A stretch of 64,000 nt of DNA from sequence record NC_041871.1. One strand, written 5' to 3'. The stretch's first letter is position 1. Each line of letters begins with the position of its first letter. Origin of the DNA: Escherichia phage Murica. Positions 1-64,000 of this stretch are shown here, in pieces. The notes beneath the pieces were generated by a model. The model had not been told where the DNA came from, made no database searches, and saw only the letters and a program-made list of their open reading frames with translations. The translations under genes were made by a program, and so were the position numbers.

Positions 1-149
1 CAGTTAATCAGTTGGCTAAGGTGAATAAGATCACCAAGGGTATGGCAGAGGCGTATTACCGAGACTGCTTTGCAGAGTGGCGTGAGCTTAGTAAAGTTCC
101 AGAATGGAAGACTGACTTTTCGTGGATAGAGGGTTACCTTGATGGCTAA
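1..149 (+). CDS. hypothetical protein, 3' end only (gene begins left of window)
   Basis: Frame open from window edge to TAA 147-149; stop overlaps next start (ATGGCTAA). Confidence 0.35.
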   Translation, partial: VNQLAKVNKITKGMAEAYYRDCFAEWRELSKVPEWKTDFSWIEGYLDG

Positions 150-432
150 GAAACCTGTAAAAGAGAAATTTGATAAGACAGCTTTTGTATTCGATACACC
201 TTTGGACGATATCATCAGAGGTATGCAAGCCTTGTATCGGAAGTCTGAATCTGAGCAGCTGTCGGAATCAGAGCTTTACTGGTTAGGTTGGTGGGAGCTT
301 AATCTACCTAAAGCTGAAAGCTCTGATCTAAAAACCGTTAAAACGTGTGCCCAAGAAAATGCTGCACTTGGAATTTACCACAAAAGAAAAAGATCAACAA
401 AAAGCTCTCCAAGAAAGACTAAAAAGTCTTGA
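142..432 (+). CDS. hypothetical protein with basic C-terminus
   Basis: ATG 142 preceded by GAGGG; C-terminus KRKRSTKSSPRKTKKS; no recognisable motif. Confidence 0.5.
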   Translation: MAKKPVKEKFDKTAFVFDTPLDDIIRGMQALYRKSESEQLSESELYWLGWWELNLPKAESSDLKTVKTCAQENAALGIYHKRKRSTKSSPRKTKKS

Positions 433-458
433 CAAATGAGTCTCTGATCTGATATTAT
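429..458 (+). promoter_or_regulatory. sigma70-like promoter
   Basis: TTGACA (429-434), 18-nt spacer, TATTAT (453-458), upstream of ATG 492. Confidence 0.5.
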
Positions 459-491
459 CAGTTAACTATTTATTAACTAGGAGAACTAGGT

Positions 492-800
492 ATGCTTAAA
501 ATTTTTATTGTTGAAGATAAAGATATCGTCCAGTTGTATGCAAACGAGAATCACAAAGGTATGATTCTGAAGAAGGCAAAAAACCTTCATGAAAACACAA
601 TTCAACCGGGTGATGTAATTAAGATCTGTGGTTATATGATACCAGACTCCTTGATGAAAATAACCCACCACTGGGGGTCTAATCCGTTCCTTTTTGAAAA
701 GTATTGGGATGTTGAGTCACTTATTGCAGAGAGTGATGATGCATTTCATTACAGCATCCAACCATCTTGCAGAATAACTAACAGGAGGGGCTTTGAGTAG
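492..800 (+). CDS. hypothetical protein
   Basis: ATG 492 with AGGAGAA SD; 102 codons. Confidence 0.5.
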   Translation: MLKIFIVEDKDIVQLYANENHKGMILKKAKNLHENTIQPGDVIKICGYMIPDSLMKITHHWGSNPFLFEKYWDVESLIAESDDAFHYSIQPSCRITNRRGFE

Positions 801-1932
801 AGAATATCCACTTATTGAATCTGTAGATTGTCTTGCTGATCTTCTCGAACCTGACGCTATAGTTTATTATGACTTCGACCAGGTTGCATATCAAGCTGCG
901 GCAAGTTGTGAAAAAAGGACAATTGAGGTAACACACAAAGCCTCCGGACGTAAGAAGATGTTTAAAACACGAACAGAGTTCTGGGGTCGGCAGAAGAACA
1001 CCGTTGGTGGTTGGTTAAAAGCTGAGAATACCAACCGTGAAGCCGCATGTAAAAAGTCTGGTAAGGAGTTTATTCCGTGGACACGTGAAGATTTTGATGT
1101 CTTGGATATACAAACACCTGACCCTGTAGAGAACTGCTTGCACACAATAAAATGTAAGGCAAATGCAGTTCTTAACTATCTTGGTATTCCGGAAGAGCGA
1201 TGCGTCGGGGTGTTGGGAGGCACAGGTAACTTCAGACTAGATCTTCCAATGCCGGAAAGATACAAAGCCAACCGTAACAATACCCTTCGACCACTGCTGC
1301 TTGGAGATGCAAGACAGTATCTCCAAAAGCAGTATAATGCTCAAGTGATCAACGGTATCGAGGCTGACGACTGGTTAGCTATCCAGCAATTTGAAGGTTG
1401 GAACCACTACCAAAAAACAGGTAAGTTCAACAAGTTTATTATCTCTATTGATAAGGACCAAAGAACACTACCGGGGCTTGTGTTCGATCCTATGCGAAAC
1501 GATAAGGGAGATTTTGTAAGGGAAACCCCTATGCTGATCGATAACGGTATGGGGAACATCTTCATGAAGCCTAATGGAGAGGTTGGTGGTTACGGAATGC
1601 TGTTCTTCGGATACCAAATGCTGTGTGGTGACTCTGCTGACAATATCAAGCCGTATCAAGGACTTATCGGTAAAGGTAAGTTCGGGGATGCCTCAGCATT
1701 CTACCTGCTGTCTCAGTGCAGCACTCCAAAAGAGATGTGGGTGGCTATTATTGATCAGTACAAGAAGTGGTTCCCGAAAGGTGTTGTTAAGTATACTGAC
1801 TTCAATGGTATTGATCGTAGAATTTCCGTAGGTCAATGGATGAGTATAATTTTTGACTGTTTGTATATGAAGCGAACATTCAATGATCAAACAAAACTTG
1901 TTAACGTTCTTAGAAATGTTGGAGCAATTTGA
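793..1932 (+). CDS. 5'-3' exonuclease / flap endonuclease, T4 RNase H-like
   Basis: Acidic clusters YYDFDQVAY, INGIEADDWLA, ISIDKDQ parallel T4 RNase H IDFSQIA, DKYEADDHIA, SSDGD; TTG start 4 nt after AGGAGGGG. Confidence 0.7.
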   Translation: MSREYPLIESVDCLADLLEPDAIVYYDFDQVAYQAAASCEKRTIEVTHKASGRKKMFKTRTEFWGRQKNTVGGWLKAENTNREAACKKSGKEFIPWTREDFDVLDIQTPDPVENCLHTIKCKANAVLNYLGIPEERCVGVLGGTGNFRLDLPMPERYKANRNNTLRPLLLGDARQYLQKQYNAQVINGIEADDWLAIQQFEGWNHYQKTGKFNKFIISIDKDQRTLPGLVFDPMRNDKGDFVRETPMLIDNGMGNIFMKPNGEVGGYGMLFFGYQMLCGDSADNIKPYQGLIGKGKFGDASAFYLLSQCSTPKEMWVAIIDQYKKWFPKGVVKYTDFNGIDRRISVGQWMSIIFDCLYMKRTFNDQTKLVNVLRNVGAI

Positions 1933-2255
1933 TGACTAAAAATTCTGTAGATAGTGCAATTATGGAAGCTGTTTTTGAGGATGATCATACAACAGGGACC
2001 ATTAAAACAAAAAATACATTTATTGTTGCCACAGGTATGTGGCGGTTGTATGAAGATGACACTATTGCATACATCTTGTATACTGATGATTACGCAGATG
2101 ATCGTGTATGGTCTGCTGTGTTAAAAGAGGATTGTGAGCTGATTGAGGGCGAGCGGCTATGCATGTTTACCAGCGTGGAAACAGACGTTAAGCTTTGCTC
2201 TCTTGTGCTGTTCAAAGACAAAGCTTATTCCCCAGATGAAGAGGAAACAGTATGA
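1932..2255 (+). CDS. hypothetical acidic protein
   Basis: ATG 1932 after GGAG; track start 1929 is TTG one codon upstream. Confidence 0.45.
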   Translation: MTKNSVDSAIMEAVFEDDHTTGTIKTKNTFIVATGMWRLYEDDTIAYILYTDDYADDRVWSAVLKEDCELIEGERLCMFTSVETDVKLCSLVLFKDKAYSPDEEETV

Positions 2256-2881
2256 GAGAAAGACTGCTGTCTATAGATCAGTCTCTTACCCACACAGCCT
2301 GCGTTGTATGGGACGATGGAAAGCCTGTTCATAAGGTTGTGTTACGAACTCAAAGCTCATCTGCAAAAGAAAAGAAACCAGGGACGGTTTCTTTTGCAAC
2401 AGCTGCTGAGCGTATTGACTGGATCTGCAAACAGGTCAGATATTATATCCACACGCACGGAGTTGACACCGTGGTTATGGAAGGGCTTTCCTTTGGATCA
2501 CGCGGGGATGCCACACGTGAACTGGCCGGGTTGTTTTACGGTCTTGAAATTATGCTTTGGGATGCCTTAGCTGATTGTGCAAATGACGGCCTGTTTAAGG
2601 TCCACACAGTGACACCAACAACTGCCAAAAAGTTTGCTCGTAGTCATCTTCCTGAAGAACTTGCTTTTGAGGAGAAGAAAAAGCTTGACAAAAAGACAGG
2701 TAAAGAGCATACTGTGAAGAAACCTGTTACAATGGATAAAAAGTTGATGGTTAAGGCCTGCGAAGTATCTGAACCTGGGTTCCTAGACGGGATCAATTTG
2801 GTACAAGGTAAGGCCGATCTCGCAGATGCTTATTGGATAGGCAGGGCTCATCTGGAGGGATTATCGCAAAGCGTAAAATAA
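2252..2881 (+). CDS. putative RuvC-like Holliday junction resolvase
   Basis: LSIDQS..ACVVWD and VVMEGLSFG resemble RuvC catalytic Asp/Glu motifs; GAGGAAA SD. Confidence 0.4.
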   Translation: MRERLLSIDQSLTHTACVVWDDGKPVHKVVLRTQSSSAKEKKPGTVSFATAAERIDWICKQVRYYIHTHGVDTVVMEGLSFGSRGDATRELAGLFYGLEIMLWDALADCANDGLFKVHTVTPTTAKKFARSHLPEELAFEEKKKLDKKTGKEHTVKKPVTMDKKLMVKACEVSEPGFLDGINLVQGKADLADAYWIGRAHLEGLSQSVK

Positions 2882-3438
2882 GAAAGAAAGCTGTCAAAGC
2901 CCCAGTTCATAACGGGTGGTTAAAAGATTCTAAGGACATAGCCAACTTTCGAAAAGAATTGTCAGAGGAGCAGGATGGTCTTGATCCGATCTTGTGCGAG
3001 CCACTTCGTAAGCCTTGTTTAGATCATGATCATCTGACTGGTCGTTGCAGGGGTGTTTTGTCTCAATGCACTAATACCTTTGAGGGGTATGTGCTTAAAT
3101 ACTGGATGAAATACTGTAACGAGTATACAGATTGCAGTTTATCAGAGGCGTTGCGCCGGATGGCTGACTATTTGGAGAAAGACTACAGCGACTTCCCACT
3201 CCACAAAAACTACAGAGATGATATGACAAAGTTCTTGAGGAGATGCTCTAAAGCTACGATTATTGCACGAGCAGAATCAGATCTCAATCTTGTCATTAAT
3301 CCGGAGTGCACCAAGCATGAGGCTATTGAGTTCTACATGCAGGAGTTTATAAAGAAAACTGAGGAGAGAGATTTCTATGGGGATGAAAAAGGTATTCAAT
3401 CCTTGCGACTCAGTCCTGATCAGGATGAAATACCGTAA
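2833..3438 (+). CDS. endonuclease VII family protein
   Basis: CLDHDHLTGRCRGVLSQCTNTFEG matches T4 endo VII LDHDH..GKVRGLLCNLCN core; start uncertain (TTG inside upstream gene). Confidence 0.7.
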   Translation: MDRQGSSGGIIAKRKIRKKAVKAPVHNGWLKDSKDIANFRKELSEEQDGLDPILCEPLRKPCLDHDHLTGRCRGVLSQCTNTFEGYVLKYWMKYCNEYTDCSLSEALRRMADYLEKDYSDFPLHKNYRDDMTKFLRRCSKATIIARAESDLNLVINPECTKHEAIEFYMQEFIKKTEERDFYGDEKGIQSLRLSPDQDEIP

Positions 3439-3598
3439 CTGGAAAGGTGTTGTTGCAGATCGCTGCGTTACTGAGCCTAATTTATGGTTTGGCTCTACAG
3501 AGTATCATAAAGAAGAGCAGTGGTTGATGCGTGCCTTCGATGTAGACAAGGGCGAATATCGTGACTTCGCTTTAAAAGACATTCTTCAGTTTTACTAA
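3377..3598 (+). CDS. hypothetical protein
   Basis: ATG 3377 after GAGGAGAGAG; overlaps 3' end of endo VII gene in another frame. Confidence 0.4.
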   Translation: MGMKKVFNPCDSVLIRMKYRNWKGVVADRCVTEPNLWFGSTEYHKEEQWLMRAFDVDKGEYRDFALKDILQFY

Positions 3599-3610
3599 GG
3601 AATCTTAACG

Positions 3611-4594
3611 ATGATGACAAAGTTAACTCTTGAGCAAATTTTAACACTAAAGCAACAGGGATACACTAATAGACAAATTGCTCGTGAATTTTTAGGCCGT
3701 GAGTCACGTGAGAGCTGGATCCGACTACAGCTTAAACGTGCACAAGATAATATGTCAGAGATTGTAGGAGAAGCAACGGAGCGCTTCCTTGAAGAGCACA
3801 AAGGTGCTAAAGTTTGGGTGTATGATACAGAGACATCCCCAACAAACGGCTGGTTCTTTGGGCACTATAAGACCAACATTCAAACCTGCGGTATTGAAGT
3901 TATGCCCTATATGCTAACTTTCGCAGGTAAGTGGTTAGACAGCCCTAGTGTGGTTGACTGCGCTCTTCCAGATTACAAAATGTGGGATGAAGATATTCAC
4001 AATGATCTCGAATTGATTCAGGATTTGTGGTATTATCTGGATAAATGCGATGTCGCAGTAGCCCACAATTCAGGTTTTGACTGCGGGTGGGCCAACCAAC
4101 GATTTGCATTTCACGGGTTGCCTCCAACAAGCCCTTACAAAGAGGTTGACACCCTTAAAATGATCAAGAAGGCATTCCGTTTGAATGCAAACACTTTGGA
4201 GTATGCATGCAAATACTTCCAACTGGCCCGACAGAAACTGATTGATCACACATTTGAAATGTGGATCAAGTGTGTCCATGGCGATCTTGAGGCATTTAAA
4301 CAGATGCGAGAGTATAATGTTGGTGATATCCTGTCTCTGGAAGGACTGTATTTGCTGGCTCGCCCGTTTGCTAAGCAGCACCCAAACATGTCATTGTACT
4401 ACCAAGACGAGGAGCCAAAGGTTCGTTGCCCACGCTGTGGTGGAGAACACTTTCACGAGGAAGAAGCTTTGGCATATACTCAGCTGAGTGCATTTAAAAC
4501 ATACCGCTGTGAAGGTTGTGGATCTGTTGTTCGTGACCGTAACAACATCCGTACCAGAGAAGAAATGAAAAACACCCTGATTCAGATAATCTAA
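3611..4594 (+). CDS. DEDD-family 3'-5' exonuclease with N-terminal HTH and C-terminal zinc ribbon
   Basis: Exo motifs VYDTETS, VAHNSGFDCGW, YNVGDILSLEGLY; HTH LTLKQQGYTNRQIAREF; CPRCGG...CEGCGS. Confidence 0.6.
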   Translation: MMTKLTLEQILTLKQQGYTNRQIAREFLGRESRESWIRLQLKRAQDNMSEIVGEATERFLEEHKGAKVWVYDTETSPTNGWFFGHYKTNIQTCGIEVMPYMLTFAGKWLDSPSVVDCALPDYKMWDEDIHNDLELIQDLWYYLDKCDVAVAHNSGFDCGWANQRFAFHGLPPTSPYKEVDTLKMIKKAFRLNANTLEYACKYFQLARQKLIDHTFEMWIKCVHGDLEAFKQMREYNVGDILSLEGLYLLARPFAKQHPNMSLYYQDEEPKVRCPRCGGEHFHEEEALAYTQLSAFKTYRCEGCGSVVRDRNNIRTREEMKNTLIQII

Positions 4595-4602
4595 CAATTA
4601 TA

Positions 4603-4630
4603 GGGAGGCTTGCGCCTCCCTTTTCCTTTT
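4603..4630 (+). terminator. intrinsic terminator
   Basis: GGGAGGC-ttgc-GCCTCCC stem then TTTTCCTTTT. Confidence 0.6.
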
Positions 4631-4639
4631 GGAGGCACT

Positions 4640-5458
4640 TTGAGCAAGAAAGAGTCCAACGACAAATATTACACAAACCCTAAGTATGCAGAATATCTTG
4701 TTGGTAAAGTAAAAGACAAGTATGGGAATTGTGCATACGTTGAGCCTTCTGCTGGAAGGGGTTCTTTTTCAAAACTATTTTCAGAGATACTGTCGTACGA
4801 TCTAGTACCAGATCCTGAATTTGAAGGACCAACACAGTGCATTCAGGCAAACTTCTTGGAGGTGCATCCTAAGGCAGATGTCTTCATAGGTAACCCACCA
4901 TTTGGCAAGAATTCATCTTTAGCTTGCAAATTCTTTAACCATTGTGCATCATTGCTAGAGCTTGGCGGGGCTATAGCCTTCATCTTGCCACGGACATTTG
5001 AAAAAATATTTTTTGCAAACAAACTGGACATGTCTATGCACCTTGTCTACAGCGAAAGGTGCCCTAAGAACTCGTTTTTACTTAATGGCAAACCTTACGA
5101 CGTGCCATGTGTTTTCCAAATTTGGGAGAAAAAGGCGTGCAATAGGGATCCTGTAGAGATTGGAGAGAATAAGTTATTTTCTTTTAGCACACCGGATGAC
5201 TACGACTTCTGTGTAAGACGTGTTGGGTATAACGCTGGAAAAGTATTGGGTGATGATGATCCAAAATCTGAAGAATCTACGTATTTCATAAAATCTTTAG
5301 TTGACGGTGTTGACAGAGTGTTTGCTGAATGCTATTCTTCTTTTCAAGAAGAAGCAGGTAAGACTGCTGGAATGAAGAGTATAGGCAAGAAAGAACTACA
5401 ATACATTTTGGAGACCTGGTATGATCAAAAGCATAGACTTGACAAAAGAACTTACTGA
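4640..5458 (+). CDS. DNA N6-adenine methyltransferase (TaqI-like motif order)
   Basis: Motif I VEPSAGRGSF then motif IV FIGNPPFGK; TTG start 4 nt after GGAGG (track start 4610 lies inside the terminator). Confidence 0.6.
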   Translation: MSKKESNDKYYTNPKYAEYLVGKVKDKYGNCAYVEPSAGRGSFSKLFSEILSYDLVPDPEFEGPTQCIQANFLEVHPKADVFIGNPPFGKNSSLACKFFNHCASLLELGGAIAFILPRTFEKIFFANKLDMSMHLVYSERCPKNSFLLNGKPYDVPCVFQIWEKKACNRDPVEIGENKLFSFSTPDDYDFCVRRVGYNAGKVLGDDDPKSEESTYFIKSLVDGVDRVFAECYSSFQEEAGKTAGMKSIGKKELQYILETWYDQKHRLDKRTY

Positions 5459-5879
5459 TGCAAAAGCTTTTGGTGAGACAGCGGTACAAAGAGGCCAGGC
5501 GATGGGACTGGCACTACCTTTCGTCTTAAAAGAGCACTTTACAGATTTTCAACTTATCAAAGGTGATAAGGGAATGCTTATCCTGGAGCATAAGTTGAGT
5601 AAGAAACGCTACAAAGTTGTTTTTAATTCTAAAGCCCCAACAAAACTTGGATTCAGAACTTACAATCTCAACCCATCCTATACTAAGGGTGTTGGAAGGG
5701 TAGAACAACAGCATTTCAGCGCTAGAGCTTCTTTAGCTCCTTTGATGCTAAATTTCTCAGGGGTGGCTTTAGGATACCTTGATAAGAAAAGAGTTCTTCA
5801 TGTCCGTTTCACAGACTTTGTAACGCTTTTAGCTAACAACGAAGTTGATGAAAAGGGACGTGTAAAAACAAACTTCTAA
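5421..5879 (+). CDS. hypothetical protein
   Basis: ATG 5421 after GGAGACC; 152 codons. Confidence 0.45.
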   Translation: MIKSIDLTKELTDAKAFGETAVQRGQAMGLALPFVLKEHFTDFQLIKGDKGMLILEHKLSKKRYKVVFNSKAPTKLGFRTYNLNPSYTKGVGRVEQQHFSARASLAPLMLNFSGVALGYLDKKRVLHVRFTDFVTLLANNEVDEKGRVKTNF

Positions 5880-5906
5880 TAACGCATAGTATGATTGGAG
5901 ACTACA

Positions 5907-6098
5907 ATGACACTAAAGTTAACAATTCCAGACAGCTTTTCAGAAAACTTTATCCCAGAAATGATGGGTAAGATGCGATCATTGCTTGATCAGATTGAGG
6001 AAGCTGTTTGGGAAGACGATGCTGTAGTGGCTAACGAGCTAGTAGATAAGTGTAAAAGTATTATTGATGCAGTTGAAGAATACCACGGAGGTTTTTGA
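5907..6098 (+). CDS. hypothetical protein
   Basis: ATG 5907 six nt after GGAG. Confidence 0.4.
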   Translation: MTLKLTIPDSFSENFIPEMMGKMRSLLDQIEEAVWEDDAVVANELVDKCKSIIDAVEEYHGGF

Positions 6099-6712
6099 TG
6101 GATATTATTGTTCTTAACGCCCCACCCAGCAGTGGTAAGGATCACATTGCAGATCTCTTGTTGGAAGCTATTCCTAACTCACACCACCGTGAGGTTAAGG
6201 AGATGCTCTTCAGTGTGGCAATTAAGGCAGCTGGTGTAACTCCTCAACTCTGGAATGCACTTTATGACCGCCACTACAAAGAAGATCCTTGCCCTTTCTT
6301 AATGATAGACGGCAAGCATGTTTCTCCGCGAGAGTGGATGATCCATTGTAGTGAAAATCTGATTAAACCTATCTTTGGTGAAGATGCTTTCGGTAAGGCC
6401 GCAGTCACATCCTTGAAGAAAGATTTCCCTAAAGGTAAAGGGGTTGTTGTTTACTCCGATGGTGGATTCAAAGAGGAGCTGGCATGCCTTAGTGAGTACG
6501 CATACAGCACAGGTGGAGATCTGTTGTTGTTCCGTATTCACCGTGTAGGATATGACTGGGGAAATGATTCCAGAACCTATCTAAGTCTGGAAAAGAACGG
6601 AATAAAAGGGGTTGAGTTTGATGTTGTAAACCCTGAAGGTGCACCTTGGGAGTGTGCATCGGAGATTGTGTGCAAGTATATTGATGCTAAAGAGGCCCAA
6701 GAAGAATGTTAA
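6098..6712 (+). CDS. deoxynucleoside monophosphate kinase (T4 gp1-like)
   Basis: LNAPPSSGKDHIAD aligns with T4 dNMP kinase LSGVKRSGKDTTAD; GGAGG SD. Confidence 0.65.
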   Translation: MDIIVLNAPPSSGKDHIADLLLEAIPNSHHREVKEMLFSVAIKAAGVTPQLWNALYDRHYKEDPCPFLMIDGKHVSPREWMIHCSENLIKPIFGEDAFGKAAVTSLKKDFPKGKGVVVYSDGGFKEELACLSEYAYSTGGDLLLFRIHRVGYDWGNDSRTYLSLEKNGIKGVEFDVVNPEGAPWECASEIVCKYIDAKEAQEEC

Positions 6713-7299
6713 TCGGAATTGATGTAGATCTGACACTGGTAGATTCAGGAACAGCATGGTGGGAGTGGTTGGAGCGTTTGTATGGTCCAGCCAGTAAGAC
6801 AGTAGCTAAACCTTCTAATGGGCTAATGTATTACGATCTGTCAAAGTATTGGCCTGATCGTCCCAAAGAAAACATCATAGGACCTTTTGATTTCTGGAGT
6901 GATCCGTTCCTCTACGACTTCCTTAAGCCTGAAGAGGGGGCTATTGAGGTTATGAAAGATTTGGTGGCTCGTGGTCACAAGCTTGCATTTATCTCGGTAT
7001 GCAAGAAAGGTCACCTTGCATCTAAATCAAGGTTCTTAAAGCGTTGGACCAGTGATTTTATGGATCTGGACGATCACACCCAAGGCCACGGCTTCTACGC
7101 CACACATTTCAAAGGGAATGTGGCTGTAGATGTTATAATTGACGACAGGCATGAATACCTGAACCAATTCGCTTCACGACCTGAAGTTATTAAAATCCTA
7201 AAAGATACACCTTATGAGCAATTCGAGGAGTTAAAGGTCAGTGTTGACTATACCGCTAATAGCTGGTATAAAATAGGAAAATTTTTAGAAGGTATTTGA
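6706..7299 (+). CDS. HAD-superfamily phosphatase, putative deoxyribonucleotidase
   Basis: N-terminal DxDxT motif (GIDVDLTLVD); sits in nucleotide-salvage cluster. Confidence 0.5.
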   Translation: MLIGIDVDLTLVDSGTAWWEWLERLYGPASKTVAKPSNGLMYYDLSKYWPDRPKENIIGPFDFWSDPFLYDFLKPEEGAIEVMKDLVARGHKLAFISVCKKGHLASKSRFLKRWTSDFMDLDDHTQGHGFYATHFKGNVAVDVIIDDRHEYLNQFASRPEVIKILKDTPYEQFEELKVSVDYTANSWYKIGKFLEGI

Positions 7300-7300
7300 A

Positions 7301-7501
7301 ATGGGCAGATGTTCTAAAGGTGGCGATCCTGTAGTCAGATACGGTGACTGGCTAGAGGTGTATGATCTAGGAGGTAAGCTAGTGTATGCCTCCAGGATCA
7401 CCCAAGACATGTGCTCCGATATGTTCAACAGATACCTTGCATTTAAGGCCAACATAAACCCAGACGAAATTTCCAAAATTAAAACAAGGAGAGCTAAATA
7501 A
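7301..7501 (+). CDS. hypothetical protein
   Basis: 66-codon ORF with purine-rich SD. Confidence 0.4.
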   Translation: MGRCSKGGDPVVRYGDWLEVYDLGGKLVYASRITQDMCSDMFNRYLAFKANINPDEISKIKTRRAK

Positions 7502-8484
7502 TGCTAAAACTGTGCACTGCAAAGATCATTGCTGACAGCATTTCCGAGAAAGGTAAGCGCATCACCACTTTTGAGCTAGAGTATCCTCGAATTATTCACT
7601 CAGAGCTTATGACGCACCGAGTGTTCAGCCGAAACGCCATGTCTTCCCGTGCAGTGCCTGTCGGAAAGATGCTGCAACAGATTGTGGAGAATCCGGCAAT
7701 GCCAGTTCGCTTCGGTGTAAATAAGCGAGGAATGGAAGATGGTGGGGAACACGATCAAAAGATCCGTGTAGAGTACACTGATATGGAGCTAACTCCGGAA
7801 GAGTTTTGGAAAGAAGCTGCAAAAAACGCCGCTTGGCATGCAGAGAAGTTTGCCCTTGCTGGTTACCATAAGCAAGTATGTAACCGCTTAGTGGAGCCTT
7901 TTCAGCGCATGAAAACAGTTGTAACAAGCACCGAGTGGAATAATTTTTTCCACCTCCGTTGCTGGCACGATGCGGATCCTACGATTCAGATGTTAGCTAA
8001 TTGTATGTGGGAGGCTCTTGTGAATAGCACTCCTGAAATCCTTAAACCGGGTCAATGGCACACTCCATATGTAGAGCACGTTTATTTGGACGGGGAGTTT
8101 AACTACGCTGTACGTGACACAGAAGGAAAGCTCTGCATTCTCGATACTAAAGAAGCTCTGTCTATCAGTGCTAGTTGCTGTGCACAAGTATCTTATCGAA
8201 ATATTGACAGCACGTTTGAAAAGGCAGACAGTGTGGCTAAAAAATTGATTGGTGGGGATCGTATTCATGCAAGCCCTTACGAGCACCAGGCAACACCTAT
8301 GGATCACGATAACGCAATGGAACGTTTAAACTACTACCTGTCTTCATGTGAAATCACACAAGACATCAGTACTTGGCAGGAAGGTGTAACCCATCAAGAC
8401 CGTGATGGTAAATTCTGGTCTGCCAACTTTTGTGGGTGGGTTCAGCACAGACAACTGCTTAATAACCACTTCGTGAAAGGTTAA
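7501..8484 (+). CDS. thyX: flavin-dependent thymidylate synthase ThyX
   Basis: ELMTHRVFSRNAMSSR fits ThyX RHRxxSxxxxSxR signature; NNFFHLRCWHDAD; AAGGAG SD. Confidence 0.75.
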   Translation: MLKLCTAKIIADSISEKGKRITTFELEYPRIIHSELMTHRVFSRNAMSSRAVPVGKMLQQIVENPAMPVRFGVNKRGMEDGGEHDQKIRVEYTDMELTPEEFWKEAAKNAAWHAEKFALAGYHKQVCNRLVEPFQRMKTVVTSTEWNNFFHLRCWHDADPTIQMLANCMWEALVNSTPEILKPGQWHTPYVEHVYLDGEFNYAVRDTEGKLCILDTKEALSISASCCAQVSYRNIDSTFEKADSVAKKLIGGDRIHASPYEHQATPMDHDNAMERLNYYLSSCEITQDISTWQEGVTHQDRDGKFWSANFCGWVQHRQLLNNHFVKG

Positions 8485-8513
8485 TCCTATCACAGCGATA
8501 GGTAACTTTTGTG

Positions 8514-8566
8514 TTGACTAATAGTATTAGATAATCTATAATAATGGCTCACTTTGTTGGTGAGCC
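8514..8566 (+). promoter_or_regulatory. sigma70-like promoter with downstream stem-loop
   Basis: TTGACT (8514-8519), 17 nt, TATAAT (8537-8542); GGCTCAC-N7-GTGAGCC at 8546-8566. Confidence 0.55.
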
Positions 8567-8582
8567 AGAAATGGAGACAGAT

Positions 8583-9044
8583 ATGAGTAATGTTATGATT
8601 CCTAAAAAGACATTTATTTCAGTTACTTTGGATTTCCTATCTACCGTTCCCGGGTTTAACGTTCGCACACGAAACGGTCTCCGAGCTGCACTCTTTGCCG
8701 TAGGGTTTGATTTAAAAAGTATTGATGTTCTTCGTGGAAAAAACGTTCGATGCAAAAATAAGCCAACACATTATCGAAAGGCAGATGTATTTGCTGGTGT
8801 CATGCGTGCAGACTTTAGATACCCGCAAATGTATAACGGTGTAGATATTTTAGATGTGGATAAAGCACCTGGTGAGGCAATGCTTGTTCAAGATCTTCCG
8901 TATGATATTCCTGTAGAGGATCGTGTTAATGTAAGAAAGTATACAAAACAATCTGAAAAGGCTGAAGATATTCATATTGTTGATGAACCTTTCAATTTTG
9001 AAGATCTGCATCGCCTGGAAAAATTATTCGGTATTGAAAGCTAA
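8583..9044 (+). CDS. hypothetical protein
   Basis: ATG 8583 six nt after GGAGA; track start 8544 overlaps the -10 box. Confidence 0.5.
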   Translation: MSNVMIPKKTFISVTLDFLSTVPGFNVRTRNGLRAALFAVGFDLKSIDVLRGKNVRCKNKPTHYRKADVFAGVMRADFRYPQMYNGVDILDVDKAPGEAMLVQDLPYDIPVEDRVNVRKYTKQSEKAEDIHIVDEPFNFEDLHRLEKLFGIES

Positions 9045-9054
9045 GGTGGTGAAG

Positions 9055-9285
9055 ATGAGTCATAACTCCAAGTGGAAGGATCTTGGTTTTGCAAGTCGGT
9101 CAGAGTATGTTGGTTGGCTTTGGTTCAACGGCCTGACAAACGATATTAAAATGTATGATGATGTTTATTATGACGAGTATACAGGCAAAATTATAAATAT
9201 CTCTGTAGAAGAGGATACCTTTATCCAGCAAGATACTGATACCTGCCTTGATAAATACGTTGATGAAGTGGAGGAAGCAAATTGA
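9055..9285 (+). CDS. hypothetical acidic protein
   Basis: ATG 9055 after AAGGTGGTGA. Confidence 0.45.
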   Translation: MSHNSKWKDLGFASRSEYVGWLWFNGLTNDIKMYDDVYYDEYTGKIINISVEEDTFIQQDTDTCLDKYVDEVEEAN

Positions 9286-11597
9286 TCACCAAGGTAATTA
9301 AAAGCAACGGATGTGAAGTGGCATTCGATCCAGAACGTTTAAATAAGGCAGCTATTTTCGGTGACGACGGTAACGGCAATTGGTCACATATTGCACTGGA
9401 TGCATACAAACGACTGTATGATGGATGTACAACCAAAGAAGTTAACCAAGCTATCATAGACTCCTGTGTTAGCCGTAAAGACGAAGCACATTCCCGTATG
9501 GCTGGTCGTGTTCTTATTGGTCAGATTTATAAAGAGGCTTTTGGAGGGTTTACAAAGATCCCTTCCTTACCATCATTTTACAACGACATGGTTGAGAAAG
9601 GGTATTGGGAGGATATGGGATATAGCTTTACCGAGCTAAACACTTTAGACGCTGTTATTGACCACAGTAAAGATCTCGGTTATGGCTATGCAGTCCTTAA
9701 ACAGTTTCGCGACAAATACGGGATCAAGGATACTCTTAAAGACACCTTGTTTGAATCTCCCCAGATGATGTTTATGGGGATAGCAATGGCTGTCATGAAG
9801 AATATGCCGAAAGAACGTCGTATCAACGATGTTGTAAAATTATACACTTATCTGTCCGACTTAAAGATCAATGCCCCGACACCGTACTTAAACGGGCTGC
9901 GCACAGGTAAGACAGGGTATGCATCTTGTTGTGTAATAAAAGCTGACGATACAGCAAAATCTATTGGTGTGGCACGTGAAGTTGCGTACACAATGACGGT
10001 TAACCAAGCAGGTATCGGCTACTATTTATCATCAAGATCTGCAGGTGATGGTGTTCGCGGTAACACTATTAAACACATGGGTAAGATTCCATATTATCGA
10101 GGTATTGACGCTGGGGTTAAGGAGAACAGGCAACAATCACGTGGCGGTTCTGCAACAGTATCATTCCTTGCACTAGACCCGCAGATTGATGAGCTAATCC
10201 GCTTGAGAAACCCTATGACTGTTGCTTCAAAAAGAATCAACACCATGGACTACTCCATCGGTATTAATAGGTCGTTTATCAACCGTGTGGCTAAGAATTT
10301 AGATTGGATGCTTGTTTCTTATAAGCACGCTCCTCAACTGCATGAGGGTATCTTCACCATGTCTATGGAGGAGTTTGATGCAGAGGTTGATCGTATTGCT
10401 AAAGATGACAGTATCCCTAAAACATGGATCCGAGCCAGAGATCTTGCTGTTGAACTGATCACGCAGCGTACTGAGGTGGGAAGGCTGTATGTATACTGGA
10501 CAGATGAGATGAATAGACATACACCTTTTAAAGATGTGATCTATTCAAGTAACCTGTGTGCAGAAATAGCCCTCCCTACAAAAGGCTATTCAGATATGCG
10601 TAATATCTTCAAGTACGATGCTGATGATGGAGAGGTTGCATTGTGCTTCCTGTCATCTCTTGTAGCTGGAAGGGTTACTCCAGAGGAGTATGAGGATGTT
10701 GCATACTACACGGTGCTTATGATTGACAATGTTATGGAAATCATGACATATCCGTATGAAAATATGGAAAGCACAGTTAAAAAACGCAGATCCATCGGGG
10801 TTGGCCTTACCAATGTTGCACATTTTATTGCCAGCCACAAGGTTACTTACGGATCTCCTGAAAGTAAACAGCTTGTTCACGATCTTGCAGAACTTCACAG
10901 CTACAGCTTGCATAAGGCAAGTTTACGGTTGGCAAAAGAGCGTGGTGTCTGCGAGTGGATGCATAAAACAAAATATCCAGAAGGTTGGTTACCAATCGAC
11001 ACCTATAACAAAGAGGTCGATAGCGTGGTGAAAGATCCTTCTCTTAAACAGGATTGGGAAGGGTTACGTAAAGAAATTATTGAAAATGGTGGGCTACGTA
11101 ATAGCGTTCTTGAAGCATATATGCCTAATGAAAGCTCTTCGCTGGCAACAAACACCACTAACGGGGTTTATCCTGTCCGTGAGCACATTATCTTTAAAAA
11201 GTCGCCACAAGGGCAGGTGCTGTTTATCGTTCCTGACTATGATGAGTTGAAAGAGTATTACACCTCGGCTTGGGACGTTGATACTAACGACATGATCGAT
11301 ATGTATGCTGTGATTCAAAAATTTACAGGTCAGGCAATCAGCGCGGATTTATACATAGATTACACCAAGTTGAAAGATGGTAAAATTTCAATGAAGGAGC
11401 AGCTAGGGTACCTTATCCGTGCCACTAAATTCGGGATGAAGACATGGTATTATTTAAACTCCAGGGTTGGTGCTGGTGACTCATTGGCAGAGGAACTTCA
11501 TGCCAAGAAACAGGCTGAAGATGAAACCAGAAAGAACTACCCTTTGATTGCAGATAGTTCGGTTGAAGATCCGTATTGCGAAAGTTGTGCACTATAA
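9282..11597 (+). CDS. nrdA: ribonucleoside-diphosphate reductase alpha subunit
   Basis: ATP-cone N-terminus; NLCAEIALPTK...EVALCFLSS and C-terminal CESCAL align with E. coli NrdA; TTG start. Confidence 0.95.
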   Translation: MITKVIKSNGCEVAFDPERLNKAAIFGDDGNGNWSHIALDAYKRLYDGCTTKEVNQAIIDSCVSRKDEAHSRMAGRVLIGQIYKEAFGGFTKIPSLPSFYNDMVEKGYWEDMGYSFTELNTLDAVIDHSKDLGYGYAVLKQFRDKYGIKDTLKDTLFESPQMMFMGIAMAVMKNMPKERRINDVVKLYTYLSDLKINAPTPYLNGLRTGKTGYASCCVIKADDTAKSIGVAREVAYTMTVNQAGIGYYLSSRSAGDGVRGNTIKHMGKIPYYRGIDAGVKENRQQSRGGSATVSFLALDPQIDELIRLRNPMTVASKRINTMDYSIGINRSFINRVAKNLDWMLVSYKHAPQLHEGIFTMSMEEFDAEVDRIAKDDSIPKTWIRARDLAVELITQRTEVGRLYVYWTDEMNRHTPFKDVIYSSNLCAEIALPTKGYSDMRNIFKYDADDGEVALCFLSSLVAGRVTPEEYEDVAYYTVLMIDNVMEIMTYPYENMESTVKKRRSIGVGLTNVAHFIASHKVTYGSPESKQLVHDLAELHSYSLHKASLRLAKERGVCEWMHKTKYPEGWLPIDTYNKEVDSVVKDPSLKQDWEGLRKEIIENGGLRNSVLEAYMPNESSSLATNTTNGVYPVREHIIFKKSPQGQVLFIVPDYDELKEYYTSAWDVDTNDMIDMYAVIQKFTGQAISADLYIDYTKLKDGKISMKEQLGYLIRATKFGMKTWYYLNSRVGAGDSLAEELHAKKQAEDETRKNYPLIADSSVEDPYCESCAL

Positions 11598-11603
11598 TTT
11601 TAA

Positions 11604-11623
11604 AGGGGCTTCGGCCCCATTTT
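11604..11623 (+). terminator. nrdA-nrdB intergenic hairpin
   Basis: GGGGC-ttcg-GCCCC then ATTTT. Confidence 0.45.
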
Positions 11624-11636
11624 AGAGGTTAGAATA

Positions 11637-12725
11637 ATGGCTGTATTTAATGCTGAGAACACCGCTCATAAAACTGGTGACTATCCGCTGTTTCTAGGAC
11701 AGCAAATGGGTATGTATGACTCTATCAACAAAAAATATCCACAACTGTTTGAACTATACAAAAAACAAAAAGAGCAAGATTGGGCAGAGGATGAAGTGGA
11801 TTTGTCGCAATCTATTTCAGATTTTGTAACATGCTCCAAGTCAACTTATGACGTGATGGTGCAGACCTTGATGTGGCAATGGGAGGCTGATAGCGTTGCG
11901 GCAAGATCGATCATCTGCCTCTTTTCACCATTCATCACTAATAGTGAGCTTTTCACTCTATTGATGAAACAGTCAGAGATTGAAGTTCTTCACGCACTAA
12001 CTTACTCAGAGATTGTTAGACAATGCCTCCCAAATGCCCGTGAGATTATAGAAGAGATTCAGGAAAACCAAAACGTTCTGAGCAGATCTGGCGTTATTGT
12101 CAAATACATGCAAGAGCTTGAGGTTATTGGTGCAAAATACCGACTGGATCCTTCTAGTGTTGAAGAAGATATTGTGCGGAAATGCATTCTTAGAGCGCTT
12201 TTTGCACTTTTAGCCCTGGAAAGTATTGAGTTTATTGCAAGTTTTGCATGCACTTTCGCAGTAGCTGAACAGGGTATCTTTGTTCAGGTGGCGCAGCTTG
12301 TTCAAAAAATCATGCTTGACGAAATGCTGCATTCGAAAGGTGATTTTGCCATCATTGATATCCTGCTTAATGATCCCGCATGGGAGAAAAGCTTCCTTGA
12401 GATAAAGGGGGAGTTAAAAGAGATTCTTGATGAAGTACGAACCAAAGAGTACGGTTGGAGTGACTATATTTTCAGCGAAGGAAGAGCGATTATAGGTCTT
12501 AACTCACCGTTGCTTAAAGAATGGGTTGACTATAACTGCTCACCGATTTATGATTACTACGACATCGACAAAGACTTTGTGCCGCCAACAAAGGACCCGC
12601 TACCGTTTATGCAGGTGTGGATGAAACCTTCATTGCAACAGACGGCAAACCAAGAAATGTCGAACACTGACTACCGCGTCAACACAACTGTTAATGACGC
12701 TGAAGAAGAAATTTGGGAGTTTTAA
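11637..12725 (+). CDS. nrdB: ribonucleoside-diphosphate reductase beta subunit
   Basis: Follows nrdA; 362 aa with di-iron carboxylate helices (EVLHALTYSE); GAGGT SD. Confidence 0.85.
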   Translation: MAVFNAENTAHKTGDYPLFLGQQMGMYDSINKKYPQLFELYKKQKEQDWAEDEVDLSQSISDFVTCSKSTYDVMVQTLMWQWEADSVAARSIICLFSPFITNSELFTLLMKQSEIEVLHALTYSEIVRQCLPNAREIIEEIQENQNVLSRSGVIVKYMQELEVIGAKYRLDPSSVEEDIVRKCILRALFALLALESIEFIASFACTFAVAEQGIFVQVAQLVQKIMLDEMLHSKGDFAIIDILLNDPAWEKSFLEIKGELKEILDEVRTKEYGWSDYIFSEGRAIIGLNSPLLKEWVDYNCSPIYDYYDIDKDFVPPTKDPLPFMQVWMKPSLQQTANQEMSNTDYRVNTTVNDAEEEIWEF

Positions 12726-12728
12726 TAC

Positions 12729-13007
12729 ATGAGCTGTGAAAAATCTTTTTTCTTTATTATTTACGGTAAAGATAACTGCCCACATTGTGTAAGAGCAAAA
12801 GAATTTGCAGTCAGTAAAGGTCTGCCTTTTGTATATAAGACACTTGGCGAGGGTTACACAAAAGAAGAGCTTATTGAGAAGTGCAGTCCAATCGTACCCA
12901 GAACGTTGCCGCAGATCTTCTTAGAAAGCAATCTTGAAAGTGTCCATATAGGCGGTGCCGACGATTTCATCTCTTTTGTTAAGAATGGTTTTGGAGAGAA
13001 AAAGTGA
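12729..13007 (+). CDS. glutaredoxin (T4 NrdC-like)
   Basis: CPHC active site; LPQIF...HIGGADDF matches T4 glutaredoxin. Confidence 0.8.
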   Translation: MSCEKSFFFIIYGKDNCPHCVRAKEFAVSKGLPFVYKTLGEGYTKEELIEKCSPIVPRTLPQIFLESNLESVHIGGADDFISFVKNGFGEKK

Positions 13008-15127
13008 AAGTTGTAAAACGGGACGGTAGAGAAGAGGTCTATAACGGAATTAAGGTGATCAAGGCGGCAGAGTCCGCCTTACTTGAGTCTGGACATACTG
13101 AAGAAGAAGCTTACCGGATCGCTTGTGCGGTTAATGAAGTTGTTGCTAACAATCTACCAACCGACCAGTGCACAATCTCTGTAAAAAATATCCATATCCT
13201 TGTTGAAGATGCTCTTATGGATATGGGTTTAAAATGTGCAGCCAGAGAATACATCCAGTATAGACAGACAAGAGATAATAACAGAGAGGCAGGTGGAAAA
13301 CTGCTTGCAGATATTAGTGGCTTCTTGGATCGAACTTGTGATGAATTTACAAAAGAAAACGCAAATAAGCCTACCAATCATGTACACACTCATCGTGACC
13401 TGCTTGCAGGCATCCTTAGCAAACACCTTGCATCAACACAGATCCTGCCAGACCGTGTCTCAGAAGAGCACAATAAAGGCTTCATCCATGTGCATGATCT
13501 TGACTACTTGATCAGTCCGTTAACAAACTGTTGTTTGGTAAATTATCCAGATATGTTGGAAAACGGATTCAACATTGGTAACGCCCATGTCAGTAAGCCG
13601 AAGTCAATAGGGGTTGCAACAACAATCCTTAGCCAAATCTCTAGTGCGGTAGCTAGTGCTCAATATGGGGGTCAGACTATGAGCCATATTGATCATTATC
13701 TGGCACAGTATGCTGAGGCGACTTATGAGAAGAACCTTAAATTTTGCCAGGAACATTGGTTGCCAGATGCTGAGACTGTTGCAATGCAGATGACAGATAA
13801 AGACGTATTTGACAGCATGCAGACTTTACTCTATCAAATCAATACGTTAACTTCTGTCAACGGGCAAACCCCATTCATCACATTAAGTTTAGGTCTGGAC
13901 ACCTCAGTCTTTGGTAGAATGATTACCAAAAACTACTTGAAAGTCCACAAAATGGGTCTTGGTGAAGAACGTATCACACCTGTGTTCCCTAAAGTGTTGT
14001 TCTTCCTAGAAGAGGGTGTCAACATGAACCCTGGAGATCCTAACTATGATTTGAAACGATTAGCTCTGGAATGCTCTGCAGAGCGGATTTATCCTGACTT
14101 TGTTTCTGTTCCACTAAATCGTAAAGTGACAGGCTCGACAGATGGCAAAGTAACGAGCATGGGTTGCCGGAGTTTTCTTAGCAAATACAGTGACTTGGAA
14201 ACAGGCGAGGAGAAATATCTTGGCAGATTTAACTTAGGCGTTGTTAGCCTTAACCTACCAATGATTGCGGCAAAAGCTAAGACGGAAGGTGTTGATTTCT
14301 TTGCAGTTCTTGACGAATACTTGGATCTTGCATACGAGGCTCACCTTGTAAGGGTTAACCGTCTAAAAGGAACAAAGGCAGGGCAGAACCCCATCATGTG
14401 GTGTGAAGGAGCTCTTGCTCGCCTGGATCCTGAAGAGAGTGTTGATAAACTCTTCTATGACGGGTACGCTTCCATCAGTATTGGGTATATTGGTGTGTAT
14501 GAAACCTGTCAGATTTTGGGTAGAGAGGGTGACAAGGCTTTAGCTCTTGGAATCCTTCAGCACATGAGAGATGCTTGTGAGCGATACAAGAAGGAAAGTA
14601 GACTAGCGTTTAGCTTGTACGGCACTCCTTCTGAGAGTCTATGCTATAAAGCTGCAACCTGTCTGGATCGTGAATATCCGGAAGTGTTGAAGCACGAGCA
14701 TGAATATCTCACCAACAGTTTCCATCAGCCAGTATGGATAAATAGCTCTCCTTTTGATAAGTGGGAGTATGAGGAAGGTTTTGCTATGATCTCCTCTGGT
14801 GGCAACATCGGATACGTAGAGACACCTAACCTGAAAAACAACTTGGATGCTTTAGAGGCTCTTGTTGACTTCGGGTATAAACACATTATGTATTTTGGTA
14901 TTAACCAACCTGTGGATAAATGTCTCAAGTGTGGTTTCTCTGGTGAGTTCAGTGCAACAGCTAAAGGGTTCTGCTGCCCTGCGTGCGGATGCCACGATGA
15001 ACAATATATCTCAGTGATCCGAAGAGTGTCTGGATATCTTTCCAGTCCTAACTCCCGTCCTTACAATAAAGGTAAGCAAGCGGAAGTTATCGAGCGAGTT
15101 AAGCACTACGGAAGTTGTGGTTGCTGA
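13004..15127 (+). CDS. nrdD: anaerobic ribonucleoside-triphosphate reductase
   Basis: HRDLLAGILSKH, NGQTPFITLSLGLDTS, C-terminal Cys cluster and glycyl-radical RVSGYLSSP align with E. coli NrdD; GTG start. Confidence 0.95.
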   Translation: MKVVKRDGREEVYNGIKVIKAAESALLESGHTEEEAYRIACAVNEVVANNLPTDQCTISVKNIHILVEDALMDMGLKCAAREYIQYRQTRDNNREAGGKLLADISGFLDRTCDEFTKENANKPTNHVHTHRDLLAGILSKHLASTQILPDRVSEEHNKGFIHVHDLDYLISPLTNCCLVNYPDMLENGFNIGNAHVSKPKSIGVATTILSQISSAVASAQYGGQTMSHIDHYLAQYAEATYEKNLKFCQEHWLPDAETVAMQMTDKDVFDSMQTLLYQINTLTSVNGQTPFITLSLGLDTSVFGRMITKNYLKVHKMGLGEERITPVFPKVLFFLEEGVNMNPGDPNYDLKRLALECSAERIYPDFVSVPLNRKVTGSTDGKVTSMGCRSFLSKYSDLETGEEKYLGRFNLGVVSLNLPMIAAKAKTEGVDFFAVLDEYLDLAYEAHLVRVNRLKGTKAGQNPIMWCEGALARLDPEESVDKLFYDGYASISIGYIGVYETCQILGREGDKALALGILQHMRDACERYKKESRLAFSLYGTPSESLCYKAATCLDREYPEVLKHEHEYLTNSFHQPVWINSSPFDKWEYEEGFAMISSGGNIGYVETPNLKNNLDALEALVDFGYKHIMYFGINQPVDKCLKCGFSGEFSATAKGFCCPACGCHDEQYISVIRRVSGYLSSPNSRPYNKGKQAEVIERVKHYGSCGC

Positions 15128-15130
15128 TTC

Positions 15131-15162
15131 TTGACAAAAGCCACAAGGATGTGGCATATTAT
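15131..15162 (+). promoter_or_regulatory. sigma70-like promoter with palindrome in spacer
   Basis: TTGACA (15131-15136), palindrome GCCACAAGGATGTGGC (15140-15155), TATTAT (15157-15162). Confidence 0.45.
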
Positions 15163-15190
15163 TGACACACAGTGAGCTAGGAGGTGCAGT

Positions 15191-15307
15191 ATGTCATCAG
15201 GTATTTATAAAATTTGCAAGTGCGGCTGTAGTTGCAATCTTCGTTGGTGCAAGGCACTAGACGATTTTATTTGGCATTGCCCTAAATGTGATGCGGAGTA
15301 TCTATGA
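15191..15307 (+). CDS. cysteine-rich miniprotein (38 aa)
   Basis: MSSGIYKICKCGCSCNLRWCKALDDFIWHCPKCDAEYL; AGGAGG SD; stop overlaps nrdG start. Confidence 0.5.
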   Translation: MSSGIYKICKCGCSCNLRWCKALDDFIWHCPKCDAEYL

Positions 15308-15777
15308 ACATTGTCGGATACGCAGAAATATCTTACACCGAAGGGCCAGGTATTAGAACTGCCTTGTGGGTATCTGGGTGCCCACACGCTTGCCCTGGTT
15401 GCTTTAATCAGGCATTTTGGTCAAAAGATAAGGGGAGGGAGTTCACTGAAGAAGACTTGCAAAAAATCTTGTCAGGTTTAGATAACCCGTCTGTGTGCGG
15501 TATCTCTCTGCTGGGTGGAGAACCCTTAGCATACTATAATGAGCCAGATATTATTAGCCTGATGGAGAAAATTAAGGAAAAATTTGGTGACAAGAAAACT
15601 ATTCTTGTATATACTGGGTTCACATTTGACCATATCTCTAGTGATGTTCTTAAACTGGCTGATATCATCATTGACGGTAAGTATGTAAAAGATTTACCAA
15701 CCAAGAAACCGTTCCGAGGCAGTGATAACCAAAGAATGTTTAAAAAAGTATCAGGCGGTTGGGTTCAGGTAGACTAG
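15304..15777 (+). CDS. nrdG: anaerobic ribonucleotide reductase activating protein (radical SAM)
   Basis: GPGIRTALWVSGCPHACPGCFN aligns with E. coli NrdG. Confidence 0.95.
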   Translation: MNIVGYAEISYTEGPGIRTALWVSGCPHACPGCFNQAFWSKDKGREFTEEDLQKILSGLDNPSVCGISLLGGEPLAYYNEPDIISLMEKIKEKFGDKKTILVYTGFTFDHISSDVLKLADIIIDGKYVKDLPTKKPFRGSDNQRMFKKVSGGWVQVD

Positions 15778-15780
15778 TTG

Positions 15781-15810
15781 TTGACAAAGCTTTGTTTAGA
15801 TAGGTATAAT
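15781..15810 (+). promoter_or_regulatory. sigma70-like promoter
   Basis: TTGACA (15781-15786), 18 nt, TATAAT (15805-15810); palindrome CAAAGCTTTG overlaps -35. Confidence 0.5.
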
Positions 15811-15841
15811 TATCGTAAAATGAAAGCAGAGGAGGTGCCAA

Positions 15842-15955
15842 ATGGCTAAAAAAGCCTTGAAGAAGGCGTACAAGAAAGAGATTGCGCTTGAGCTTAAGAA
15901 AAAACACAAGCGTGAAAAGAAACATCATGAAGATGAAGAGGGGGTGCAACAGTGA
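15842..15955 (+). CDS. lysine-rich miniprotein (37 aa)
   Basis: MAKKALKKAYKKEIALELKKKHKREKKHHEDEEGVQQ; GGAGGT SD. Confidence 0.45.
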   Translation: MAKKALKKAYKKEIALELKKKHKREKKHHEDEEGVQQ

Positions 15956-16302
15956 CACAAGAACGTATCGATTTGGCTAATAAGTTTGTAGATCTCATTT
16001 TGCCACGGTTAGTTACTCAACATGCAGATGCTATTTCTACTAATCTTGATGGCTTACGCCTAATGCTGAATCGCACAGATGACCCTCGTATTCGGGCTGA
16101 TTTAGAAGCCTCTGCCAACAAACTGGAAAAGTTCTTGCAAGTAGACACGCAAGAAGCCTTGCACAAGATTATGGTGGAAGGTTTCTCTAAAGAATTTACC
16201 ATTAAAGAGCTTAAGGAGCTGATCCACCAAGAAGAGATGAATATCCGAGTTCAGGCTGTTGCAAGCAGCATGGAAGCGGCTATTGAAAAACTGTTGCAGT
16301 AA
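15952..16302 (+). CDS. hypothetical protein
   Basis: GTG start overlapping upstream stop; 116 codons. Confidence 0.45.
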   Translation: MTQERIDLANKFVDLILPRLVTQHADAISTNLDGLRLMLNRTDDPRIRADLEASANKLEKFLQVDTQEALHKIMVEGFSKEFTIKELKELIHQEEMNIRVQAVASSMEAAIEKLLQ

Positions 16303-16340
16303 AAGTACTTGGCACATCTCAATCTGAAAGGAGTCCCAAC

Positions 16341-17129
16341 ATGGGTCGAGCTAAAGAAACAAAACGCATGCGTGATGAAGCTAGAGAGGCTCGCAAATCT
16401 GATCGCCTGCGTAAGGCTGCTGAGAAATTTGCTGACGAAAGAGAGCACACCGCTCCAGCTCTCCGACCAATGAATAAGAAGCAGCAAAAGTATCTTGATT
16501 ATCTAGGGTCACGTAAGATTATTATTGTAAACGGTGTGTTTGGATCCGGTAAGACATTCATGGCATCTGCATATGCAGGTGATCTTCTGCGTAAGAACGA
16601 GATTGATAAGATTATTGTTGCACGTCCTTACGTTCAGACAGGAAAGACTTCAGGATTTAAACCTGGAAATGCAATGCAGAAACTGTGGCCCTATCTTCGA
16701 AGCATGATGGACACGATTTGTCGTCGTGTTGGCAAAGGTGCTTTTGCCGCAATGCTGGGAGACGGTCAGAACAGCCGTATCGAGATTTGTGAAGTTGAAA
16801 GCATTCGTGGTCGTAGTTTCGATGAGCGATGCTTTGTCCTGATTGACGAGGCACAGCAAACTAACCCTGAAGAAATGTTGTCAATTATCACAAGGATCTC
16901 TGATCAAGCCACCCTTGTAATTATGGGTGATAATAGCCAACGTGACATCCCTGGTAAATCTGGCCTTGCATGGGTGACGGATTTCTTTACTCGTCATCCA
17001 GATCCTGAGGTTGGAATGATCAGCTTTGATAGTCCAGACGATGTCGTTCGTTCCGGGTTGGGTCGTCAGATCGCACTCAATCTTATTGATGATCGTGCAA
17101 ATCATATTTGGACCCCTGTTTCCGAGTAA
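16341..17129 (+). CDS. phoH: PhoH-like ATPase
   Basis: Walker A GVFGSGKTFMA, Walker B FVLIDEAQ; AAGGAG SD. Confidence 0.75.
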   Translation: MGRAKETKRMRDEAREARKSDRLRKAAEKFADEREHTAPALRPMNKKQQKYLDYLGSRKIIIVNGVFGSGKTFMASAYAGDLLRKNEIDKIIVARPYVQTGKTSGFKPGNAMQKLWPYLRSMMDTICRRVGKGAFAAMLGDGQNSRIEICEVESIRGRSFDERCFVLIDEAQQTNPEEMLSIITRISDQATLVIMGDNSQRDIPGKSGLAWVTDFFTRHPDPEVGMISFDSPDDVVRSGLGRQIALNLIDDRANHIWTPVSE

Positions 17130-17134
17130 TACAG

Positions 17135-17155
17135 AAGGGTGGTTATTCCACCCTT
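17135..17155 (+). other. stem-loop after phoH (no U-tract)
   Basis: AAGGGTGG-ttatt-CCACCCTT. Confidence 0.35.
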
Positions 17156-17173
17156 AAATATCTAAAACAGTTG

Positions 17174-17202
17174 TTGACAAATAGGTAAGCTTTAGATATT
17201 AT
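17174..17202 (+). promoter_or_regulatory. sigma70-like promoter
   Basis: TTGACA (17174-17179), 17 nt, TATTAT (17197-17202). Confidence 0.5.
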
Positions 17203-17230
17203 TATCGGACAAAACAGAGAGAAGGACAGT

Positions 17231-17542
17231 ATGGCTACAATACAAGAGAAACTGAATAAAATATACTGCCTGTTTGTCTATAACGGCGAGACAATTTTGG
17301 CAAATAAGGGATCCAAGAATGTGTGGACCAAGGACAGCGGTGGTAATATAATTAACTTAGCGTTGCTACGTGAGCGCCGACACAGATTCTTTATCGAGTC
17401 TAGAATTATTGAAAGCAGCACTTGCTACAGAACAGGCGATAAAGTAATTGTTGACAATGATACGTGGTATGTGGTAGACTGGCAATCATTGAGTTGTGAT
17501 GCTTCTGACAATCGTAAGTATTCCATAGTGATTGCTAAATAA
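17231..17542 (+). CDS. hypothetical protein
   Basis: ATG after AGAGAGAAGGA; 103 codons. Confidence 0.5.
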   Translation: MATIQEKLNKIYCLFVYNGETILANKGSKNVWTKDSGGNIINLALLRERRHRFFIESRIIESSTCYRTGDKVIVDNDTWYVVDWQSLSCDASDNRKYSIVIAK

Positions 17543-17602
17543 AGGTAAATGTGAATCAGGTTTAAATAAATAGCTTTCAACTTCCAATATTAAGGATTTC
17601 TC

Positions 17603-18652
17603 ATGAATTTAACACCTCGCAGAACCATGGTACACGGCATGAAAGAAAAACAGAACGGTTTCGAACCTATGAGTAATAAAATGTTTGGTATGCCGGGCGG
17701 TATCATGGAAACATACAGCTACCCAACACCTGTTGTTGACCACGTTCTTTATATCGACGATTTGGAAGACTTACAAGATCATATGTCTCGCCTGCAGACG
17801 ATCCGTATGGCTCAGCCTGAAGAAAGCATTCGAGTGATCATTAACAGCCCTGGTGGTTGCGTGCACATTGCGATGGCTTATCTGCAGGCATTCCGCGAGT
17901 CTCAGGCAAGCGTTGTTGCACATGCTGAAGGAATGTGCTGCTCTGCGGGAACAATCTTATGGCTGGGTTGCAAAGAACGCACTGTGGCTCCGGACACAGA
18001 GTTTATGTTCCACTACTATCAAGGTGGCACTTATGGTAACGGTGTGAACATGAATACTCAGGTCAGCTACTGGAAAAAACGTTTTGAACGCCTGATTGAA
18101 AAATACTACGGTGGGGTGCTGACAGAAGATGAGATCGCATCCATCACAGCTGGTGGCGAAGTGTGGTTGGACGGAGAAGAGCTGGCAGCACGCACTGGAG
18201 CTATTATTCTGGATGAAGGCAACATACAACGCATCCAGAACGGACAAAAACCGAAAAAGCTTCTGGCAAAAGGTGATGAAGAAGGCGTGTTAGGTGAAGC
18301 AGGTCTCCCGGAGATTCACCAGTGCACATCTTTAGATGAGTTAGTTCATGCTGTTGAATCTGCAAAAGCGGGTGGTTCGAAAGGTGATGTTCACACTGTG
18401 TTCCTGAATCTGCAGATGGAAAGTGGCGAGACCGTCAGAATTGCCCTGGGTGAGATTACTTCAGAAGATCTGCAGAGATTCTCTGTCGTTGAACTTCAGG
18501 ATATTCTGTCTCAATTGAAGACTACTCTGAACGGCGGTGAAGAGGTTAAGGTGAAAGATAAGACTCGCAAGCGTCTGGTGGACAATATTATTAAAACAGC
18601 AAAAGAGCTCAATGAAAAAATCCTGGGTGCAGGAATTGTCGAAGAAGCTTAA
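17603..18652 (+). CDS. ClpP-family serine peptidase-like protein
   Basis: INSPGG, Ser in MCCSAGT, His in FMFHYYQGG parallel ClpP INSPGG / AASMG / MIHQPLGG; about 150 extra C-terminal residues. Confidence 0.55.
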   Translation: MNLTPRRTMVHGMKEKQNGFEPMSNKMFGMPGGIMETYSYPTPVVDHVLYIDDLEDLQDHMSRLQTIRMAQPEESIRVIINSPGGCVHIAMAYLQAFRESQASVVAHAEGMCCSAGTILWLGCKERTVAPDTEFMFHYYQGGTYGNGVNMNTQVSYWKKRFERLIEKYYGGVLTEDEIASITAGGEVWLDGEELAARTGAIILDEGNIQRIQNGQKPKKLLAKGDEEGVLGEAGLPEIHQCTSLDELVHAVESAKAGGSKGDVHTVFLNLQMESGETVRIALGEITSEDLQRFSVVELQDILSQLKTTLNGGEEVKVKDKTRKRLVDNIIKTAKELNEKILGAGIVEEA

Positions 18653-18663
18653 ACATTAATTCT

Positions 18664-18688
18664 AAAGCCCTCTTCGGAGGGCTTTTAT
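18664..18688 (+). terminator. intrinsic terminator
   Basis: AGCCCTC-ttcg-GAGGGCT then TTTTAT. Confidence 0.6.
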
Positions 18689-18703
18689 GATCTGGAGATT
18701 TGC

Positions 18704-19237
18704 ATGACTTGTGCTAGAAAACCTGATGAACAACGTAACGCCTACGATGAGTATGTGACACCGGAGTGGTGTGCAGAAGGGCTGTATGACCTTATTCAGT
18801 TCCCAGAAGACTGGACCTACTTAGAGCCTTGCAGGAATAGTGCCTCAGGTGTGTTCTACTCCCGTATGCCGTTAGGATCTGCATGGGGAGAAATACAAGA
18901 AGGTGTTGACTATCTGAATACAGAATACAACCATGTTGACTGTATTATCACCAACCCACCATACAGCCTGGCTCGTGAGTTTGTAGACAAGGCGTTGAAA
19001 GATGCTGACGTAGTTATTATGCTTTTGCGTCTTAATTTTCTGGAAAGCAAAGCCAGATTTGAATGGTGGCTTGATAATGCACCTACTACTGTGATCACAA
19101 TATCTAAGCGTCCATCATTTCAATCAAACGGCAGAACTGACGGGCAAGCATATGCATATTTTGTGTGGGATAAGAAAAACCGTTTAGACTTGCCGCCGTT
19201 TATGTGGTTGGCACCCCCAGAGGTAGACCTGAAATGA
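18704..19237 (+). CDS. DNA N6-adenine methyltransferase, phage Dam-like
   Basis: YVTPEW N-terminal motif and IITNPPYSLAREFV catalytic motif. Confidence 0.65.
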   Translation: MTCARKPDEQRNAYDEYVTPEWCAEGLYDLIQFPEDWTYLEPCRNSASGVFYSRMPLGSAWGEIQEGVDYLNTEYNHVDCIITNPPYSLAREFVDKALKDADVVIMLLRLNFLESKARFEWWLDNAPTTVITISKRPSFQSNGRTDGQAYAYFVWDKKNRLDLPPFMWLAPPEVDLK

Positions 19238-19518
19238 AAATGAGTGCTAAGGACAAATTACACCATCTAGCGCTAAAACGCCCTGTAACGCTCCCTGACG
19301 AACTTAACTCCATTTATGATGCGATTGTAGGGGAGATACAAAATAAAGCGTTAGCAGGCTTTCTGGGGTGCGGATTTTCGATAAATCTACCCTCGCATCT
19401 CTCAGATTACTTCCCGCACATTGTTGGAGATTTAAGGGCAGGAGGTCTGCAGGTAGATGTTGTTGGCATCTCCCCAGAGAAAAATAATACGGTTGCCTAC
19501 TTGACAGTAACCTGGTAG
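19234..19518 (+). CDS. hypothetical protein
   Basis: ATG 19234 overlaps upstream stop (ATGA). Confidence 0.45.
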   Translation: MKMSAKDKLHHLALKRPVTLPDELNSIYDAIVGEIQNKALAGFLGCGFSINLPSHLSDYFPHIVGDLRAGGLQVDVVGISPEKNNTVAYLTVTW

Positions 19519-19554
19519 TTGTGTATTGTTGTTTTCAACAAGAGGGGGTCATTT

Positions 19555-19794
19555 ATGTACAAGTCATTTTCAATCTACTCAAGACAGGCGAAACACTACA
19601 CAGAGATCCTGATCACTCAGAAAAAATCTGTGGAAGGTGAGTGGGAATATCACCATAAAATGTTGCGTCCAGACTGGGTTTTTGATAGACTTATTGCTAT
19701 GATCCCTCTCGGAGAAGTATACCCTCTGACAGCCCATCGCGATGCTTGGGATTTAATTGATTACATAGATTCATTTAAGGAGCCTAGATTATGA
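19555..19794 (+). CDS. hypothetical protein
   Basis: ATG 19555 six nt after GAGGGGGT. Confidence 0.45.
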   Translation: MYKSFSIYSRQAKHYTEILITQKKSVEGEWEYHHKMLRPDWVFDRLIAMIPLGEVYPLTAHRDAWDLIDYIDSFKEPRL

Positions 19795-20189
19795 AGATTG
19801 AGATTACTAAAGAAGGTAAGAAAGTGTCCGGCAACTATGCAACAGTAATTCGGGATTTAATGTTTGAAGCCACCAAGATCGGTACATCTAAAGTTGGTCA
19901 AACTGTTAGTGTGAAAAGTAATATCTCCACAGGAGAGAAGGTATTCATTGTGGTCAAAGGGCAGGATCCCGTGGAAGGAACAGTGGGCCGAGGTGGCTAC
20001 CTGTGCATTTCTGAAGAGCCGCGTATGTTAGTGGCTGACGCTACTATGGGTGGGAAACGTGTGTGCGAGGCGGATGAGGTAATGATTATCCAACCTGTTG
20101 ATCCAGATGACCCAGCAACTTGGGTGGTAGGAAATGAAATCTTCTCTTTAGAAGAGTTATCCTTCCCAGCACCGCGCTCTGTTCAGTAA
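19791..20189 (+). CDS. hypothetical acidic protein
   Basis: AAGGAG SD; MKIEIT N-terminus. Confidence 0.5.
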   Translation: MKIEITKEGKKVSGNYATVIRDLMFEATKIGTSKVGQTVSVKSNISTGEKVFIVVKGQDPVEGTVGRGGYLCISEEPRMLVADATMGGKRVCEADEVMIIQPVDPDDPATWVVGNEIFSLEELSFPAPRSVQ

Positions 20190-20226
20190 TAATTTATCTT
20201 ACCAGGGACGGTAGGTAGGAGGTAGC

Positions 20227-20460
20227 ATGAAAGTTAAATTTCTTACAGATTTAGGGTACCCTTCCTTGGTTGACTGTGTTGGTAAAATTGTGGAAGCAAA
20301 ACGGCTATCTGCAAACGAGAATGTTGTCCTGGTTAAAGGGAAGGATTTACTAGCTGCAGGTGCAGAGTCTGGCAGGATCTCTCCTGATTATATGTATTAC
20401 CTATCTTTAAGTAATCTGCCAGAGCGAGGCGGTAAAGGCCTTGAAGTTGTGGAGGAGTGA
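20227..20460 (+). CDS. small acidic protein, KGxDLxAAGA paralog family
   Basis: MKVKFL...VKGKDLLAAGA...GLEVVEE; AGGAGG SD. Confidence 0.55.
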   Translation: MKVKFLTDLGYPSLVDCVGKIVEAKRLSANENVVLVKGKDLLAAGAESGRISPDYMYYLSLSNLPERGGKGLEVVEE

Positions 20461-20465
20461 CAGGT

Positions 20466-20990
20466 ATGCTTCTGATTAACTGGGAAGACCTCTATGGGGA
20501 CAAAGACCCTGTTGCGTTTGTTGATCGTAGGTGGAGATACACTGAAGAACAACTGGCGGCAAAAAATTTAACTGCAAAACGCAGAAAGATCATCCAGTGC
20601 AAGTACAAATACGCACAGTTTGCTGCAAAAGTGTCTCCACAAATCGAGAGCTTTGTGCTTAAATTGTATGACGAGTACCTCAAATTCAAATTGGATTTTG
20701 TGCAGGTGTACCGTGCACAGGTACGACCAGATACCAACATATGTAGATGGAAGGTTGTTTGTGAAGGTAAAGATTTGCCGCTCAGCTTGACAATTGAGTG
20801 GCGTTATGGGTATCATGAGTGTGGTCTGTATGATATTTGGGATGTCATTGTAGATCCTGCTAAGCATCTGAACACAGAGGAGCTGGAATATATCAATAAG
20901 GTTATTCTCGATATGTTTTTCAGCTACACACATGAAAACTCTGAGAAAGAACGGGATAATTTTCTTGACACCCTCAGCGACCATTTGTAG
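20466..20990 (+). CDS. hypothetical protein
   Basis: ATG 20466 eight nt after GGAGGAG. Confidence 0.5.
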   Translation: MLLINWEDLYGDKDPVAFVDRRWRYTEEQLAAKNLTAKRRKIIQCKYKYAQFAAKVSPQIESFVLKLYDEYLKFKLDFVQVYRAQVRPDTNICRWKVVCEGKDLPLSLTIEWRYGYHECGLYDIWDVIVDPAKHLNTEELEYINKVILDMFFSYTHENSEKERDNFLDTLSDHL

Positions 20991-21020
20991 TATACAATTT
21001 AACCTACAAAGGGAGGACCA

Positions 21021-21248
21021 ATGAGTATAAATGTTGTGCTAATAGGTTACCTGGTAATGTCCGTTATAACAGCGGTATTCTTGACAGGTGTATGCATCGT
21101 GTCCAGACGAAGGGTGAAGTTTGATGATTTTATCACCATCATCACTGCTGCACCTTTTTGGCCTGTTGTTATCTTCATCGTAATAATGTGCCTAGTTGAT
21201 TACTACAAGAATATCAGGAAGGAGAGTAGGGATGGAGACCGCACCTAA
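21021..21248 (+). CDS. small membrane protein (two hydrophobic helices)
   Basis: GGGAGG SD; hydrophobic segments LIGYLVMSVITAVFL and FWPVVIFIVIMCL. Confidence 0.5.
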   Translation: MSINVVLIGYLVMSVITAVFLTGVCIVSRRRVKFDDFITIITAAPFWPVVIFIVIMCLVDYYKNIRKESRDGDRT

Positions 21249-21384
21249 AACTATCTATACTGTTCTTAAAGAGATTGCGTTCTACGCAGATCTTAGCCAG
21301 GCACCTTTATGGGAAAAGAGCATGTATTTAAAATGGTGCGTTAATTTAGGGAGACCTTCCAGTGTTTCAAGCCATGTTTATTGA
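21232..21384 (+). CDS. hypothetical protein
   Basis: ATG after GGAAGGAGAG; overlaps upstream gene end. Confidence 0.35.
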   Translation: METAPKTIYTVLKEIAFYADLSQAPLWEKSMYLKWCVNLGRPSSVSSHVY

Positions 21385-21467
21385 GATGCTATCTGGGATA
21401 TTGTTACTAGTAGCCATCTTAGGTGGTGCAGTTCTGATGTATAACTATCTTGAAAAAGGAGACAGCA

Positions 21468-21653
21468 ATGGTAAAAAATAAATCTTTAGAGCAGGCTGAA
21501 AACCTTCTCCACGAGCTGGTAAAGGAGTGGAAAGTTGAATACTCAGATTTTAATGCACGAGAGGGTGAAGATTATTGGCCTACGGAGCGCTCAGAGGGCG
21601 AATGGTATCAAGATTTTATAGAGTGGTTATATCAGACGTGCGATGAGGGGTGA
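21468..21653 (+). CDS. hypothetical acidic protein
   Basis: ATG 21468 six nt after AAAGGAGA. Confidence 0.45.
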   Translation: MVKNKSLEQAENLLHELVKEWKVEYSDFNAREGEDYWPTERSEGEWYQDFIEWLYQTCDEG

Positions 21654-21655
21654 CG

Positions 21656-22120
21656 ATGTTTGTTAAATATGTAAAAACGTGCCTCAACAGTCTTGGCAGA
21701 GAGCATTGGTACACCTTGCTTGAAAAAGGGGAAATTTTAACAAAATCTGGAAAGATAACTTTGATACCTCTTGATAGTAAAGGTAAAGACCCGTCACGAC
21801 TTGTTATAGATGATTACGTTACAGGTGTGACGTTCGAGGTCTCTGTGGAGAGGTTAATACGCAGAGCTGGCGGCCCTTATGACCGAAGAGAGTATGTTTT
21901 CGATTCCGTTACAGAGATGGGGGAGCATCCGTCTTTAATGTTCAGGATGGTAATCAGAGATATGAGGTCATCTATAGATAGGATCGTAAAGGACATTAAG
22001 GAACCTTTTAGAGTAAAAGTTAAGAAGTTTTTCGATTCTAAGATTAACATACTCGCCGTTGCACTAGGTGTAGTTCAACTTCTGTTAATTTTGCACTATT
22101 TTGAACTACTATTTAAGTAG
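21656..22120 (+). CDS. hypothetical protein with C-terminal hydrophobic helix
   Basis: ATG 21656 after GAGGGG; C-terminal ILAVALGVVQLLLIL. Confidence 0.5.
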   Translation: MFVKYVKTCLNSLGREHWYTLLEKGEILTKSGKITLIPLDSKGKDPSRLVIDDYVTGVTFEVSVERLIRRAGGPYDRREYVFDSVTEMGEHPSLMFRMVIRDMRSSIDRIVKDIKEPFRVKVKKFFDSKINILAVALGVVQLLLILHYFELLFK

Positions 22121-22123
22121 TAG

Positions 22124-22150
22124 TTGAGATATGGCACAAAGGATGTGCCA
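22124..22150 (+). promoter_or_regulatory. promoter-like element with palindrome
   Basis: TTGAGA (22124-22129) then palindrome TGGCACAAAGGATGTGCCA (22132-22150); weak -10. Confidence 0.3.
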
Positions 22151-22182
22151 TAGTGAAATAAACTAAGAAAGAGGTAGAGAGA

Positions 22183-22530
22183 ATGCCAAAGATTAAAACG
22201 TTATTACTGTGGGTAGCTGTTTTAGCTTTTATAGGGTACTGGACTTGGGAAACTGAATTAAAAGATATCGGATATACCAGTCTTGAGAGCAAGGCGTGCA
22301 TTGGCATAACCGATGCGTTCAGGCAAAATGCTATGGATCACGAATGTGTTGATGCAGATATAGATGAGAAACTGTCTAAGGACAAAGATTTTTACCATGG
22401 GCATGCTTTACTTGATAGTGGTGACACTGTAGAGTTCTGGTCGTGGTTTCGTGAAGATGGAACAATAAAAACAGCAGTAAAGATCTCTAACAAAGAGTTA
22501 ATGCTGTTGCAGCAAAAGGAGGCTCAATGA
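22183..22530 (+). CDS. hypothetical protein with N-terminal hydrophobic segment
   Basis: AAGAGGTAGAGAGA SD; LLLWVAVLAFIGYW. Confidence 0.5.
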   Translation: MPKIKTLLLWVAVLAFIGYWTWETELKDIGYTSLESKACIGITDAFRQNAMDHECVDADIDEKLSKDKDFYHGHALLDSGDTVEFWSWFREDGTIKTAVKISNKELMLLQQKEAQ

Positions 22531-22814
22531 TCTGGATATCCTATGCTGATGGCACCATGCTGTATACTGCAGGTACCAGATATGAAGTTCAGGAGAACGA
22601 TAAAAAATTTATCGTAAAAACATTTGACAAGGACGACAACCTTTTGCTAGAATTGACTTACAAAGTTGGAGAGGTATCCAATATCCAGTTGGATTGTGGT
22701 CATAAAGATAATCCACTCAAAAAACCTGGAGTAGGTAAGGCTTCAGAAGAACGTCTGTCTCGTATTGCAGAAAGCGTTTCTCCCCAAAAATCTAAGAAGA
22801 GGACTAGAAAATGA
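22527..22814 (+). CDS. hypothetical protein
   Basis: ATGA overlap with upstream gene; AAGGAGG SD. Confidence 0.45.
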   Translation: MIWISYADGTMLYTAGTRYEVQENDKKFIVKTFDKDDNLLLELTYKVGEVSNIQLDCGHKDNPLKKPGVGKASEERLSRIAESVSPQKSKKRTRK

Positions 22815-23005
22815 AAAACTTACGTTTTAACACTTATTACTACAACACATTGAATGATTTGTATTATATTGTTCGAAGTAAAAGTCCTGAAACAGTCCTA
22901 TTCTGCCGCGAACCTTTCAAAGGGGAGGAAGTAGAGTCTGAGATGAATGTTAGCCAGATCACCTCTTTGTTGCTCTCAGGCGCAATGGAAGAAGCAATAT
23001 TCTAA
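22811..23005 (+). CDS. hypothetical protein
   Basis: ATGA overlap; AGAGGA SD. Confidence 0.4.
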   Translation: MKNLRFNTYYYNTLNDLYYIVRSKSPETVLFCREPFKGEEVESEMNVSQITSLLLSGAMEEAIF

Positions 23006-23023
23006 ACCAGGCAGGAGGGTTTT

Positions 23024-23212
23024 ATGAAGCACTATTGCCTGTCTGGTAGAATGGGTGCAGATTGTGATTGGGTTTTCTTAAAACTTGTCAGCATTCGAGA
23101 GTTCATCCCAGAGGAAGAGCAAGAAAGCGAGCTGATGTCATGGATCAACCATTACGGTAACACTTTTCGGCATGTTAAGGTAGAAGAGTTGCCAAGCGAG
23201 GCTGAATTATGA
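23024..23212 (+). CDS. hypothetical protein
   Basis: GGAGGG SD. Confidence 0.4.
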   Translation: MKHYCLSGRMGADCDWVFLKLVSIREFIPEEEQESELMSWINHYGNTFRHVKVEELPSEAEL

Positions 23213-23505
23213 AACTTTTTGAGTGGTTTAAAAAGTTTAAATATAAAGCTGTAGCCATCGTGCCGTGGTCCATTCAGTGGGTTGATGAAGGTGGTCTACC
23301 GATACCTGGTGACAAAGATACTGGGTACTGGATTATGATGGAGAACGGGTTTGGAAAGCGAAAGTATACGTGCACAAACTCTACTCGATCTGCACTTAAT
23401 AGAGTGCCCGGTTACAAACTTATGGTTGTGTGGAAAATGTCAGGCGTGCCTCCAGCCAATGCTCAATTTCTTACTGACAATCCGACCACGGTAGAGGGAG
23501 ATTGA
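23209..23505 (+). CDS. hypothetical protein
   Basis: ATGA overlap. Confidence 0.45.
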   Translation: MKLFEWFKKFKYKAVAIVPWSIQWVDEGGLPIPGDKDTGYWIMMENGFGKRKYTCTNSTRSALNRVPGYKLMVVWKMSGVPPANAQFLTDNPTTVEGD

Positions 23506-23789
23506 TAATGAAAAAGATTAACAGTAGTGAAGTAGAGTTTAAACTTGTCGGAAAAGGCACTTACTGGGAAGTTCGTCAAAAGGTATATTTGTTCGGTCTT
23601 ATTCCCTACTGGTCTAAATTCTACTGGGGAGCTAACGAGTTGGGAAGATATGCCACCAAATCAATGGCACTTATTGGTATAGCAGAGTACATTGCAGCCC
23701 GAGACAGGGTTGGAACCACTTATTACTACACTGCTGACGATATTCGTAACAGTGTTTACGTCCCACAACCACCTGATGGAGACCGTTGA
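23502..23789 (+). CDS. hypothetical protein
   Basis: GAGGGAG SD. Confidence 0.45.
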   Translation: MIMKKINSSEVEFKLVGKGTYWEVRQKVYLFGLIPYWSKFYWGANELGRYATKSMALIGIAEYIAARDRVGTTYYYTADDIRNSVYVPQPPDGDR

Positions 23790-24013
23790 TGAAAGTTAAA
23801 GTTTTAGATTCAAGCTTCTATATTGGTCAGGAGCCTTTAGTAGGAAAAGTGTTTACTGCTGTCCCTAACGAAGATTACCCTGACCTTTTAAAAATAAAAG
23901 GAGCAGATCTTATTGCCGCTGGTGCATCTCAGGAATGCTTTGACAGTCAGTGGACCTATAACTTTGCCCTAGGTGAGGATGTAGAGGTAGTGGAGGACGA
24001 TCATGAAGGTTAA
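23789..24013 (+). CDS. small acidic protein, KGxDLxAAGA paralog family
   Basis: MKVKVLD...IKGADLIAAGA...DVEVVED. Confidence 0.55.
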   Translation: MKVKVLDSSFYIGQEPLVGKVFTAVPNEDYPDLLKIKGADLIAAGASQECFDSQWTYNFALGEDVEVVEDDHEG

Positions 24014-24257
24014 AATTCTTGATTCTAACGTCTACTTGGGGCAATCCTTCCTGAATGGAAAGGTCGTTCCTGCGGTATACTTTGAAGGGTTGCCGTGGGA
24101 TGATCCTGTGCGGCAACATCACAATTATGTAGGCCACAACGTGGTGTTTATCTTGGGATCAGACCTGATCACCGCTGGTGCACCTGAATATTATTTCGGG
24201 GAAGAGTCCTACTATGCCTTTGGGGTAGGGTCAGATGCAGATATTGTAGAGCTGTGA
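24003..24257 (+). CDS. small acidic protein, KGxDLxAAGA paralog family
   Basis: MKVKILD...LGSDLITAGA...DADIVEL. Confidence 0.55.
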   Translation: MKVKILDSNVYLGQSFLNGKVVPAVYFEGLPWDDPVRQHHNYVGHNVVFILGSDLITAGAPEYYFGEESYYAFGVGSDADIVEL

Positions 24258-24269
24258 TGGGTAACCGTT

Positions 24270-24668
24270 GTGAAAAATAAACTGTTTAAAGTTACAATGA
24301 AAATTCGCGGGGCTTGGAGCGTAAAGCAAGGGCGTATTCCAGAATTTGAGAAAGACTTCTACGTAGTCTCCACCTCTGAGGAGGCTGCATGCTGGCAGGC
24401 TGGCTATGCCTATGCAAGAACCTGGTACGAAGGATACCAGACTGGGGGCTATGACGGAGAAATTATCAGCAAGGGTGTAGAAGAAATTAATGTGTTGACA
24501 AGTGAAAAAGTTTTTGTTATAGTGCATCCAGATTCCAGAGTGAAGCATTACTGGAATGCCAGAACAAAAACTTGGACACCGTTTGCAGATTCTGCTACGC
24601 CACTTTTAAACCAGAAAGCTCTTGACTCTGCCCCAAGTTATGGGGTTGTTGAAGAAAAGCTAAACTGA
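24270..24668 (+). CDS. hypothetical protein (paralog of 26479-26874)
   Basis: VFVIVHPDSRVKHYWNARTKTWTP resembles KFVMRHPHSNIAYYWDVLNNEWTP; start uncertain. Confidence 0.45.
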   Translation: MKNKLFKVTMKIRGAWSVKQGRIPEFEKDFYVVSTSEEAACWQAGYAYARTWYEGYQTGGYDGEIISKGVEEINVLTSEKVFVIVHPDSRVKHYWNARTKTWTPFADSATPLLNQKALDSAPSYGVVEEKLN

Positions 24669-24685
24669 AACAGTGAGGTGTCACC

Positions 24686-24976
24686 ATGATGGATTTAATT
24701 CTAAATATTGATAACGCAGGAGAGTTTAAAGACGATGGTGTAACAAGCATGGACAAACCCTGCTCTGCTAAGGTTGACTCAAAATGGACCTACAAGTTTG
24801 ACGGAGAGATCTTCGCAAATGATGAGAAGGTTGTAGATGCTGCAGCCATTTTAAACGCTCTAGGGTACGACCCTGTGAATTCTTTGATCAAGGATCCTGT
24901 TGAGTTTGCAGAGTATGTTCGAAAAATGGCAGATCTTGCTGTGGATATTTTAAAAACTATCGACAACAAGCTGTAA
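24686..24976 (+). CDS. hypothetical acidic protein
   Basis: GAGGTG SD. Confidence 0.45.
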   Translation: MMDLILNIDNAGEFKDDGVTSMDKPCSAKVDSKWTYKFDGEIFANDEKVVDAAAILNALGYDPVNSLIKDPVEFAEYVRKMADLAVDILKTIDNKL

Positions 24977-24982
24977 AAACTG

Positions 24983-25011
24983 TTGACACAACGCTTCAGA
25001 TTTAGTATCAT
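24983..25011 (+). promoter_or_regulatory. sigma70-like promoter upstream of hpf homologue
   Basis: TTGACA (24983-24988), 17 nt, TATCAT (25006-25011). Confidence 0.45.
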
Positions 25012-25060
25012 TGTTTTCAAAGAGAGATAGTTATTCCCTCTTCCTTAAAAGGAACACGTT

Positions 25061-25360
25061 ATGCAAATTGAAATCACTGGCAACAATGTAGAAATCACAG
25101 AAGGTATGGTATCTTTTATTTCCCGCAAAATGTCCAAGCTGGAGCGTTTACATCCCTCTGTTAACTATGCACGTGTGAGTGTAAAAGTTGAAAATGATCA
25201 CCAGGAAGTTATGGCGTTCATTTTTGACAATTCTGGAAAAGAAGTTATTGCCAAGGCTAAAGGCAGTGATGCTTACGAGGCAACTGACCGTATGGTAGAT
25301 GTTGCAGCACGTCAGCTGGCTAAATGCGGTGGAAAGAAAGGTAAGGGGAAGGCAAAGTAA
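25061..25360 (+). CDS. hpf: ribosome hibernation promoting factor homologue (HPF/YfiA family)
   Basis: MQIEITGNNVEITEGM...VSVKVE...AKGSDAYEATDRMVDVAARQLAK parallels E. coli HPF MQLNITGNNVEITEAL...VVLKVE...AIDGLIDKLARQLTK. Confidence 0.85.
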   Translation: MQIEITGNNVEITEGMVSFISRKMSKLERLHPSVNYARVSVKVENDHQEVMAFIFDNSGKEVIAKAKGSDAYEATDRMVDVAARQLAKCGGKKGKGKAK

Positions 25361-25389
25361 AGATTGACTTTGGAGAATGAGGTGCTACA

Positions 25390-25491
25390 ATGGGTGTGAT
25401 TAAGAAATTAGTCCCAAATGTAGAGATTGCATGCTTTGAAATTATGTTTGCAATCGCAGTTGTAGTTAATGTGTTAGGTTACGGCTATTAA
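25390..25491 (+). CDS. hydrophobic micropeptide (33 aa)
   Basis: MGVIKKLVPNVEIACFEIMFAIAVVVNVLGYGY; GAGGTG SD. Confidence 0.3.
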   Translation: MGVIKKLVPNVEIACFEIMFAIAVVVNVLGYGY

Positions 25492-25517
25492 TATCAAATA
25501 ATTGAGGAGACCTCTAA

Positions 25518-25787
25518 ATGAAAATTAAATTATTCCAAACTGAGCTGGCAGACAAAAATTGTGGACTGGTTGAAGGCATGATTGTTGAAGCACAACCAGT
25601 GGACTATATGAAGGTGGTTCGTGATGCCCTAGGTGAAGGTTTTGATCTGATGGAGCCAGCTCTGCGAGAAGATGTTATCGAGATGGCTAAAAAGCACACA
25701 CCTGAAGGTTTGGTGGTGTTTGTTGCACCGGGTAACGGAGAAGAGTTGATTGTAACTCCTGATGTGTATGAGATTGTAGAGGAATAA
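25518..25787 (+). CDS. small acidic protein (family-like, ends YEIVEE)
   Basis: MKIKLF...VVFVAPGNGEELIV...DVYEIVEE. Confidence 0.5.
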   Translation: MKIKLFQTELADKNCGLVEGMIVEAQPVDYMKVVRDALGEGFDLMEPALREDVIEMAKKHTPEGLVVFVAPGNGEELIVTPDVYEIVEE

Positions 25788-25878
25788 TCCTGCTTGGATT
25801 AGCATACTTCCTCGCTAAGGAAGATTTGTAATTATTTGTGGGAAAGGAGTCCCAATCTCTTACCAGAGGTGATACTAT

Positions 25879-26142
25879 ATGATTGTTTATTTTAAAACTT
25901 CAGGTGGATACCCTGATTCTCAAAGCTTGATCGGAAAAACGTGCACAGCATACTCACCTCTTGATGAGGAGGTAAGCGATATTTTACGAAATATGTATCG
26001 GATTGACCCCCAAGAAGCCTTTGATCAAAACCTTGTATTTGTCAAGGGCTCAGATATGAAGTCTTTGGGAGCATTCCCTGAAGCAGATGATGATGCCGTT
26101 TATTCGTTCATGACTCCTTTTGAAGCTATGGTTGTTGGGTGA
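25879..26142 (+). CDS. small acidic protein (family-like)
   Basis: LVFVKGSDMKSLGA resembles family KGxDLxAAGA motif. Confidence 0.45.
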   Translation: MIVYFKTSGGYPDSQSLIGKTCTAYSPLDEEVSDILRNMYRIDPQEAFDQNLVFVKGSDMKSLGAFPEADDDAVYSFMTPFEAMVVG

Positions 26143-26146
26143 TAAT

Positions 26147-26479
26147 ATGAAAGTACGCTTTATTGGTGAAACAATTCCTGTGCATCTCCGGTCGCCTGAG
26201 GATTCTGCAGATCTTGCATCTCAAAAGGCGAGAGGTTATGATAAGAAAGTAACCTCAACCGATGTAGTGCTTGAGGCTACTAGTCTACCTGACCCTGCTG
26301 CATTCTTTAATCATTATGGGTACTATTTCAGCAATCTGATGAATATCGGTGAGCTTGTGTTTATTAGTGGTGGAGAAATTGTTAGCAAGCTTGGCGGCGA
26401 TCCGGATATCTTTCATGAAACCTGTCCTTTTGCATTTGTGGTAGGTTCAGATGTGGAAGTTATTGAGGAGGTGCGGTAA
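26147..26479 (+). CDS. small acidic protein (family-like)
   Basis: MKVRFIGE...LVFISGGEIVSKLG...GSDVEVIEE; track start 26120 lies in upstream gene. Confidence 0.45.
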   Translation: MKVRFIGETIPVHLRSPEDSADLASQKARGYDKKVTSTDVVLEATSLPDPAAFFNHYGYYFSNLMNIGELVFISGGEIVSKLGGDPDIFHETCPFAFVVGSDVEVIEEVR

Positions 26480-26874
26480 TGGTAAGCCTATACCGTGTTG
26501 AGTATAGCTCAGATACTGTATACAACGTAAGAAGCAAAGATCGCAGCGACAGAGTGCAAGAAATGTATGTTCTTGCCGACAGTCCGTTATCTGCAGCGTT
26601 CAAGGCAGGGGCTCTTGCATCTCGTTGGAAATTTGAAGGTGGATCTTTCTATGAAGAAACCCTTGAAGATTCTGTTGTTATTTCTTCTGTAGAGGTTTCA
26701 GATGACTACGAAGGGAAAAAGTTCGTAATGCGGCACCCACACAGCAACATTGCGTACTACTGGGATGTTCTGAACAACGAGTGGACCCCAGATCTTCAGA
26801 AGGCTACTGTGCTAACACCGTTTTTGGCAGATAAGTTCCCACCAGAAGGTAATTTATCCGCACTGTTTCAGTAA
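26479..26874 (+). CDS. hypothetical protein (paralog of 24270-24668)
   Basis: Shared RHPxS...YW...WTP block; GAGGTG SD. Confidence 0.5.
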   Translation: MVSLYRVEYSSDTVYNVRSKDRSDRVQEMYVLADSPLSAAFKAGALASRWKFEGGSFYEETLEDSVVISSVEVSDDYEGKKFVMRHPHSNIAYYWDVLNNEWTPDLQKATVLTPFLADKFPPEGNLSALFQ

Positions 26875-26882
26875 TTTTCTTG

Positions 26883-26923
26883 CACACAGGTGTTGACAAC
26901 GCCAACCCTGTGTGAAATAATAC
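26883..26923 (+). promoter_or_regulatory. sigma70-like promoter flanked by inverted repeat
   Basis: CACACAGG (26883-26890) ... TTGACA (26893-26898) ... CCTGTGTG (26907-26914) ... TAATAC (26918-26923). Confidence 0.4.
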
Positions 26924-26953
26924 CTTCATCTTAACAAGACAGGGGACCGATTG

Positions 26954-27211
26954 ATGAAGATTAAATTGAAAAACCTTGAAACGGCAGAGATTCAGGACGG
27001 TGTTGATTTCCGTTCTAAAGATGGTGACATCTTAGAGGTAAATATTCCAACCTACGAGCTGATTAAAGGTTTTGGCAACGTTCCGGAAGAGGATATTACA
27101 GAAATTCTTATGATGTTGATTCTTGACGGAACTGTGTTTGTAGGTGAAGGTGAGAACGCTATTGCAATCCCAGGCCATTTTTATGAAGTAGTTGACGAAG
27201 AGGTGCTGTAA
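26954..27211 (+). CDS. small acidic protein (family-like)
   Basis: MKIKLKNL...HFYEVVDEEVL. Confidence 0.5.
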   Translation: MKIKLKNLETAEIQDGVDFRSKDGDILEVNIPTYELIKGFGNVPEEDITEILMMLILDGTVFVGEGENAIAIPGHFYEVVDEEVL

Positions 27212-27562
27212 ATGAAAGTAGAAATTACCGGTTTTGATGTGAATGTGGTTCCGGAAGATATTTTAGCTAAACTTCCAGAAGGTTTTGGTAACGGCGTTGT
27301 GGTGGATGCTGTTCCTCCTACCAAAGACATTCTGCTGCAGTATGGTGTAGCAGAGGAAGATGTCGATAAAGTTCTTACAATGATGGCAATCGATCGTGTT
27401 GTCGTTGTTAAAGGTCTCGATAATTTTGAGAGTGATCCCCTGATTATTCGTGGAGATGACTACAAAATCATCGATAATGAAGGCCAAGAGTTCTATGAAC
27501 CTTGTGCAGAAGATATTCTTAACTTATTACTGGAAGCAGGTACCGAAGAGGAGGACGAATAA
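27212..27562 (+). CDS. small acidic protein
   Basis: MKVEITG...; GAGGTG SD. Confidence 0.5.
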   Translation: MKVEITGFDVNVVPEDILAKLPEGFGNGVVVDAVPPTKDILLQYGVAEEDVDKVLTMMAIDRVVVVKGLDNFESDPLIIRGDDYKIIDNEGQEFYEPCAEDILNLLLEAGTEEEDE

Positions 27563-27891
27563 TGAAGATTGACCCGTTACTGAAGGCTCGTGCAGAAAAA
27601 GCGTACACCATTAAGCTGACCAACCTGGTTCCTACTTGTCATCCAGATGTAGGTTGGCCTGAAGGTCTGGTAGAGGGGACTGTAACAGCTGCATACCTCC
27701 CTAACATCAAATACCTTATGGAAATCTTGGAGCTGGATGAGGAAACGGCAGAAGAGTTCCAGTTGGACATGAAACAAAGTGGGACTCTGGTTATTCACGG
27801 GTGGTATAATACTAAAGACGCAGAAGACCCTCTTGTAACTTCTAATCTGGCATATGAAATCTTAGGACCTTTGAACCTGGGGGAAGACTAA
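27562..27891 (+). CDS. small acidic protein
   Basis: GAGGAGG SD; start overlaps upstream stop. Confidence 0.5.
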   Translation: MKIDPLLKARAEKAYTIKLTNLVPTCHPDVGWPEGLVEGTVTAAYLPNIKYLMEILELDEETAEEFQLDMKQSGTLVIHGWYNTKDAEDPLVTSNLAYEILGPLNLGED

Positions 27892-28178
27892 TGAAAGATC
27901 TGGTTAAGATTAAGATTAAAGATACCAACGGCGAACTCAGCCATTTTGGAATTAATGATGGTGACGAGCTGATCGCACACCTGCCTACCAAGGAAGTTGT
28001 AAGCAAAGCAGTTGCCGGAGAAGAAGATGCAATGCAGGCTGCAGGTGTGGATGAAAACTATGTAGCCATGTGCATGTGCCGAGACCAGGTTGTTCTGTAT
28101 AAAGCGTATCGACCAAACGGAGCCACGGAGTGGCTTGTATTCCGACCCGAAGGATATGAAATCTTAGAGGCACTATGA
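27891..28178 (+). CDS. small acidic protein
   Basis: GGGGGAAG SD; start overlaps upstream stop. Confidence 0.5.
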   Translation: MKDLVKIKIKDTNGELSHFGINDGDELIAHLPTKEVVSKAVAGEEDAMQAAGVDENYVAMCMCRDQVVLYKAYRPNGATEWLVFRPEGYEILEAL

Positions 28179-28258
28179 TAAATCTTGCCAAGGTTGCAAC
28201 GGCACTGTTAATTATTTGCTGGTCAGTAACCTTAACACTGTGTCTTGTATTTCAGTAA
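28175..28258 (+). CDS. hydrophobic micropeptide (27 aa)
   Basis: MINLAKVATALLIICWSVTLTLCLVFQ; ATGA coupling to upstream gene. Confidence 0.3.
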   Translation: MINLAKVATALLIICWSVTLTLCLVFQ

Positions 28259-28267
28259 GGTGCTTAT

Positions 28268-28531
28268 ATGAACATCCTGATGTGGGTTGTAGCAGTGGCG
28301 TTTGTTGCATGTTTTTGCTGCTGGGTTGCGGTGAGGATTTCTGTAGCTACCCTTCGGAAGTTGGGGTTCTCAGAGTGGGATATTAATATCCTTTCTTTTC
28401 GCAATGAAACAATCTCAGCCGCCCTGCTCTGTAAGAAATTCAAGTGGGAACCTTGCGAGGTCATGAACTATCTAAGAACGGGAGATATCCCTGAAAGATT
28501 TAAAAAAGTTCTTGACGACAAGGATAAATGA
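28268..28531 (+). CDS. membrane-anchored small protein
   Basis: N-terminal MNILMWVVAVAFVACFCCWVAV; AAGGTG SD. Confidence 0.5.
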   Translation: MNILMWVVAVAFVACFCCWVAVRISVATLRKLGFSEWDINILSFRNETISAALLCKKFKWEPCEVMNYLRTGDIPERFKKVLDDKDK

Positions 28532-28559
28532 TAGTATAGTGACTAACAAGAGGTGAGGA

Positions 28560-28700
28560 ATGACTGATTTTACTGAAGCTTTAATGATGGCCTTGTCTGT
28601 TTTAGCGCTATCGGTGTGTTTTGGGGCGTTATTCACATCTCTGGTTAAAGTTTTACATACAGTATTATTACCCAAGGAGCGCAGTAATGACGAAGATTGA
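28560..28700 (+). CDS. hydrophobic micropeptide (46 aa)
   Basis: MTDFTEALMMALSVLALSVCFGALFTSLVKVL...; AGGTGAGG SD. Confidence 0.4.
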   Translation: MTDFTEALMMALSVLALSVCFGALFTSLVKVLHTVLLPKERSNDED

Positions 28701-28938
28701 CTTAAATGCTGGAGACCATGTTGTTGTCAAATGCATCGGAGATTATCTTGGATTCACAATCGGCAATACTTACGAGGCGGTAGTGGCGAAGGTTTACCAT
28801 GATAAAGTCCTCAGTCTTGTATTTGACTGCGATGATGATGGGGATGACCGATACGTCTGTGAGGTGCTGGCACGAGACGATAGTGAAGACCAGAAATTCC
28901 TGGTTATTGAACTGAACGGTATTTTTGTAGAACGTTAA
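28687..28938 (+). CDS. hypothetical acidic protein
   Basis: ATG 28687 after AAGGAG. Confidence 0.5.
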   Translation: MTKIDLNAGDHVVVKCIGDYLGFTIGNTYEAVVAKVYHDKVLSLVFDCDDDGDDRYVCEVLARDDSEDQKFLVIELNGIFVER

Positions 28939-28966
28939 TTTAAAACAACATAAGGAGACTCTTACT

Positions 28967-29272
28967 ATGGCTAAATCTAAAGTTGAACTGTTCACCTCTC
29001 TTCCTTCTGACACTGCAGAGCGTGATCGCCTTCGCAAAACAATCGAAGAACTGGTAGAACTCCAACTTCAGATTAAAGATCTGAAAGATGCCATTAAGGA
29101 TATCATTCTCGTTGAGAAGCAGGATCACCTGTATTCTCCTAAATTCATCAAATCTCTGGTGGCTACCGAGTTCGATATTCGCTATGAGGCTGAAAAACGT
29201 CGCGCTAAAATCGAAGAAGAGGTTGAGCACATGTCTGAGGCAGACATTCTGTTCAAACGCTCTGTAGAATAA
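28967..29272 (+). CDS. hypothetical coiled-coil protein
   Basis: AAGGAGA SD; charged heptad-like sequence. Confidence 0.5.
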   Translation: MAKSKVELFTSLPSDTAERDRLRKTIEELVELQLQIKDLKDAIKDIILVEKQDHLYSPKFIKSLVATEFDIRYEAEKRRAKIEEEVEHMSEADILFKRSVE

Positions 29273-29278
29273 TGACAA

Positions 29279-29305
29279 AGAGAGGGGCTTGGGCCCCTCT
29301 TTTTA
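29279..29305 (+). terminator. intrinsic terminator
   Basis: AGAGGGGC-ttgg-GCCCCTCT then TTTTT. Confidence 0.65.
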
Positions 29306-29327
29306 CTATCTATGAAGGAGATTTGAG

Positions 29328-29654
29328 ATGGGTATACCAATCACTGTAAAAGAATTGAATGAGCGTGATGCAGGCGGTCTATGGCCTGCACGAAAAATCC
29401 GCTGCGTCTATATGAAAGAGAATCTTGAACATCTTGATCAACAGATCAAGGTCGGTGATATTTTTGAGGTCTTCTATTCCAATCGTCGTAACTGGGAAAC
29501 CATTCAACCTTCTGGTTTTGTTCTTGCCAAACTTGACACTGGAGAAGTGATTATCCCTGGGTTGGATATTGTCTTCGAAATTATCCAGGAGTGGGATCCG
29601 GATAAGATTAGATACGAAGAGTTATTCGGTAAAGGTATTATCAAACCTGTGTGA
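29328..29654 (+). CDS. hypothetical protein
   Basis: GAAGGAGA SD. Confidence 0.5.
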   Translation: MGIPITVKELNERDAGGLWPARKIRCVYMKENLEHLDQQIKVGDIFEVFYSNRRNWETIQPSGFVLAKLDTGEVIIPGLDIVFEIIQEWDPDKIRYEELFGKGIIKPV

Positions 29655-29662
29655 GGTGGATT

Positions 29663-29962
29663 ATGTCTACAAAGGCGGCTAAATACTCCTACATGCCATC
29701 AACCTCTGCAGAGGTAGACTTTAGTTTCGATGTGTTTCCACTGTTTGAGGTGGTTCTGGCATACCCAACAATACTATCTACTCCTGAATCACTTGTACCT
29801 GTTAAGTTGCAGAACGCTATGCATTCTATGCACTACAACAATAAATGTAGGCACAGATGGTGTCAGGACGAGGAAAAAGATTTGGATAGTTTGAGGGATT
29901 TTGACAGTCACCTTTTGACACCTTTCAGCTACTCCAACCTTGATAAGCCCTCATGGGTATAG
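29663..29962 (+). CDS. hypothetical protein
   Basis: ATG 29663 after GAGGTGG. Confidence 0.45.
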   Translation: MSTKAAKYSYMPSTSAEVDFSFDVFPLFEVVLAYPTILSTPESLVPVKLQNAMHSMHYNNKCRHRWCQDEEKDLDSLRDFDSHLLTPFSYSNLDKPSWV

Positions 29963-29986
29963 CAAAATATCAAATTTAAGACACCT

Positions 29987-30013
29987 AGGACGCTCTGTGG
30001 CGTCCTTTTCTTT
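29987..30013 (+). terminator. intrinsic terminator
   Basis: AGGACGC-tctgtg-GCGTCCT then TTTCTTT. Confidence 0.6.
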
Positions 30014-30175
30014 ATCTGGTGCACGATTGCATACCTTGGACAGATAATCTCGTTACAGAGCGTTTAAGAGCTTTCTACAAACAAGTCTCTCTTTCGAGCG
30101 TAGCGAGAACGCACGTCCGTTTTGACCAAAATCACCATACGCTCGGATTTTAACCAAACCCTCGCGGCGTTGCTG

Positions 30176-30204
30176 TTGACACATTACCGCTCCCGTGATA
30201 GTAT
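30176..30204 (+). promoter_or_regulatory. sigma70-like promoter with extended -10
   Basis: TTGACA (30176-30181), 17 nt, TGaTAGTAT (-10 at 30199-30204). Confidence 0.55.
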
Positions 30205-30236
30205 CCACACACAGTTTGGAGAATATGGAATACACA

Positions 30237-30326
30237 ATGAGAACATTGTCTGAAGTTTTAGTGGTGATCCTGATGATCATTACTTCCATAGCGGCTGTTG
30301 CCGGAATACTCACGGGTGGAACATGA
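30237..30326 (+). CDS. hydrophobic leader micropeptide (29 aa)
   Basis: MRTLSEVLVVILMIITSIAAVAGILTGGT; stop overlaps next start (ATGA). Confidence 0.3.
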   Translation: MRTLSEVLVVILMIITSIAAVAGILTGGT

Positions 30327-30535
30327 TCAACACACATGCACCTGAAGAGACATCCAAAGGAGTGACCATATGTCCCTTGGCTGAGCCAGTTAGAGAGGAA
30401 AACTTAGATTCTGAGGACTCTTCATCTTCGTCCCAGACAGATCCTGAGGCTGATGACCTGACGTGGGAGGACATCGTAGATATCTGGTTCTCTATTATGC
30501 CTGAGCACGAAGAGTTCAGAGGTGGTAGACTATGA
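30323..30535 (+). CDS. hypothetical highly acidic protein
   Basis: Ser/Asp/Glu-rich (DSEDSSSSSQTDPEADD); GGGTGG SD. Confidence 0.45.
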   Translation: MINTHAPEETSKGVTICPLAEPVREENLDSEDSSSSSQTDPEADDLTWEDIVDIWFSIMPEHEEFRGGRL

Positions 30536-30655
30536 AGCACCGAGCCCACACAGGTTCCTCATGCTAAAGCATGGCCTGAAGAGGCAAACGTGTATAATTC
30601 CTGTGCATTGTGACGTATAAAACCCGTTCACACTCTCATTTCCAGAGGAGATTTT

Positions 30656-30871
30656 ATGAAGATAGAAATATTTGGTGGAGCTGACAACACTCGTGGCCTG
30701 ATTTACCTGGAATTCGATGAATCATACCTGCCAGAGGTGTTAAATATAGACTCTGTTGCTGAGGCTTTGGGAGTAAACCCTAAAGAACTCCACTCTTGTG
30801 CTGAGATCGATGGTTGGGAAGAGACCATGAACATTGATTTCAGTGAAGTAGAGGATGAACCGCTGGACTGA
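30656..30871 (+). CDS. small acidic protein
   Basis: MKIEIFGG...; GAGGAG SD; last + strand gene before the noncoding region. Confidence 0.5.
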   Translation: MKIEIFGGADNTRGLIYLEFDESYLPEVLNIDSVAEALGVNPKELHSCAEIDGWEETMNIDFSEVEDEPLD

Positions 30872-30962
30872 CACACAATTAGCTGCCCGGCTAAAGTGCT
30901 GGAGCACCTACAATACATCTTTCAACTAAATTTCCCACCACCACAATCACTTACCTTCCACA

Positions 30963-31025
30963 CATGACTGTTTGCTTGTTTAGTGAGCAGTCATGCCTTG
31001 ACATTCTTGCCTATCCTGATAAAAT
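30963..31025 (+). promoter_or_regulatory. sigma70-like promoter with upstream inverted repeat, firing into ORF-free region
   Basis: CATGACTG (30963-30970) / CAGTCATG (30988-30995); TTGACA (30998-31003), 16 nt, TAAAAT (31020-31025). Confidence 0.45.
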
Positions 31026-32349
31026 TAAGTTCTTCTCTTTTCTTTTACCGAGTAATTCGGGTTTTCTGTTCTCTTCGGTTTGAAGGGGTATGGAGATACA
31101 CCTGAGTGAACATGGTGAACAACCGAACATTTGGCTATGGCATTAGCATGGCGAAGCGGACGGGTGACGAAAGAGGGGCCGGAGGACACCAGTCACTGCC
31201 ATATGATATATGGGTGATAACCTGAAGAGTCTGAATAAGTGTTTAAGTACCAGTCAGAGGAAAAGGTGAATGGTAGCCGAAGGGGGAGGGGGGTTTCTTG
31301 TATCTTTAATTTGTATATTATGTATACACTCGTAAACCAATCTCATCTGAATCTGTTTACCACACAAAGTAGATAGGGACAAATATCACCTATTAAACTT
31401 GAATTATTTATAGAAAATACCACAACACCACTTAAGTCTTTGATTTTACACACAAATCCTACAGATATTCAACCTCTATATTTAACATATTCATAACATA
31501 TTCCATACTCTACCTGTCTGATCAATTTACCCAACCACATCCTCCATATTTTCCCTGTCTGTACCACCCCTGCCCCGCCGGGAGTCCCGTCATATCTGGC
31601 TTTCCAGCAAATATCACACCCACAAATATCATTGCCTGAAGAGGGTTTCATCCCATAGTACATGCCTTACCTGAAGAGCGCTTCATACACCACGTAAATT
31701 TTTTAATTTACCCCCCCTCCCCGCCGCCGGAGTGGTCGGCTTTTCCCACACAGGCCTGAAGAGTCAGCCAGAAATATCTGAACAGGTCCAGTTATACCAC
31801 GATTTTGACCTGACCGACAGGAGTGCTGCCAGGCGGACGGAATGGGAATACTTCTCATTCTTATAATAATTCTCAAATATCGAGGCAGTGAGGCAAATTA
31901 ATAGGTGAGGCCGTTCACACAGTGGCACAACATTTGCAATCTATTTTGTGAGGGTGAATGAGAATACCTATCATTGTGAGAACTGTTATCATTACGGGCA
32001 ATTTAACATAATACCCATTATGCGCACCACTGGCGATCCATACAGGGATTGATAACATGAGTTACAGTTTACGCATATAACAATCATATTTCTTACTATT
32101 TGTGTGGGATATAGTTAGCAGCCGATAGATTAGATATTGACCTGTGGACTTCCAACCGTCTAGACGTCTAAACGCCCACACAACAAGGATTATACATACA
32201 TTACTGAATGTAAACAGGGCCGCAAAAATGCTACCATACCAGATTGTAAATTTTTCATGCAGCACTTGACAAAGAGGAGAAAAACTTGTCTGACACAATA
32301 TGACATACTGGGCACATTAAACACACTTTAGACTTAATTGACATGCCTG

Positions 32350-32469
32350 ACTGTTTACGCTGTCACTATTCACGCTATTACTATTCACTCCCTTTACTGT
32401 TCACGCTCTTACTGTTTACATGCTTAATGGTTTACATGACCAATAGTTTACATAGCTAACTATTTACAT
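32350..32469. repeat. iteron array: 8 direct 11-bp repeats at 15-16 bp period
   Basis: actgtttacgc, actattcacgc, actattcactc, actgttcacgc, actgtttacat, atggtttacat, atagtttacat, actatttacat starting at about 32350, 32365, 32380, 32396, 32411, 32427, 32443, 32459. Confidence 0.8.
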
Positions 32470-32481
32470 GGAAATGATAAG

Positions 32482-32762
32482 CCATGCCATTCGTTTGCAT
32501 GATAACTATTAGCAAGTTAATAATCTTTCGCTGGCTATGCCAGGTGACCTTTGGTCACCCCTTCGGGTGTTTCTATGACATAATATAAAAGCAGGGCAAC
32601 TATTAGAAGATCTATAGTTGCCTTGCTTGTTATGTCATGATTAACTAAATACAAGGCAACTATGATCTGATTAATAGTTTGCAAACAAACTATCACGGGG
32701 GGTGATGGTTACTGCTTTTATATTATGTCGCGACTCCGTCGCGCCATGCCATTCGTTTGCAT
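32482..32762. repeat. nested direct/inverted repeat complex
   Basis: 19-bp direct repeat CCATGCCATTCGTTTGCAT (32482 and 32744); 18-bp inverted repeat TGACATAATATAAAAGCAG (32576) / CTGCTTTTATATTATGTC (32712); palindromes GGTGACC-ttt-GGTCACC (32543-32559) and GGCAACTAT-N10-ATAGTTGCC (32595-32622). Confidence 0.75.
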
Positions 32763-33388
32763 AGTTGCCTTATTGTTACAGATAAAATAATTGTATTGTT
32801 AATTATTTCTTATCTTTCTCTTAGTCATCTAATGATTCCAGTCAGTATAGTAATGTACAGTAAACATTAGACGACTAAAGATTTATATGCTTATAATAAC
32901 TTACAGTGACAATTTCGGACTGTTTACGAAAAATGTTGACACCTGAGCCGATTTATGTTATGCAGTTTACACGAATAATTATTTTATGCAGGTATTGACT
33001 ATTCCGTTATTCTATGGTCGGAATAAATACTTAGCAGTCTATAGAATGGTGACGCTACGTGAATTCTGGAATTTAGTGGCTATAGTTATACCCGATTTTT
33101 CACGTAGAACACGCTTTTGTGGTTATGTAAGTGTATGACTTATAAAGATTTTTAGTTGTTGACAAGACACTGAAGATATGCATCAGGTTAAATTTTGTGC
33201 AATAGCTGCATTACGTGCAATTTTGGAAGGAAAAACGTGTAAAAATGGCCCTGCTACCACACAATGAAAGATTATGCAATAGCTATTTTATATGTATGTT
33301 TGTACAGTGTGTGGGATTGATGGCTAGTCAATTATTCCACTTGCCAGGTGGGGACGTTTGTGGTAGGAGAAATACAGACAAAAAGAAA

Positions 33389-33406
33389 GGGGCCTTTTAA
33401 AGCCCC
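33389..33406 (-). terminator. terminator closing the - strand arm
   Basis: GGGGC-cttttaaa-GCCCC with U-tract on - strand (complement of AAAAGAAA 33381-33388). Confidence 0.5.
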
Positions 33407-33425
33407 TGATAGTTTAGTTAAGAAA

Positions 33426-33845
33426 TTATAATGATTCGTATATTTCATAGATTCGATTTGCCAGGTCGTTACGGTAGCGGAATTTTTCCTCACGTTTGAT
33501 CATCAGATCTTTAAAGCCATATTCTTTAAGCACTTCATTAACTTTATGGCGGCATACCTTCATATTATCCTGTGCGTCACCAATAAACTTGTTGCTATGG
33601 TGCATGGCTTTAATTTCTTCTTCCAGGACCAGGGCAACTATGCGGACCGGATCAAGCTGATAGGCGGTAACATCAATGCGGCATTGTAAACGGCTTTTTA
33701 CGTCTGCCACCGGATATACTGCAACCTCTTCCCCGTCAACATTGACAATAATTAGTTTACCATCGATTTCGAATCCTTTCGCCGCCGGACCGTGACAAAA
33801 AGCGTTATCAAAGCTATATGCCGGATTATTAGATTTAATGTTCAT
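33426..33845 (-). CDS. hypothetical protein
   Basis: ATG with AAGAGGT SD; 139 codons. Confidence 0.5.
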   Translation of the reverse strand: MNIKSNNPAYSFDNAFCHGPAAKGFEIDGKLIIVNVDGEEVAVYPVADVKSRLQCRIDVTAYQLDPVRIVALVLEEEIKAMHHSNKFIGDAQDNMKVCRHKVNEVLKEYGFKDLMIKREEKFRYRNDLANRIYEIYESL

Positions 33846-33894
33846 GGTGTTTTTACCTCTTAGTTAATTTTCTTACAACTTCCCTTCAAAAAAG

Positions 33895-33923
33895 AATATA
33901 GCAAAACTGCCGATCCTTGTCAA
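33895..33923 (-). promoter_or_regulatory. sigma70-like promoter (- strand)
   Basis: On - strand TTGACA (33918-33923), 17 nt, TATATT (33895-33900); -35 sits in palindrome CCTTG-gttga-CAAGG. Confidence 0.45.
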
Positions 33924-33990
33924 CCAAGGATAGCATAATTTTTATGTGATCAAGGGGCTTTATTGCCCCCTGATCGTGCAACTTGTTGTA

Positions 33991-34254
33991 TTATTTGTTA
34001 CTCATCCAGTTTTCCCAGGCTGCCTGATAATCTGCCTCACTGCGGCGGATCTCTTCTTGCTCTTCAAGTCGGATCTCTTCTTCCAGGTACCCCAAGATAT
34101 CGGCTTTCTTGGTCTGGCGTAACATCCAATCATCTTTTTTACGGGTAAAGATCTTATATGCTTTCTCGCAAACCTCTTTTTTGCTACCTTTTTGGACTTC
34201 AAGAACTTTGTAGGCCATGTACTGAACTAGTTTAAGCTGATCAAGACGTTTCAT
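33991..34254 (-). CDS. hypothetical charged protein
   Basis: SD AAAGAGGT; 87 codons. Confidence 0.5.
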   Translation of the reverse strand: MKRLDQLKLVQYMAYKVLEVQKGSKKEVCEKAYKIFTRKKDDWMLRQTKKADILGYLEEEIRLEEQEEIRRSEADYQAAWENWMSNK

Positions 34255-34314
34255 GATGTTTACCTCTTTGTGTGGTTCTGATTAGTGGGCCTCCCGGCCC
34301 GTGTCATTATCTTA

Positions 34315-34587
34315 TTACTTACGGCGGCAGAATTCAAGCGTTTTTAATTGATAATCTTCCTCAGCCTGGAGTACAACCGCCTCGATCATTTCGTTGGCAT
34401 TGTTGAAGCCATACCCTTTAGCGAACTCGTCCGCACCACCTTCGTGATCATGTTCTGCGTTCATCGCTTCCACAAAATGGAATTCCAAATTGTTGAGGTA
34501 GGGGCTTGATGTGCCGTCTTCTTTTTCGATGAGATCCCAAATAGCATTAAAACGTGATTCGACTTCTTGATTAATCCAGCTTGACAT
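34315..34587 (-). CDS. hypothetical acidic protein
   Basis: SD AGAAGAGAGGAAA; 90 codons. Confidence 0.5.
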   Translation of the reverse strand: MSSWINQEVESRFNAIWDLIEKEDGTSSPYLNNLEFHFVEAMNAEHDHEGGADEFAKGYGFNNANEMIEAVVLQAEEDYQLKTLEFCRRK

Positions 34588-34641
34588 AGTGTTTTCCTCT
34601 CTTCTGGTTGTTGTGTGGGCACCTTTGCCCCTTCAAGATAA

Positions 34642-34670
34642 ATGTTACCCCACCCCATGGCAGATGTCAA
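34642..34670 (-). promoter_or_regulatory. sigma70-like promoter (- strand)
   Basis: On - strand TTGACA (34665-34670), 17 nt, TAACAT (34642-34647). Confidence 0.4.
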
Positions 34671-34693
34671 CGGTTTTTATAGTTCTTATATGA

Positions 34694-34718
34694 CAGGCAG
34701 GCCTGGTGATTGTCTCCC
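34694..34718 (-). repeat. copy of GGGAGACAATCACCRGGCCTGCC motif
   Basis: 24/25 identical to 44166-44190 in inverted orientation. Confidence 0.7.
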
Positions 34719-34805
34719 CCTGTTCCCAAGTGCCGCCCGTTTAATAAGAATAGCAAAAGGGGCCGAACAAGTCAACCCCAAAATCAGTACCAAAACACTT
34801 TTTAT

Positions 34806-35117
34806 TTATACGGTCCGGTCATTGGCCTTTGTCCAGGACCTGGCGATCCGTTTCCCAGTCACCTGGAACGGAGACTGCATTGTGTGTAATGAATCCAGCG
34901 TAAGGGAGGACCGTTTACGGCGTATCTTCAGGATCGCCAATGTATTGTCCATCTCACGGCCAGGTCCTGGGCGGTATGGAGTGCCTCCAGCGTTAAGGTT
35001 GATGATCTCATGTATTGAGATCCGGCGTTGTTTTGCTTCCGCATCTTTGAAGATAGCCAGCGGTGGCGCTATACGTTGCCGATACCAATCTAAAACGGTT
35101 GGCGTAATAGCGATCAT
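34806..35117 (-). CDS. hypothetical protein
   Basis: ATG after AGGGGT; 103 codons. Confidence 0.45.
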   Translation of the reverse strand: MIAITPTVLDWYRQRIAPPLAIFKDAEAKQRRISIHEIINLNAGGTPYRPGPGREMDNTLAILKIRRKRSSLTLDSLHTMQSPFQVTGKRIARSWTKANDRTV

Positions 35118-35305
35118 ATTTTACCCCCTATGTAGTCAGGTCGGTTTTTCTCTGTCATGCGCTTTAGCAATTCGTGCATGTTACTTATAGCTTGTAGTGT
35201 ATCCTCTTCCAGGCTTGAATCAACATAATCAGGATCGTCTATGACCTTTCTATGATTATGATAACGCAGTACCGCCAATACCTTTCTAACTTGTTCAGTA
35301 TTCAT
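35114..35305 (-). CDS. hypothetical protein
   Basis: 63 codons; stop overlaps downstream start. Confidence 0.45.
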   Translation of the reverse strand: MNTEQVRKVLAVLRYHNHRKVIDDPDYVDSSLEEDTLQAISNMHELLKRMTEKNRPDYIGGKI

Positions 35306-35321
35306 TTTACATCTCCCTTAC

Positions 35322-35612
35322 TTATTGTTGGCGGTTTACGTAAGCTTTACCGTTTACCGTCATCGGCAAATCTTCCAGGTCTGGATCTTCCTTAAGGTCG
35401 CGAGCAAGTTCACCGCACCGGATACCCTCGAATCCGTAGTACTCTGTTGTACCGTCATTAAAAGTTTTAGTGGCAAGGCATAAGCGATAAGTAACCCCGA
35501 TTCGATTGACGGCATGAATATCCGTTAGATTAACCTCTTTTGCCAGCTCATTAGCCATTGCAGGCGCACTAAGTCCAACAACCAGGGCAACCACTGCGAT
35601 CATCTTTTTCAT
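35322..35612 (-). CDS. secreted small protein with Sec-type signal peptide
   Basis: MKKMIAVVALVVGLSAPAMA then NE: basic n-region, hydrophobic core, AxA cleavage motif. Confidence 0.55.
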   Translation of the reverse strand: MKKMIAVVALVVGLSAPAMANELAKEVNLTDIHAVNRIGVTYRLCLATKTFNDGTTEYYGFEGIRCGELARDLKEDPDLEDLPMTVNGKAYVNRQQ

Positions 35613-35703
35613 TGTGCCTATCCTCTTTCTGCTACGTTTAAGGCGGCGGTAACCGCCTGTTTATGATTTGTTGGTTAATTTTCGGGTATCGGTATAAATT
35701 AAA

Positions 35704-35919
35704 CTATGCGGTACGCTCAACTATAACAACGGTTTGGGGGATCTCCCCTTCCACCACTAGTAAGGCCTTTTTCTGCGTGATAGATATCTTTACCCGTTGC
35801 AGCGTGGCGGTGAAGTCTTTCATTTCGTCACGCGGTGTTTTAGTGCAGTACCAGATCTCAGGCTTGCCGATCTGTAAGTTGCGTAAAAATTCTGTTTTGC
35901 CCGTTTTGTTAGTGATCAT
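35704..35919 (-). CDS. hypothetical protein
   Basis: ATG after GAGGTTGG. Confidence 0.45.
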   Translation of the reverse strand: MITNKTGKTEFLRNLQIGKPEIWYCTKTPRDEMKDFTATLQRVKISITQKKALLVVEGEIPQTVVIVERTA

Positions 35920-35928
35920 TTGCCAACC

Positions 35929-36033
35929 TCACCCGATACCGTTGGAAGACAAGATCATATTAGACATGGTTGCAATCAGGCCAATACCCAGGGCAATAAT
36001 CAAGATCGCTGCATCGATTAATTTCTGTTTCAT
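35929..36033 (-). CDS. hydrophobic micropeptide (34 aa)
   Basis: MKQKLIDAAILIIALGIGLIATMSNMILSSNGIG. Confidence 0.35.
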   Translation of the reverse strand: MKQKLIDAAILIIALGIGLIATMSNMILSSNGIG

Positions 36034-36110
36034 GGTGTTTATTCTCTTCTGTTAGTAACCTTATTCATGGGGCCGCTACCACAGCCCCAGGGTAAGGCGG
36101 CTATGTGCTT

Positions 36111-36356
36111 TTAGTGTTTCATTCCAACCATCGCGGCACGGATCGCCGTAGTGCTGTACTTGAAGCCGTCCGGGGTCTTATCTTGTCCGGTTAGCTCCAG
36201 AAAAAGCATCATATCCCGCGCCGCATCATTACGATTAGCATTAGCGTTAATAAAGCCTTGGGCCAACCGGTACAATGACTCATCGTTATTAATCCAAAGG
36301 CTTACATTCCAATGAGTTTTGTTTTTGTAACCGTTATAACCTTTATTGCTTTTCAT
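36111..36356 (-). CDS. hypothetical protein
   Basis: SD AAGAGGT; 81 codons. Confidence 0.5.
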   Translation of the reverse strand: MKSNKGYNGYKNKTHWNVSLWINNDESLYRLAQGFINANANRNDAARDMMLFLELTGQDKTPDGFKYSTTAIRAAMVGMKH

Positions 36357-36448
36357 GGTGTTTACCTCTTCTTTGTTCCGGGGTGGCGGATCATTCTACC
36401 ACCTTATGTATTATGCTTTGTTAGATGGTTGTTTGTTGTCAAACTATT

Positions 36449-36628
36449 TTAACGATAATCATCGTACGCTTTATTAACCTGGCGAATATAACATTCAAAA
36501 GCTAGATCAATAGATTCATATTCACGGATATACTCACCATAGGAAACCACATACATTTCTATAGCTTCCTCATATGCGAGGAGAATAGAATCTAAGCCTA
36601 CGATCTCGGTCTTTGCAATAATAGCCAT
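36449..36628 (-). CDS. hypothetical acidic protein (59 aa)
   Basis: MAIIAKTEIVGLDS...; AAGAGGA SD; below track length cutoff. Confidence 0.4.
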   Translation of the reverse strand: MAIIAKTEIVGLDSILLAYEEAIEMYVVSYGEYIREYESIDLAFECYIRQVNKAYDDYR

Positions 36629-36713
36629 GATTTTTATCCTCTTTGTGGTTGGTGGGGCTTGTTGCTCCCTTTGATTTATATATTACAGTTTTATATGGTC
36701 ATGTCAACTATTT

Positions 36714-36941
36714 TCAAAAAAAAAATTTTTCTGCTGTGATATTCTTCCCGGTAGGGTTCGCTACTTTCAAAATTTTATCATGCACTGGACGCCCAAAAGA
36801 ATAAGCGCCGTACACAGTAAACCAATAATCGCCGTCAGGTTGTACTATTACCGCCGCATATGGTACGCCTTTTTCGTTTTTGCTGACAAAATAGATCACA
36901 TTGCCATTAATAGCCTCAGCGCGTTTAATTTGTTCCATCAT
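36714..36941 (-). CDS. hypothetical protein
   Basis: 75 codons; 3' end runs through an A10/T10 tract encoding FFF. Confidence 0.45.
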   Translation of the reverse strand: MMEQIKRAEAINGNVIYFVSKNEKGVPYAAVIVQPDGDYWFTVYGAYSFGRPVHDKILKVANPTGKNITAEKFFF

Positions 36942-36995
36942 GATGATTTACCTCTCTTTATTTTCATAATTGGGGCCTTTTCGGCCCCGCCAGGT

Positions 36996-37280
36996 TTATT
37001 TATTGATAGCGTGCAGCGGGAAAGCTACGCCAGGTTGATAAATAACCTTTACAACCTCATCAGGACAAAAGAAGTTGCAGAACTCACCGCAGTAGGCCTC
37101 ATCCTCTTTCAACTCTTCATTAACATACTCAAAAAAGTAGTCGATGCTTGGATAATCCTGGCCGGGATTATAGTCAACCATCGTTAATAATAACTCTTGA
37201 TCATTCCGTAGGATATGCATACCCGCTTTTAAGTATTTTGCTTCCATTTCTACTACATCGCCAGCGGTAACAATAGCCAT
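36996..37280 (-). CDS. hypothetical acidic protein
   Basis: 94 codons with SD. Confidence 0.5.
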   Translation of the reverse strand: MAIVTAGDVVEMEAKYLKAGMHILRNDQELLLTMVDYNPGQDYPSIDYFFEYVNEELKEDEAYCGEFCNFFCPDEVVKVIYQPGVAFPLHAINK

Positions 37281-37482
37281 GATTTTAACTCCTATCTATC
37301 TGGTCAATGATTGGGGGCCTCCCCCCTCGACAACTCTTATTATCCATATTGTCGGGAATGATGCAAGTACTTCTTTAAAAATTTTTTAAGCGCCTTAGGG
37401 CCGTTGTAACGTCAAAACAATAAAGGCTATGCGATTGCATAGCCTGCTAGTGTTTAGGTCGCTGTAGGCCCTGCCTGGGGCC

Positions 37483-37833
37483 TTATTTTGCATTCTTGCC
37501 TGTATTGCCGCCACGGTACCAGCGTTTGCGGTGAAAATGGTAATAATCCCCCTCGGCATTAAACATCAGATGATTTTCAATAACCAGCTTACGAAGGTGG
37601 GCCGGATCTTGTTCCATTCTTGCCAGATTCCGGCGGCTGTTACGTAAACGGATAAATTCCATATTCAGGCCGTTGATTGCAGCATGGATGTTAAAGTAAC
37701 CACCTTTGAGACGTTCACGCATGGCGTTAAGCTCAACACAATATACAGATTTCTCACAAATCAAGGTATTAGCTAGGGCGCGGACCTGGGCAAGGGGGTT
37801 AAGCTCATTAAGGTAATATAATTTAACTTTCAT
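37483..37833 (-). CDS. hypothetical basic protein
   Basis: 116 codons. Confidence 0.5.
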   Translation of the reverse strand: MKVKLYYLNELNPLAQVRALANTLICEKSVYCVELNAMRERLKGGYFNIHAAINGLNMEFIRLRNSRRNLARMEQDPAHLRKLVIENHLMFNAEGDYYHFHRKRWYRGGNTGKNAK

Positions 37834-37850
37834 AAAATCACCTGTTGAAA

Positions 37851-38159
37851 TTAGTTTGAGAAAACATCGTTCACAATAGCGATCACAATGCCGCTCACCT
37901 TGTCACGGTCAACAATGCACAAATCACCATAGATCATGTGGTAGTCTGGATGATCTTTCACAGAATAGTCAATAAGTGTTTTCTTGTCATCCAGCTTCGT
38001 AACTTCCATTCTCATAACGATATGAGAATCATCAAAGGCATTATTCCGAAAAGTCATAGCCTGACCGCCAGGGCACCCAGTGATCTCCACTTCCACACCA
38101 TCTACGATCTGACCATCAAAGAAATAAAGATTATTAGCCTGGATAAACATGTCTATCAC
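37851..38159 (-). CDS. hypothetical protein
   Basis: AAGGAGTGA SD; downstream of 44-bp repeat copy A. Confidence 0.5.
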   Translation of the reverse strand: MIDMFIQANNLYFFDGQIVDGVEVEITGCPGGQAMTFRNNAFDDSHIVMRMEVTKLDDKKTLIDYSVKDHPDYHMIYGDLCIVDRDKVSGIVIAIVNDVFSN

Positions 38160-38196
38160 TCCTTGTTAACTGCGTGGTATTTTAACAGGGTTTAAA

Positions 38197-38240
38197 TTTA
38201 CTTTATTGATGGCCCTGGAGTCAAGGCCATCTAAAAATAA
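38197..38240 (-). promoter_or_regulatory. 44-bp repeated intergenic cassette, copy A
   Basis: TTTACTTTATTGATGGCCCTGGAGTCAAGGCCATCTAAAAATAA; on - strand carries TTGACT inside palindrome GATGGCC-N10-GGCCATC, then TAAATT 18 nt downstream. Confidence 0.55.
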
Positions 38241-38243
38241 ATT

Positions 38244-38444
38244 TTACAGGCCTACAATCTCTTTGATTCGTTTAACCGCTGCCTCAGCGCCTTGGGGGTA
38301 AAAATTATGGTAACCAATCACGCGAGTGATACTAATCGCCGTTTGATGATCTTCATAGTCGCCCTTGAAGATTTCTTGACCGTCAATCAGCACGGCAATT
38401 TTTTCTTCTTTTTTGAAGTTAATAACGCGGATATTGTTGCTCAT
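38244..38444 (-). CDS. hypothetical protein
   Basis: 66 codons; SD AAAGGAGAAA. Confidence 0.5.
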   Translation of the reverse strand: MSNNIRVINFKKEEKIAVLIDGQEIFKGDYEDHQTAISITRVIGYHNFYPQGAEAAVKRIKEIVGL

Positions 38445-38545
38445 TTTGTTTCTCCTTTCTGGTTTTTGTGGTGGTGGGGATTAGCTCCCCCCGTTGATTG
38501 TTATTATCCACATTCCGGACCGGATTGCAACACCCCGGAAGAAAA

Positions 38546-38559
38546 TTTTTTTTTTTTTT
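38546..38559. repeat. T14 homopolymer tract
   Basis: 14 consecutive T on + strand beside hairpin GGCCCCC-atgatc-GGGGGCC (38567-38586). Confidence 0.8.
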
Positions 38560-38590
38560 AAAGATAGGCCCCCATGATCGGGGGCCGTTA

Positions 38591-38710
38591 TCAGTTACTT
38601 ACAGCGATAAAATACATCCCTACGCCTAACAATATTTCAAGGGCGATGATCTCAAGCCATACCATAGCACGGCGCGCCTTATCGGTGCGGGGCTTATCCT
38701 TGGTTGTCAT
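38591..38710 (-). CDS. hydrophobic micropeptide (39 aa)
   Basis: MTTKDKPRTDKARRAMVWLEIIALEILLGVGMYFIAVSN; SD AGGAGGGAAGGGGGAG. Confidence 0.4.
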   Translation of the reverse strand: MTTKDKPRTDKARRAMVWLEIIALEILLGVGMYFIAVSN

Positions 38711-38730
38711 CGTCTCCCCCTTCCCTCCTG

Positions 38731-38952
38731 TTAGCAGTTACGTGGTTTGCAATGGCCCCCAGGAGTATTATCACCACGCACATTGCAAGAAAAATTATCT
38801 CTGTCGTTGTTCGATCCATTGTTATAAAATTCCTCAAGATCAGGCCTGAAAATAAAGCGTTCGTTATTGAATCCGTCACGCCAGGCGGCTGGCTTCAAAT
38901 CTTCACTAAAGGGATTAATTAACGTGGCATTATTTAAACGGTTGGCCCACAT
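38731..38952 (-). CDS. hypothetical protein
   Basis: ATG after GAGAGGAA; track start further upstream. Confidence 0.4.
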   Translation of the reverse strand: MWANRLNNATLINPFSEDLKPAAWRDGFNNERFIFRPDLEEFYNNGSNNDRDNFSCNVRGDNTPGGHCKPRNC

Positions 38953-39301
38953 ATTTTCTATTCCTCTCAAATAGGCGATCCGCCTCAGTTAAACATATCT
39001 CATGGGCTTGATCTCTGGTTTTAGCCTCATCAAAAACCTGTTGTGCCAGGCTGCAGCGTAGGGAGACTGGAAGATCACTATAATAGGCGTTGACAAACGT
39101 TTGAGCGTCGTACAGGTCTGAAAATACTTTACCCTTTCTATTATTCCCCTTGTCAACAATTGCAAGGATAACCAATACAATAGTTGCGACTACCCCCAGG
39201 AAAATAGATATAATAAACCATAAAAAGGCGGATCTTCCCATCTTGCCAGCGATCCAGGCGTTAAACAAGGCAACCAATACAGCCAAAATAATAAATTCCA
39301 T
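38930..39301 (-). CDS. small membrane protein (two hydrophobic helices)
   Basis: MEFIILAVLVALFNAWIAG and FLWFIISIFLGVVATIVLVILAI; AAGAGG SD. Confidence 0.5.
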   Translation of the reverse strand: MEFIILAVLVALFNAWIAGKMGRSAFLWFIISIFLGVVATIVLVILAIVDKGNNRKGKVFSDLYDAQTFVNAYYSDLPVSLRCSLAQQVFDEAKTRDQAHEICLTEADRLFERNRKYVGQPFK

Positions 39302-39337
39302 TCTATGTACCTCTTTTACAGTTCTGATTAACAATAA

Positions 39338-39355
39338 GGCGGCAAATATGCCGCC
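39338..39355 (-). terminator. intrinsic terminator (- strand)
   Basis: GGCGGC-aaatat-GCCGCC; on - strand followed by UUAUUGUUAAUC. Confidence 0.45.
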
Positions 39356-39365
39356 TGTTACCTGA

Positions 39366-39746
39366 TTAAAAATTATCGCCGTAAATCTTTCCGCTTTCTA
39401 CCCATACCACCACGCGAGGCATACTATCCCACACGTCTTGTTTTAGATTGAGCGCGTGCAATTCTTCGGTGGTGCTCATACCGGGCACGGGCTGATTGTA
39501 TACTGCAAAACGACCGCCTGCATAATCATAGGCCAGGGTTAAATCACACTGGATCATCTTTTTGATCATGGCATTAAGCATGGCGTTAGCCGCATATTGA
39601 TCACGTTTTAAAGGCAACTCTTTGATTAGTTTGCGATAGTTTTCGATATGGTCGCACACTGTTTCACGTGGAAGATCTTTCATATCCTCGCGAAAGGTAA
39701 CCAGGTTAAACATAACGGTGTCAATGGCTTTAGTGGTGCTTTTCAT
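39366..39746 (-). CDS. hypothetical protein
   Basis: 126 codons. Confidence 0.5.
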   Translation of the reverse strand: MKSTTKAIDTVMFNLVTFREDMKDLPRETVCDHIENYRKLIKELPLKRDQYAANAMLNAMIKKMIQCDLTLAYDYAGGRFAVYNQPVPGMSTTEELHALNLKQDVWDSMPRVVVWVESGKIYGDNF

Positions 39747-39834
39747 GATGTTTTCCTCTTTGTTTTGTGTGGGGCAAACGTCTTGCCCCTTGAGTTTTAA
39801 TATAGCAGGTTTTTAGGTTATTGCAACACTTTAT

Positions 39835-40458
39835 TTATGAAAAAGTCATCTCGCCATATTCATCCACATCAAACCGCCAATCATTGGCCTCGATAAGGCC
39901 GATCAGGTTTTCGGTAGTAAATTGTTCAAGATAAGCTTGCTCCAGGTCTACGTAAACCTTGCGGGATAGCTCCCGTACCGTCTCGGTGATCAGCTCTTCC
40001 AGCTCTTCAACTTTGTCCTCTTGCTTGGTGGTCAGGTCTAGCCAATTAGTATCGATGCACCCTCCTATTGTGTTTTCGTGGTGATAATGGCTAAACGGGA
40101 TACGTTCAACACTGGCTGATAGTTCGCCATCGTGCATTGTGCCGAACAAGTGACGAATTGATCGGAACTTGGTCAGGGCCTTTACTTTACGCAAGAATTT
40201 TTCTAAATCCACGTTTTCCGCACTGATTGACGCGCCGTCACCCTGGCACCAAAAGCCTGACCAATGTACTTCGGTATCTTCAAGGCCATACTCTGGAAAA
40301 ACATATTCTTTATAGTATTCAATTACACTTTCTGCAAAAAAGTTATCCCCGCTGTGTTCTTCTCTTTCGCGTACCATTTCAATGGCTTTTTCTTTTTGTT
40401 CGTCGGTCAGCACGTCGAAAGATAAATTGTAACCTGTGGTAATGTTAACGGTGGTCAT
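39835..40458 (-). CDS. hypothetical acidic protein
   Basis: 207 codons; GGAGAAAA SD. Confidence 0.5.
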   Translation of the reverse strand: MTTVNITTGYNLSFDVLTDEQKEKAIEMVREREEHSGDNFFAESVIEYYKEYVFPEYGLEDTEVHWSGFWCQGDGASISAENVDLEKFLRKVKALTKFRSIRHLFGTMHDGELSASVERIPFSHYHHENTIGGCIDTNWLDLTTKQEDKVEELEELITETVRELSRKVYVDLEQAYLEQFTTENLIGLIEANDWRFDVDEYGEMTFS

Positions 40459-40533
40459 GATATTTTCTCCTGTTTTCTTTGTTAGTGGCGGGAAGTTTTC
40501 CCGCCTATGTTTTTTAATTATACTTATTGAGAT

Positions 40534-40794
40534 TTACTTGTCAACACTATTTTTTAAATTATTGTGGCGCAAAATGTTTAAAATCTTCTCAACGTCATCA
40601 ACACGGCGGCAATTTTTAAACGCTACCAATTGCCCCATGATTTTAATCACTGGGCGGCCTTGCCAGTGCCCCTGAAGAAAGCGCGCCTTGACTTTATCGG
40701 TGGAACTATCACGCCACCAAATAGCCTTGTTGTTGCAGTAGTAAAAATTATTCAGGATAACATCAACTTTATCAAAATTTTTTAATTTACGCAT
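40534..40794 (-). CDS. hypothetical protein
   Basis: 86 codons. Confidence 0.45.
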   Translation of the reverse strand: MRKLKNFDKVDVILNNFYYCNNKAIWWRDSSTDKVKARFLQGHWQGRPVIKIMGQLVAFKNCRRVDDVEKILNILRHNNLKNSVDK

Positions 40795-41012
40795 GGCGTT
40801 TACTCCTTTCTCTCTTTGATGTGGTTAGTATAGCTAACCTGTTGACGATGTCGATGATATTTTTAACGCCACAAAACGGCCCTGGGCGATGTTTTCAGGT
40901 TAAAGGGGGCGATTGCATAGGTGGGGGCCTTTTTGGCACTTATAGGGCCAACCAGGGGCGCTATTCGTAGGATAGAAATAAAAAGCCCCGCACAATGGCG
41001 GGGCGTTGGTTG

Positions 41013-41210
41013 TTATTTGTCTTTATGGCGGTATCGTTCTGCCTGTCGTTCACGTTCCAAAAGCAGGCCCGGTAATTTGCGATCATAGTGATTCCTCCAG
41101 ATCTTCCCGAACCTTTTCGGCTTATTCAGTTTATTGTTACGCTGGCGGCGTTCCGGCAGCTCTTCGGAATCGTGGGGGCGCTTTACAATTTTTTCGAAAT
41201 TAATTTTCAT
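41013..41210 (-). CDS. hypothetical strongly basic protein
   Basis: Arg/Lys-rich 65 aa. Confidence 0.45.
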   Translation of the reverse strand: MKINFEKIVKRPHDSEELPERRQRNNKLNKPKRFGKIWRNHYDRKLPGLLLERERQAERYRHKDK

Positions 41211-41554
41211 AAATTTCCCCCTTTACTGATTTCAATATTTGCCTGAATCGCCCGGATACGCCGTTTTATAACCTCCTGATCCTTGCAATCATATCCCCAA
41301 AAGTCTACGATCTTTGCGCCTCCGGCCTTTAGGCGGTATAGTGTTTCTTGCATCTTGTAAGCTGGGATCGGTCGCGGTGTTACCTGGTCGCCTCTCTCAT
41401 CTTTGTACTTGATTATGTAGTCTTCGTTGTCGTTGAATACCCAAAATGGGTATTCTGTGAGCGCGTTGCTATCTTTTTCGTTTTTAGATTGGATCTTGTT
41501 TACAATTAAAGCCGTAGCAATAGCGCCAATAATAAAACTAGCCCCGCTGATCAT
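41207..41554 (-). CDS. membrane-anchored protein
   Basis: N-terminal MISGASFIIGAIATALIV hydrophobic helix. Confidence 0.5.
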   Translation of the reverse strand: MISGASFIIGAIATALIVNKIQSKNEKDSNALTEYPFWVFNDNEDYIIKYKDERGDQVTPRPIPAYKMQETLYRLKAGGAKIVDFWGYDCKDQEVIKRRIRAIQANIEISKGGNL

Positions 41555-41628
41555 GTACTTTCTCCTTTCATGGTGTTAATAAATTATCTTTATAGATGGC
41601 CCTGCAGCCAGGACCACCGAAAAAATAA

Positions 41629-41874
41629 CTATTTCACAATGCCTACAAAACAGATCCCGCCTTCACCTATATAAGCAATATCGGTCACTTTGTAGTTGGT
41701 CAAGATCTGTTTATTCAGATCATTAATAAAATCGGTCATTGCGTTGGTGTAGTTGTCTTCCGTATCTAAGGCATAATCCCAGGTGTAAACCTTTTTACGT
41801 CCGAAGCCTTTTACCATGATACGGGCGCTTTTGGTGTTGGTAGGGGCATAATATTTGGTGATTAGTGCTGCCAT
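41629..41874 (-). CDS. hypothetical protein
   Basis: 81 codons; downstream of 44-bp repeat copy B. Confidence 0.5.
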   Translation of the reverse strand: MAALITKYYAPTNTKSARIMVKGFGRKKVYTWDYALDTEDNYTNAMTDFINDLNKQILTNYKVTDIAYIGEGGICFVGIVK

Positions 41875-41917
41875 GGTTTTAACTCCTATGCATTAGTTCA
41901 GTGTTAACAGTATAAAG

Positions 41918-41961
41918 TTTACTTTATTGATGGCCCTGGAGTCAAGGCCATCTAAAAATAA
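41918..41961 (-). promoter_or_regulatory. 44-bp repeated intergenic cassette, copy B
   Basis: Identical 44-bp core to copies A and C. Confidence 0.55.
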
Positions 41962-41963
41962 TC

Positions 41964-42305
41964 TTACTCGTTTTCTTCCAGCTCCGCAAGCTCTTCTTTT
42001 GCTTCTTCCAACTCTGTCTGCAATTCCTGGTATTCTTCATCGTCCTCAATATCCAGGCTGTCGATGTAGTCGCTAAATCCGCAGCGGTAAGCGATAGGAT
42101 CTAGCTCCTTGAGGATACGCGACGGAAGAAAAGAAATGTTTCCGATCATAATTTCGCCGTAGATCTCGTCCAACCATTCATCATAGTTTTCGTCGTACTT
42201 GTCCTCGTCGATTTCAAAGTTATCGATCTTGTCCTCAAGGTCTGCGATCTGTTTTTTCAGTGCGGCAACCTGAATAGCTTTTTCTGCGGCGGTCATAGTA
42301 GTCAT
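41964..42305 (-). CDS. hypothetical highly acidic coiled-coil protein
   Basis: Very Asp/Glu-rich (EDKIDNFEIDEDKYDENYDEWLDE ... ELEEAKEELAELEENE). Confidence 0.5.
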   Translation of the reverse strand: MTTMTAAEKAIQVAALKKQIADLEDKIDNFEIDEDKYDENYDEWLDEIYGEIMIGNISFLPSRILKELDPIAYRCGFSDYIDSLDIEDDEEYQELQTELEEAKEELAELEENE

Positions 42306-42384
42306 GGTGTTTTTCTCCTTTTGTGTGTTCTGGGAAGTTTTCCCGTTTATGTGTTTAGTATACTGATCTAAGTTAGCTTGTCAA

Positions 42385-42504
42385 TTAAAAGTTTAAGAAA
42401 AATTTTGCGACACTGTTGGCGCTACCCATCAACATTTGCGCCAGGATGTAACCAATGATGCAAACGATAATAGTTACCTTTGTGTGCTGGCGTGTAGTAC
42501 TCAT
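42385..42504 (-). CDS. hydrophobic micropeptide (39 aa)
   Basis: MSTTRQHTKVTIIVCIIGYILAQMLMGSANSVAKFFLNF; AAGGGGG SD. Confidence 0.35.
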   Translation of the reverse strand: MSTTRQHTKVTIIVCIIGYILAQMLMGSANSVAKFFLNF

Positions 42505-42538
42505 CTTCAAGCCCCCTTTTTAGCTTAACTGGGATTAG

Positions 42539-42582
42539 TTTACTTTATTGATGGCCCTGGAGTCAAGGCCATCTAAAAATAA
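42539..42582 (-). promoter_or_regulatory. 44-bp repeated intergenic cassette, copy C
   Basis: Identical 44-bp core. Confidence 0.55.
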
Positions 42583-42584
42583 AC

Positions 42585-42980
42585 TTAGTAAGTTTTCAGT
42601 ACTTTCCCGTCCAGTCTGTCAAGCTGGATCTCGATAGCTGCAGAAAACCTATTATAAACCACATCGCCCATGGAGTCCAGCCAATCTATGACGTTATACA
42701 CCTGCTCTTTATTCTTGCAAGTCCGGATCCGTTTCATTACGTAAGACGGATCAATATTAGTGCTCTCGTTGTTGTGGTCATGCGCCTGGCCTGCTGCATT
42801 AGTTATAGATTTTACAACCACCTGAAAGGGCTTTAAGGTGCCTTTTGCGTTCATCTCACGCGCTTTTGCGGCGCGGTTGTTATATGTTACACAACGGCGG
42901 CAAATGTTGACCAAATGCATATCAATAATTTTTTCATCGTTTGCCAGTTCGTTCATGATGCGGCGTACGTTCTTATTCAT
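42585..42980 (-). CDS. hypothetical protein
   Basis: 131 codons. Confidence 0.5.
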   Translation of the reverse strand: MNKNVRRIMNELANDEKIIDMHLVNICRRCVTYNNRAAKAREMNAKGTLKPFQVVVKSITNAAGQAHDHNNESTNIDPSYVMKRIRTCKNKEQVYNVIDWLDSMGDVVYNRFSAAIEIQLDRLDGKVLKTY

Positions 42981-43062
42981 GATCTTTTTCCTTTGTGTTG
43001 GCGGGAAACATTCCCGCCTTTTGTGCCTAGTTTACTTGAATTTTGCAGCGTGTCAATGATTT

Positions 43063-43461
43063 TTATTCGTGGGCGCATGTTACAATGTGCTTTTTATAGC
43101 CTAGATGATCAGCAAGTGCCGACAAAAACTCTTCTTCATAGATCCAGCCGTTGGCAGTGATCCCCATAGCATTTAATGCGCTCTCAAGTGCTGCGTTAGC
43201 TTTATCATAACCGTATCCGCTGGCCTTGCCGCCAGTATAACCGTACTTATTGTTCTTGCTGTCGTGCATCCAAAAGACGCAATAATGAGTATTACCGCTG
43301 GAGGCGGCATAATACCGGATCTCAGCTACTTCGTGCAAATTATTGTCATCGTCCAGGCCCACCAGATTATAAGCCTTATAAAATCCACGATCACGGCGGC
43401 AGTTCTTGACATCAGAAAAAGAAAAGTCCGCATTATCAAAATTAAAGGTGGTGGTTTTCAT
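43063..43461 (-). CDS. hypothetical protein
   Basis: 132 codons. Confidence 0.5.
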   Translation of the reverse strand: MKTTTFNFDNADFSFSDVKNCRRDRGFYKAYNLVGLDDDNNLHEVAEIRYYAASSGNTHYCVFWMHDSKNNKYGYTGGKASGYGYDKANAALESALNAMGITANGWIYEEEFLSALADHLGYKKHIVTCAHE

Positions 43462-43525
43462 GATTTTATCCTCTTAGTGTCTTTTGTGCTTTTAGTGTAT
43501 TTGGTGTCGTACTATATGTCAATAC

Positions 43526-43723
43526 TTATTTTTTATTAAACCAGTGGTTGATCTGGCCTTTTGTCAGGGCGCAACGATTAAGCTGTTGCCGGGTATAGCT
43601 CTGACCACGACGGAATTTATAAAGGCCTTGCCCGTTGTTGATGGTTACATCCACCCGGCAAATCACTTGATCCGTGACCACCTGGCGAGTGTTGCGACGT
43701 ACTTTGATTCCGTAGGCGTTCAT
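43526..43723 (-). CDS. hypothetical basic protein
   Basis: 65 codons. Confidence 0.45.
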   Translation of the reverse strand: MNAYGIKVRRNTRQVVTDQVICRVDVTINNGQGLYKFRRGQSYTRQQLNRCALTKGQINHWFNKK

Positions 43724-43967
43724 GATTTTTTATCCTCTTTGTTAATTAGTGCGGTGTTGTTCACCTTGCGATAATAAGAATAACAAGAACTGCCCGAGCT
43801 GTCAACCATTATGTAAAATTATTTTTTTGGGTAGAATTCTCCAGCCGCCACCCCTGCCAGGTTTGCAAGCTTTCACTCTCCCACCTGGTCAGTTAGGTCC
43901 TGCTAGGGCTGGCCCCGCCAGGTTGCAGCAGTTGACGCACTATGTTAGAAAAATTTTTTGAAAAGTG

Positions 43968-44098
43968 TTGACAACGGCCCCACCAGGTGGCACAATATAC
44001 CTATCGAAAGGACGGCAGGCACCGGTGACGGGGGAGACAACCACTGGGGATGGGCGCTGCATAAAATGAGAACGGTTATCATTATCATTTAAAAATTT
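43968..44098 (+). promoter_or_regulatory. promoter plus GC-rich motif unit A (candidate small RNA locus)
   Basis: TTGACA (43968-43973), palindrome CCACCAGGTGG (43980-43990), GGGAGACAACCACTGGGG (44032-44049), then AAATGAGAACGGTTATCATT. Confidence 0.35.
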
Positions 44099-44111
44099 AT
44101 GCAAAAAATCC

Positions 44112-44230
44112 TTGCTTTCTTTGTCCTGTGTGATACTATAATAACAAGCCGGGGCAACAGGGGCCGGGAGACAATCACCGGGCCTGCCCGTTATTCTGCA
44201 AACGAGAATGATTATCATTCAAAATTCTAA
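44112..44230 (+). promoter_or_regulatory. promoter plus GC-rich motif unit B (candidate small RNA locus)
   Basis: TTGCTT (44112-44117), TATAAT (44137-44142), GGGAGACAATCACCGGGCCTGCCCG (44166-44190), then AAACGAGAATGATTATCATT. Confidence 0.35.
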
Positions 44231-44824
44231 ATGAGAACTCCTCGCATTTAATAAATTTAATTAGCACGCTAATTACACTCCGTAACAATTTACTATAAAA
44301 TAGTATCCACTAAAATATTCCCATATAGAAATTTTAAAAATCCATTTCTGAAAACGAAAAATCGATTTCGTCCCTAAAAATTTCAGGCCTAGATCCGGAA
44401 CGATTTCCAGAAAATCCGATTCAGAAAACGAAAAACAGATCGAGTACTGAGAAATTTATCGAGAAAAATTTTCAGAAAATCCAAGCCCTGAAATGAAAAG
44501 TAGATCGAGTACCTGGAAAGCTGCACCGCAACTTCAAGATAGTGGTTAGATTGTTACCATAGAAGGTCAAGGGTAAGTGGAGGAAGTTCTAGTAGAGGGA
44601 GGTTAGCATGTGTGGGAAATCTATAATGGTGGCCTGGAATATGGTGCAAACGATAGGATGAGTTATTCAGCTTGTCGCGCCTACTCTGAAAAATCCATTT
44701 TAGTTTTCGATCCATTTTCTGATTTTCTAAGAATTTTAAAATATCCGGCCCGGTGAAATATCAAAAGGAGGAAATCCATTTTAGAAATCCTCCTTATACT
44801 TGATATGCCAGGAATTTTCAAGTA

Positions 44825-45154
44825 TCAGCTGTCTTTGTTTTTAGGTTTGTACATGCGCAGAGGTATGGTCTTTGTAACATTCCATTTCCTCAACCCTTCC
44901 CAGCTCCAGTTGTGGGCGTGATACCCGGTTATGCATGCACTGCTGGCGTGATCATAAGCATAAGAGAACGCTATGTGCACCAGGTGGGGCCAGTCCTTCC
45001 ACGGCTGTGGACCGTAAGCCTTTCTCCAACACCGACACAAACTAATTGTCTCAAGAATAGGGAGAATAACAATTCCATATACCACCACCAGAATGGTCAG
45101 TGCAATGATTGTCAGGAAGACATACCCTGCAGTTGAAATGATGATCTCTGTCAT
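44825..45154 (-). CDS. small membrane protein
   Basis: Hydrophobic IISTAGYVFLTIIALTILVVVYGIVILPIL. Confidence 0.5.
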   Translation of the reverse strand: MTEIIISTAGYVFLTIIALTILVVVYGIVILPILETISLCRCWRKAYGPQPWKDWPHLVHIAFSYAYDHASSACITGYHAHNWSWEGLRKWNVTKTIPLRMYKPKNKDS

Positions 45155-45354
45155 TTGTCGTCCCCTTTCTTACGAATATAGATGTGAGAGCCTGCCTGTA
45201 TATAAATTTCTCGACCATCCTCTGCAAAGATATGAAATACACGATCACCTTCGTACTCGATACGAGATATCTTCATAATGGTCTTTCCACCTGGGATACG
45301 GATCTCGTCCCCCACAGCGATGTTCCATGCAGATTTAAGCTTAAACATCTGCAC
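45151..45354 (-). CDS. hypothetical protein
   Basis: 67 codons; overlapping start/stop. Confidence 0.45.
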   Translation of the reverse strand: MQMFKLKSAWNIAVGDEIRIPGGKTIMKISRIEYEGDRVFHIFAEDGREIYIQAGSHIYIRKKGDDK

Positions 45355-45586
45355 CCTCCTTTGGGAACTTGAACTCTGGCATAGCCATATACGCTACAAC
45401 AGGGTTGTGATCAAAGTAGAACTGACCGTTAATTATCCCGGTTTTGTCCACATAGTTACCAGATCCTGCAAGAACAACCTCGCAAGCTCCGAAATCCACA
45501 TTGCCATCCTCATCAGCCATGGCTACGATATACTTTCCAAGAGGCATGTTTTTAACGCCGTCTACAAATGTCCACTCTGTGTTCAT
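45341..45586 (-). CDS. hypothetical protein
   Basis: 81 codons. Confidence 0.45.
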   Translation of the reverse strand: MNTEWTFVDGVKNMPLGKYIVAMADEDGNVDFGACEVVLAGSGNYVDKTGIINGQFYFDHNPVVAYMAMPEFKFPKEGADV

Positions 45587-45595
45587 ACTTTACCC

Positions 45596-45928
45596 TTAAG
45601 GTAGCCAGTAAACAATCTCACCTTTCAGCTTCATATCGTTTCCAACATAAATTTCCCAGCCATCCATCTTAGCAACTGTAGGCCCAAAGTCATCCGCACC
45701 CCTTACCTCTTTCCAGGCTCCGTAGTCAGGTTGCCAGATATAGAATCCACCTTCTTTGTCCCATGCTCCGTACACTACGTTTAACAAGTTTCCCATTGCA
45801 ACAATGGTGGGCCGTGGGAATAATACATCTACAGATGCGCCACAATTTCGGGTATCTTTTAAGTTGCAATCCCAAAAGATGTCTGCCAGTGTGGCGGCGA
45901 TAGCTTTACGTCTTTCCAAAGTTACCAT
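45596..45928 (-). CDS. hypothetical protein
   Basis: 110 codons. Confidence 0.5.
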   Translation of the reverse strand: MVTLERRKAIAATLADIFWDCNLKDTRNCGASVDVLFPRPTIVAMGNLLNVVYGAWDKEGGFYIWQPDYGAWKEVRGADDFGPTVAKMDGWEIYVGNDMKLKGEIVYWLP

Positions 45929-45938
45929 GGCACGATAC

Positions 45939-46130
45939 TCACTTGTTGTTAAGAAGTTCTAAAACTTTCTGTTTTACTTTATCAAGATCTGTTGATTCAA
46001 AAACTGTGCGATATCCCCAACTTTGCCCGTAGGAGTGACTGCAATCCCCGTAGCACCATTGCTCAATTTGATAGTATTCAAGGAAGGGGTGCTGTCTAAC
46101 TATGATACCATCCCGGTTAAAAATTACCAT
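45939..46130 (-). CDS. hypothetical protein
   Basis: 63 codons. Confidence 0.4.
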   Translation of the reverse strand: MVIFNRDGIIVRQHPFLEYYQIEQWCYGDCSHSYGQSWGYRTVFESTDLDKVKQKVLELLNNK

Positions 46131-46193
46131 AATACATCACTCTCTGTTAGTTTATGCATATATTATACACTGCAGTTTTCAGATGTCAATCTT

Positions 46194-46388
46194 TTACAGG
46201 TTACTCCAGTATAATCGGCATTTACATTTTGGGCAATGAGGTTCTTTTATGTAATAACCATCAGTCTTTGGAACACTTTTTGGTGCAGTTTTAAGATTGT
46301 ACCTGGTAAAACATCGGAAGCAGGTTACCTCTCCCACCTGTTGATCGTTGATCCACTCACCAGAGTAAAGCTCTTTCTTGTTTCTCAT
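46194..46388 (-). CDS. zinc-ribbon miniprotein
   Basis: CFRC...CPKCKC; ATG after GGGAGAG; track start further upstream. Confidence 0.45.
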   Translation of the reverse strand: MRNKKELYSGEWINDQQVGEVTCFRCFTRYNLKTAPKSVPKTDGYYIKEPHCPKCKCRLYWSNL

Positions 46389-46640
46389 AATTCTCTCCCA
46401 AATCCTCTGCAATCTTATACCAAAATCTCCAGCCAGAAAGCACACGGGAACACCTTGAGGATTGAATATTTACTTGGCTCGGAAGTTCTTTTTCCGTATG
46501 GTAGGTAGAAATACCCCCCCTGCAGATTCGAATATAGCTCCTTCGGTTGTATCTACCACAGCAAGAATTAAGATTTTAGTCTCCACAGTGCTCTCCTCTC
46601 TTAGTTGTTGTGGAAACTATATCACCTCAGAAGATGGTCG

Positions 46641-47099
46641 TCAACACTTTTTGTACTCTACTACAACCACATCAATATCTGTGGTTGCAAGATTAATTAC
46701 ATCTTCTACATGTTCCCACTTTAGACCGCCAATACCGCATCCAATTTTAGGAATGTAGAACGGCAATGACACACCTTTGAATACCTCGTTGACTCGCTCA
46801 AAACCTTTCATTATTGAGAAGTATTCAGCATTGGGCCCTGGGTAGAACTGGGTATACAGGTTGATTCCATATACGACCCTGTTCTTGGCAAAATGCTCCC
46901 AACAAGAAAACATACCCAGCTTGTCCAGATTACCATAGGCAGTCTCTTTGTCGGCTGCCAGTGCTTGAGGGAACTCACGGGCAATATCTTTCGCTATGCC
47001 TGCACCCATTGTATGAAAGCAGTTACAACCGTGGATCAGGTGACCAGCACCGCTCTTAAAAAGGGAGATTAAATCTCCCGCTACAGTATCAATAATCAC
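46641..47099 (-). CDS. macro domain protein (ADP-ribose binding / hydrolase fold)
   Basis: HGCNCFHTMGAGIAKDI fits macro NxxxxxxxGxGVAxAI motif; YIPKIGCGIGGLKWE fits second glycine-rich IGxGxxG motif. Confidence 0.75.
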   Translation of the reverse strand: MIIDTVAGDLISLFKSGAGHLIHGCNCFHTMGAGIAKDIAREFPQALAADKETAYGNLDKLGMFSCWEHFAKNRVVYGINLYTQFYPGPNAEYFSIMKGFERVNEVFKGVSLPFYIPKIGCGIGGLKWEHVEDVINLATTDIDVVVVEYKKC

Positions 47100-47514
47100 G
47101 GTATGTCAGCTCCTCTTCCGCAATTTCAAAAAACTCATCCCAACCTTGTGGCATATTTGAGTTGCCGAAGTGGCTTTCATAGTAAAGGTTCTCACCACTT
47201 GGGAGATAGAAATCTGTTACCTCGTAGAATCCACAATCGTCGCACTCGCCTTCTTCAAACTTGGCCTCAACCTTAATACCTAGGAAGGTGAAAAGTTTAT
47301 GGATATCTTCAGTTTCGAACTCCCAGTAGATATTGTTTTCCGCATCGGTGTAGAACTGGATCAGCAGACCATTATCCAGTTTACCAAAATATTCTGTGAA
47401 GTAACTACCTTCCCAGAAATCTTTATGACAAATAATATCCATGCGCTTGCCCATGATAAAGGTGTGGGCGTTTTGGGCATCGTCACGAATCAGTTTTGGC
47501 ATTTCATAGATCAT
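47089..47514 (-). CDS. hypothetical acidic protein
   Basis: 141 codons. Confidence 0.5.
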   Translation of the reverse strand: MIYEMPKLIRDDAQNAHTFIMGKRMDIICHKDFWEGSYFTEYFGKLDNGLLIQFYTDAENNIYWEFETEDIHKLFTFLGIKVEAKFEEGECDDCGFYEVTDFYLPSGENLYYESHFGNSNMPQGWDEFFEIAEEELTYRDY

Positions 47515-47582
47515 CTTAGTTCTCCGGGTTCAACAGGTGGTGGTGCTACAGGAAGATCATAAAACATAGCTATCACAGTCTC

Positions 47583-47780
47583 TTACACAGGAATTGCTTC
47601 AAACAGGCCGTTATCTATACCGTCCTTCAGATAGAGATTATATTCTATGTCGGTATCTGTATAAAGGGCAGCATCCAGCATTCTATCTGTGAGTCCATCC
47701 ATTGGGTGGAGAAACCACCACCCACGCCAGTCAAAGTAACAGCCTGGTGCATCTTCTCTTACACGGATTCGATAAATCAT
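47583..47780 (-). CDS. hypothetical protein
   Basis: 65 codons. Confidence 0.4.
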   Translation of the reverse strand: MIYRIRVREDAPGCYFDWRGWWFLHPMDGLTDRMLDAALYTDTDIEYNLYLKDGIDNGLFEAIPV

Positions 47781-47876
47781 GGGCAGTGGCCTCCTGTTAG
47801 TTATACATCCCAGTTTTCTTCGTTCATCACGTCCTCCCGTTCTATGAAGTTATAATTGCACACCTTTCCACCTGTG

Positions 47877-48293
47877 TCAACAGAAAACTTCAACAAACTC
47901 TTCCACAGTTTTAATGTCGTGGGAAAAAGGTTTACGGCTATAACGGGCAATAGCACTATCAACCACCGCCCGGTACTCCAAATCTTCAGAATATTTCATG
48001 AAGCATTGCAGCGTCTCTGGGCAGATAGCTAAATAGCTCCACCACCCTTCTTCAGATTGGTAGTCGAATCCCATACTTTCCAACCATGAAGCATATACTC
48101 CTGCACCCTCAAGCCAGTGAGTATTTTCATCCAGAAACTTGTTAATAGACATGTGAGCTTCTAAGCATTTATCCAGCTCTTTTCCGTTAACCAGCCACGC
48201 ACTGACCGTGGCGCATCCAAGGTCTACAGATTGAGTTGACAGGTTGTATTGGTCATAGTTCTCAGGTTTAACAATGATATCTTCTAATGTCAT
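47877..48293 (-). CDS. hypothetical protein
   Basis: 138 codons. Confidence 0.5.
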   Translation of the reverse strand: MTLEDIIVKPENYDQYNLSTQSVDLGCATVSAWLVNGKELDKCLEAHMSINKFLDENTHWLEGAGVYASWLESMGFDYQSEEGWWSYLAICPETLQCFMKYSEDLEYRAVVDSAIARYSRKPFSHDIKTVEEFVEVFC

Positions 48294-48310
48294 TTTTTAG
48301 ATCTCCTTAT

Positions 48311-48340
48311 ACAAAAATGCCCCACCCTTTCAGGCAGGGC
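48311..48340 (-). terminator. intrinsic terminator (repeated sequence, copy 1)
   Basis: GCCCCACCCTTTCAGGCAGGGC on + strand; on - strand GC stem with G-U pairs then UUUUUG. Confidence 0.5.
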
Positions 48341-48355
48341 TATGTTAACTAAATG

Positions 48356-49582
48356 TTAAAATGGGATGTCATCATCAAAGACGTACTGTGCTGGATTCTG
48401 ATCCATTGGGTCATCTTCCGCATCATTTACAGGAGGAGCGTCTACAGTGTTTTGCTGTGGAGCTGCTTCCTGTTTGGCAGCCTGAGGTTCTTGATGGTCA
48501 GTGGACTCAGCACCGTTCTTGATCCAATCGTACAACGGCTCAGCTAGATTAGTCAAGACATCTTTTGCTTCTGCAGTAATTGCCACTGCAAAATCATCAA
48601 CTTTCGTTTTCTTGTCAATACGGCGACAAGCGTTCAACACCGCATTACCGACACTGGCACCTACTTCATCTTCAGTTCGGTTGGTGGCTTGAGCATACTC
48701 TTTCTTAAGCTCAATGGTGACTACGTGCAGTGTTTTAGCCACGCCCAGTGGGTCGTCTACCTTAAACCCGCGATCCAGGATGATCTGCAACGCATTGATG
48801 CTATGCCCCGTTTCCACACCGATAGGGTCGTAAGAGGATTTACGCTTGCCACCAGAGCCTTGAGTGCCGTTCTCTGCCTTAGGAGGATAGGCCTTGAAAC
48901 CACTGATAATGTTTCCGGTGTCTTTGTCAACAATGGCTGCAACACGACCACCTACCACCAGGTCTTTAAGCTGCTCATCAGTTACAACCATAGCACCTTC
49001 GCCAATCTTGTGGTCATTAACAGTAACCACGTTGCCAACAATCTGAGTCACATCACCATAGATGCGTAAAACGTCCTGATTGGCATTCTGCTGAGGTTTC
49101 TGCTTCTGGCCTTGTGATTGTGCACCTTGTTGCTGTTTTTGCTGCTGAGTCGCTGCTGGAGCCTCTCCTGCACCCAGCTTGACCATCTTAGCCAGTGAGC
49201 CTTTGTAATAGGTCTTACCGTTATGCTCGTTTGCCTTCAAAGGAATATTTACGATCCATCCCGGCGTTACGGTTTCCCACTTGTCATCAATTTTAACAGA
49301 GACAGAGTCTTGATGACCAGGTTTAAGCAGCTTATCACCCATGCTGATCCAAACTTCTTCACCACCTTGAAGCAGGTTATCAGAGGAATCCAGTTCAGAA
49401 ATCAGTAAAGAGATGGTGTGGCTGGATTCAATTTTCTTACCTTGCCACACAGTGGTTTTAATACCTGTTGTAGGATCAGCACCTTTGATAGGCTTGATGC
49501 TGACACGTTTAATCATGCCGTGAGCCAGTAAAACAGTTTCACGCGGATTCATCGGGTTAGCGAATTGTTGAATAACGCTCAT
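48356..49582 (-). CDS. SSB-like protein with bacterial SSB-type acidic C-terminal tail
   Basis: C-terminus ...YVFDDDIPF identical in form to E. coli SSB DDDIPF; Gln/Gly-rich linker; next to replisome genes. Confidence 0.5.
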   Translation of the reverse strand: MSVIQQFANPMNPRETVLLAHGMIKRVSIKPIKGADPTTGIKTTVWQGKKIESSHTISLLISELDSSDNLLQGGEEVWISMGDKLLKPGHQDSVSVKIDDKWETVTPGWIVNIPLKANEHNGKTYYKGSLAKMVKLGAGEAPAATQQQKQQQGAQSQGQKQKPQQNANQDVLRIYGDVTQIVGNVVTVNDHKIGEGAMVVTDEQLKDLVVGGRVAAIVDKDTGNIISGFKAYPPKAENGTQGSGGKRKSSYDPIGVETGHSINALQIILDRGFKVDDPLGVAKTLHVVTIELKKEYAQATNRTEDEVGASVGNAVLNACRRIDKKTKVDDFAVAITAEAKDVLTNLAEPLYDWIKNGAESTDHQEPQAAKQEAAPQQNTVDAPPVNDAEDDPMDQNPAQYVFDDDIPF

Positions 49583-49947
49583 TATTTGTCTCCTTGTTCT
49601 TCGTTAGTGTTTGCCGTGTGTGCAAACCCTGCTTGAATTAATTTGTCCTGAACTTGAGCCAACAGCCCCATTGCAAAACTTGTGGTCCCAGAGAGGGCCA
49701 TCAGCATATCTCGTTGTTGAGCTACCCAACCTAAGGCATAGTCCAAACGACGATATTTTTCTTCTTCACGCAGAGCTTGAAATAATTGTTCAGCCTCTGG
49801 TTGTTGTGTGAGCTCCTGAAGTCTTCCCATGAAAGAAGAAAGCACTAGTAGAAGAGACACTTGATCTTTACTTAACCCTAAGAAAAATTCTTGAGGTTGT
49901 TCTTGCTCGTTCATCGCAACCGACGCTTGATCGTTCATTTGTTCCAT
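49582..49947 (-). CDS. hypothetical protein
   Basis: 121 codons. Confidence 0.45.
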   Translation of the reverse strand: MEQMNDQASVAMNEQEQPQEFFLGLSKDQVSLLLVLSSFMGRLQELTQQPEAEQLFQALREEEKYRRLDYALGWVAQQRDMLMALSGTTSFAMGLLAQVQDKLIQAGFAHTANTNEEQGDK

Positions 49948-50030
49948 TATGGAATCTCCGATTTTATTTGAACAACATAGAAGGAGACACTATTTTAGCA
50001 TCCCCTTCTGCAAATTACAATAGGTATTTG

Positions 50031-50276
50031 TTAGCCAATCACTTCGAAAGTTCCCCAATTCCCGTCCAGCAGGCAGGTGATCGGATCCCCATCGTCGTCA
50101 AAGATTTCAAAGTTTTCAGCATCCAGGATGTGGCCCTCGAACACAATACTTTCGTCGCCACCACCAGAAATAACAGCGTATTCCTTACCTTGAGTCAAGT
50201 TTTGACACCCTTTGCCACCAAAACCTACTTCAACACAACGTACTTTCTGTCCTGCGCGAGCAACTACTTCAGTCAT
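50031..50276 (-). CDS. hypothetical protein
   Basis: 81 codons. Confidence 0.45.
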   Translation of the reverse strand: MTEVVARAGQKVRCVEVGFGGKGCQNLTQGKEYAVISGGGDESIVFEGHILDAENFEIFDDDGDPITCLLDGNWGTFEVIG

Positions 50277-50293
50277 CTTAAGGTCTCCTGATA

Positions 50294-50596
50294 TTAATCG
50301 TCAAGTTCAAAATAGATTTTAACAGCTTCATCAAAGATTGGAATCCCAATGTTGTTGATAAGCTGCCAAACTACCATATCTTTACCTGGATCTGGGAGAA
50401 TGTCAACCTTTCTCCATGCGCTGTATATCCAGTTCGGACCACCTTCTGCACTAACTGGCAGATTTTCACCAGCCTCCTGCAGATACTTATACAGCAAAAG
50501 ATATTCTGGATACTCTAGAACACTGTCCTCTGTAGTATATAGCAGTTCACGGTATACTTTTAAGAACCCTGCTGGGGTAATGTTTTCAGTCTTCAT
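50294..50596 (-). CDS. hypothetical protein
   Basis: ATG after GGAGAAG; track start 50614. Confidence 0.45.
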   Translation of the reverse strand: MKTENITPAGFLKVYRELLYTTEDSVLEYPEYLLLYKYLQEAGENLPVSAEGGPNWIYSAWRKVDILPDPGKDMVVWQLINNIGIPIFDEAVKIYFELDD

Positions 50597-50978
50597 TTGC
50601 CGCTTCTCCTGCATTCATCAGGTCTGCCATAGCGTCACCTACGAAGAGAACAACCACATCGTTGACAGCGTCAGCATCATCTTTATTGACGTTGCTGAAT
50701 TTAGGACACACCGCAATGATCATATAGACACCGTTACCAACCTGAACTGTCCGTGTGGTGCACATCATGGCGGTATTTGTGCCTTCTTTGAAGGCGAAGC
50801 CTTGAAGACGCTCCTCTAAAGTGTTACCGGTAGATTTCAGAAGCGCCAGCTCGTCCAAGGCATAGATGATATCTCCGGAAGTTAGTGTTGCCTTTCCATC
50901 AGACACCATAATAACTCCATCAGCACCGTCAAGCTTAGAGGCTTCAAAGATATCAATATCCCAAATATTTTTCATCAC
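50586..50978 (-). CDS. hypothetical protein
   Basis: 130 codons. Confidence 0.45.
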   Translation of the reverse strand: MMKNIWDIDIFEASKLDGADGVIMVSDGKATLTSGDIIYALDELALLKSTGNTLEERLQGFAFKEGTNTAMMCTTRTVQVGNGVYMIIAVCPKFSNVNKDDADAVNDVVVLFVGDAMADLMNAGEAANED

Positions 50979-51295
50979 GCTTCCTCGTCGTCTAAAGAGT
51001 TGAAGATTTCACCGAAGTATTCTAAGACTTCTAGCTCCCGTGTGGTGCAGAAAACACAGTCACCGTTGTCATCCTCGATAACGGCCTCTTTACCCAGCAC
51101 ATCTACTTCAAGTTTATCGTTCAACAGGACAGCCCCTGTGTAAACTTTGTCGGCTGTGCAGTCCCGAAAAGCAGAGTCTTTCTCCAGATAGTCTGGCTTA
51201 ACCTTGGCTTTAATTCGTTGGTATTGTTTGGTCATTGCTGTGGTCCCCTTTCGTTTTGATAGGGCCATTATATTAGGCTCCATCACTGTTGTCAA
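50975..51295 (-). CDS. hypothetical protein (paralog of 51299-51553)
   Basis: Shared AFRDCT / AFKDCT and DDNGDCVFCT / DDEGDSVWCT blocks. Confidence 0.5.
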   Translation of the reverse strand: MTTVMEPNIMALSKRKGTTAMTKQYQRIKAKVKPDYLEKDSAFRDCTADKVYTGAVLLNDKLEVDVLGKEAVIEDDNGDCVFCTTRELEVLEYFGEIFNSLDDEEA

Positions 51296-51298
51296 GTA

Positions 51299-51553
51299 TT
51301 AATGTTCAGGTTTTACAAAAACTACTTCATTAACAGTGCACCAGACAGAGTCTCCTTCATCATCTTTAAAGGTAAGGCACTGTGCTGAGTTTTCCAGCTC
51401 ATCGATCTCTTCTTGTGATAAAGGGGCCCCTTCTTCCAGGAGGGCTTTTACCAGAGGGTTCTCACAAAACTCTGCTTCATAAATTGCACCGACTGTGCAA
51501 TCTTTAAAAGCTCGGTCATTTGCAACGCATTCTGACTTCAAAGTAATTTTCAT
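51299..51553 (-). CDS. hypothetical protein (paralog of 50975-51295)
   Basis: See paralog. Confidence 0.5.
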   Translation of the reverse strand: MKITLKSECVANDRAFKDCTVGAIYEAEFCENPLVKALLEEGAPLSQEEIDELENSAQCLTFKDDEGDSVWCTVNEVVFVKPEH

Positions 51554-51629
51554 CTTAGCAGTCTCCTTAGTTATTTAAAAATCAACACTCTGTTTGTGCG
51601 AAGCATCTTATATCTAATCTTACTTCTTG

Positions 51630-52001
51630 TCAATGGCTATTTTCAATCAGCCACACAGGGTCTAGGTAAATTTGTTGGCGTGTTGCCCAATGACAAACTT
51701 CATTGTACATCTGAATCTCTTTGTCAGTCAGTTCACGAATAGGCTCATCTATACCCTCATTTTTGTGGTAATCCCAGTCGGCATCGATTTCCCACAACCA
51801 TGACTTGTTGTCACCACGCTTACGCACACAGAAGTCACCGGGACGGCCTGCCAATGCATTTAAGAACTCGTTCTCCGCTCGCTCCTGAAGAATACTAAGG
51901 AGCAAAACGTTGGAGCATGACCGTAAAATATGCTTCAGCTCACAATCATCAATCTCAACTTCAATACGTTGTTTGACTGTGTGGGTACCTTTTACTAACA
52001 T
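51630..52001 (-). CDS. hypothetical protein
   Basis: ATG after AGGAGGT; track start 52028 lacks SD. Confidence 0.45.
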   Translation of the reverse strand: MLVKGTHTVKQRIEVEIDDCELKHILRSCSNVLLLSILQERAENEFLNALAGRPGDFCVRKRGDNKSWLWEIDADWDYHKNEGIDEPIRELTDKEIQMYNEVCHWATRQQIYLDPVWLIENSH

Positions 52002-52011
52002 CCTACCTCCT

Positions 52012-52206
52012 CTAAACGAACTCTGCAAGAGTTGTGTTGTTCACTGCACCGCAGTAAATGGAGTATCCCAGCCCATTAGAGTGCAGAAACCACGGCGTGC
52101 CGAAATTATCTTTCACGTAGACATCACCGTTGTTTGTAAAGGGCCAATATTCTTCCCCAAGGGTAAAATACCTATTCATACCTTCAGCAAGATACTTTAC
52201 TTTCAT
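52012..52206 (-). CDS. hypothetical protein
   Basis: 64 codons, coupled start. Confidence 0.45.
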   Translation of the reverse strand: MKVKYLAEGMNRYFTLGEEYWPFTNNGDVYVKDNFGTPWFLHSNGLGYSIYCGAVNNTTLAEFV

Positions 52207-52430
52207 AGGTCCTCTTCAACAACTACAAACTTGGCAAGCAAAGTGGTTCCGTAGATATGATACTCACCGTTTGCCAGGTGAGAGATATACCAGGCAACCC
52301 CTTCCTCGTCTTTAATCATTTTGTTTGCACGAGCTTTATCGTAATAAACCTCGTAGGTCTTTCCTTCTTTAAAGAAGGACAGGTCTGTCATCTTTTCTTC
52401 TACAAAAGTAGCTTTAACCAAAGTTGTCAT
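52203..52430 (-). CDS. hypothetical protein
   Basis: 75 codons, ATGA coupling. Confidence 0.45.
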   Translation of the reverse strand: MTTLVKATFVEEKMTDLSFFKEGKTYEVYYDKARANKMIKDEEGVAWYISHLANGEYHIYGTTLLAKFVVVEEDL

Positions 52431-52711
52431 TGATCGGTCTCCTTCTTGTTAAGTCTGAATACTGCAATAATAGCATTCCCAAGGTGCAGTGTCAAATCAT
52501 TTCCAAGATACCACAACATTCCACGGTCATCTTTAATGAAAGGGTAACAATCTGGTGCCTTCCAGACATTGTACACTTTCCCAACCTGAAAGAAATCAGG
52601 CCCTGTTGGGATTTTGGTGCCAGGCCACACTTGAGATACCTGAACACACTCCACCTGCATAATAACAGGGATAGTCATAGATGTAAATGTTTTTGTTGGT
52701 TCTACTACCAT
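52427..52711 (-). CDS. hypothetical protein
   Basis: ATG after AAGAGGGGA just past polymerase stop; track start 52801 overlaps polymerase. Confidence 0.45.
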   Translation of the reverse strand: MVVEPTKTFTSMTIPVIMQVECVQVSQVWPGTKIPTGPDFFQVGKVYNVWKAPDCYPFIKDDRGMLWYLGNDLTLHLGNAIIAVFRLNKKETDQ

Positions 52712-52760
52712 AAAAATCCCCTCTTTGCTCAACAGCACCTCCCTGTGCTGATAGTTTACA

Positions 52761-55538
52761 TTAGTGACAATCACCCCAGTTCCGACCACACAAGTATTCA
52801 CCTGTGATCTGGAATGGAACGCCCATCATTTTAGAAGCTTGCCAGAAGCAATGCACCACCATTTCACCCACAGGGCTCCAGATAAGTTCAAGCTTTCCGT
52901 CATCGTTCAGGATAGGATCGTACACCGTGTTTCCGTCTCTGTCAACCACTTCGTTTCCGTTTTCATCCTTGCGTGCCTTTTTGTACTTATGACCGTCAAA
53001 CACATGAAGTTTGGCCTCCTGCTCTGCCTTAAATGCTTCCAATTCTTCAATTGTGTCGAAGGTGTACACAGTCTTATACTTAGGCGTGTCAGGGACCTGA
53101 AGTTGGTACTCATCATGGTAATAAATAATACGACGAACACCTTCATCGTACCACCCACGCTTCACCATTTGGTGGTGCATGAGTATCCCAACTAAGTCAC
53201 ACAACGATGCACCACCATTTTGTTGGTATGCATTAAGTAAAGAGTGTTTAGATCGGGTCCAGATAGCATGACCATCAAAAGAGTAGATAAACTTCTTACC
53301 CGTTGCTTCCCAGAATTTCTCCAGATCCTCTTTACGCCCTTTAAGACCAGGGTTGGCATCCCAAAGCGCATCGATTACCCTTTGCCCCAACTCTGGGGAG
53401 ATATCCAGCATGTCTGCAACTTTATCTTTTTGTGCCCCATACATAACCCCGTACGTGATAGGTTTACCGTCGTTACGAGACACCTCTCTACCTGCTACTT
53501 TCGTATATGCCTCAGCATTGTTTTGGTGGGCATCCCCGTTACTTACAACATCGTAATACAGGCCGTTGTCGAACTCAAAGGCACCCCAAGCCCCGATAAG
53601 CTGCTCTAAGTTGGACCCGTCAATACCGATCTCAAAGTATCCTGGAGGAACACCCCACAGACTGCGCATCTCTTTACCCATAACCACTTTAGGAGATGGT
53701 TTAGGCATGTTTGCACAAATACTGTGTTTCTGTCGGGAAGTGTTTGTTAATCCAGAACTTTTAGCAGGAAGCTTATGGTCAATCTTCAAACGTGGGTGAT
53801 TAAGAAGACCAGTATCAACCTTATCCTCCTTGATTGGATCAAGGACCGATCTGCGGTTTCGCAATGATAACCACAAGACAATATCTTTAGCCATCTCTCC
53901 GTTCAATTTTTCAAGATTTGGGCATAGGTGTCCAAACGTATCTTTCAGCTGCGGAGAAGTAATAAGTGCTCTGGCTTTTCTACGTATTTTCCCGAATACT
54001 TCCTTTTTAATCCTTTCGGAGTTAGGAAAGCTTCGGAACTTGTGCACGGTTGTCTGAAACTTAGCATCAGTTTTGTTCCAGAAGTTGATAATCAGGTCAC
54101 AATACTCTGACTCTAAAAGCTCGTCCATGTATGCATATACTCGTGCATCAACATCTGCATCAGGTAGAGCTTTCTTCTTGCTGTCTTTAGTTACATCCTT
54201 AGTTCTCCACATTGTCGGAAGCCAACCAGCACTGATCAGGTATCGCTTAATGTCGTCCTGATTGCTGATTTTCATAGGTATCTTGCAGTCCGGCATTCGC
54301 TTCTGCTGTAGATCACTTATTGCCTGATCCATCAGCTCTTTAGGTAAAGGTTGTGGTGTGGAAGTGCCCTTAATATAGCCTCTCAAGAAATCAGCCATCT
54401 TATCAGGGTCTTTGCAGCCCATCTCTTCACACCATTTTATCCCCATCTTGCTGACATCTCCTGTGGAGGTAAATGCTCGCTTAGGCGGGGCTTTGAACTC
54501 CAAAGCACTCATGTCCACAGGATAGCCAAGCTTATCTTTTAACCATTTCCAACCATTGTTGGAGATTGTCCCATCTTGGTTAAACGGCTTTTCAGGGAAC
54601 TTGGGCCGCTGAGACATTGACAGCTCTTTTAAAGGAAGTTGAGGTTCAACACGATCAGCGATTTCTTTCATCCACGCATCGCAACGGTCACGTAAAGCAA
54701 TAGCTCCATCTATGTCGAAGTATACACCCTGACGGGCCTGCAGCTCCATCAGGAAGTGCTGCAGCATGCCTCGGCGTAATGCGTTCTTCCAGGTGATTTT
54801 CTTGAACCCTTTCGGCTTCTCTTTGGCTGGATCGTACATAAAGTTCTGCATGTCAGATTTGCCGTAGAATACACCTTTTGATTCCGCTACCAGCTCTTTC
54901 CAGAGCAGCTCCTGGATGATAACGTCCTCGAATACACGATCCACATACTTCCACAACGGAAGATCGCGCCAGTCATCAATTTGAACTTTCTGGTTACCAA
55001 GGGCGTAGCCCCATGCCATAAGGCCGTGAGGACCAACAGGCTGCATTTTCTTAGTAACCGGGTTGAATACAGAGTCCGGACAACCTTTTGGTAAAGGGCG
55101 ATCAGGCCACAAGATTCTGCTCATCGCCAACGTATCAAACAGGTTAACCTGGTGGTCGTTGATAGTCCCCATGCATTTAGGATCACGGAACATATCAAAA
55201 TGAATACCGGATAATCTTTCCATCAGCATAAAGTCATAACTGTAGCAGTTATGGCAGTTCAAAGCTGTTGGTGACCAGTCGGAATTGCCTGTAAGCCAAC
55301 CTTCCAACTCCGAAAAATCTGCTATGCGAACTTCAAAATCTTTATGAAGAGTTTTCTTTGCCAGAATAAAGTTCTTAGCCTTCTCTATATCCTCTTCGGA
55401 GTAGTGTGTGCGGTCATTTAGAGGAAGGAACAGCATAAAACGGTTCTTATTCAGCTCTTTAAACAGGCCGCAGTGATAATAAAGATCTGGATCTTCCAGC
55501 AAACCGGATGACTCAAAGTCGAACGACCACATGCTCAT
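52761..55538 (-). CDS. family A DNA polymerase with 3'-5' exonuclease domain
   Basis: Exo I FDFESSGL; pol motif A EIGIDGSNLEQL, motif B RNDGKPITYGVMYG, motif C YYHDEYQ; AAGGAGA SD. Confidence 0.85.
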   Translation of the reverse strand: MSMWSFDFESSGLLEDPDLYYHCGLFKELNKNRFMLFLPLNDRTHYSEEDIEKAKNFILAKKTLHKDFEVRIADFSELEGWLTGNSDWSPTALNCHNCYSYDFMLMERLSGIHFDMFRDPKCMGTINDHQVNLFDTLAMSRILWPDRPLPKGCPDSVFNPVTKKMQPVGPHGLMAWGYALGNQKVQIDDWRDLPLWKYVDRVFEDVIIQELLWKELVAESKGVFYGKSDMQNFMYDPAKEKPKGFKKITWKNALRRGMLQHFLMELQARQGVYFDIDGAIALRDRCDAWMKEIADRVEPQLPLKELSMSQRPKFPEKPFNQDGTISNNGWKWLKDKLGYPVDMSALEFKAPPKRAFTSTGDVSKMGIKWCEEMGCKDPDKMADFLRGYIKGTSTPQPLPKELMDQAISDLQQKRMPDCKIPMKISNQDDIKRYLISAGWLPTMWRTKDVTKDSKKKALPDADVDARVYAYMDELLESEYCDLIINFWNKTDAKFQTTVHKFRSFPNSERIKKEVFGKIRRKARALITSPQLKDTFGHLCPNLEKLNGEMAKDIVLWLSLRNRRSVLDPIKEDKVDTGLLNHPRLKIDHKLPAKSSGLTNTSRQKHSICANMPKPSPKVVMGKEMRSLWGVPPGYFEIGIDGSNLEQLIGAWGAFEFDNGLYYDVVSNGDAHQNNAEAYTKVAGREVSRNDGKPITYGVMYGAQKDKVADMLDISPELGQRVIDALWDANPGLKGRKEDLEKFWEATGKKFIYSFDGHAIWTRSKHSLLNAYQQNGGASLCDLVGILMHHQMVKRGWYDEGVRRIIYYHDEYQLQVPDTPKYKTVYTFDTIEELEAFKAEQEAKLHVFDGHKYKKARKDENGNEVVDRDGNTVYDPILNDDGKLELIWSPVGEMVVHCFWQASKMMGVPFQITGEYLCGRNWGDCH

Positions 55539-55596
55539 ATACAGTTCTCCTTAAAGGGGAGGCGGTTGTACTACCCCTCCCACTCTTTGTTAAACA

Positions 55597-57675
55597 TTAA
55601 AAAGGTGTTTCATCATCCTCAAAACCAGGGACCGGATCAGAGGATGGATCATCGTATTGGAGGTCTTCCTGCGTGTCAATAGGCTTGACAGTGGGTGTTA
55701 CAACCTTATCAGCCACAACCTTGCCCATAGGTGTTTCTACAACTGCATGCTCCTGATCCTCAAACATAGCCTGAGGTCTCCAAACAACCTCCCCACCTTC
55801 TCCGTCTGTAAACATCTGCATTTCTTTGTCCCAGTACCAATTACTGGCATCATGGAACTTACCTGTATGCGGATCCATAACTAAAGTGTCAGCAATACCT
55901 AAAGTTTTTGCTGGACGGTTTTTAAGACCTACCAGACGGACACGTCCACGAGAACGATCCACCATTTCTTCGGCCTCGACACCTATGACTACCCAACTCA
56001 ACTGTTCAAGCCCAGCCGATCCTCGCAAATTCTCTTTTCGCACAGGATACCAGAAAGGTAATGGGTTACCATCCTTGTCCTTAGGGGGCACAATCTCTGT
56101 ACGTTTGAGGTGAGCGATCACCAAGATAAACACGTTAAACTGCTTACAAAACGCAGCCAGTTGGGTCATAGCCATGTCCAGTTCTTTTCGCTCATCCTTA
56201 ACATTAAGCCCTGAAATTACCATGGACAGGTGATCCAGCACAATATAACGACAATGGTACAGGCAAACCATTTGCTTAAGCTTGGTAATCAACTCGTCCA
56301 CTGGAATAGACCCGAAATGTTTGAACACTTTGATTTTTCCAGCTTTTGCCCATGATTGGTGAATCTCTGCGTGTTCTTGATCAGTTAAAAACTGGCTAGG
56401 ATCTTCAACAAACTCTTTAACATCAAACCCTAACTGGTTTGCATACAAGGAGTTAATTGCTTCCTCTGGGTCCTCCTCAAGATGAATCATGCATAGACGA
56501 TCATCCTCTTCATAGTCATCGGCCTTCGGGCATGTCGGGTCCATTAGGTATCTTGCAATACAGTGTTCCAGTTTTTTAGCCACGGTTGTTTTACCGCCGC
56601 CTGATGGACCTGTAAGCATTACAAGTGTCCCTTTGTGCAAGCCTTTTAGCATTTTTTGCAGTTTTGGGAACTCTGCACTGATATCTACCCCGTTGGAAGT
56701 CTTTTTCCGCAAAGACTCGATAGAGAAGTCTTCTAAATCCGACACAGCATCAGGCACATATTTAACAGGGTGCCGGAACATGTTGACAATATCTTCCAGC
56801 TTTTTAGCCTTCAGCATGTCTCGGATATCTTTTACACCGTCAGGGTCATTTACTTCACCAGGGTATTCTACGTGGTAAACGTTATCAGCCATCAAAAATG
56901 CTGCGATATTGTGCGTGGCCTCAACACCTTTAATGACGTGTTTTTGCTTCTCTACCTCGTTAGCTGCATCGTTATCCATTGCCAGCACAACTGTTCCATA
57001 GCTACGGATAAACTTCTCATTGTTTGCAAAAGTATCTACTGCGTTTGCACATCCACAGTTAATTCCAACAAAAGGCAGGCAGGGTTTTCCTGCCAGATCA
57101 CCACCGTTGATAACTGCGTCGATCCCGTCCTGGACCTCTTTAGCCCACTGCTTCACCTTTGCCGGGGCTTTAGCGTTGGTGAGAATCCCTTTTACTTGTA
57201 TCTGATATGCAGCCTGCCATGCTGCAATAACATCACCTTCTCCCTCACAAACGTTAATCTGCTTACGGTTGTTGGAAGATGCACACAGCTTTTGACCAAA
57301 CATCTGGGAGTTGGCCTTTACGATGCCAACAACGGAGAAATGGCCCCTTTGCTCTTTAGGAATAGTCCAGTCACGCTTTTTGAAACCAGACAGATTTCCG
57401 TAGCGGTCGTAATATGGGAAATATGTTGCAGTGACTGTCACACCGTCTTCTTGGGACAATGCTGATCGCACACCAAAATATTGTGCAGCCATCAGACCGA
57501 TATTTTGTTGTGGGACAGGGACAATTTTAGTATTTTCTAAAACAGTCTCTACAGTTTCAACTTCTTTTTCATCACGATAGTCTCGTTTCACACTTCCCCC
57601 ACTTTTATACTTAGTTGCTTTCGGGTTTGGCTCACCGAAACGGTTGTATGCAGATGCCATAAATTTACTTCCCAT
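55597..57675 (-). CDS. primase-helicase (TOPRIM + DnaB/gp4-type helicase)
   Basis: TOPRIM VCEGEGDVIAAW and LAMDNDAANE; Walker A LTGPSGGGKTT; Walker B YIVLDHLSM; C-terminal acidic tail ending EDDETPF; no N-terminal zinc finger. Confidence 0.8.
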   Translation of the reverse strand: MGSKFMASAYNRFGEPNPKATKYKSGGSVKRDYRDEKEVETVETVLENTKIVPVPQQNIGLMAAQYFGVRSALSQEDGVTVTATYFPYYDRYGNLSGFKKRDWTIPKEQRGHFSVVGIVKANSQMFGQKLCASSNNRKQINVCEGEGDVIAAWQAAYQIQVKGILTNAKAPAKVKQWAKEVQDGIDAVINGGDLAGKPCLPFVGINCGCANAVDTFANNEKFIRSYGTVVLAMDNDAANEVEKQKHVIKGVEATHNIAAFLMADNVYHVEYPGEVNDPDGVKDIRDMLKAKKLEDIVNMFRHPVKYVPDAVSDLEDFSIESLRKKTSNGVDISAEFPKLQKMLKGLHKGTLVMLTGPSGGGKTTVAKKLEHCIARYLMDPTCPKADDYEEDDRLCMIHLEEDPEEAINSLYANQLGFDVKEFVEDPSQFLTDQEHAEIHQSWAKAGKIKVFKHFGSIPVDELITKLKQMVCLYHCRYIVLDHLSMVISGLNVKDERKELDMAMTQLAAFCKQFNVFILVIAHLKRTEIVPPKDKDGNPLPFWYPVRKENLRGSAGLEQLSWVVIGVEAEEMVDRSRGRVRLVGLKNRPAKTLGIADTLVMDPHTGKFHDASNWYWDKEMQMFTDGEGGEVVWRPQAMFEDQEHAVVETPMGKVVADKVVTPTVKPIDTQEDLQYDDPSSDPVPGFEDDETPF

Positions 57676-58429
57676 TAATTCTGCTCCTTACTACAGGCTC
57701 GTTTGCTAAGAATACGGCTTTTGCCCAGCCACGTGGTGTGAGGCTTCGGATCATCTTCGTTCTTGCACTCTTTCCACCCAGCTTGGCGTGTTGCATGGAA
57801 TACCCGCTAACCGCGTCAACTATTTGCTGGACAGGTTTTGTGGCCGGGATTATAAATCCATTACCTATCCAGCCGCAAGTTATTTTTGGATAGGCATCAC
57901 GTGGAGCTATAAATTCAGGAAACCAGGGGTTTACATCATCCTCCGGTAAATACCCGCCATAGTCAGAAGGATGAAAACGGTAATCAGGTTTGCGCCACAG
58001 TGTGGACATAACACCAACAGGATTCTCTACATGCCACGGGCAATCGTAAATCTCTCCCAGCTCTTCCGCAACCCGAGCATCCTTTACAGCATTAATTTGG
58101 ATCAAAGGATCCTTAGCCAGCTTTTTCTTAAAATGTGCAGCACCTGATACCGCTAAATGCGTGCACGGAGGAAATGCAAGAACAAAGTCCGGAGCTGGGT
58201 ACATGCAGAAAGTTTCCTGAGGGAACCATGGATCAATCCAATAATCTACATAGTGAATATTTGGATGATCGGTGATCACCTCTGCATAACTGCCGTGGTC
58301 AGCACCTTCTGCGTTAAAGCACAGGCACAGATATCCAGCTTTTGCCCAGTCAATGACTGCACCGCCAGATCCGTCAAATAGACTCCACACAACACCTTTG
58401 TGGTAGTGTTCTTTATAGATAAATTTCAA
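57665..58429 (-). CDS. putative DNA (cytosine-5)-methyltransferase
   Basis: Motif I LFDGSGG, motif IV FPPCTHLAVSG, motif VI HVENPVG; TTG start 7 nt after GGAGA (track GTG 58459 lies in terminator). Confidence 0.6.
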   Translation of the reverse strand: MKFIYKEHYHKGVVWSLFDGSGGAVIDWAKAGYLCLCFNAEGADHGSYAEVITDHPNIHYVDYWIDPWFPQETFCMYPAPDFVLAFPPCTHLAVSGAAHFKKKLAKDPLIQINAVKDARVAEELGEIYDCPWHVENPVGVMSTLWRKPDYRFHPSDYGGYLPEDDVNPWFPEFIAPRDAYPKITCGWIGNGFIIPATKPVQQIVDAVSGYSMQHAKLGGKSARTKMIRSLTPRGWAKAVFLANEPVVRSRINGK

Positions 58430-58445
58430 TTTGCTGTCTCCTAAT

Positions 58446-58474
58446 GCAAAAAGCCCCACCCTTTCGGGCAGGGC
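58446..58474 (-). terminator. intrinsic terminator (repeated sequence, copy 2)
   Basis: GCCCCACCCTTTCGGGCAGGGC, one base different from 48319-48340; U-tract on - strand. Confidence 0.5.
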
Positions 58475-58480
58475 CTAGTG

Positions 58481-58963
58481 TTAAACCCGGATACCTATTG
58501 TATACTCGGTGGATACCAATGTCAAATCTAAATTTAAAATTTCTTGCATCTCATAGTATGCATCCAGGGTGAGATACATTTCCCCATCCTTTTCTACATA
58601 CTTGTCAAGGTGTTTGAGGCACTTTGGATAACTATTAAGGGCAGCCTTTAGGCACTCAAACTCTGTGCTGTTGATGAATCCTTCCATCTTGGCTACCCGT
58701 TCTGGGGTAACGATAGCACTGTAGTGAGATTTAGCTTCCTGAATGCAATGGGTCCAAGCATCAACTTTCTCTTCGAAAAGTCCGAAGAACTTCTTTTTGG
58801 TGAGCTTCAGATTCTTTAAGTGCTTAAGCACTCGGTTGCCGATCACAGATACATCACGAAACTTAAAGATCACTTTGTCAATATCCTCGCGGCCTATTTT
58901 TACAAAGCAAGCCTCGCACATTTCAGGAGAGGCATAACCTACTTTCCACATAAAATCTGACAT
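58481..58963 (-). CDS. hypothetical protein
   Basis: 160 codons. Confidence 0.5.
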   Translation of the reverse strand: MSDFMWKVGYASPEMCEACFVKIGREDIDKVIFKFRDVSVIGNRVLKHLKNLKLTKKKFFGLFEEKVDAWTHCIQEAKSHYSAIVTPERVAKMEGFINSTEFECLKAALNSYPKCLKHLDKYVEKDGEMYLTLDAYYEMQEILNLDLTLVSTEYTIGIRV

Positions 58964-58975
58964 AACACTCTCTCC

Positions 58976-59371
58976 TTATTCCTGAAAAGCAACGATATCA
59001 TATGCACTTACCAATGATTCCGGTGAAGAATGACTCCAGTCCAGGTTATCAGAGTATCCAGCGTGCTGTGCACCGCTACGTAGTTTGTATTTTACCCACT
59101 TACCTGGTGCAGGGTTTTCACCACCTTCCCATGCTTCCCAGTCTTCTGACAGGCCGTCCTGAGAGCAGTCATCCACTTCACTGATAATCTTAGGGTTTGG
59201 CACCAAGATCCCTGCAGGCTCCTCCTTCCGGATAAGTGTCCACACAGCGTAGGTGTCTGAGCAGGCGCATGATAGCAAAGTATATCCACTATTTAGAACT
59301 TCTGCAAGCTCTTGTTCAGCATCTTCCAATTTGGTTAAGTGGTATTGGATAATCTTCACACCTGTAATCAT
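58976..59371 (-). CDS. hypothetical protein
   Basis: 131 codons. Confidence 0.5.
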   Translation of the reverse strand: MITGVKIIQYHLTKLEDAEQELAEVLNSGYTLLSCACSDTYAVWTLIRKEEPAGILVPNPKIISEVDDCSQDGLSEDWEAWEGGENPAPGKWVKYKLRSGAQHAGYSDNLDWSHSSPESLVSAYDIVAFQE

Positions 59372-59715
59372 CAGAAACCTCCCACTTCTTCAGCAAATGC
59401 AGCTGCTGTCGTCGCTGCATCCAGATAGGACTCTAGTTCACGGGCTGCACGTTTGTAAATTGAGTGGCGCATATCGTTTGGCAATTGGTGGAAGTCCACC
59501 TCTTCACCGTTGTGGTAAACATGCACATCGGTAATTTGTCTAAATCCGTAATAGTCAACATCAGAATCACGGCACTCTGGGTCTGGCAACTGGACAACTG
59601 CCTGAGCTTCCACAGTGAACATATCGTCAAGTTCGAAATCGATTTCAAAAGTGTATGGTTTATAACATTTCATCATTTGATTGTACTCTTTATTGATCAG
59701 ACTTATCTTTCGCAA
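59371..59715 (-). CDS. hypothetical protein
   Basis: 114 codons. Confidence 0.5.
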   Translation of the reverse strand: MRKISLINKEYNQMMKCYKPYTFEIDFELDDMFTVEAQAVVQLPDPECRDSDVDYYGFRQITDVHVYHNGEEVDFHQLPNDMRHSIYKRAARELESYLDAATTAAAFAEEVGGF

Positions 59716-61015
59716 TTAAGGTCGGGGCAAGTTTGTAATAACGGAAGCCACCACCACCTTGCCAGTTTACAGACTTAGAAATACCACCTTGATCTTCACC
59801 ATCGATCACTTTTTCCAAGCGCGGAATAATATGGGTATGACAATGATCACCTAGCTCGATTGAGATCCAACGTCTTTTCATCTTGTGAGCTACAGCAGCA
59901 GTAGTTCCCGAACCACCGAATGAATCCAATACCAAATCGCCTTCTCGCGTACACATTTCGAAAATTCGCTTCAAAAGCGCTTCTGGTTTTTTCCCATTTT
60001 TGAAACTAACGCCGCCTTCATTTGCTATTCCATTCCAACTAATGTCTGTCCAAACATCAGTTATTAGTTCCGCAGGTTGCATATCACCGTCAATTTCCAA
60101 AAGCCTGTTGGAGTAAAAGACCATTTGCCTACCATTTACGATATAAAATCCTTCAACATCTTCATTTGGATGTACATAAACCTTATCCCTATCTTTCTTT
60201 GACTTCTCGATAGTTTCTTTTCTCTTTATTTTAGCACCACCGCCGATTGCAACAGATTGAAATACACGTTCTGCATTATCAATTGCGAATTGTGCTAATT
60301 CATCATCGAATGTATCAGGCAGTTTTTTCTTGGCCTCTTTTGCATCTTTATAGCCATTGGCCTTTGCAAACGCATCGGCAATACCGCACCACGTCCAATT
60401 TTTATAATGGTCATCCGGGTTTAATAGGTATTTGTTATATCCTGTATCATACCCTTTAGGTATATAGATTTTGTTAAGCGGTTTCTGGGTGCGATCTTTT
60501 GCATATACAAGCAAAAAGTTTGCTGTGGAGAAAACTGTGGCTCCTGTTGCCTTAAATCCCGAAGGGGAATTTGTGGTCATCGATATGGTATTTAACTGAT
60601 TTGCACGACCAAAAATCTCGTCCATCAAAACTTTTAAATACGCCATTTCGCAATCATCTAAGTGAACGAATATTACCCCATCATCACTTAGAAGATTACG
60701 AATTATTTCTAACCTATCCCTCATTAAGCCCAGCCAAATGGAATGCTCAAGGCTATCATCGTAGTGCTCAAAAGCCCTTCCAGTATTGAATGGTGGGTCT
60801 ATGTAAACACACTTCACTTTGCCTGCATACTCTTGCTCTAGCGCCTTCAATGCTAATAAGTTATCTCCAAAAATCAGTTTATTATCAAAAATATCGTTTT
60901 CAGTCACTTTCTGGCTGTGGTAAGACTTGCTAGAATCTTCTAACAAAATGTGCGGCTCTAACTTTTTGCGCTCGTTTTTACCTATCCAGGTTAGTTCTAA
61001 TTTGGTTTTACTCAT
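59690..61015 (-). CDS. DNA N4/N6 methyltransferase, type III Mod-like
   Basis: YIDPPFNTG (motif IV) precedes FGGSGTT (motif I); N-terminal ELTWIGK; AAGGAGAG SD. Confidence 0.75.
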   Translation of the reverse strand: MSKTKLELTWIGKNERKKLEPHILLEDSSKSYHSQKVTENDIFDNKLIFGDNLLALKALEQEYAGKVKCVYIDPPFNTGRAFEHYDDSLEHSIWLGLMRDRLEIIRNLLSDDGVIFVHLDDCEMAYLKVLMDEIFGRANQLNTISMTTNSPSGFKATGATVFSTANFLLVYAKDRTQKPLNKIYIPKGYDTGYNKYLLNPDDHYKNWTWCGIADAFAKANGYKDAKEAKKKLPDTFDDELAQFAIDNAERVFQSVAIGGGAKIKRKETIEKSKKDRDKVYVHPNEDVEGFYIVNGRQMVFYSNRLLEIDGDMQPAELITDVWTDISWNGIANEGGVSFKNGKKPEALLKRIFEMCTREGDLVLDSFGGSGTTAAVAHKMKRRWISIELGDHCHTHIIPRLEKVIDGEDQGGISKSVNWQGGGGFRYYKLAPTLIAKDKSDQ

Positions 61016-61076
61016 CGTTTGGTGCTCTCCTTAGTTTTTGTGGGGAGGAGTGCCTCCCCTTTATACTCACATCTTA

Positions 61077-61418
61077 CTACTCAAGGTCTTCAGAGTCAAG
61101 CTCAAAAAGAATCAAACTGTGCATACCTGCAGAGAGATTAACACACCCTGCAACAATAAGGGTTTGATAGTAAGGTTCAGCACCCTCGATGTCTTCGTTA
61201 AAATCCACAACAAGATAGTCACCTTTGTTAAAGGTGTATTTGTCCGATGTAAACGCAAAACCTGCCCAGTCCCCTACTGCAGGATCTTTATCAGTCACCT
61301 TTGTCAGCAGTAGATCTTTTTCACGAGATCTTTTAGTAAAATCGTGAATCACAACATCCTTCTCTTCAGGAGTTGGATTGCCACACACGTAGTTAACTAT
61401 ATTTCTCCACAAACTCAT
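61077..61418 (-). CDS. hypothetical protein
   Basis: 113 codons; stop coupled to helicase gene. Confidence 0.5.
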   Translation of the reverse strand: MSLWRNIVNYVCGNPTPEEKDVVIHDFTKRSREKDLLLTKVTDKDPAVGDWAGFAFTSDKYTFNKGDYLVVDFNEDIEGAEPYYQTLIVAGCVNLSAGMHSLILFELDSEDLE

Positions 61419-62785
61419 ACGTCCCCCTCTTCTGCTCTGGTTTCAAAATCTTTCCTGACAATTTTGTCTAAGTCAGGAAAGGTTGTATTGTAAAACTCTA
61501 CTACTCGCGGGTCAACAATAATGTCAACTTCTCTTAGTGGACGCAACAAGTTTATTCCTTGTATTGTCTTAACTCGACTCAAAGCAACATACGTCATCCC
61601 AGGAGAGAAAGCTCCGTTCTTTCCAAGGTCCAGGTTGTAACAATCTAGCGTAAGTCCTTGACTTTTATGAGATGTTACGGCGTACCCAGATTTCAGAGGG
61701 AGTTGCTTGTATGATCCAATCACTACCCTCTCTATAAACTTCTCCATCTTCCTTTCTGCAATGTTGTATCTCTGAGATGGCTTATACTCGTTATTCTCCC
61801 ACAACCTCTGCTCTATGTCAACCTGTGTTCCATCTTCAAGCTCTACCACCACCGCCTTGTTCTTAAATTTAACAATTGTGGCACGTGTTCCGTTGACATA
61901 ATAAGGTACTTTGTGCGTCGGGTCAACATCGTTGGCGGTTATCATAACTTTCATGCCAATTTTCAACTTCATCTCCTGCTCTACTGGCAGGGTGGAGGGA
62001 AACTTACCCTTCATTTCACCAGTGTATACCTTCTCTGGGGCGTTGATGGCATCATAGAACCTCCTGTTCACCTCTTCTGCTTGTTTGTTGGTGGCGCAAA
62101 TTGTGAGAGCATCGGTTGGTACACCACCTTTGTAACAGCGAGCATTAAGTTCTGCTACAACCTCTTTTATGCGACGACCCTCACGAACACAGTTGAGCAT
62201 TGTGGCAAATCGAATAGACTCCTGTCGGAACTGATCTATTAGGGCTATGTTGTGGAGGTCAAGCTCTTTCCAAGATTCGGTGTAGCAACACAGGTCCGTA
62301 TGGTAGAAGTTGAAGTAGGCTTCCTTCTCCATAGAAGAGACAACAGGAGGTGCCTGGTAAAAATCGCCAAACAATATGACCTGTATGCCTCCGAAAGGTT
62401 TGTCATTTTTTCGAAGGAAGCGGAGTTTCCTATCCATCTCTATAAACTTATCAGCACGGATCATAGAGATTTCATCGATAATTAGGATGGTAAATGCCTT
62501 GCTTTTCAAAGGCTTTGCTGTTTTTGCCCTTATTGCGGTCCAGTCCGACTCCATGCTCACACCTGCTGCAAGATCGAATGTTCGGTGTGCTGTTGCTCCA
62601 TTAACGTTTAAAGCGGCTACCCCTGTCGGGGCAACCGTTATGCAAGAGTCTCCATACATTGACTGGATCATGTTGATGAGATACGTCTTCCCACAACCTG
62701 CAGGTCCTGAAACGAAGACATTCTCACCGCTCATGATTGCAATGAGGGCAGCATCTGTGCCTACGTCATACTGCCCTTTTTCCAT
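61415..62785 (-). CDS. SF1 DNA helicase, Dda/RecD-like
   Basis: Walker A VSGPAGCGKTY, motif Ia VAPTGVAALNV, Walker B IIDEISM; GAGGAGG SD. Confidence 0.8.
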   Translation of the reverse strand: MEKGQYDVGTDAALIAIMSGENVFVSGPAGCGKTYLINMIQSMYGDSCITVAPTGVAALNVNGATAHRTFDLAAGVSMESDWTAIRAKTAKPLKSKAFTILIIDEISMIRADKFIEMDRKLRFLRKNDKPFGGIQVILFGDFYQAPPVVSSMEKEAYFNFYHTDLCCYTESWKELDLHNIALIDQFRQESIRFATMLNCVREGRRIKEVVAELNARCYKGGVPTDALTICATNKQAEEVNRRFYDAINAPEKVYTGEMKGKFPSTLPVEQEMKLKIGMKVMITANDVDPTHKVPYYVNGTRATIVKFKNKAVVVELEDGTQVDIEQRLWENNEYKPSQRYNIAERKMEKFIERVVIGSYKQLPLKSGYAVTSHKSQGLTLDCYNLDLGKNGAFSPGMTYVALSRVKTIQGINLLRPLREVDIIVDPRVVEFYNTTFPDLDKIVRKDFETRAEEGDV

Positions 62786-63990
62786 TACGCCTCCTCGTAG
62801 ATAATGTCGATGATGTTACCATCACGGTCAACTACGTATTCAATCGGATCGCCATCTTTGCGTGATTCCGGTGCTGCTACGATTTCGTAGCGGCATGCAC
62901 GGCACTTAGCACTGTTGTGTTGGTATGGCACACTAACCACATCCGCAGGGTCAACCATAACCATCATTACAGTGCCATAGCCCGCTGCATACTCTTTGCT
63001 GGCGCAGTGCAGGCCATAAGAACACGCAGCTTCCGGATCATCTTCTACAAAGTTACGAGGCATGGACACAAAAGCACCCTGGTATTGTGGAACTTTACCG
63101 CTGTGCCAATCCACCCACCTGCTCCCGTTAAACTGAACCCCCTTATAGCAAATGATTCGACCATCTTCTGCAACCTGAATGTCATTAGCCTGCATGAAAT
63201 CGTAGAGCATGTTCACAGATTTTGCAGACGGGTTGCGTAGCAGACGGACAAGGAATTTAACATATCGGTCGTCCAGTGTTCCATCTACATAATCTTCCTC
63301 AATTTTCTTTGCAATGGTGGATCGCATCTCTACACCGTAGTAGTAGAGCTTACCATCTTTCATGATCAGGTTGTCTGCAAGTGTGGTGAACTCATTCTTG
63401 CGTTCCAGCCAGACAAGGATTTCACCAATTGCCTCATCATATTCCTGAACAGAAATATGGTCGAAGACTTTCTGGTAAACTTCCTCACTTTCGCTGCGGC
63501 GAATTTCAAAAATGCCTTCGTTGCAGGTGATCTGGAGGAGTTCCCCGCAAATAACTACCAAAGGCTCGATGCTTCGAGACTGTTGCTGAGACACACTGCT
63601 CACTACTTCCAGCACCGGATCTTTGACTTCTACTAAAGGTTCTTCTGACTTGATTGCTACCCCAGTGAACCCCACACCGTGAACAACACACAGTGGGTAT
63701 ACCACGCCCCAACGTTTAACGGAACCTTCACCTGAATCTAAGATCATGGCGTACTTACCGTTGTCTTCCAGTCCGTAGCGGAATAAACGGGCCTCTTCGC
63801 GGGTTTCAAAATCCTCACGGGTATAGCAGACACTGTCTCGGTCAGGATCAAACAGCTCTGGGGCACCTACTGCCAGTGTCCATGTTGTAGTACCTTTCTC
63901 AATAGCACATGTGAAACCCTTCTTCTCAAGTTCTGCACGGCGGTCGCGTGCTTCTTTACGAGTTTTGAAATGTTCGTAGATGAAAATCAT
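62785..63990 (-). CDS. hypothetical protein (401 aa)
   Basis: GGAGA SD; first gene of - strand arm in window; C-terminal CRACRY; no motif recognised. Confidence 0.5.
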   Translation of the reverse strand: MIFIYEHFKTRKEARDRRAELEKKGFTCAIEKGTTTWTLAVGAPELFDPDRDSVCYTREDFETREEARLFRYGLEDNGKYAMILDSGEGSVKRWGVVYPLCVVHGVGFTGVAIKSEEPLVEVKDPVLEVVSSVSQQQSRSIEPLVVICGELLQITCNEGIFEIRRSESEEVYQKVFDHISVQEYDEAIGEILVWLERKNEFTTLADNLIMKDGKLYYYGVEMRSTIAKKIEEDYVDGTLDDRYVKFLVRLLRNPSAKSVNMLYDFMQANDIQVAEDGRIICYKGVQFNGSRWVDWHSGKVPQYQGAFVSMPRNFVEDDPEAACSYGLHCASKEYAAGYGTVMMVMVDPADVVSVPYQHNSAKCRACRYEIVAAPESRKDGDPIEYVVDRDGNIIDIIYEEA

Positions 63991-64000
63991 AGCTGTCTCC

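Follow-up and report, generated by a model that had tools for sequence, protein, structure and literature searches.

A stand-alone macrodomain protein of an rV5-like phage belongs to the T4 Tk.4 family, has a predicted glutamine-type active site, and is probably an anti-DarT2 enzyme

DarT2 attaches ADP-ribose to thymidines of single-stranded phage DNA, so that replication stalls (PMC11825919), and phages can answer with macrodomain proteins. In a preprint on T4, a HIDEN-SEQ transposon screen on a DarTG2 host gave tk.4 as its only significantly depleted gene, and a clean tk.4 knockout sensitised the phage to DarTG2; the gene, described as conditionally essential on DarTG2, was renamed adfM, for "anti-DarT factor Macrodomain" (10.1101/2025.11.20.689424). 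The evidence in this preprint is genetic, and the enzymatic removal of ADP-ribose from DNA by T4 AdfM is the authors' inference and not shown (10.1101/2025.11.20.689424). The name AdfM is also borne by a chimallivirus protein, PhiKZ gp104, likewise a phage-encoded stand-alone macrodomain acting against DarTG2 (PMC13309987). PhiKZ AdfM is expressed late and enters the phage nucleus by import. In vitro it takes T-ADPr off an oligonucleotide, and in infections with deletion mutants more ADP-ribosylated DNA builds up (PMC13309987).

Outside the phages, a relevant relative is SCO6735, the product of a Streptomyces coelicolor chromosomal gene with a proposed role in genome protection. This enzyme frees DNA of thymidine-linked ADP-ribose and affords protection against DarT (PMC9411070). 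Its authors describe a mechanism distinct within the class, which operates without the Lys of DarG and TARG1: hydrolysis of thymidine-linked ADP-ribosyl-DNA is abolished by a Q85A exchange and substantially reduced by G128E, and Asn27 matters too, most likely by holding Gln85 in the proper rotamer (PMC9411070). Human TARG1/OARD1 acts mainly on protein Glu/Asp-ADP-ribose and O-acetyl-ADP-ribose, and yeast Poa1p is an ADP-ribose-1''-phosphate phosphatase. A Macro domain is encoded by about 41% of myoviruses, and Iyer et al. argued on the basis of gene neighbourhoods that most phage Macro domains are directed at soluble derivatives of ADP-ribose (PMC9503650).

Among the Vequintavirinae, phage Bas54 was also used for a HIDEN-SEQ library, with no DarTG2 challenge of it reported (10.1101/2025.11.20.689424), and our literature search found no paper testing Vequintavirinae against DarTG2. 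Two preprints of 2026 were set aside, since one deals with tk.4 only in an sRNA-mRNA contact of T2, where the gene is wrongly called thymidine kinase, while the other, on Thoeris, is about the macrodomain of the host protein ThsA and not about phage macrodomains.

The DNA analysed here, a stretch of 64,000 nucleotides referred to as the window, belongs to an rV5-like Vequintavirus. The 4 kb surrounding the macro gene share 99.1% identity with Escherichia phage MiataMamis and 95 to 98% with many other rV5-like phages; this region matches 120 records, with a coverage of at least 80% in 113 of them. The gene and its ribosome-binding sequence are located as follows.

46641..47099, minus strand: macrodomain gene of the Tk.4/AdfM(T4)-type family, 152 aa plus stop; GTG start at 47099-47097, stop at 46643-46641
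47110..47115, minus strand: Shine-Dalgarno sequence GAGGAG, 10 nt 5' of the macro GTG

The GTG start is supported by comparison with related genes: it is common to the orthologues of the Vequintavirus FFH2 and of JLBYU08, an ATG takes its place in the Krischvirus orthologue, and the alignments of T4 Tk.4 and of the Krischvirus protein to the window protein both begin at residue 1. The Shine-Dalgarno sequence listed above supports this start as well. The MiataMamis record annotates 122 aa only, from the internal Met31. This annotation is wrong, because homology extends from residue 1, with the Krischvirus ATG at that very position, and because the truncation would remove the first beta-strands together with the H-G-C-N-C motif; the corrected start codon of the rV5-like macro gene is an addition of the present analysis. 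A terminator-like hairpin at 47079-47063, in the 5' end of the gene, was dismissed as a chance match because it sits within conserved coding sequence. JLBYU08_122, which has the same nucleotide sequence as the window gene, is annotated as "putative macro domain-containing protein", and phage Bas59 carries a 95%-identical copy. In other relatives the gene goes under "phosphatase", "macro domain protein", or "hypothetical"; that a macro-domain annotation was already public in relatives had been missed in an earlier note on this DNA.

The identity of the protein as a macro domain is far above chance. Pfam PF01661 (Macro) scored 25.9 bits, above its gathering threshold of 22 (E = 1e-5), PHROG 335 was matched with E = 1.4e-59, an AlphaFold2 model computed from an 86-sequence alignment reached a pLDDT of 95.4 and a pTM of 0.90, and Foldseek gave a probability of 1.00 for TARG1, DarG, Poa1p, BT1257, and SCO6735. 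These four lines agree with the macro domain call made in the earlier note from the sequence. The protein has the three-layer alpha/beta macro fold with two glycine-rich ADP-ribose-binding loops, and its 152 aa form one domain only, which bears out its description as stand-alone. Of the two signatures read from the sequence at that stage, the C-terminal IGCGIGG was found at residues 119-125. The N-terminal one is present as well, with a spacing different from the N-x7-GAGIA then given: the residues are N26-C-F-H-T-M-G32-A-G-I-A-K-D-I39, that is, N26-x5-G32AGIA-xx-I39. The closest structural and profile neighbours belong to the TARG1/DarG/Poa1p/SCO6735 ("ALC1-like") class, and not to the MacroD, viral, PARG, or macroH2A groups.

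Among phage proteins, the window protein aligned with T4 Tk.4 over residues 1-150 at 39% identity (E = 1e-43). The two share PHROG 335, the length, the stand-alone architecture, and identical H-G-C-N-C, G-x-G, N-L-Y-T-Q, and P-x-I-G-x-G motifs. The gene of Krischvirus G2494, which occupies the tk.4-syntenic position (regB-vs.1-vs-tk.4...tk), shares 69% identity with the window protein and itself only 44% with T4 Tk.4, so that the window protein lies inside the Tk.4 family's own divergence. The copy of RB49 is annotated tk.4, and T4 Tk.4 carries the annotation "contains A1pp phosphatase motif". The two loci differ in that T4 Tk.4 represents a Straboviridae lineage, whereas the window phage is a Vequintavirus, and in that the T4 gene is preceded by vs, whereas the window gene is preceded by an ORF of PHROG 8157, the two neighbours having no mutual similarity. 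To judge from these identities, the T4-like and rV5-like groups have evidently seen a transfer of this macro lineage from one to the other. With tblastn, homologues were found in 2,740 phage records (T4-like, FelixO1-like, Kuttervirus-like, KVP40-like, and other groups), a spread that fits the figure of ~41% of myoviruses (PMC9503650).

We then located the residues of the putative active site in the window.

47022..47033, minus strand: codons of His23-Gly24-Cys25-Asn26 (H-x-C-N); His23 at 47033-47031, Asn26 at 47024-47022
46992..47006, minus strand: codons of Gly32-Ala-Gly-Ile-Ala36, first glycine-rich ADP-ribose-binding loop (GxG); Gly34 and Ala36 invariant
46848..46850, minus strand: codon CAG of Gln84, in the catalytic-Lys column of DarG (K80) and TARG1 (K84), corresponding to the essential Gln85 of SCO6735
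46725..46751, minus strand: codons of Pro117-Lys-Ile-Gly-Cys-Gly122-Ile-Gly-Gly125, second glycine-rich (phosphate-binding) loop; Pro117, Gly120, and Gly122 invariant

Gln84, Asn26, and Gly122 are each conserved in all the 86 homologues and His23 in 85 of the 86. His23, Asn26, Gln84, and Gly122 correspond to His24, Asn27, Gln85, and Gly128 of SCO6735 in two independent alignments that agree with each other, one from a search of the family profile against PDB sequences and the other computed with MAFFT for the window protein, Krischvirus and T4 Tk.4, SCO6735, BT1257, TARG1, Mtb DarG, and a PhiKZ-type protein. The correspondences of active-site residues rest on these two alignments. The catalytic column reads as follows.

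Window protein: N-L-Y-T-Q84
SCO6735: N-M-I-G-Q85
TARG1: L-I-T-K84
Mtb DarG: F-P-T-K
PhiKZ type: F-P-T-K

The active site of Tk.4-type proteins is thus predicted to be of the Gln type, SCO6735-like and not DarG-like. Since they have Gln instead of Lys at the catalytic position, it is SCO6735, not DarG, with which Tk.4-type proteins are to be compared. That the catalytic residue is a Gln and not the Lys of DarG and TARG1 had been missed in the earlier note, and the accessible part of the T4 report makes no mention of this Gln in Tk.4-type proteins (10.1101/2025.11.20.689424). No enzymology has been reported in the literature for any Gln-type phage macrodomain.

The resemblance to SCO6735 (PDB 5e3b) and BT1257 (2fg1/2afc) comprises the Gln at the Lys position, the H-x-C-N motif, the Gly of the phosphate loop, and the lack of the TARG1 Asp. 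The identity of the window protein to these two is 21 to 26%, and its loop following the Gln (FYPGPNAEY) is 6 to 7 residues shorter than theirs. Lys89 and Lys94, which lie in the mobile loop of SCO6735 and aid DNA binding, are absent. SCO6735 also differs in its origin, which is not a phage.

DarG was the only match of the window protein in the defence and naming libraries, with 49 bits for DarG in PADLOC and 47.3 bits for antitoxin_DarG (NF048014) in NCBIfam. Both matches cover the macrodomain part only (4-144 of 338 for NF048014, 9-143 of 329 for PADLOC), and the score of 47.3 lies far below the equivalog cutoff of 250 bits of NF048014. The window protein shares with DarG (PDB 5m3i, 5m31/5m3e, 7omu) the conserved Asn and the N-C motif, and the expected substrate, thymidine-ADP-ribose on single-stranded DNA, would be the same. 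It differs in having Gln84 in place of Lys80 and in lacking both the C-terminal DarT-binding domain and an adjacent darT. On these grounds it is DarG-like, yet not a DarG. PhiKZ AdfM, on the other hand, is of the Lys type (N23/K78), and a PhiKZ-type orthologue scored 133 to 138 bits on the DarG models, versus 47 to 49 for the window protein, with which it has ~20% identity. By the Gln and Lys types, the scores on the DarG models, and the ~20% identity, two different macrodomain lineages share the name AdfM, and the window protein belongs to that of T4. To what was known before, the analysis adds the placement of the rV5-like gene in the Tk.4 family, its SCO6735-like Gln site, and the separation of this lineage from PhiKZ AdfM.

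The window gene is best explained as encoding a stand-alone ADP-ribosyl glycohydrolase of the TARG1/DarG/Poa1p/SCO6735 group and of the phage Tk.4 family. Because it belongs to the same family as T4 Tk.4/AdfM, the removal of defensive ADP-ribose from phage DNA is its most likely task, and we consider it probable, by analogy with these relatives, that the product would act as an enzymatic anti-DarT2 DNA de-ADP-ribosylase. Undoing defensive ADP-ribosylation of DNA was the function listed first in the earlier note, and it agrees, like the test on DarTG hosts proposed there, with the later report on T4 Tk.4/AdfM, of which the window protein is a full-length homologue. Degradation of cyclic-ADPR-type signals, also considered there, found no support. 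In the proposed sequence of events, infection of a DarTG2 host would be followed by the attachment of ADP-ribose to thymidines of single-stranded DNA by freed DarT2, and replication would be blocked. The window enzyme would then bind the ADP-ribose in the cleft between the loops G32-A-G34 and P117...G125, and Gln84, positioned by Asn26 and with His23 nearby, would contact the distal ribose. A water molecule would hydrolyse the bond between ribose and thymine, releasing ADP-ribose and restoring normal DNA. The Gln-dependent route of SCO6735 is expected here because, unlike DarG, the window protein has no catalytic lysine.

Beyond the fold, the family membership, the conservation of SCO6735-type residues, and the purifying selection seen in the window protein itself, this reading draws on its relatives. 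The anti-DarTG2 phenotype, known in the Tk.4 family from T4 only, would extend to the window phage, and the hydrolysis of thymidine-ADP-ribose, known from SCO6735 and from the Lys-type PhiKZ AdfM, would extend to the window enzyme. Several points count against it: the tested protein, T4 Tk.4, is only 39% identical, the evidence on it is genetic and comes from a preprint, the DNA-binding mobile loop of SCO6735 with its two lysines is missing, Iyer et al. argued for soluble derivatives as the main targets of phage Macro domains, and the match of His23 and Thr30 to His23 and Ser30 of Poa1p leaves room for a phosphatase activity.

The last of these points belongs to an alternative that we regard as unlikely, namely that the window enzyme acts on soluble ADP-ribose derivatives and not on DNA adducts; it could then be an ADP-ribose-1''-phosphate phosphatase or an O-acyl-ADP-ribose deacylase. 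In structure, Poa1p (PDB 6lfq) matches equally well, and relatives of the gene are widely labelled "phosphatase", "A1pp", or "Poa1p-like". Candidate sources of such substrates are an NAD-dependent RNA-repair module of the phage itself or toxic ADPr-1''P produced by host RES-type toxins. The former has a counterpart in JLBYU08, which carries two Sir2-like CDSs adjoining RNA ligase 1, plus a polynucleotide kinase and a phosphoesterase, and Iyer et al. name phage V5 as the prototype of a sirtuin-centred RNA-repair neighbourhood expected to be a source of ADP-ribose phosphate. The Sir2/ligase module, however, lies ~50 kb from the macro gene, and Iyer et al. found no Macro gene coupled to it; moreover, T4 has Tk.4 without such a module and with a phenotype that is DarTG2-specific. 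The residues point in both directions. The Poa1p positions His23, Ser30, and Phe152, which were targeted by mutation (PDB 6lfs, 6lft, 6lfu), align with His23, Thr30, and Gly124 of the window protein, and the first two pairs favour the soluble derivatives. The third argues against them, since the column of Gly124 holds Gly or Ala in 86 of 86 homologues, as in DarG and SCO6735, and never an aromatic residue, and the full set of His, Asn, Gln, and Gly matches SCO6735, which acts on DNA. Poa1p presumably also has S-S where the Tk.4 family has an invariant T-Q. A role on soluble derivatives and the anti-DarT2 role are mutually compatible and not exclusive.

TARG1 (PDB 4j5r), with a compact fold of ~150 aa, is among the best Foldseek matches (E = 1e-8, TM 0.73 to 0.80), and this could mean that the window enzyme strips ADP-ribose from proteins or RNA in the manner of TARG1, either removing marks set by host toxins or defences or tuning marks set by phage enzymes. 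T-even phages ADP-ribosylate host proteins via Alt, ModA, and ModB, which speaks for such a role. So does the ability of SCO6735 to de-modify a protein substrate too (PMC9411070). We nevertheless hold it to be improbable. The Lys84/Asp125 dyad of TARG1 is absent: Gln84 stands in the column of Lys84, and the D-R of the TARG1 motif G-C-G-L-D-R aligns with Gly124-Gly125. No ADP-ribosyltransferase is listed anywhere in the annotation of JLBYU08, the relative with the identical gene, so the suggestion of the earlier note that the protein might regulate the phage's own modifications is left without support. A Pfam search of the 120 window ORFs likewise gave no NADAR, ART, DarT, or Nudix family among the 25 of the 35 matched families that were listed; the remaining 10 each match one window ORF with E above 4e-6. 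The T4 screen gave a phenotype specific for DarTG2. Finally, the protein might not be catalytic at all and might bind and block DarT2 directly or sequester an ADP-ribose-derived immune signal. Action of this kind is possible in principle, since the dead SCO6735 Q85A, DarG K80A, and TARG1 K84A variants still inhibited DarT in vitro (PMC9411070), and ICP1 AdfB counters DarT by direct binding (PMC11481870). We nonetheless find it very improbable for the window protein, in which the catalytic residues of SCO6735 are invariant or nearly so across 86 homologues, as expected of an enzyme and not of a sponge, and in which the C-terminal DarT-binding domain of DarG is missing, the match to NF048014 ending at position 144. 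The anti-Thoeris sponges known to us, moreover, have unrelated folds.

As regards selection, the anti-DarT2 candidate gene has a dN/dS of 0.11 at a dS of ~1.0 relative to the diverged Vequintavirus FFH2 (84% amino-acid identity), and is therefore under strong purifying selection; the region is also retained in at least 113 of the 120 related records. It lies within a long minus-strand block that contains rIIA/rIIB, a helicase, a methyltransferase, a primase-helicase, a DNA polymerase, an SSB-like gene, and many small ORFs. Matches to sigma-70-like promoters in this block number 26, versus a shuffled expectation of 13.6 +/- 3.4, and are mostly on the minus strand. Given the block of replication genes and the enrichment of sigma-70-like promoters, the earlier placement of the macro gene among early genes is plausible; the literature search found no transcriptome for rV5-like phages. 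Immediately upstream are the following features.

47089..47514, minus strand: ORF of 141 aa, PHROG 8157, of unknown function; its stop overlaps the macro GTG by 11 nt
47852..47880, minus strand: candidate sigma-70-type promoter, TTGACA-17-AATTAT plus extended TG, a consensus match only

The overlap of 11 nt suggests that the 141-aa ORF and the macro gene are probably co-transcribed and translationally coupled, and the arrangement is the same in FFH2 and JLBYU08. The candidate promoter, ~750 nt upstream of the macro gene, could drive a 65-aa ORF, the 141-aa ORF, and the macro gene. The 141-aa ORF was considered as a counterpart of T4 Vs and rejected, as it shows no similarity to it (E = 38) and has no Pfam match. 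Nine of the ten ORFs flanking the macro gene have no Pfam match, the other matching a phage zinc-binding domain, and all ten fall into phage-only PHROGs of unknown function; no darT toxin gene adjoining the macro gene was found among these ten by Pfam and PHROG. The window holds no tRNAs and no Rfam families.

The general picture is unchanged by these results, as phage-encoded reversal of the DarT modification was already established. Also known before were the annotation of the domain in relatives, the commonness of phage macrodomains, and, as reported for T4, the role of the family against DarTG2. A wider reading, which we offer tentatively and regard as rather doubtful as a whole, is that the T4/rV5-type AdfM represents a separate Gln-dependent lineage and not a captured DarG, that PhiKZ AdfM arose by an independent capture of a DarG2 macrodomain, and that the rV5-like enzyme is bifunctional. 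If this were true, a separate Gln lineage with an SCO6735-like water-activating chemistry would extend over ~2,700 phage records from many myovirus groups, and two unrelated acquisitions would now go under the one name AdfM. The rV5-like enzyme would in that case clear both DarT2 adducts and the ADP-ribose-phosphate by-products of the phage sirtuin/RNA-ligase module. More immediately, the gene can be given a concrete annotation, that of a probable anti-DarTG2 enzyme, in ~120 genomes of rV5-like phages, which are widely considered for therapy and biocontrol. Most of these ~120 genomes label it "hypothetical" or "phosphatase" or give it in truncated form.

The macro gene starts at the GTG at 47099. 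In MiataMamis, the closest relative over this region, the same gene is labeled "phosphatase" and modeled as a 122-aa product (16881-17249 in L003, the handle of that phage, versus 46641-47099 in the window). The MiataMamis model begins at an internal ATG (Met31), a truncation that removes the H-G-C-N-C motif together with the strands at the N-terminus. The name AdfM has been coined twice independently in the literature, for two different macrodomain lineages: the AdfM of T4 (Tk.4) is of the Gln type, while that of PhiKZ (gp104) is of the Lys type and DarG2-like.

Between 43500 and 51000 of the window, sigma-70-like promoter matches numbered 26, twice the 13.6 ± 3.4 obtained in shuffled sequence, and most of them were on the minus strand. 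The sites and genes considered around the macro gene were the following.

46644-46616, minus strand: promoter-like site with an extended TG (sigma-70 consensus match), directly past the macro stop codon
46189-46162, minus strand: promoter-like site, perfect TTGACA-16-TATAAT (sigma-70 consensus match)
46194-46445, minus strand: ORF with a Phage_zn_bind_2 domain (PF23903, 79.6 bits), second gene downstream of the macro gene
48356-49582, minus strand: 408-aa SSB-like protein (PHROG 4477, unknown function; "putative SSB" in the annotated relative JLBYU08)

Since a shorter version of the 46194-46445 ORF is annotated in relatives, its listed GTG start is probably placed too far upstream. The stretch at about 43500-44820 was poor in ORFs, only very small ones being annotated there in relatives; it carried promoter-like sites on both strands and gave no tRNA or Rfam match. 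The 408-aa protein had no Pfam match and ends in an acidic tail, ...FDDDIPF, of the type characteristic of SSB C-terminal tips in bacteria. MiataMamis, SophiaRose, WalterGehring, and other relatives have an extra ~640 bp in the same 4-kb stretch, annotated with endonuclease VII or a homing endonuclease; this insertion is absent from the window.

Window positions 45000-49000 were also matched by 16 GenBank records titled "Campylobacter phage" (MG0656xx, host C. jejuni), with 95.5 to 97.2% identity to this E. coli rV5-like region among the matches listed. The name or host attribution of these records looks doubtful.

Outside the window, the annotation of JLBYU08 (handles L008 and L009) contained the following.

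L008 21447-21919: polynucleotide kinase
L009 22477-22576: "tRNA-Stop(tta)", a 100-nt feature inside the phage tRNA cluster
L009 25980-26534: phosphoesterase
L009 27053-29832 (JLBYU08 134052-136831): RNA ligase 1, annotated as two separate CDSs, then two "Sir2-like" CDSs

The ligase, Sir2-like, kinase, and phosphoesterase genes correspond to the sirtuin-centered RNA-repair neighborhood of phage V5 described by Iyer et al. (2022), and this neighborhood could give rise to ADP-ribose-phosphate by-products. The "tRNA-Stop(tta)" is possibly a suppressor-like or intron-containing tRNA.

Two further genes lie elsewhere in the window.

25061-25360, plus strand: phage-encoded homologue of the ribosome hibernation/RaiA family (Pfam Ribosomal_S30AE, 57 bits)
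17603-18652, plus strand: protein of 349 aa carrying a ClpP-like protease domain (Pfam CLP_protease, 47.7 bits)

The ORF adjoining the RaiA homologue (25518-25787), annotated as "sigma 54 modulation factor" in JLBYU08, had no match in the Pfam search. The ClpP-like gene has nucleotide-metabolism genes (NrdA/B/D/G, ThyX, PhoH) on one side and a cluster of small ORFs on the other.

Follow-up and report, generated by a model that had tools for sequence, protein, structure and literature searches.

Acidic C-terminal tails with a terminal Phe organise the replisomes of bacteria and of T7 phage and serve as drug and defence targets. The C-terminal tip of E. coli SSB (SSB-Ct) docks on its partners by acidic steering and insertion of Pro-Phe into a pocket, and the tails of T7 gp2.5 and gp4 bind the T7 polymerase likewise. 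Both T7 tails, that of the SSB and that of the helicase, terminate in DF. Self-regulation by the tail is described for T7 gp2.5, T4 gp32, and E. coli SSB. The SSB-Ct tip (DDDIPF) is a docking peptide for hydrophobic pockets (PMC3632105, PMC5872125), and the same is expected of the SSB-like tip described here; for T7, a DTDF peptide is cited in PMC12339929.

The window, that is, the whole stretch of DNA analysed, comprises 64,000 nt of Escherichia phage Murica (NC_041871.1), which belongs to Vequintavirus (the rV5-like group). It encodes an SSB-like protein, a primase-helicase, and a family A DNA polymerase (Table 1). At the position of the 121-aa gene next to the SSB-like gene, three distant relatives carry a gene of 113–116 aa.

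Table 1. Positions in the window of the SSB-like gene, the polymerase, the primase-helicase, and their parts
Feature	Positions	Strand	Remark
Terminator-like hairpin just 3′ of SSB-like gene	48319..48340	(−)	
SSB-like protein gene, 408 aa	48356..49582	(−)	phrog_4477; homolog of rV5 gp209
SSB-like gene stop codon	48356-48358	(−)	
SSB-like tip FDDDIPF, residues 402–408	48359..48379	(−)	as in E. coli SSB (final 7 residues)
Pro/Gln/acid-rich disordered pre-tip linker, residues 358–401	48380..48511	(−)	pLDDT <50 at 363–401
Four-helix domain, conserved, residues 251–357	48512..48832	(−)	fold type uninformative
Small β domain, residues 170–235	48878..49075	(−)	insertion; not in short family members (260–300 aa)
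Gln/Gly-rich disordered inter-domain linker, residues 141–169	49076..49162	(−)	pLDDT 25–34
Predicted OB-fold domain, residues 1–140	49163..49582	(−)	candidate ssDNA-binding domain
121-aa gene	49582..49947	(−)	phrog_7310; its stop overlaps SSB-like start (ATGA)
Family A DNA polymerase, 925 aa	52761..55538	(−)	candidate receptor of tails
gp4-like primase-helicase gene, 692 aa	55597..57675	(−)	
Primase-helicase stop codon	55597-55599	(−)	
Primase-helicase acidic tail GFEDDETPF, residues 684–692	55600..55626	(−)	terminal Pro-Phe

Domain plan and family of the SSB-like protein

The SSB-like protein resembles bacterial SSB (PF00436) in its plan of OB fold, disordered linker, and acidic tip, the OB fold being predicted for the N-terminal 140 residues, in line with the SSB-like nature proposed in a preliminary description of this DNA. 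The same description had remarked on an unusual length and a Gln/Gly-rich linker, and had suggested a fusion or the recruitment of host SSB-interacting proteins. The Gln/Gly-rich linker is present, but it connects folded domains 1 and 2, whereas the linker in front of the tip is rich in Pro, Gln, and acidic residues and is analogous to the intrinsically disordered linker of SSB. The fusion idea holds in part: the added length comes from the inserted β domain, which homologs of 260–300 aa lack, and from the four-helix domain, which is core to the family and carries the invariant residues G255, G259, H260, N263, G312, and L316 and the motif VGxxxGNAVLNACRR.

In contrast to bacterial SSB, the folded part features the extra β insert and the conserved four-helix domain and has no detectable sequence homology. 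Neither the window protein nor any one of 30 homologs matches a Pfam profile, that of PF00436 included; apart from the tail, the 408-aa protein finds no match in Pfam, NCBIfam, PADLOC, or PDB sequences, whether used as a single sequence or as a profile; and hhalign against E. coli SSB aligns just the last 15 residues. Foldseek against BFVD finds DUF2815 and "helix destabilizing" proteins as weak matches (E about 0.01–0.09), and homology to T7 gp2.5 is not detectable beyond these. Phage-encoded canonical SSBs share with it the host SSB-Ct motif on a phage protein; however, they are ordinary members of PF00436, about 160 aa long, whereas the window protein falls into phrog_4477, annotated as "unknown function". 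The family comprises 234 clusters at 50% identity, with members in rV5, phi92, phAPEC8, and related phages. A literature search on an rV5 SSB gave nothing relevant.

No canonical SSB was found in the one whole Vequintavirus genome searched by tblastn, with an E. coli SSB query verified in its tail. The 408-aa protein is probably an SSB by function, with ssDNA binding inferred. Alternatively, the OB and four-helix domains might act as a recombination mediator, as part of a primosome, or as a loader of the RecO/PriB type, with the tip as a tether to the replisome. This is improbable: no other SSB candidate was found in the genome, the combination of OB fold, disordered linker, and SSB tip is the architecture of an SSB, and the endonuclease family that stands behind canonical ssb genes (see below) also stands behind the SSB-like gene.

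Conservation and specificity of the two acidic tails

In the ORF list with translations, the 408-aa ORF ends in ...NPAQYVFDDDIPF and the 692-aa ORF in ...PVPGFEDDETPF. The preliminary description had read the former as a tip of bacterial SSB form and had noted an acidic tail with terminal Phe on both proteins. Both observations hold: E. coli SSB likewise terminates in FDDDIPF, a match of seven residues that grows to 12 in some homologs, and the primase-helicase ends in EDDETPF, which at −3 is unlike the SSB-Ct consensus. A PF terminus occurs in 2 of the 461 window ORFs of at least 40 aa, namely the SSB-like protein and the primase-helicase. Just two further ORFs combine an aromatic last residue with at least three Asp or Glu among the last eight; these include NrdB (11637-12725), with an acidic-aromatic tail of a known type. 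The same two genes are the sole annotated genes with an acidic PF tail in JLBYU08, a complete relative with 937 ORFs.

Both tails are conserved. Pro-407 and Phe-408 are two of the 11 invariant columns in an alignment of 30 SSB-like sequences down to 28% identity. Of 147 cluster representatives of the SSB-like family, 106 terminate in xPF, 10 carry an extension after PF, and 17 have another acidic-aromatic end. Among primase-helicase homologs, an acidic run with terminal PF is kept in 112 of 120, down to 42% identity and with Vibrio phages included. That two unrelated proteins share an acidic run and PF by chance, for which the shortness of the motif is the sole argument, can be dismissed almost completely: PF is confined to two window ORFs, both replisome proteins, and the tails persist in both families over deep divergence. 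As judged by these sequence comparisons, the two tails are not compositional accidents.

The T7-like replisome and possible receptors of the tails

The primase-helicase features a hexameric helicase domain of the DnaB/RecA type (PF03796 and PF13481), and its residues 18–677 are spanned by phrog_239, "DNA primase/helicase". Its best PDB sequence matches are T7 gp4 structures (E 4e-16). Candidate TOPRIM motifs (CEGEGD and DNDAAN) were spotted by eye; the Pfam Toprim profile gives no match. Unlike T7 gp4, the N terminus bears no Cys4 zinc finger: within residues 1–150 there are two Cys, which stand apart, and a CxxC pair is lacking. T7 gp5 is the closest solved relative of the polymerase, which differs from it in its length of 925 aa and in a front basic patch that is kept in part only: a KK pair aligns with R590/R591, and K587/K589 of T7 fall in a T7-only insertion. 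The comparison with T7-type replisomes made in the preliminary description is borne out for helicase and polymerase.

The likeness to T7 extends to replisome composition, to an acidic tail with terminal Phe on SSB and helicase each, and to the agreement of both tails in their last two residues, which are PF here in contrast to DF in T7. Docking of the tails on replisome partners in the manner of T7 is plausible, because the closest solved structures of helicase and polymerase are gp4 and gp5. On balance, we favour a model in which the 408-aa protein is the non-canonical SSB of the phage and in which its tail and that of the primase-helicase dock mainly on the phage's own T7-like replisome. The SSB-like protein would consist of the N-terminal OB fold, the inserted β domain, the four-helix domain, a disordered linker of ~45 residues, and the FDDDIPF tip. 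Both tails would act as flexible docking peptides: acidic residues would guide them onto a basic surface, and the Pro-Phe end, carboxylate included, would enter a hydrophobic pocket of the receptor. Docking mechanism and receptor identity are drawn by analogy; the likeliest receptors would be the phage's T7-like replisome proteins and the family A polymerase in particular, and SSB, helicase, and polymerase would thereby be coupled at the fork.

Since the SSB-like tip is identical to that of the host, it probably also binds host SSB clients, and their recruitment is plausible from the sequence. A stronger version is unlikely, though worth keeping in mind: FDDDIPF would mainly bind host clients (Pol III χ, PriA, RecQ, ExoI, RNase HI, DnaG, and others), either recruiting them to phage ssDNA or titrating them from host SSB, with the helicase tail doing likewise more weakly. 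The identity with the host tip over seven residues, or over 12 in some homologs, is consistent with it, as is the role of SSB-Ct as a universal handle for host client proteins (PMC5872125, PMC3632105). However, the tip motif is near-universal in bacteria, so that a match to the host tip cannot tell the two readings apart; the helicase tip is off the SSB-Ct consensus at −3; and host clients are needed less by a phage with genes for a polymerase, a primase-helicase, an RNase H, an exonuclease, a ligase, and a second helicase. Binding of host clients is also compatible with docking on the phage replisome.

Less probable again is that the acidic tails fold onto their own OB cleft or helicase channel and thereby modulate how tightly and how cooperatively ssDNA is bound, partner docking being secondary. 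The long disordered acidic linker in front of the SSB-like tip would suit such a role, and competition between tail and cleft has a precedent in T7 gp2.5 (PMC12339929), but a purely electrostatic tail needs no invariant terminal Pro-Phe across homologs of 28–40% identity.

Homing-endonuclease cassettes at the tip in relatives

Absent from the window, a homing-endonuclease cassette occupies the stop codon of the SSB-like gene in 39 of about 124 records, or roughly a third of the genus. Its bearers include the type phage rV5, where the endonuclease is gp208, and DrSchubert; nomo, like the window, is free of it. The insertion point lies exactly behind the Phe codon and before the stop codon, ahead of the sequence preceding the hairpin, and the tip is thereby capped by a conserved peptide of 15 aa after Phe, with the end ...RIHAL in rV5. 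The junctions diverge by 27% and 20% in the flanking 30 nt versus 1–4% elsewhere. The endonuclease is of a free-standing HNH type (phrog_1035 and phrog_2340) with the conserved pattern HH..Y..P..W.C..CH..H. Of 72 loci with a member of its family, 62 have it behind an acidic-PF tip, and the genes stand after canonical SSBs, the SSB-like proteins, gp4-like helicases, and other proteins with such tips; the PF00436 SSBs of two such loci, L015 and L021, end in ...DDDIPF and ...EDDIPF, followed by the extension.

Cassettes of enterobacterial phages encode an in-frame peptide of 15–17 aa, AP[IV]GLQY.... An out-of-frame reading of the endonuclease N terminus, S-T-x-C-K, largely accounts for its second half, but not for its first, AP[IV]GLQ. 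A profile search returned short fragments only, and a literature search on the extension peptide and on endonucleases at ssb 3′ ends gave nothing relevant. Read-through into a group I intron was rejected as the origin: the cassette has no terminal G, plausible splice sites restore no stop, and footprint alleles retain the extension and leave no room for an intron. An upstream part of the endonuclease ORF was likewise rejected, as an in-frame stop lies 12 nt before the ATG and the frames differ.

A described parallel is NrdA of Aeromonas phage Aeh1, which is split by the homing endonuclease mobE and in which element-derived tails are required for function (PMC3045599). In both cases, insertion of a free-standing homing endonuclease supplies a tail to a host protein, functional in Aeh1; in contrast to Aeh1, the cassette at the stop codon leaves the gene unsplit and adds 15–17 residues to a putative docking tip. 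As natural variants, the type phage rV5 among them, carry 15 residues past Phe, a free terminal Phe on the SSB-like protein is either dispensable for plaque formation or regenerated. The capping peptide might be removed, regenerating ...PF, or might alter how SSB and helicase dock. Only tentatively do we suggest that the tip DNA is the homing site of a large HNH family and that the capping peptide is a mobile-element adaptor under purifying selection, the estimate of which comes from a sequence set with ascertainment bias. If true, the "tip code" would be a module that phage replisomes share and can exchange, and that selfish elements both exploit and repair.

A known docking device is found on a poorly described protein family: a docking tip and, as its probable function, that of an SSB can be assigned to a large, mostly "hypothetical" phage family, whose phages serve in therapy and feature in the BASEL collection, and the Pro-Phe tip is common to the gp4-like helicases of a whole clade. 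Sister phages with and without the endonuclease are natural tip-capped variants and their counterparts, and offer ready material on the function of the tip.

Two Pro-Phe tails and their conservation

The preliminary description held that the SSB-like protein and the primase-helicase both carry an acidic tail with a terminal Phe, and the C-termini of the two ORFs bear this out: none of the window's 461 ORFs of 40 aa or more ends in Pro-Phe except these two. In a complete relative, the same two genes are the sole annotated genes with an acidic PF-terminated tail. The only other replication-related acidic-aromatic end in the window is that of NrdB (RNR β subunit), ...DAEEEIWEF, which is the known R2 type of tail that docks R1. 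The 10 kb surrounding both tails match 124 phage records and are 98–99% identical to Vequintavirus (rV5-like) coliphages, including nomo, pangalan, and JLBYU08. The genes in the 48–58 kb part of the window lie on the minus strand; the GC skew flips sign at about 30 kb (positive before, negative after), which fits the change from plus-strand to minus-strand genes.

The motif [FWY]-D-[DE]-[DSEQ]-[IVL]-P-F stands at or near the end of every full-length SSB-like homolog in a first set of 56 from a word-indexed search. In an alignment of 30 sequences with identities down to 28%, just 11 columns are invariant, and Pro-407 and Phe-408 account for two of them. An exhaustive profile search yielded 234 clusters at 50% identity, and the best 147 of these 234, scored for their C-terminus, comprise 106 with an xPF end, 10 with PF plus an extension, and 17 with another acidic-aromatic tip (LDF, LPW, DVF), the remainder being mostly fragments. 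For the primase-helicase, an acidic run followed by terminal PF is found in 112 of 120 homologs, with identities down to 42% and Vibrio phages included. One consistent difference separates the tails: at position −3, members of the SSB-like family have I/V/L and the helicases T/S/C/E.

Coordinates of the features in the window, of the modeled units, and of related loci
Feature	Position	Strand	Remark
SSB-like ORF	48356–49582	−	408 aa, C-terminus ...AQYVFDDDIPF
Folded unit 1 (AlphaFold model)	residues 1–140		beta; pLDDT 82–93
Folded unit 2 (AlphaFold model)	residues 170–232		small beta domain; pLDDT ~80
Folded unit 3 (AlphaFold model)	residues 252–357		four helices; pLDDT ~90
Disordered linkers (AlphaFold model)	residues 141–169, 236–250, 363–401
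121-aa gene	49582–49947	−	ATGA overlap with start of SSB-like gene
Polymerase	52761–55538	−	family A, 925 aa
Primase-helicase ORF	55597–57675	−	692 aa, C-terminus ...PGFEDDETPF
Dcm-like cytosine methyltransferase gene	57665–58459	−	11-nt overlap with start of primase-helicase gene
N6-adenine methyltransferase gene	59690–61015	−	just upstream of Dcm-like gene
NrdB	11637–12725	+
Sites equivalent to cassette insertions	48356–48361, 55597–55602		HNH cassette not present
HNH cassette, related loci	L002 (3357–4020), L104 (1560–2244), L003 (2930–3425), L009, L019, L021
Peptide AP[IV]GLQY..., related loci	L002, L003, L004, L008, L009, L010, L011–L023, L036, L046, L065		proteins P0177–P0289

Architecture of the SSB-like protein

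The 408-aa protein has no match in Pfam, NCBIfam, PADLOC, or the PDB sequences; its PHROG family, 4477, is annotated "unknown function," and a few GenBank records already label the gene as SSB. Among the PDB sequences, the family profile matches nothing but the E. coli SSB tail (...SNEPPMDFDDDIPF), and hhalign against that protein aligns only the last 15 residues, at a probability of 94%. The C-terminus has the form of the bacterial SSB tip, as first proposed. Some homologs end in EPPMDFDDDIPF.

The AlphaFold model, built from the 30-sequence alignment, features three folded units joined by disordered linkers. In a Foldseek search of viral models, the hits were members of the same family plus weak matches to phage SSBs, the DUF2815/gp2.5 type among them. 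Profile comparison with a phrog_44 SSB gave a weak alignment of the last OB hairpin (EHNGKTYY versus EHNGKVYI, probability 51%). Conservation within the family is highest in the four-helix domain (GxxxGHxxN, VGxxxGNAVLNACRR), which occurs in all members; modeled alone (pLDDT 90), this domain gave no informative structural neighbor. Since this domain is family-wide and the middle beta domain is absent from the common 260–300-aa forms, the protein is not simply an SSB fused to another part; what stands of the suggested fusion is one inserted beta domain in the rV5 lineage. The protein represents a distinct family of predicted OB domain, helical domain, linker, and tip, with that one insertion. 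A canonical SSB was not found in a complete Vequintavirus genome by annotation or tblastn.

The adjoining 121-aa gene has no family annotation; it is labeled "putative SSB" in JLBYU08, with no visible support for the label. A gene of 113–116 aa occupies the equivalent place in distant relatives (L004, L008, L009).

A proposed role for the tails in the replisome

The nearest solved structures are T7 gp4 for the primase-helicase (E 4e-16) and T7 gp5 for the polymerase (E 7e-16). The T7 polymerase has basic patches to which gp2.5 and gp4 bind through their acidic tails, the terminal Phe being essential in each, and in PDB entry 6P7E the gp4 tail is mimicked by a DTDF peptide (PMC12339929 and references therein). 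When the phage polymerase is aligned to T7 gp5, two of its lysines pair with the front-basic-patch residues R590/R591, and K587/K589 sit in a T7-specific insertion; this pattern speaks neither for nor against use of that site. In E. coli, the terminal Pro-Phe of the SSB tip enters a hydrophobic pocket with basic residues around it on ExoI, RecQ, RecO, chi, and DnaG (PMC3632105, PMC5872125). The best-supported reading, and a rather probable one, is that the 408-aa protein serves the phage as its SSB and that the two tails act as docking peptides of the kind known from T7 or from the bacterial SSB C-terminal tip (SSB-Ct). At the fork, the two tails would thereby link SSB, helicase, and polymerase to one another. 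Considerably less confidence attaches to any single docking partner than to this general mechanism, and, with a tip identical to the host's, the phage protein may also recruit host SSB clients or compete for them.

The N-terminal 150 residues of the primase-helicase lack a Cys4 zinc-finger motif, and TOPRIM-like motifs (CEGEGD, DNDAAN) are seen by eye, so primase competence is uncertain. Many helicase homologs (P0062–P0064, P0103–P0151; 975–1025 aa) are about 300 aa longer, at query coverages of 52–81%, which is consistent with an intein or other insertion in the helicase domain. The JLBYU08 polymerase (7763–10869 of its locus) is annotated as two CDSs about 320 nt apart versus one ORF in the window, which suggests an insertion polymorphism within the polymerase gene.

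A homing-endonuclease cassette at the tip

DrSchubert and the type phage rV5 have an HNH endonuclease gene (gp208 in rV5) placed precisely after the Phe codon and before the point where the window allele has its stop codon, and rV5 gp209, the SSB-like homolog, ends in ...DFCDDIPFAPVGLQYGKSRIHAL. Of about 124 Vequintavirus records, 39 carry this cassette. Cassette-free and cassette-bearing alleles diverge by 27% and 20% in the 30 nt flanking each side and by 1–4% elsewhere, a pattern typical of sites targeted by homing endonucleases. Inserted at the same point, between terminal Phe codon and stop codon, the cassette follows SSB-like genes (rV5 gp209/gp208), gp4-like helicase genes (L003, L065), and canonical ssb genes. 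Footprint alleles (L004, L008, L010) have a truncated or lost endonuclease and retain the in-frame extension. A back-translated pattern recovered 13 further cases from IMG/VR, including canonical PF00436 SSBs and one phrog_44 SSB; loci L011–L023 were collected with a pattern permitting synonymous variants only. IMG/VR contains at least 529 relatives of the endonuclease (L024–L103 analyzed). Anchored on the endonuclease, the adjoining upstream gene ends in an acidic ...[IVLT]PF tip at 62 of 72 nonredundant loci versus 2 of 831 control frames; 38 of the 62 end exactly in PF, 12 carry one extra residue (PFN or PFS), and 12 carry three or more. The selfish element treats the helicase tail and the SSB tails as the same type of site, which is an independent sign, on the DNA level at least, that the helicase tail is a tip of the SSB-Ct type.

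About 15 residues past ...PF are found in 11 SSB-like and two helicase homologs, with the near-identical sequence AP[IV]GLQY[GA]xxx[IV][YH]x[LI]; a second class ends in ...APIGLQYPxLLxCM. The extension's second half is for the most part the N-terminal S-T-x-C-K of the endonuclease in another frame (TGT AAG becoming ..TG TAA), which does not account for the first half. G-L-Q-Y is invariant with three Gly, four Leu, two Gln, and two Tyr codons (pS 0.80, pN 0.17) at nine loci collected independently of the peptide; the regular expression applied to them likewise presupposed GLQY. Insertion of mobE in Aeh1 nrdA is the closest precedent: tails that the element contributed to the host protein are needed there for function (PMC3045599).

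That SSB and helicase bear acidic tails closing in an aromatic residue is already well known as a principle. New are the large uncurated SSB-like family that carries such a tail here, its tip identical to the host's, and the clade-wide Pro-Phe tip on gp4-like helicases. The association of endonuclease and tip and the conserved capping peptide, of which no description was found in the literature, are the more novel part and lie outside the window's own sequence. Viable phages, including rV5, encode an SSB-like protein with a nonterminal Phe; hence either a free tip is dispensable, or the extension is removed or stands in for it. Such capped tips are the strongest evidence against a strict terminal-Phe requirement of the T7 or E. 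coli kind, and capped and uncapped phages constitute a natural experiment on the tip.
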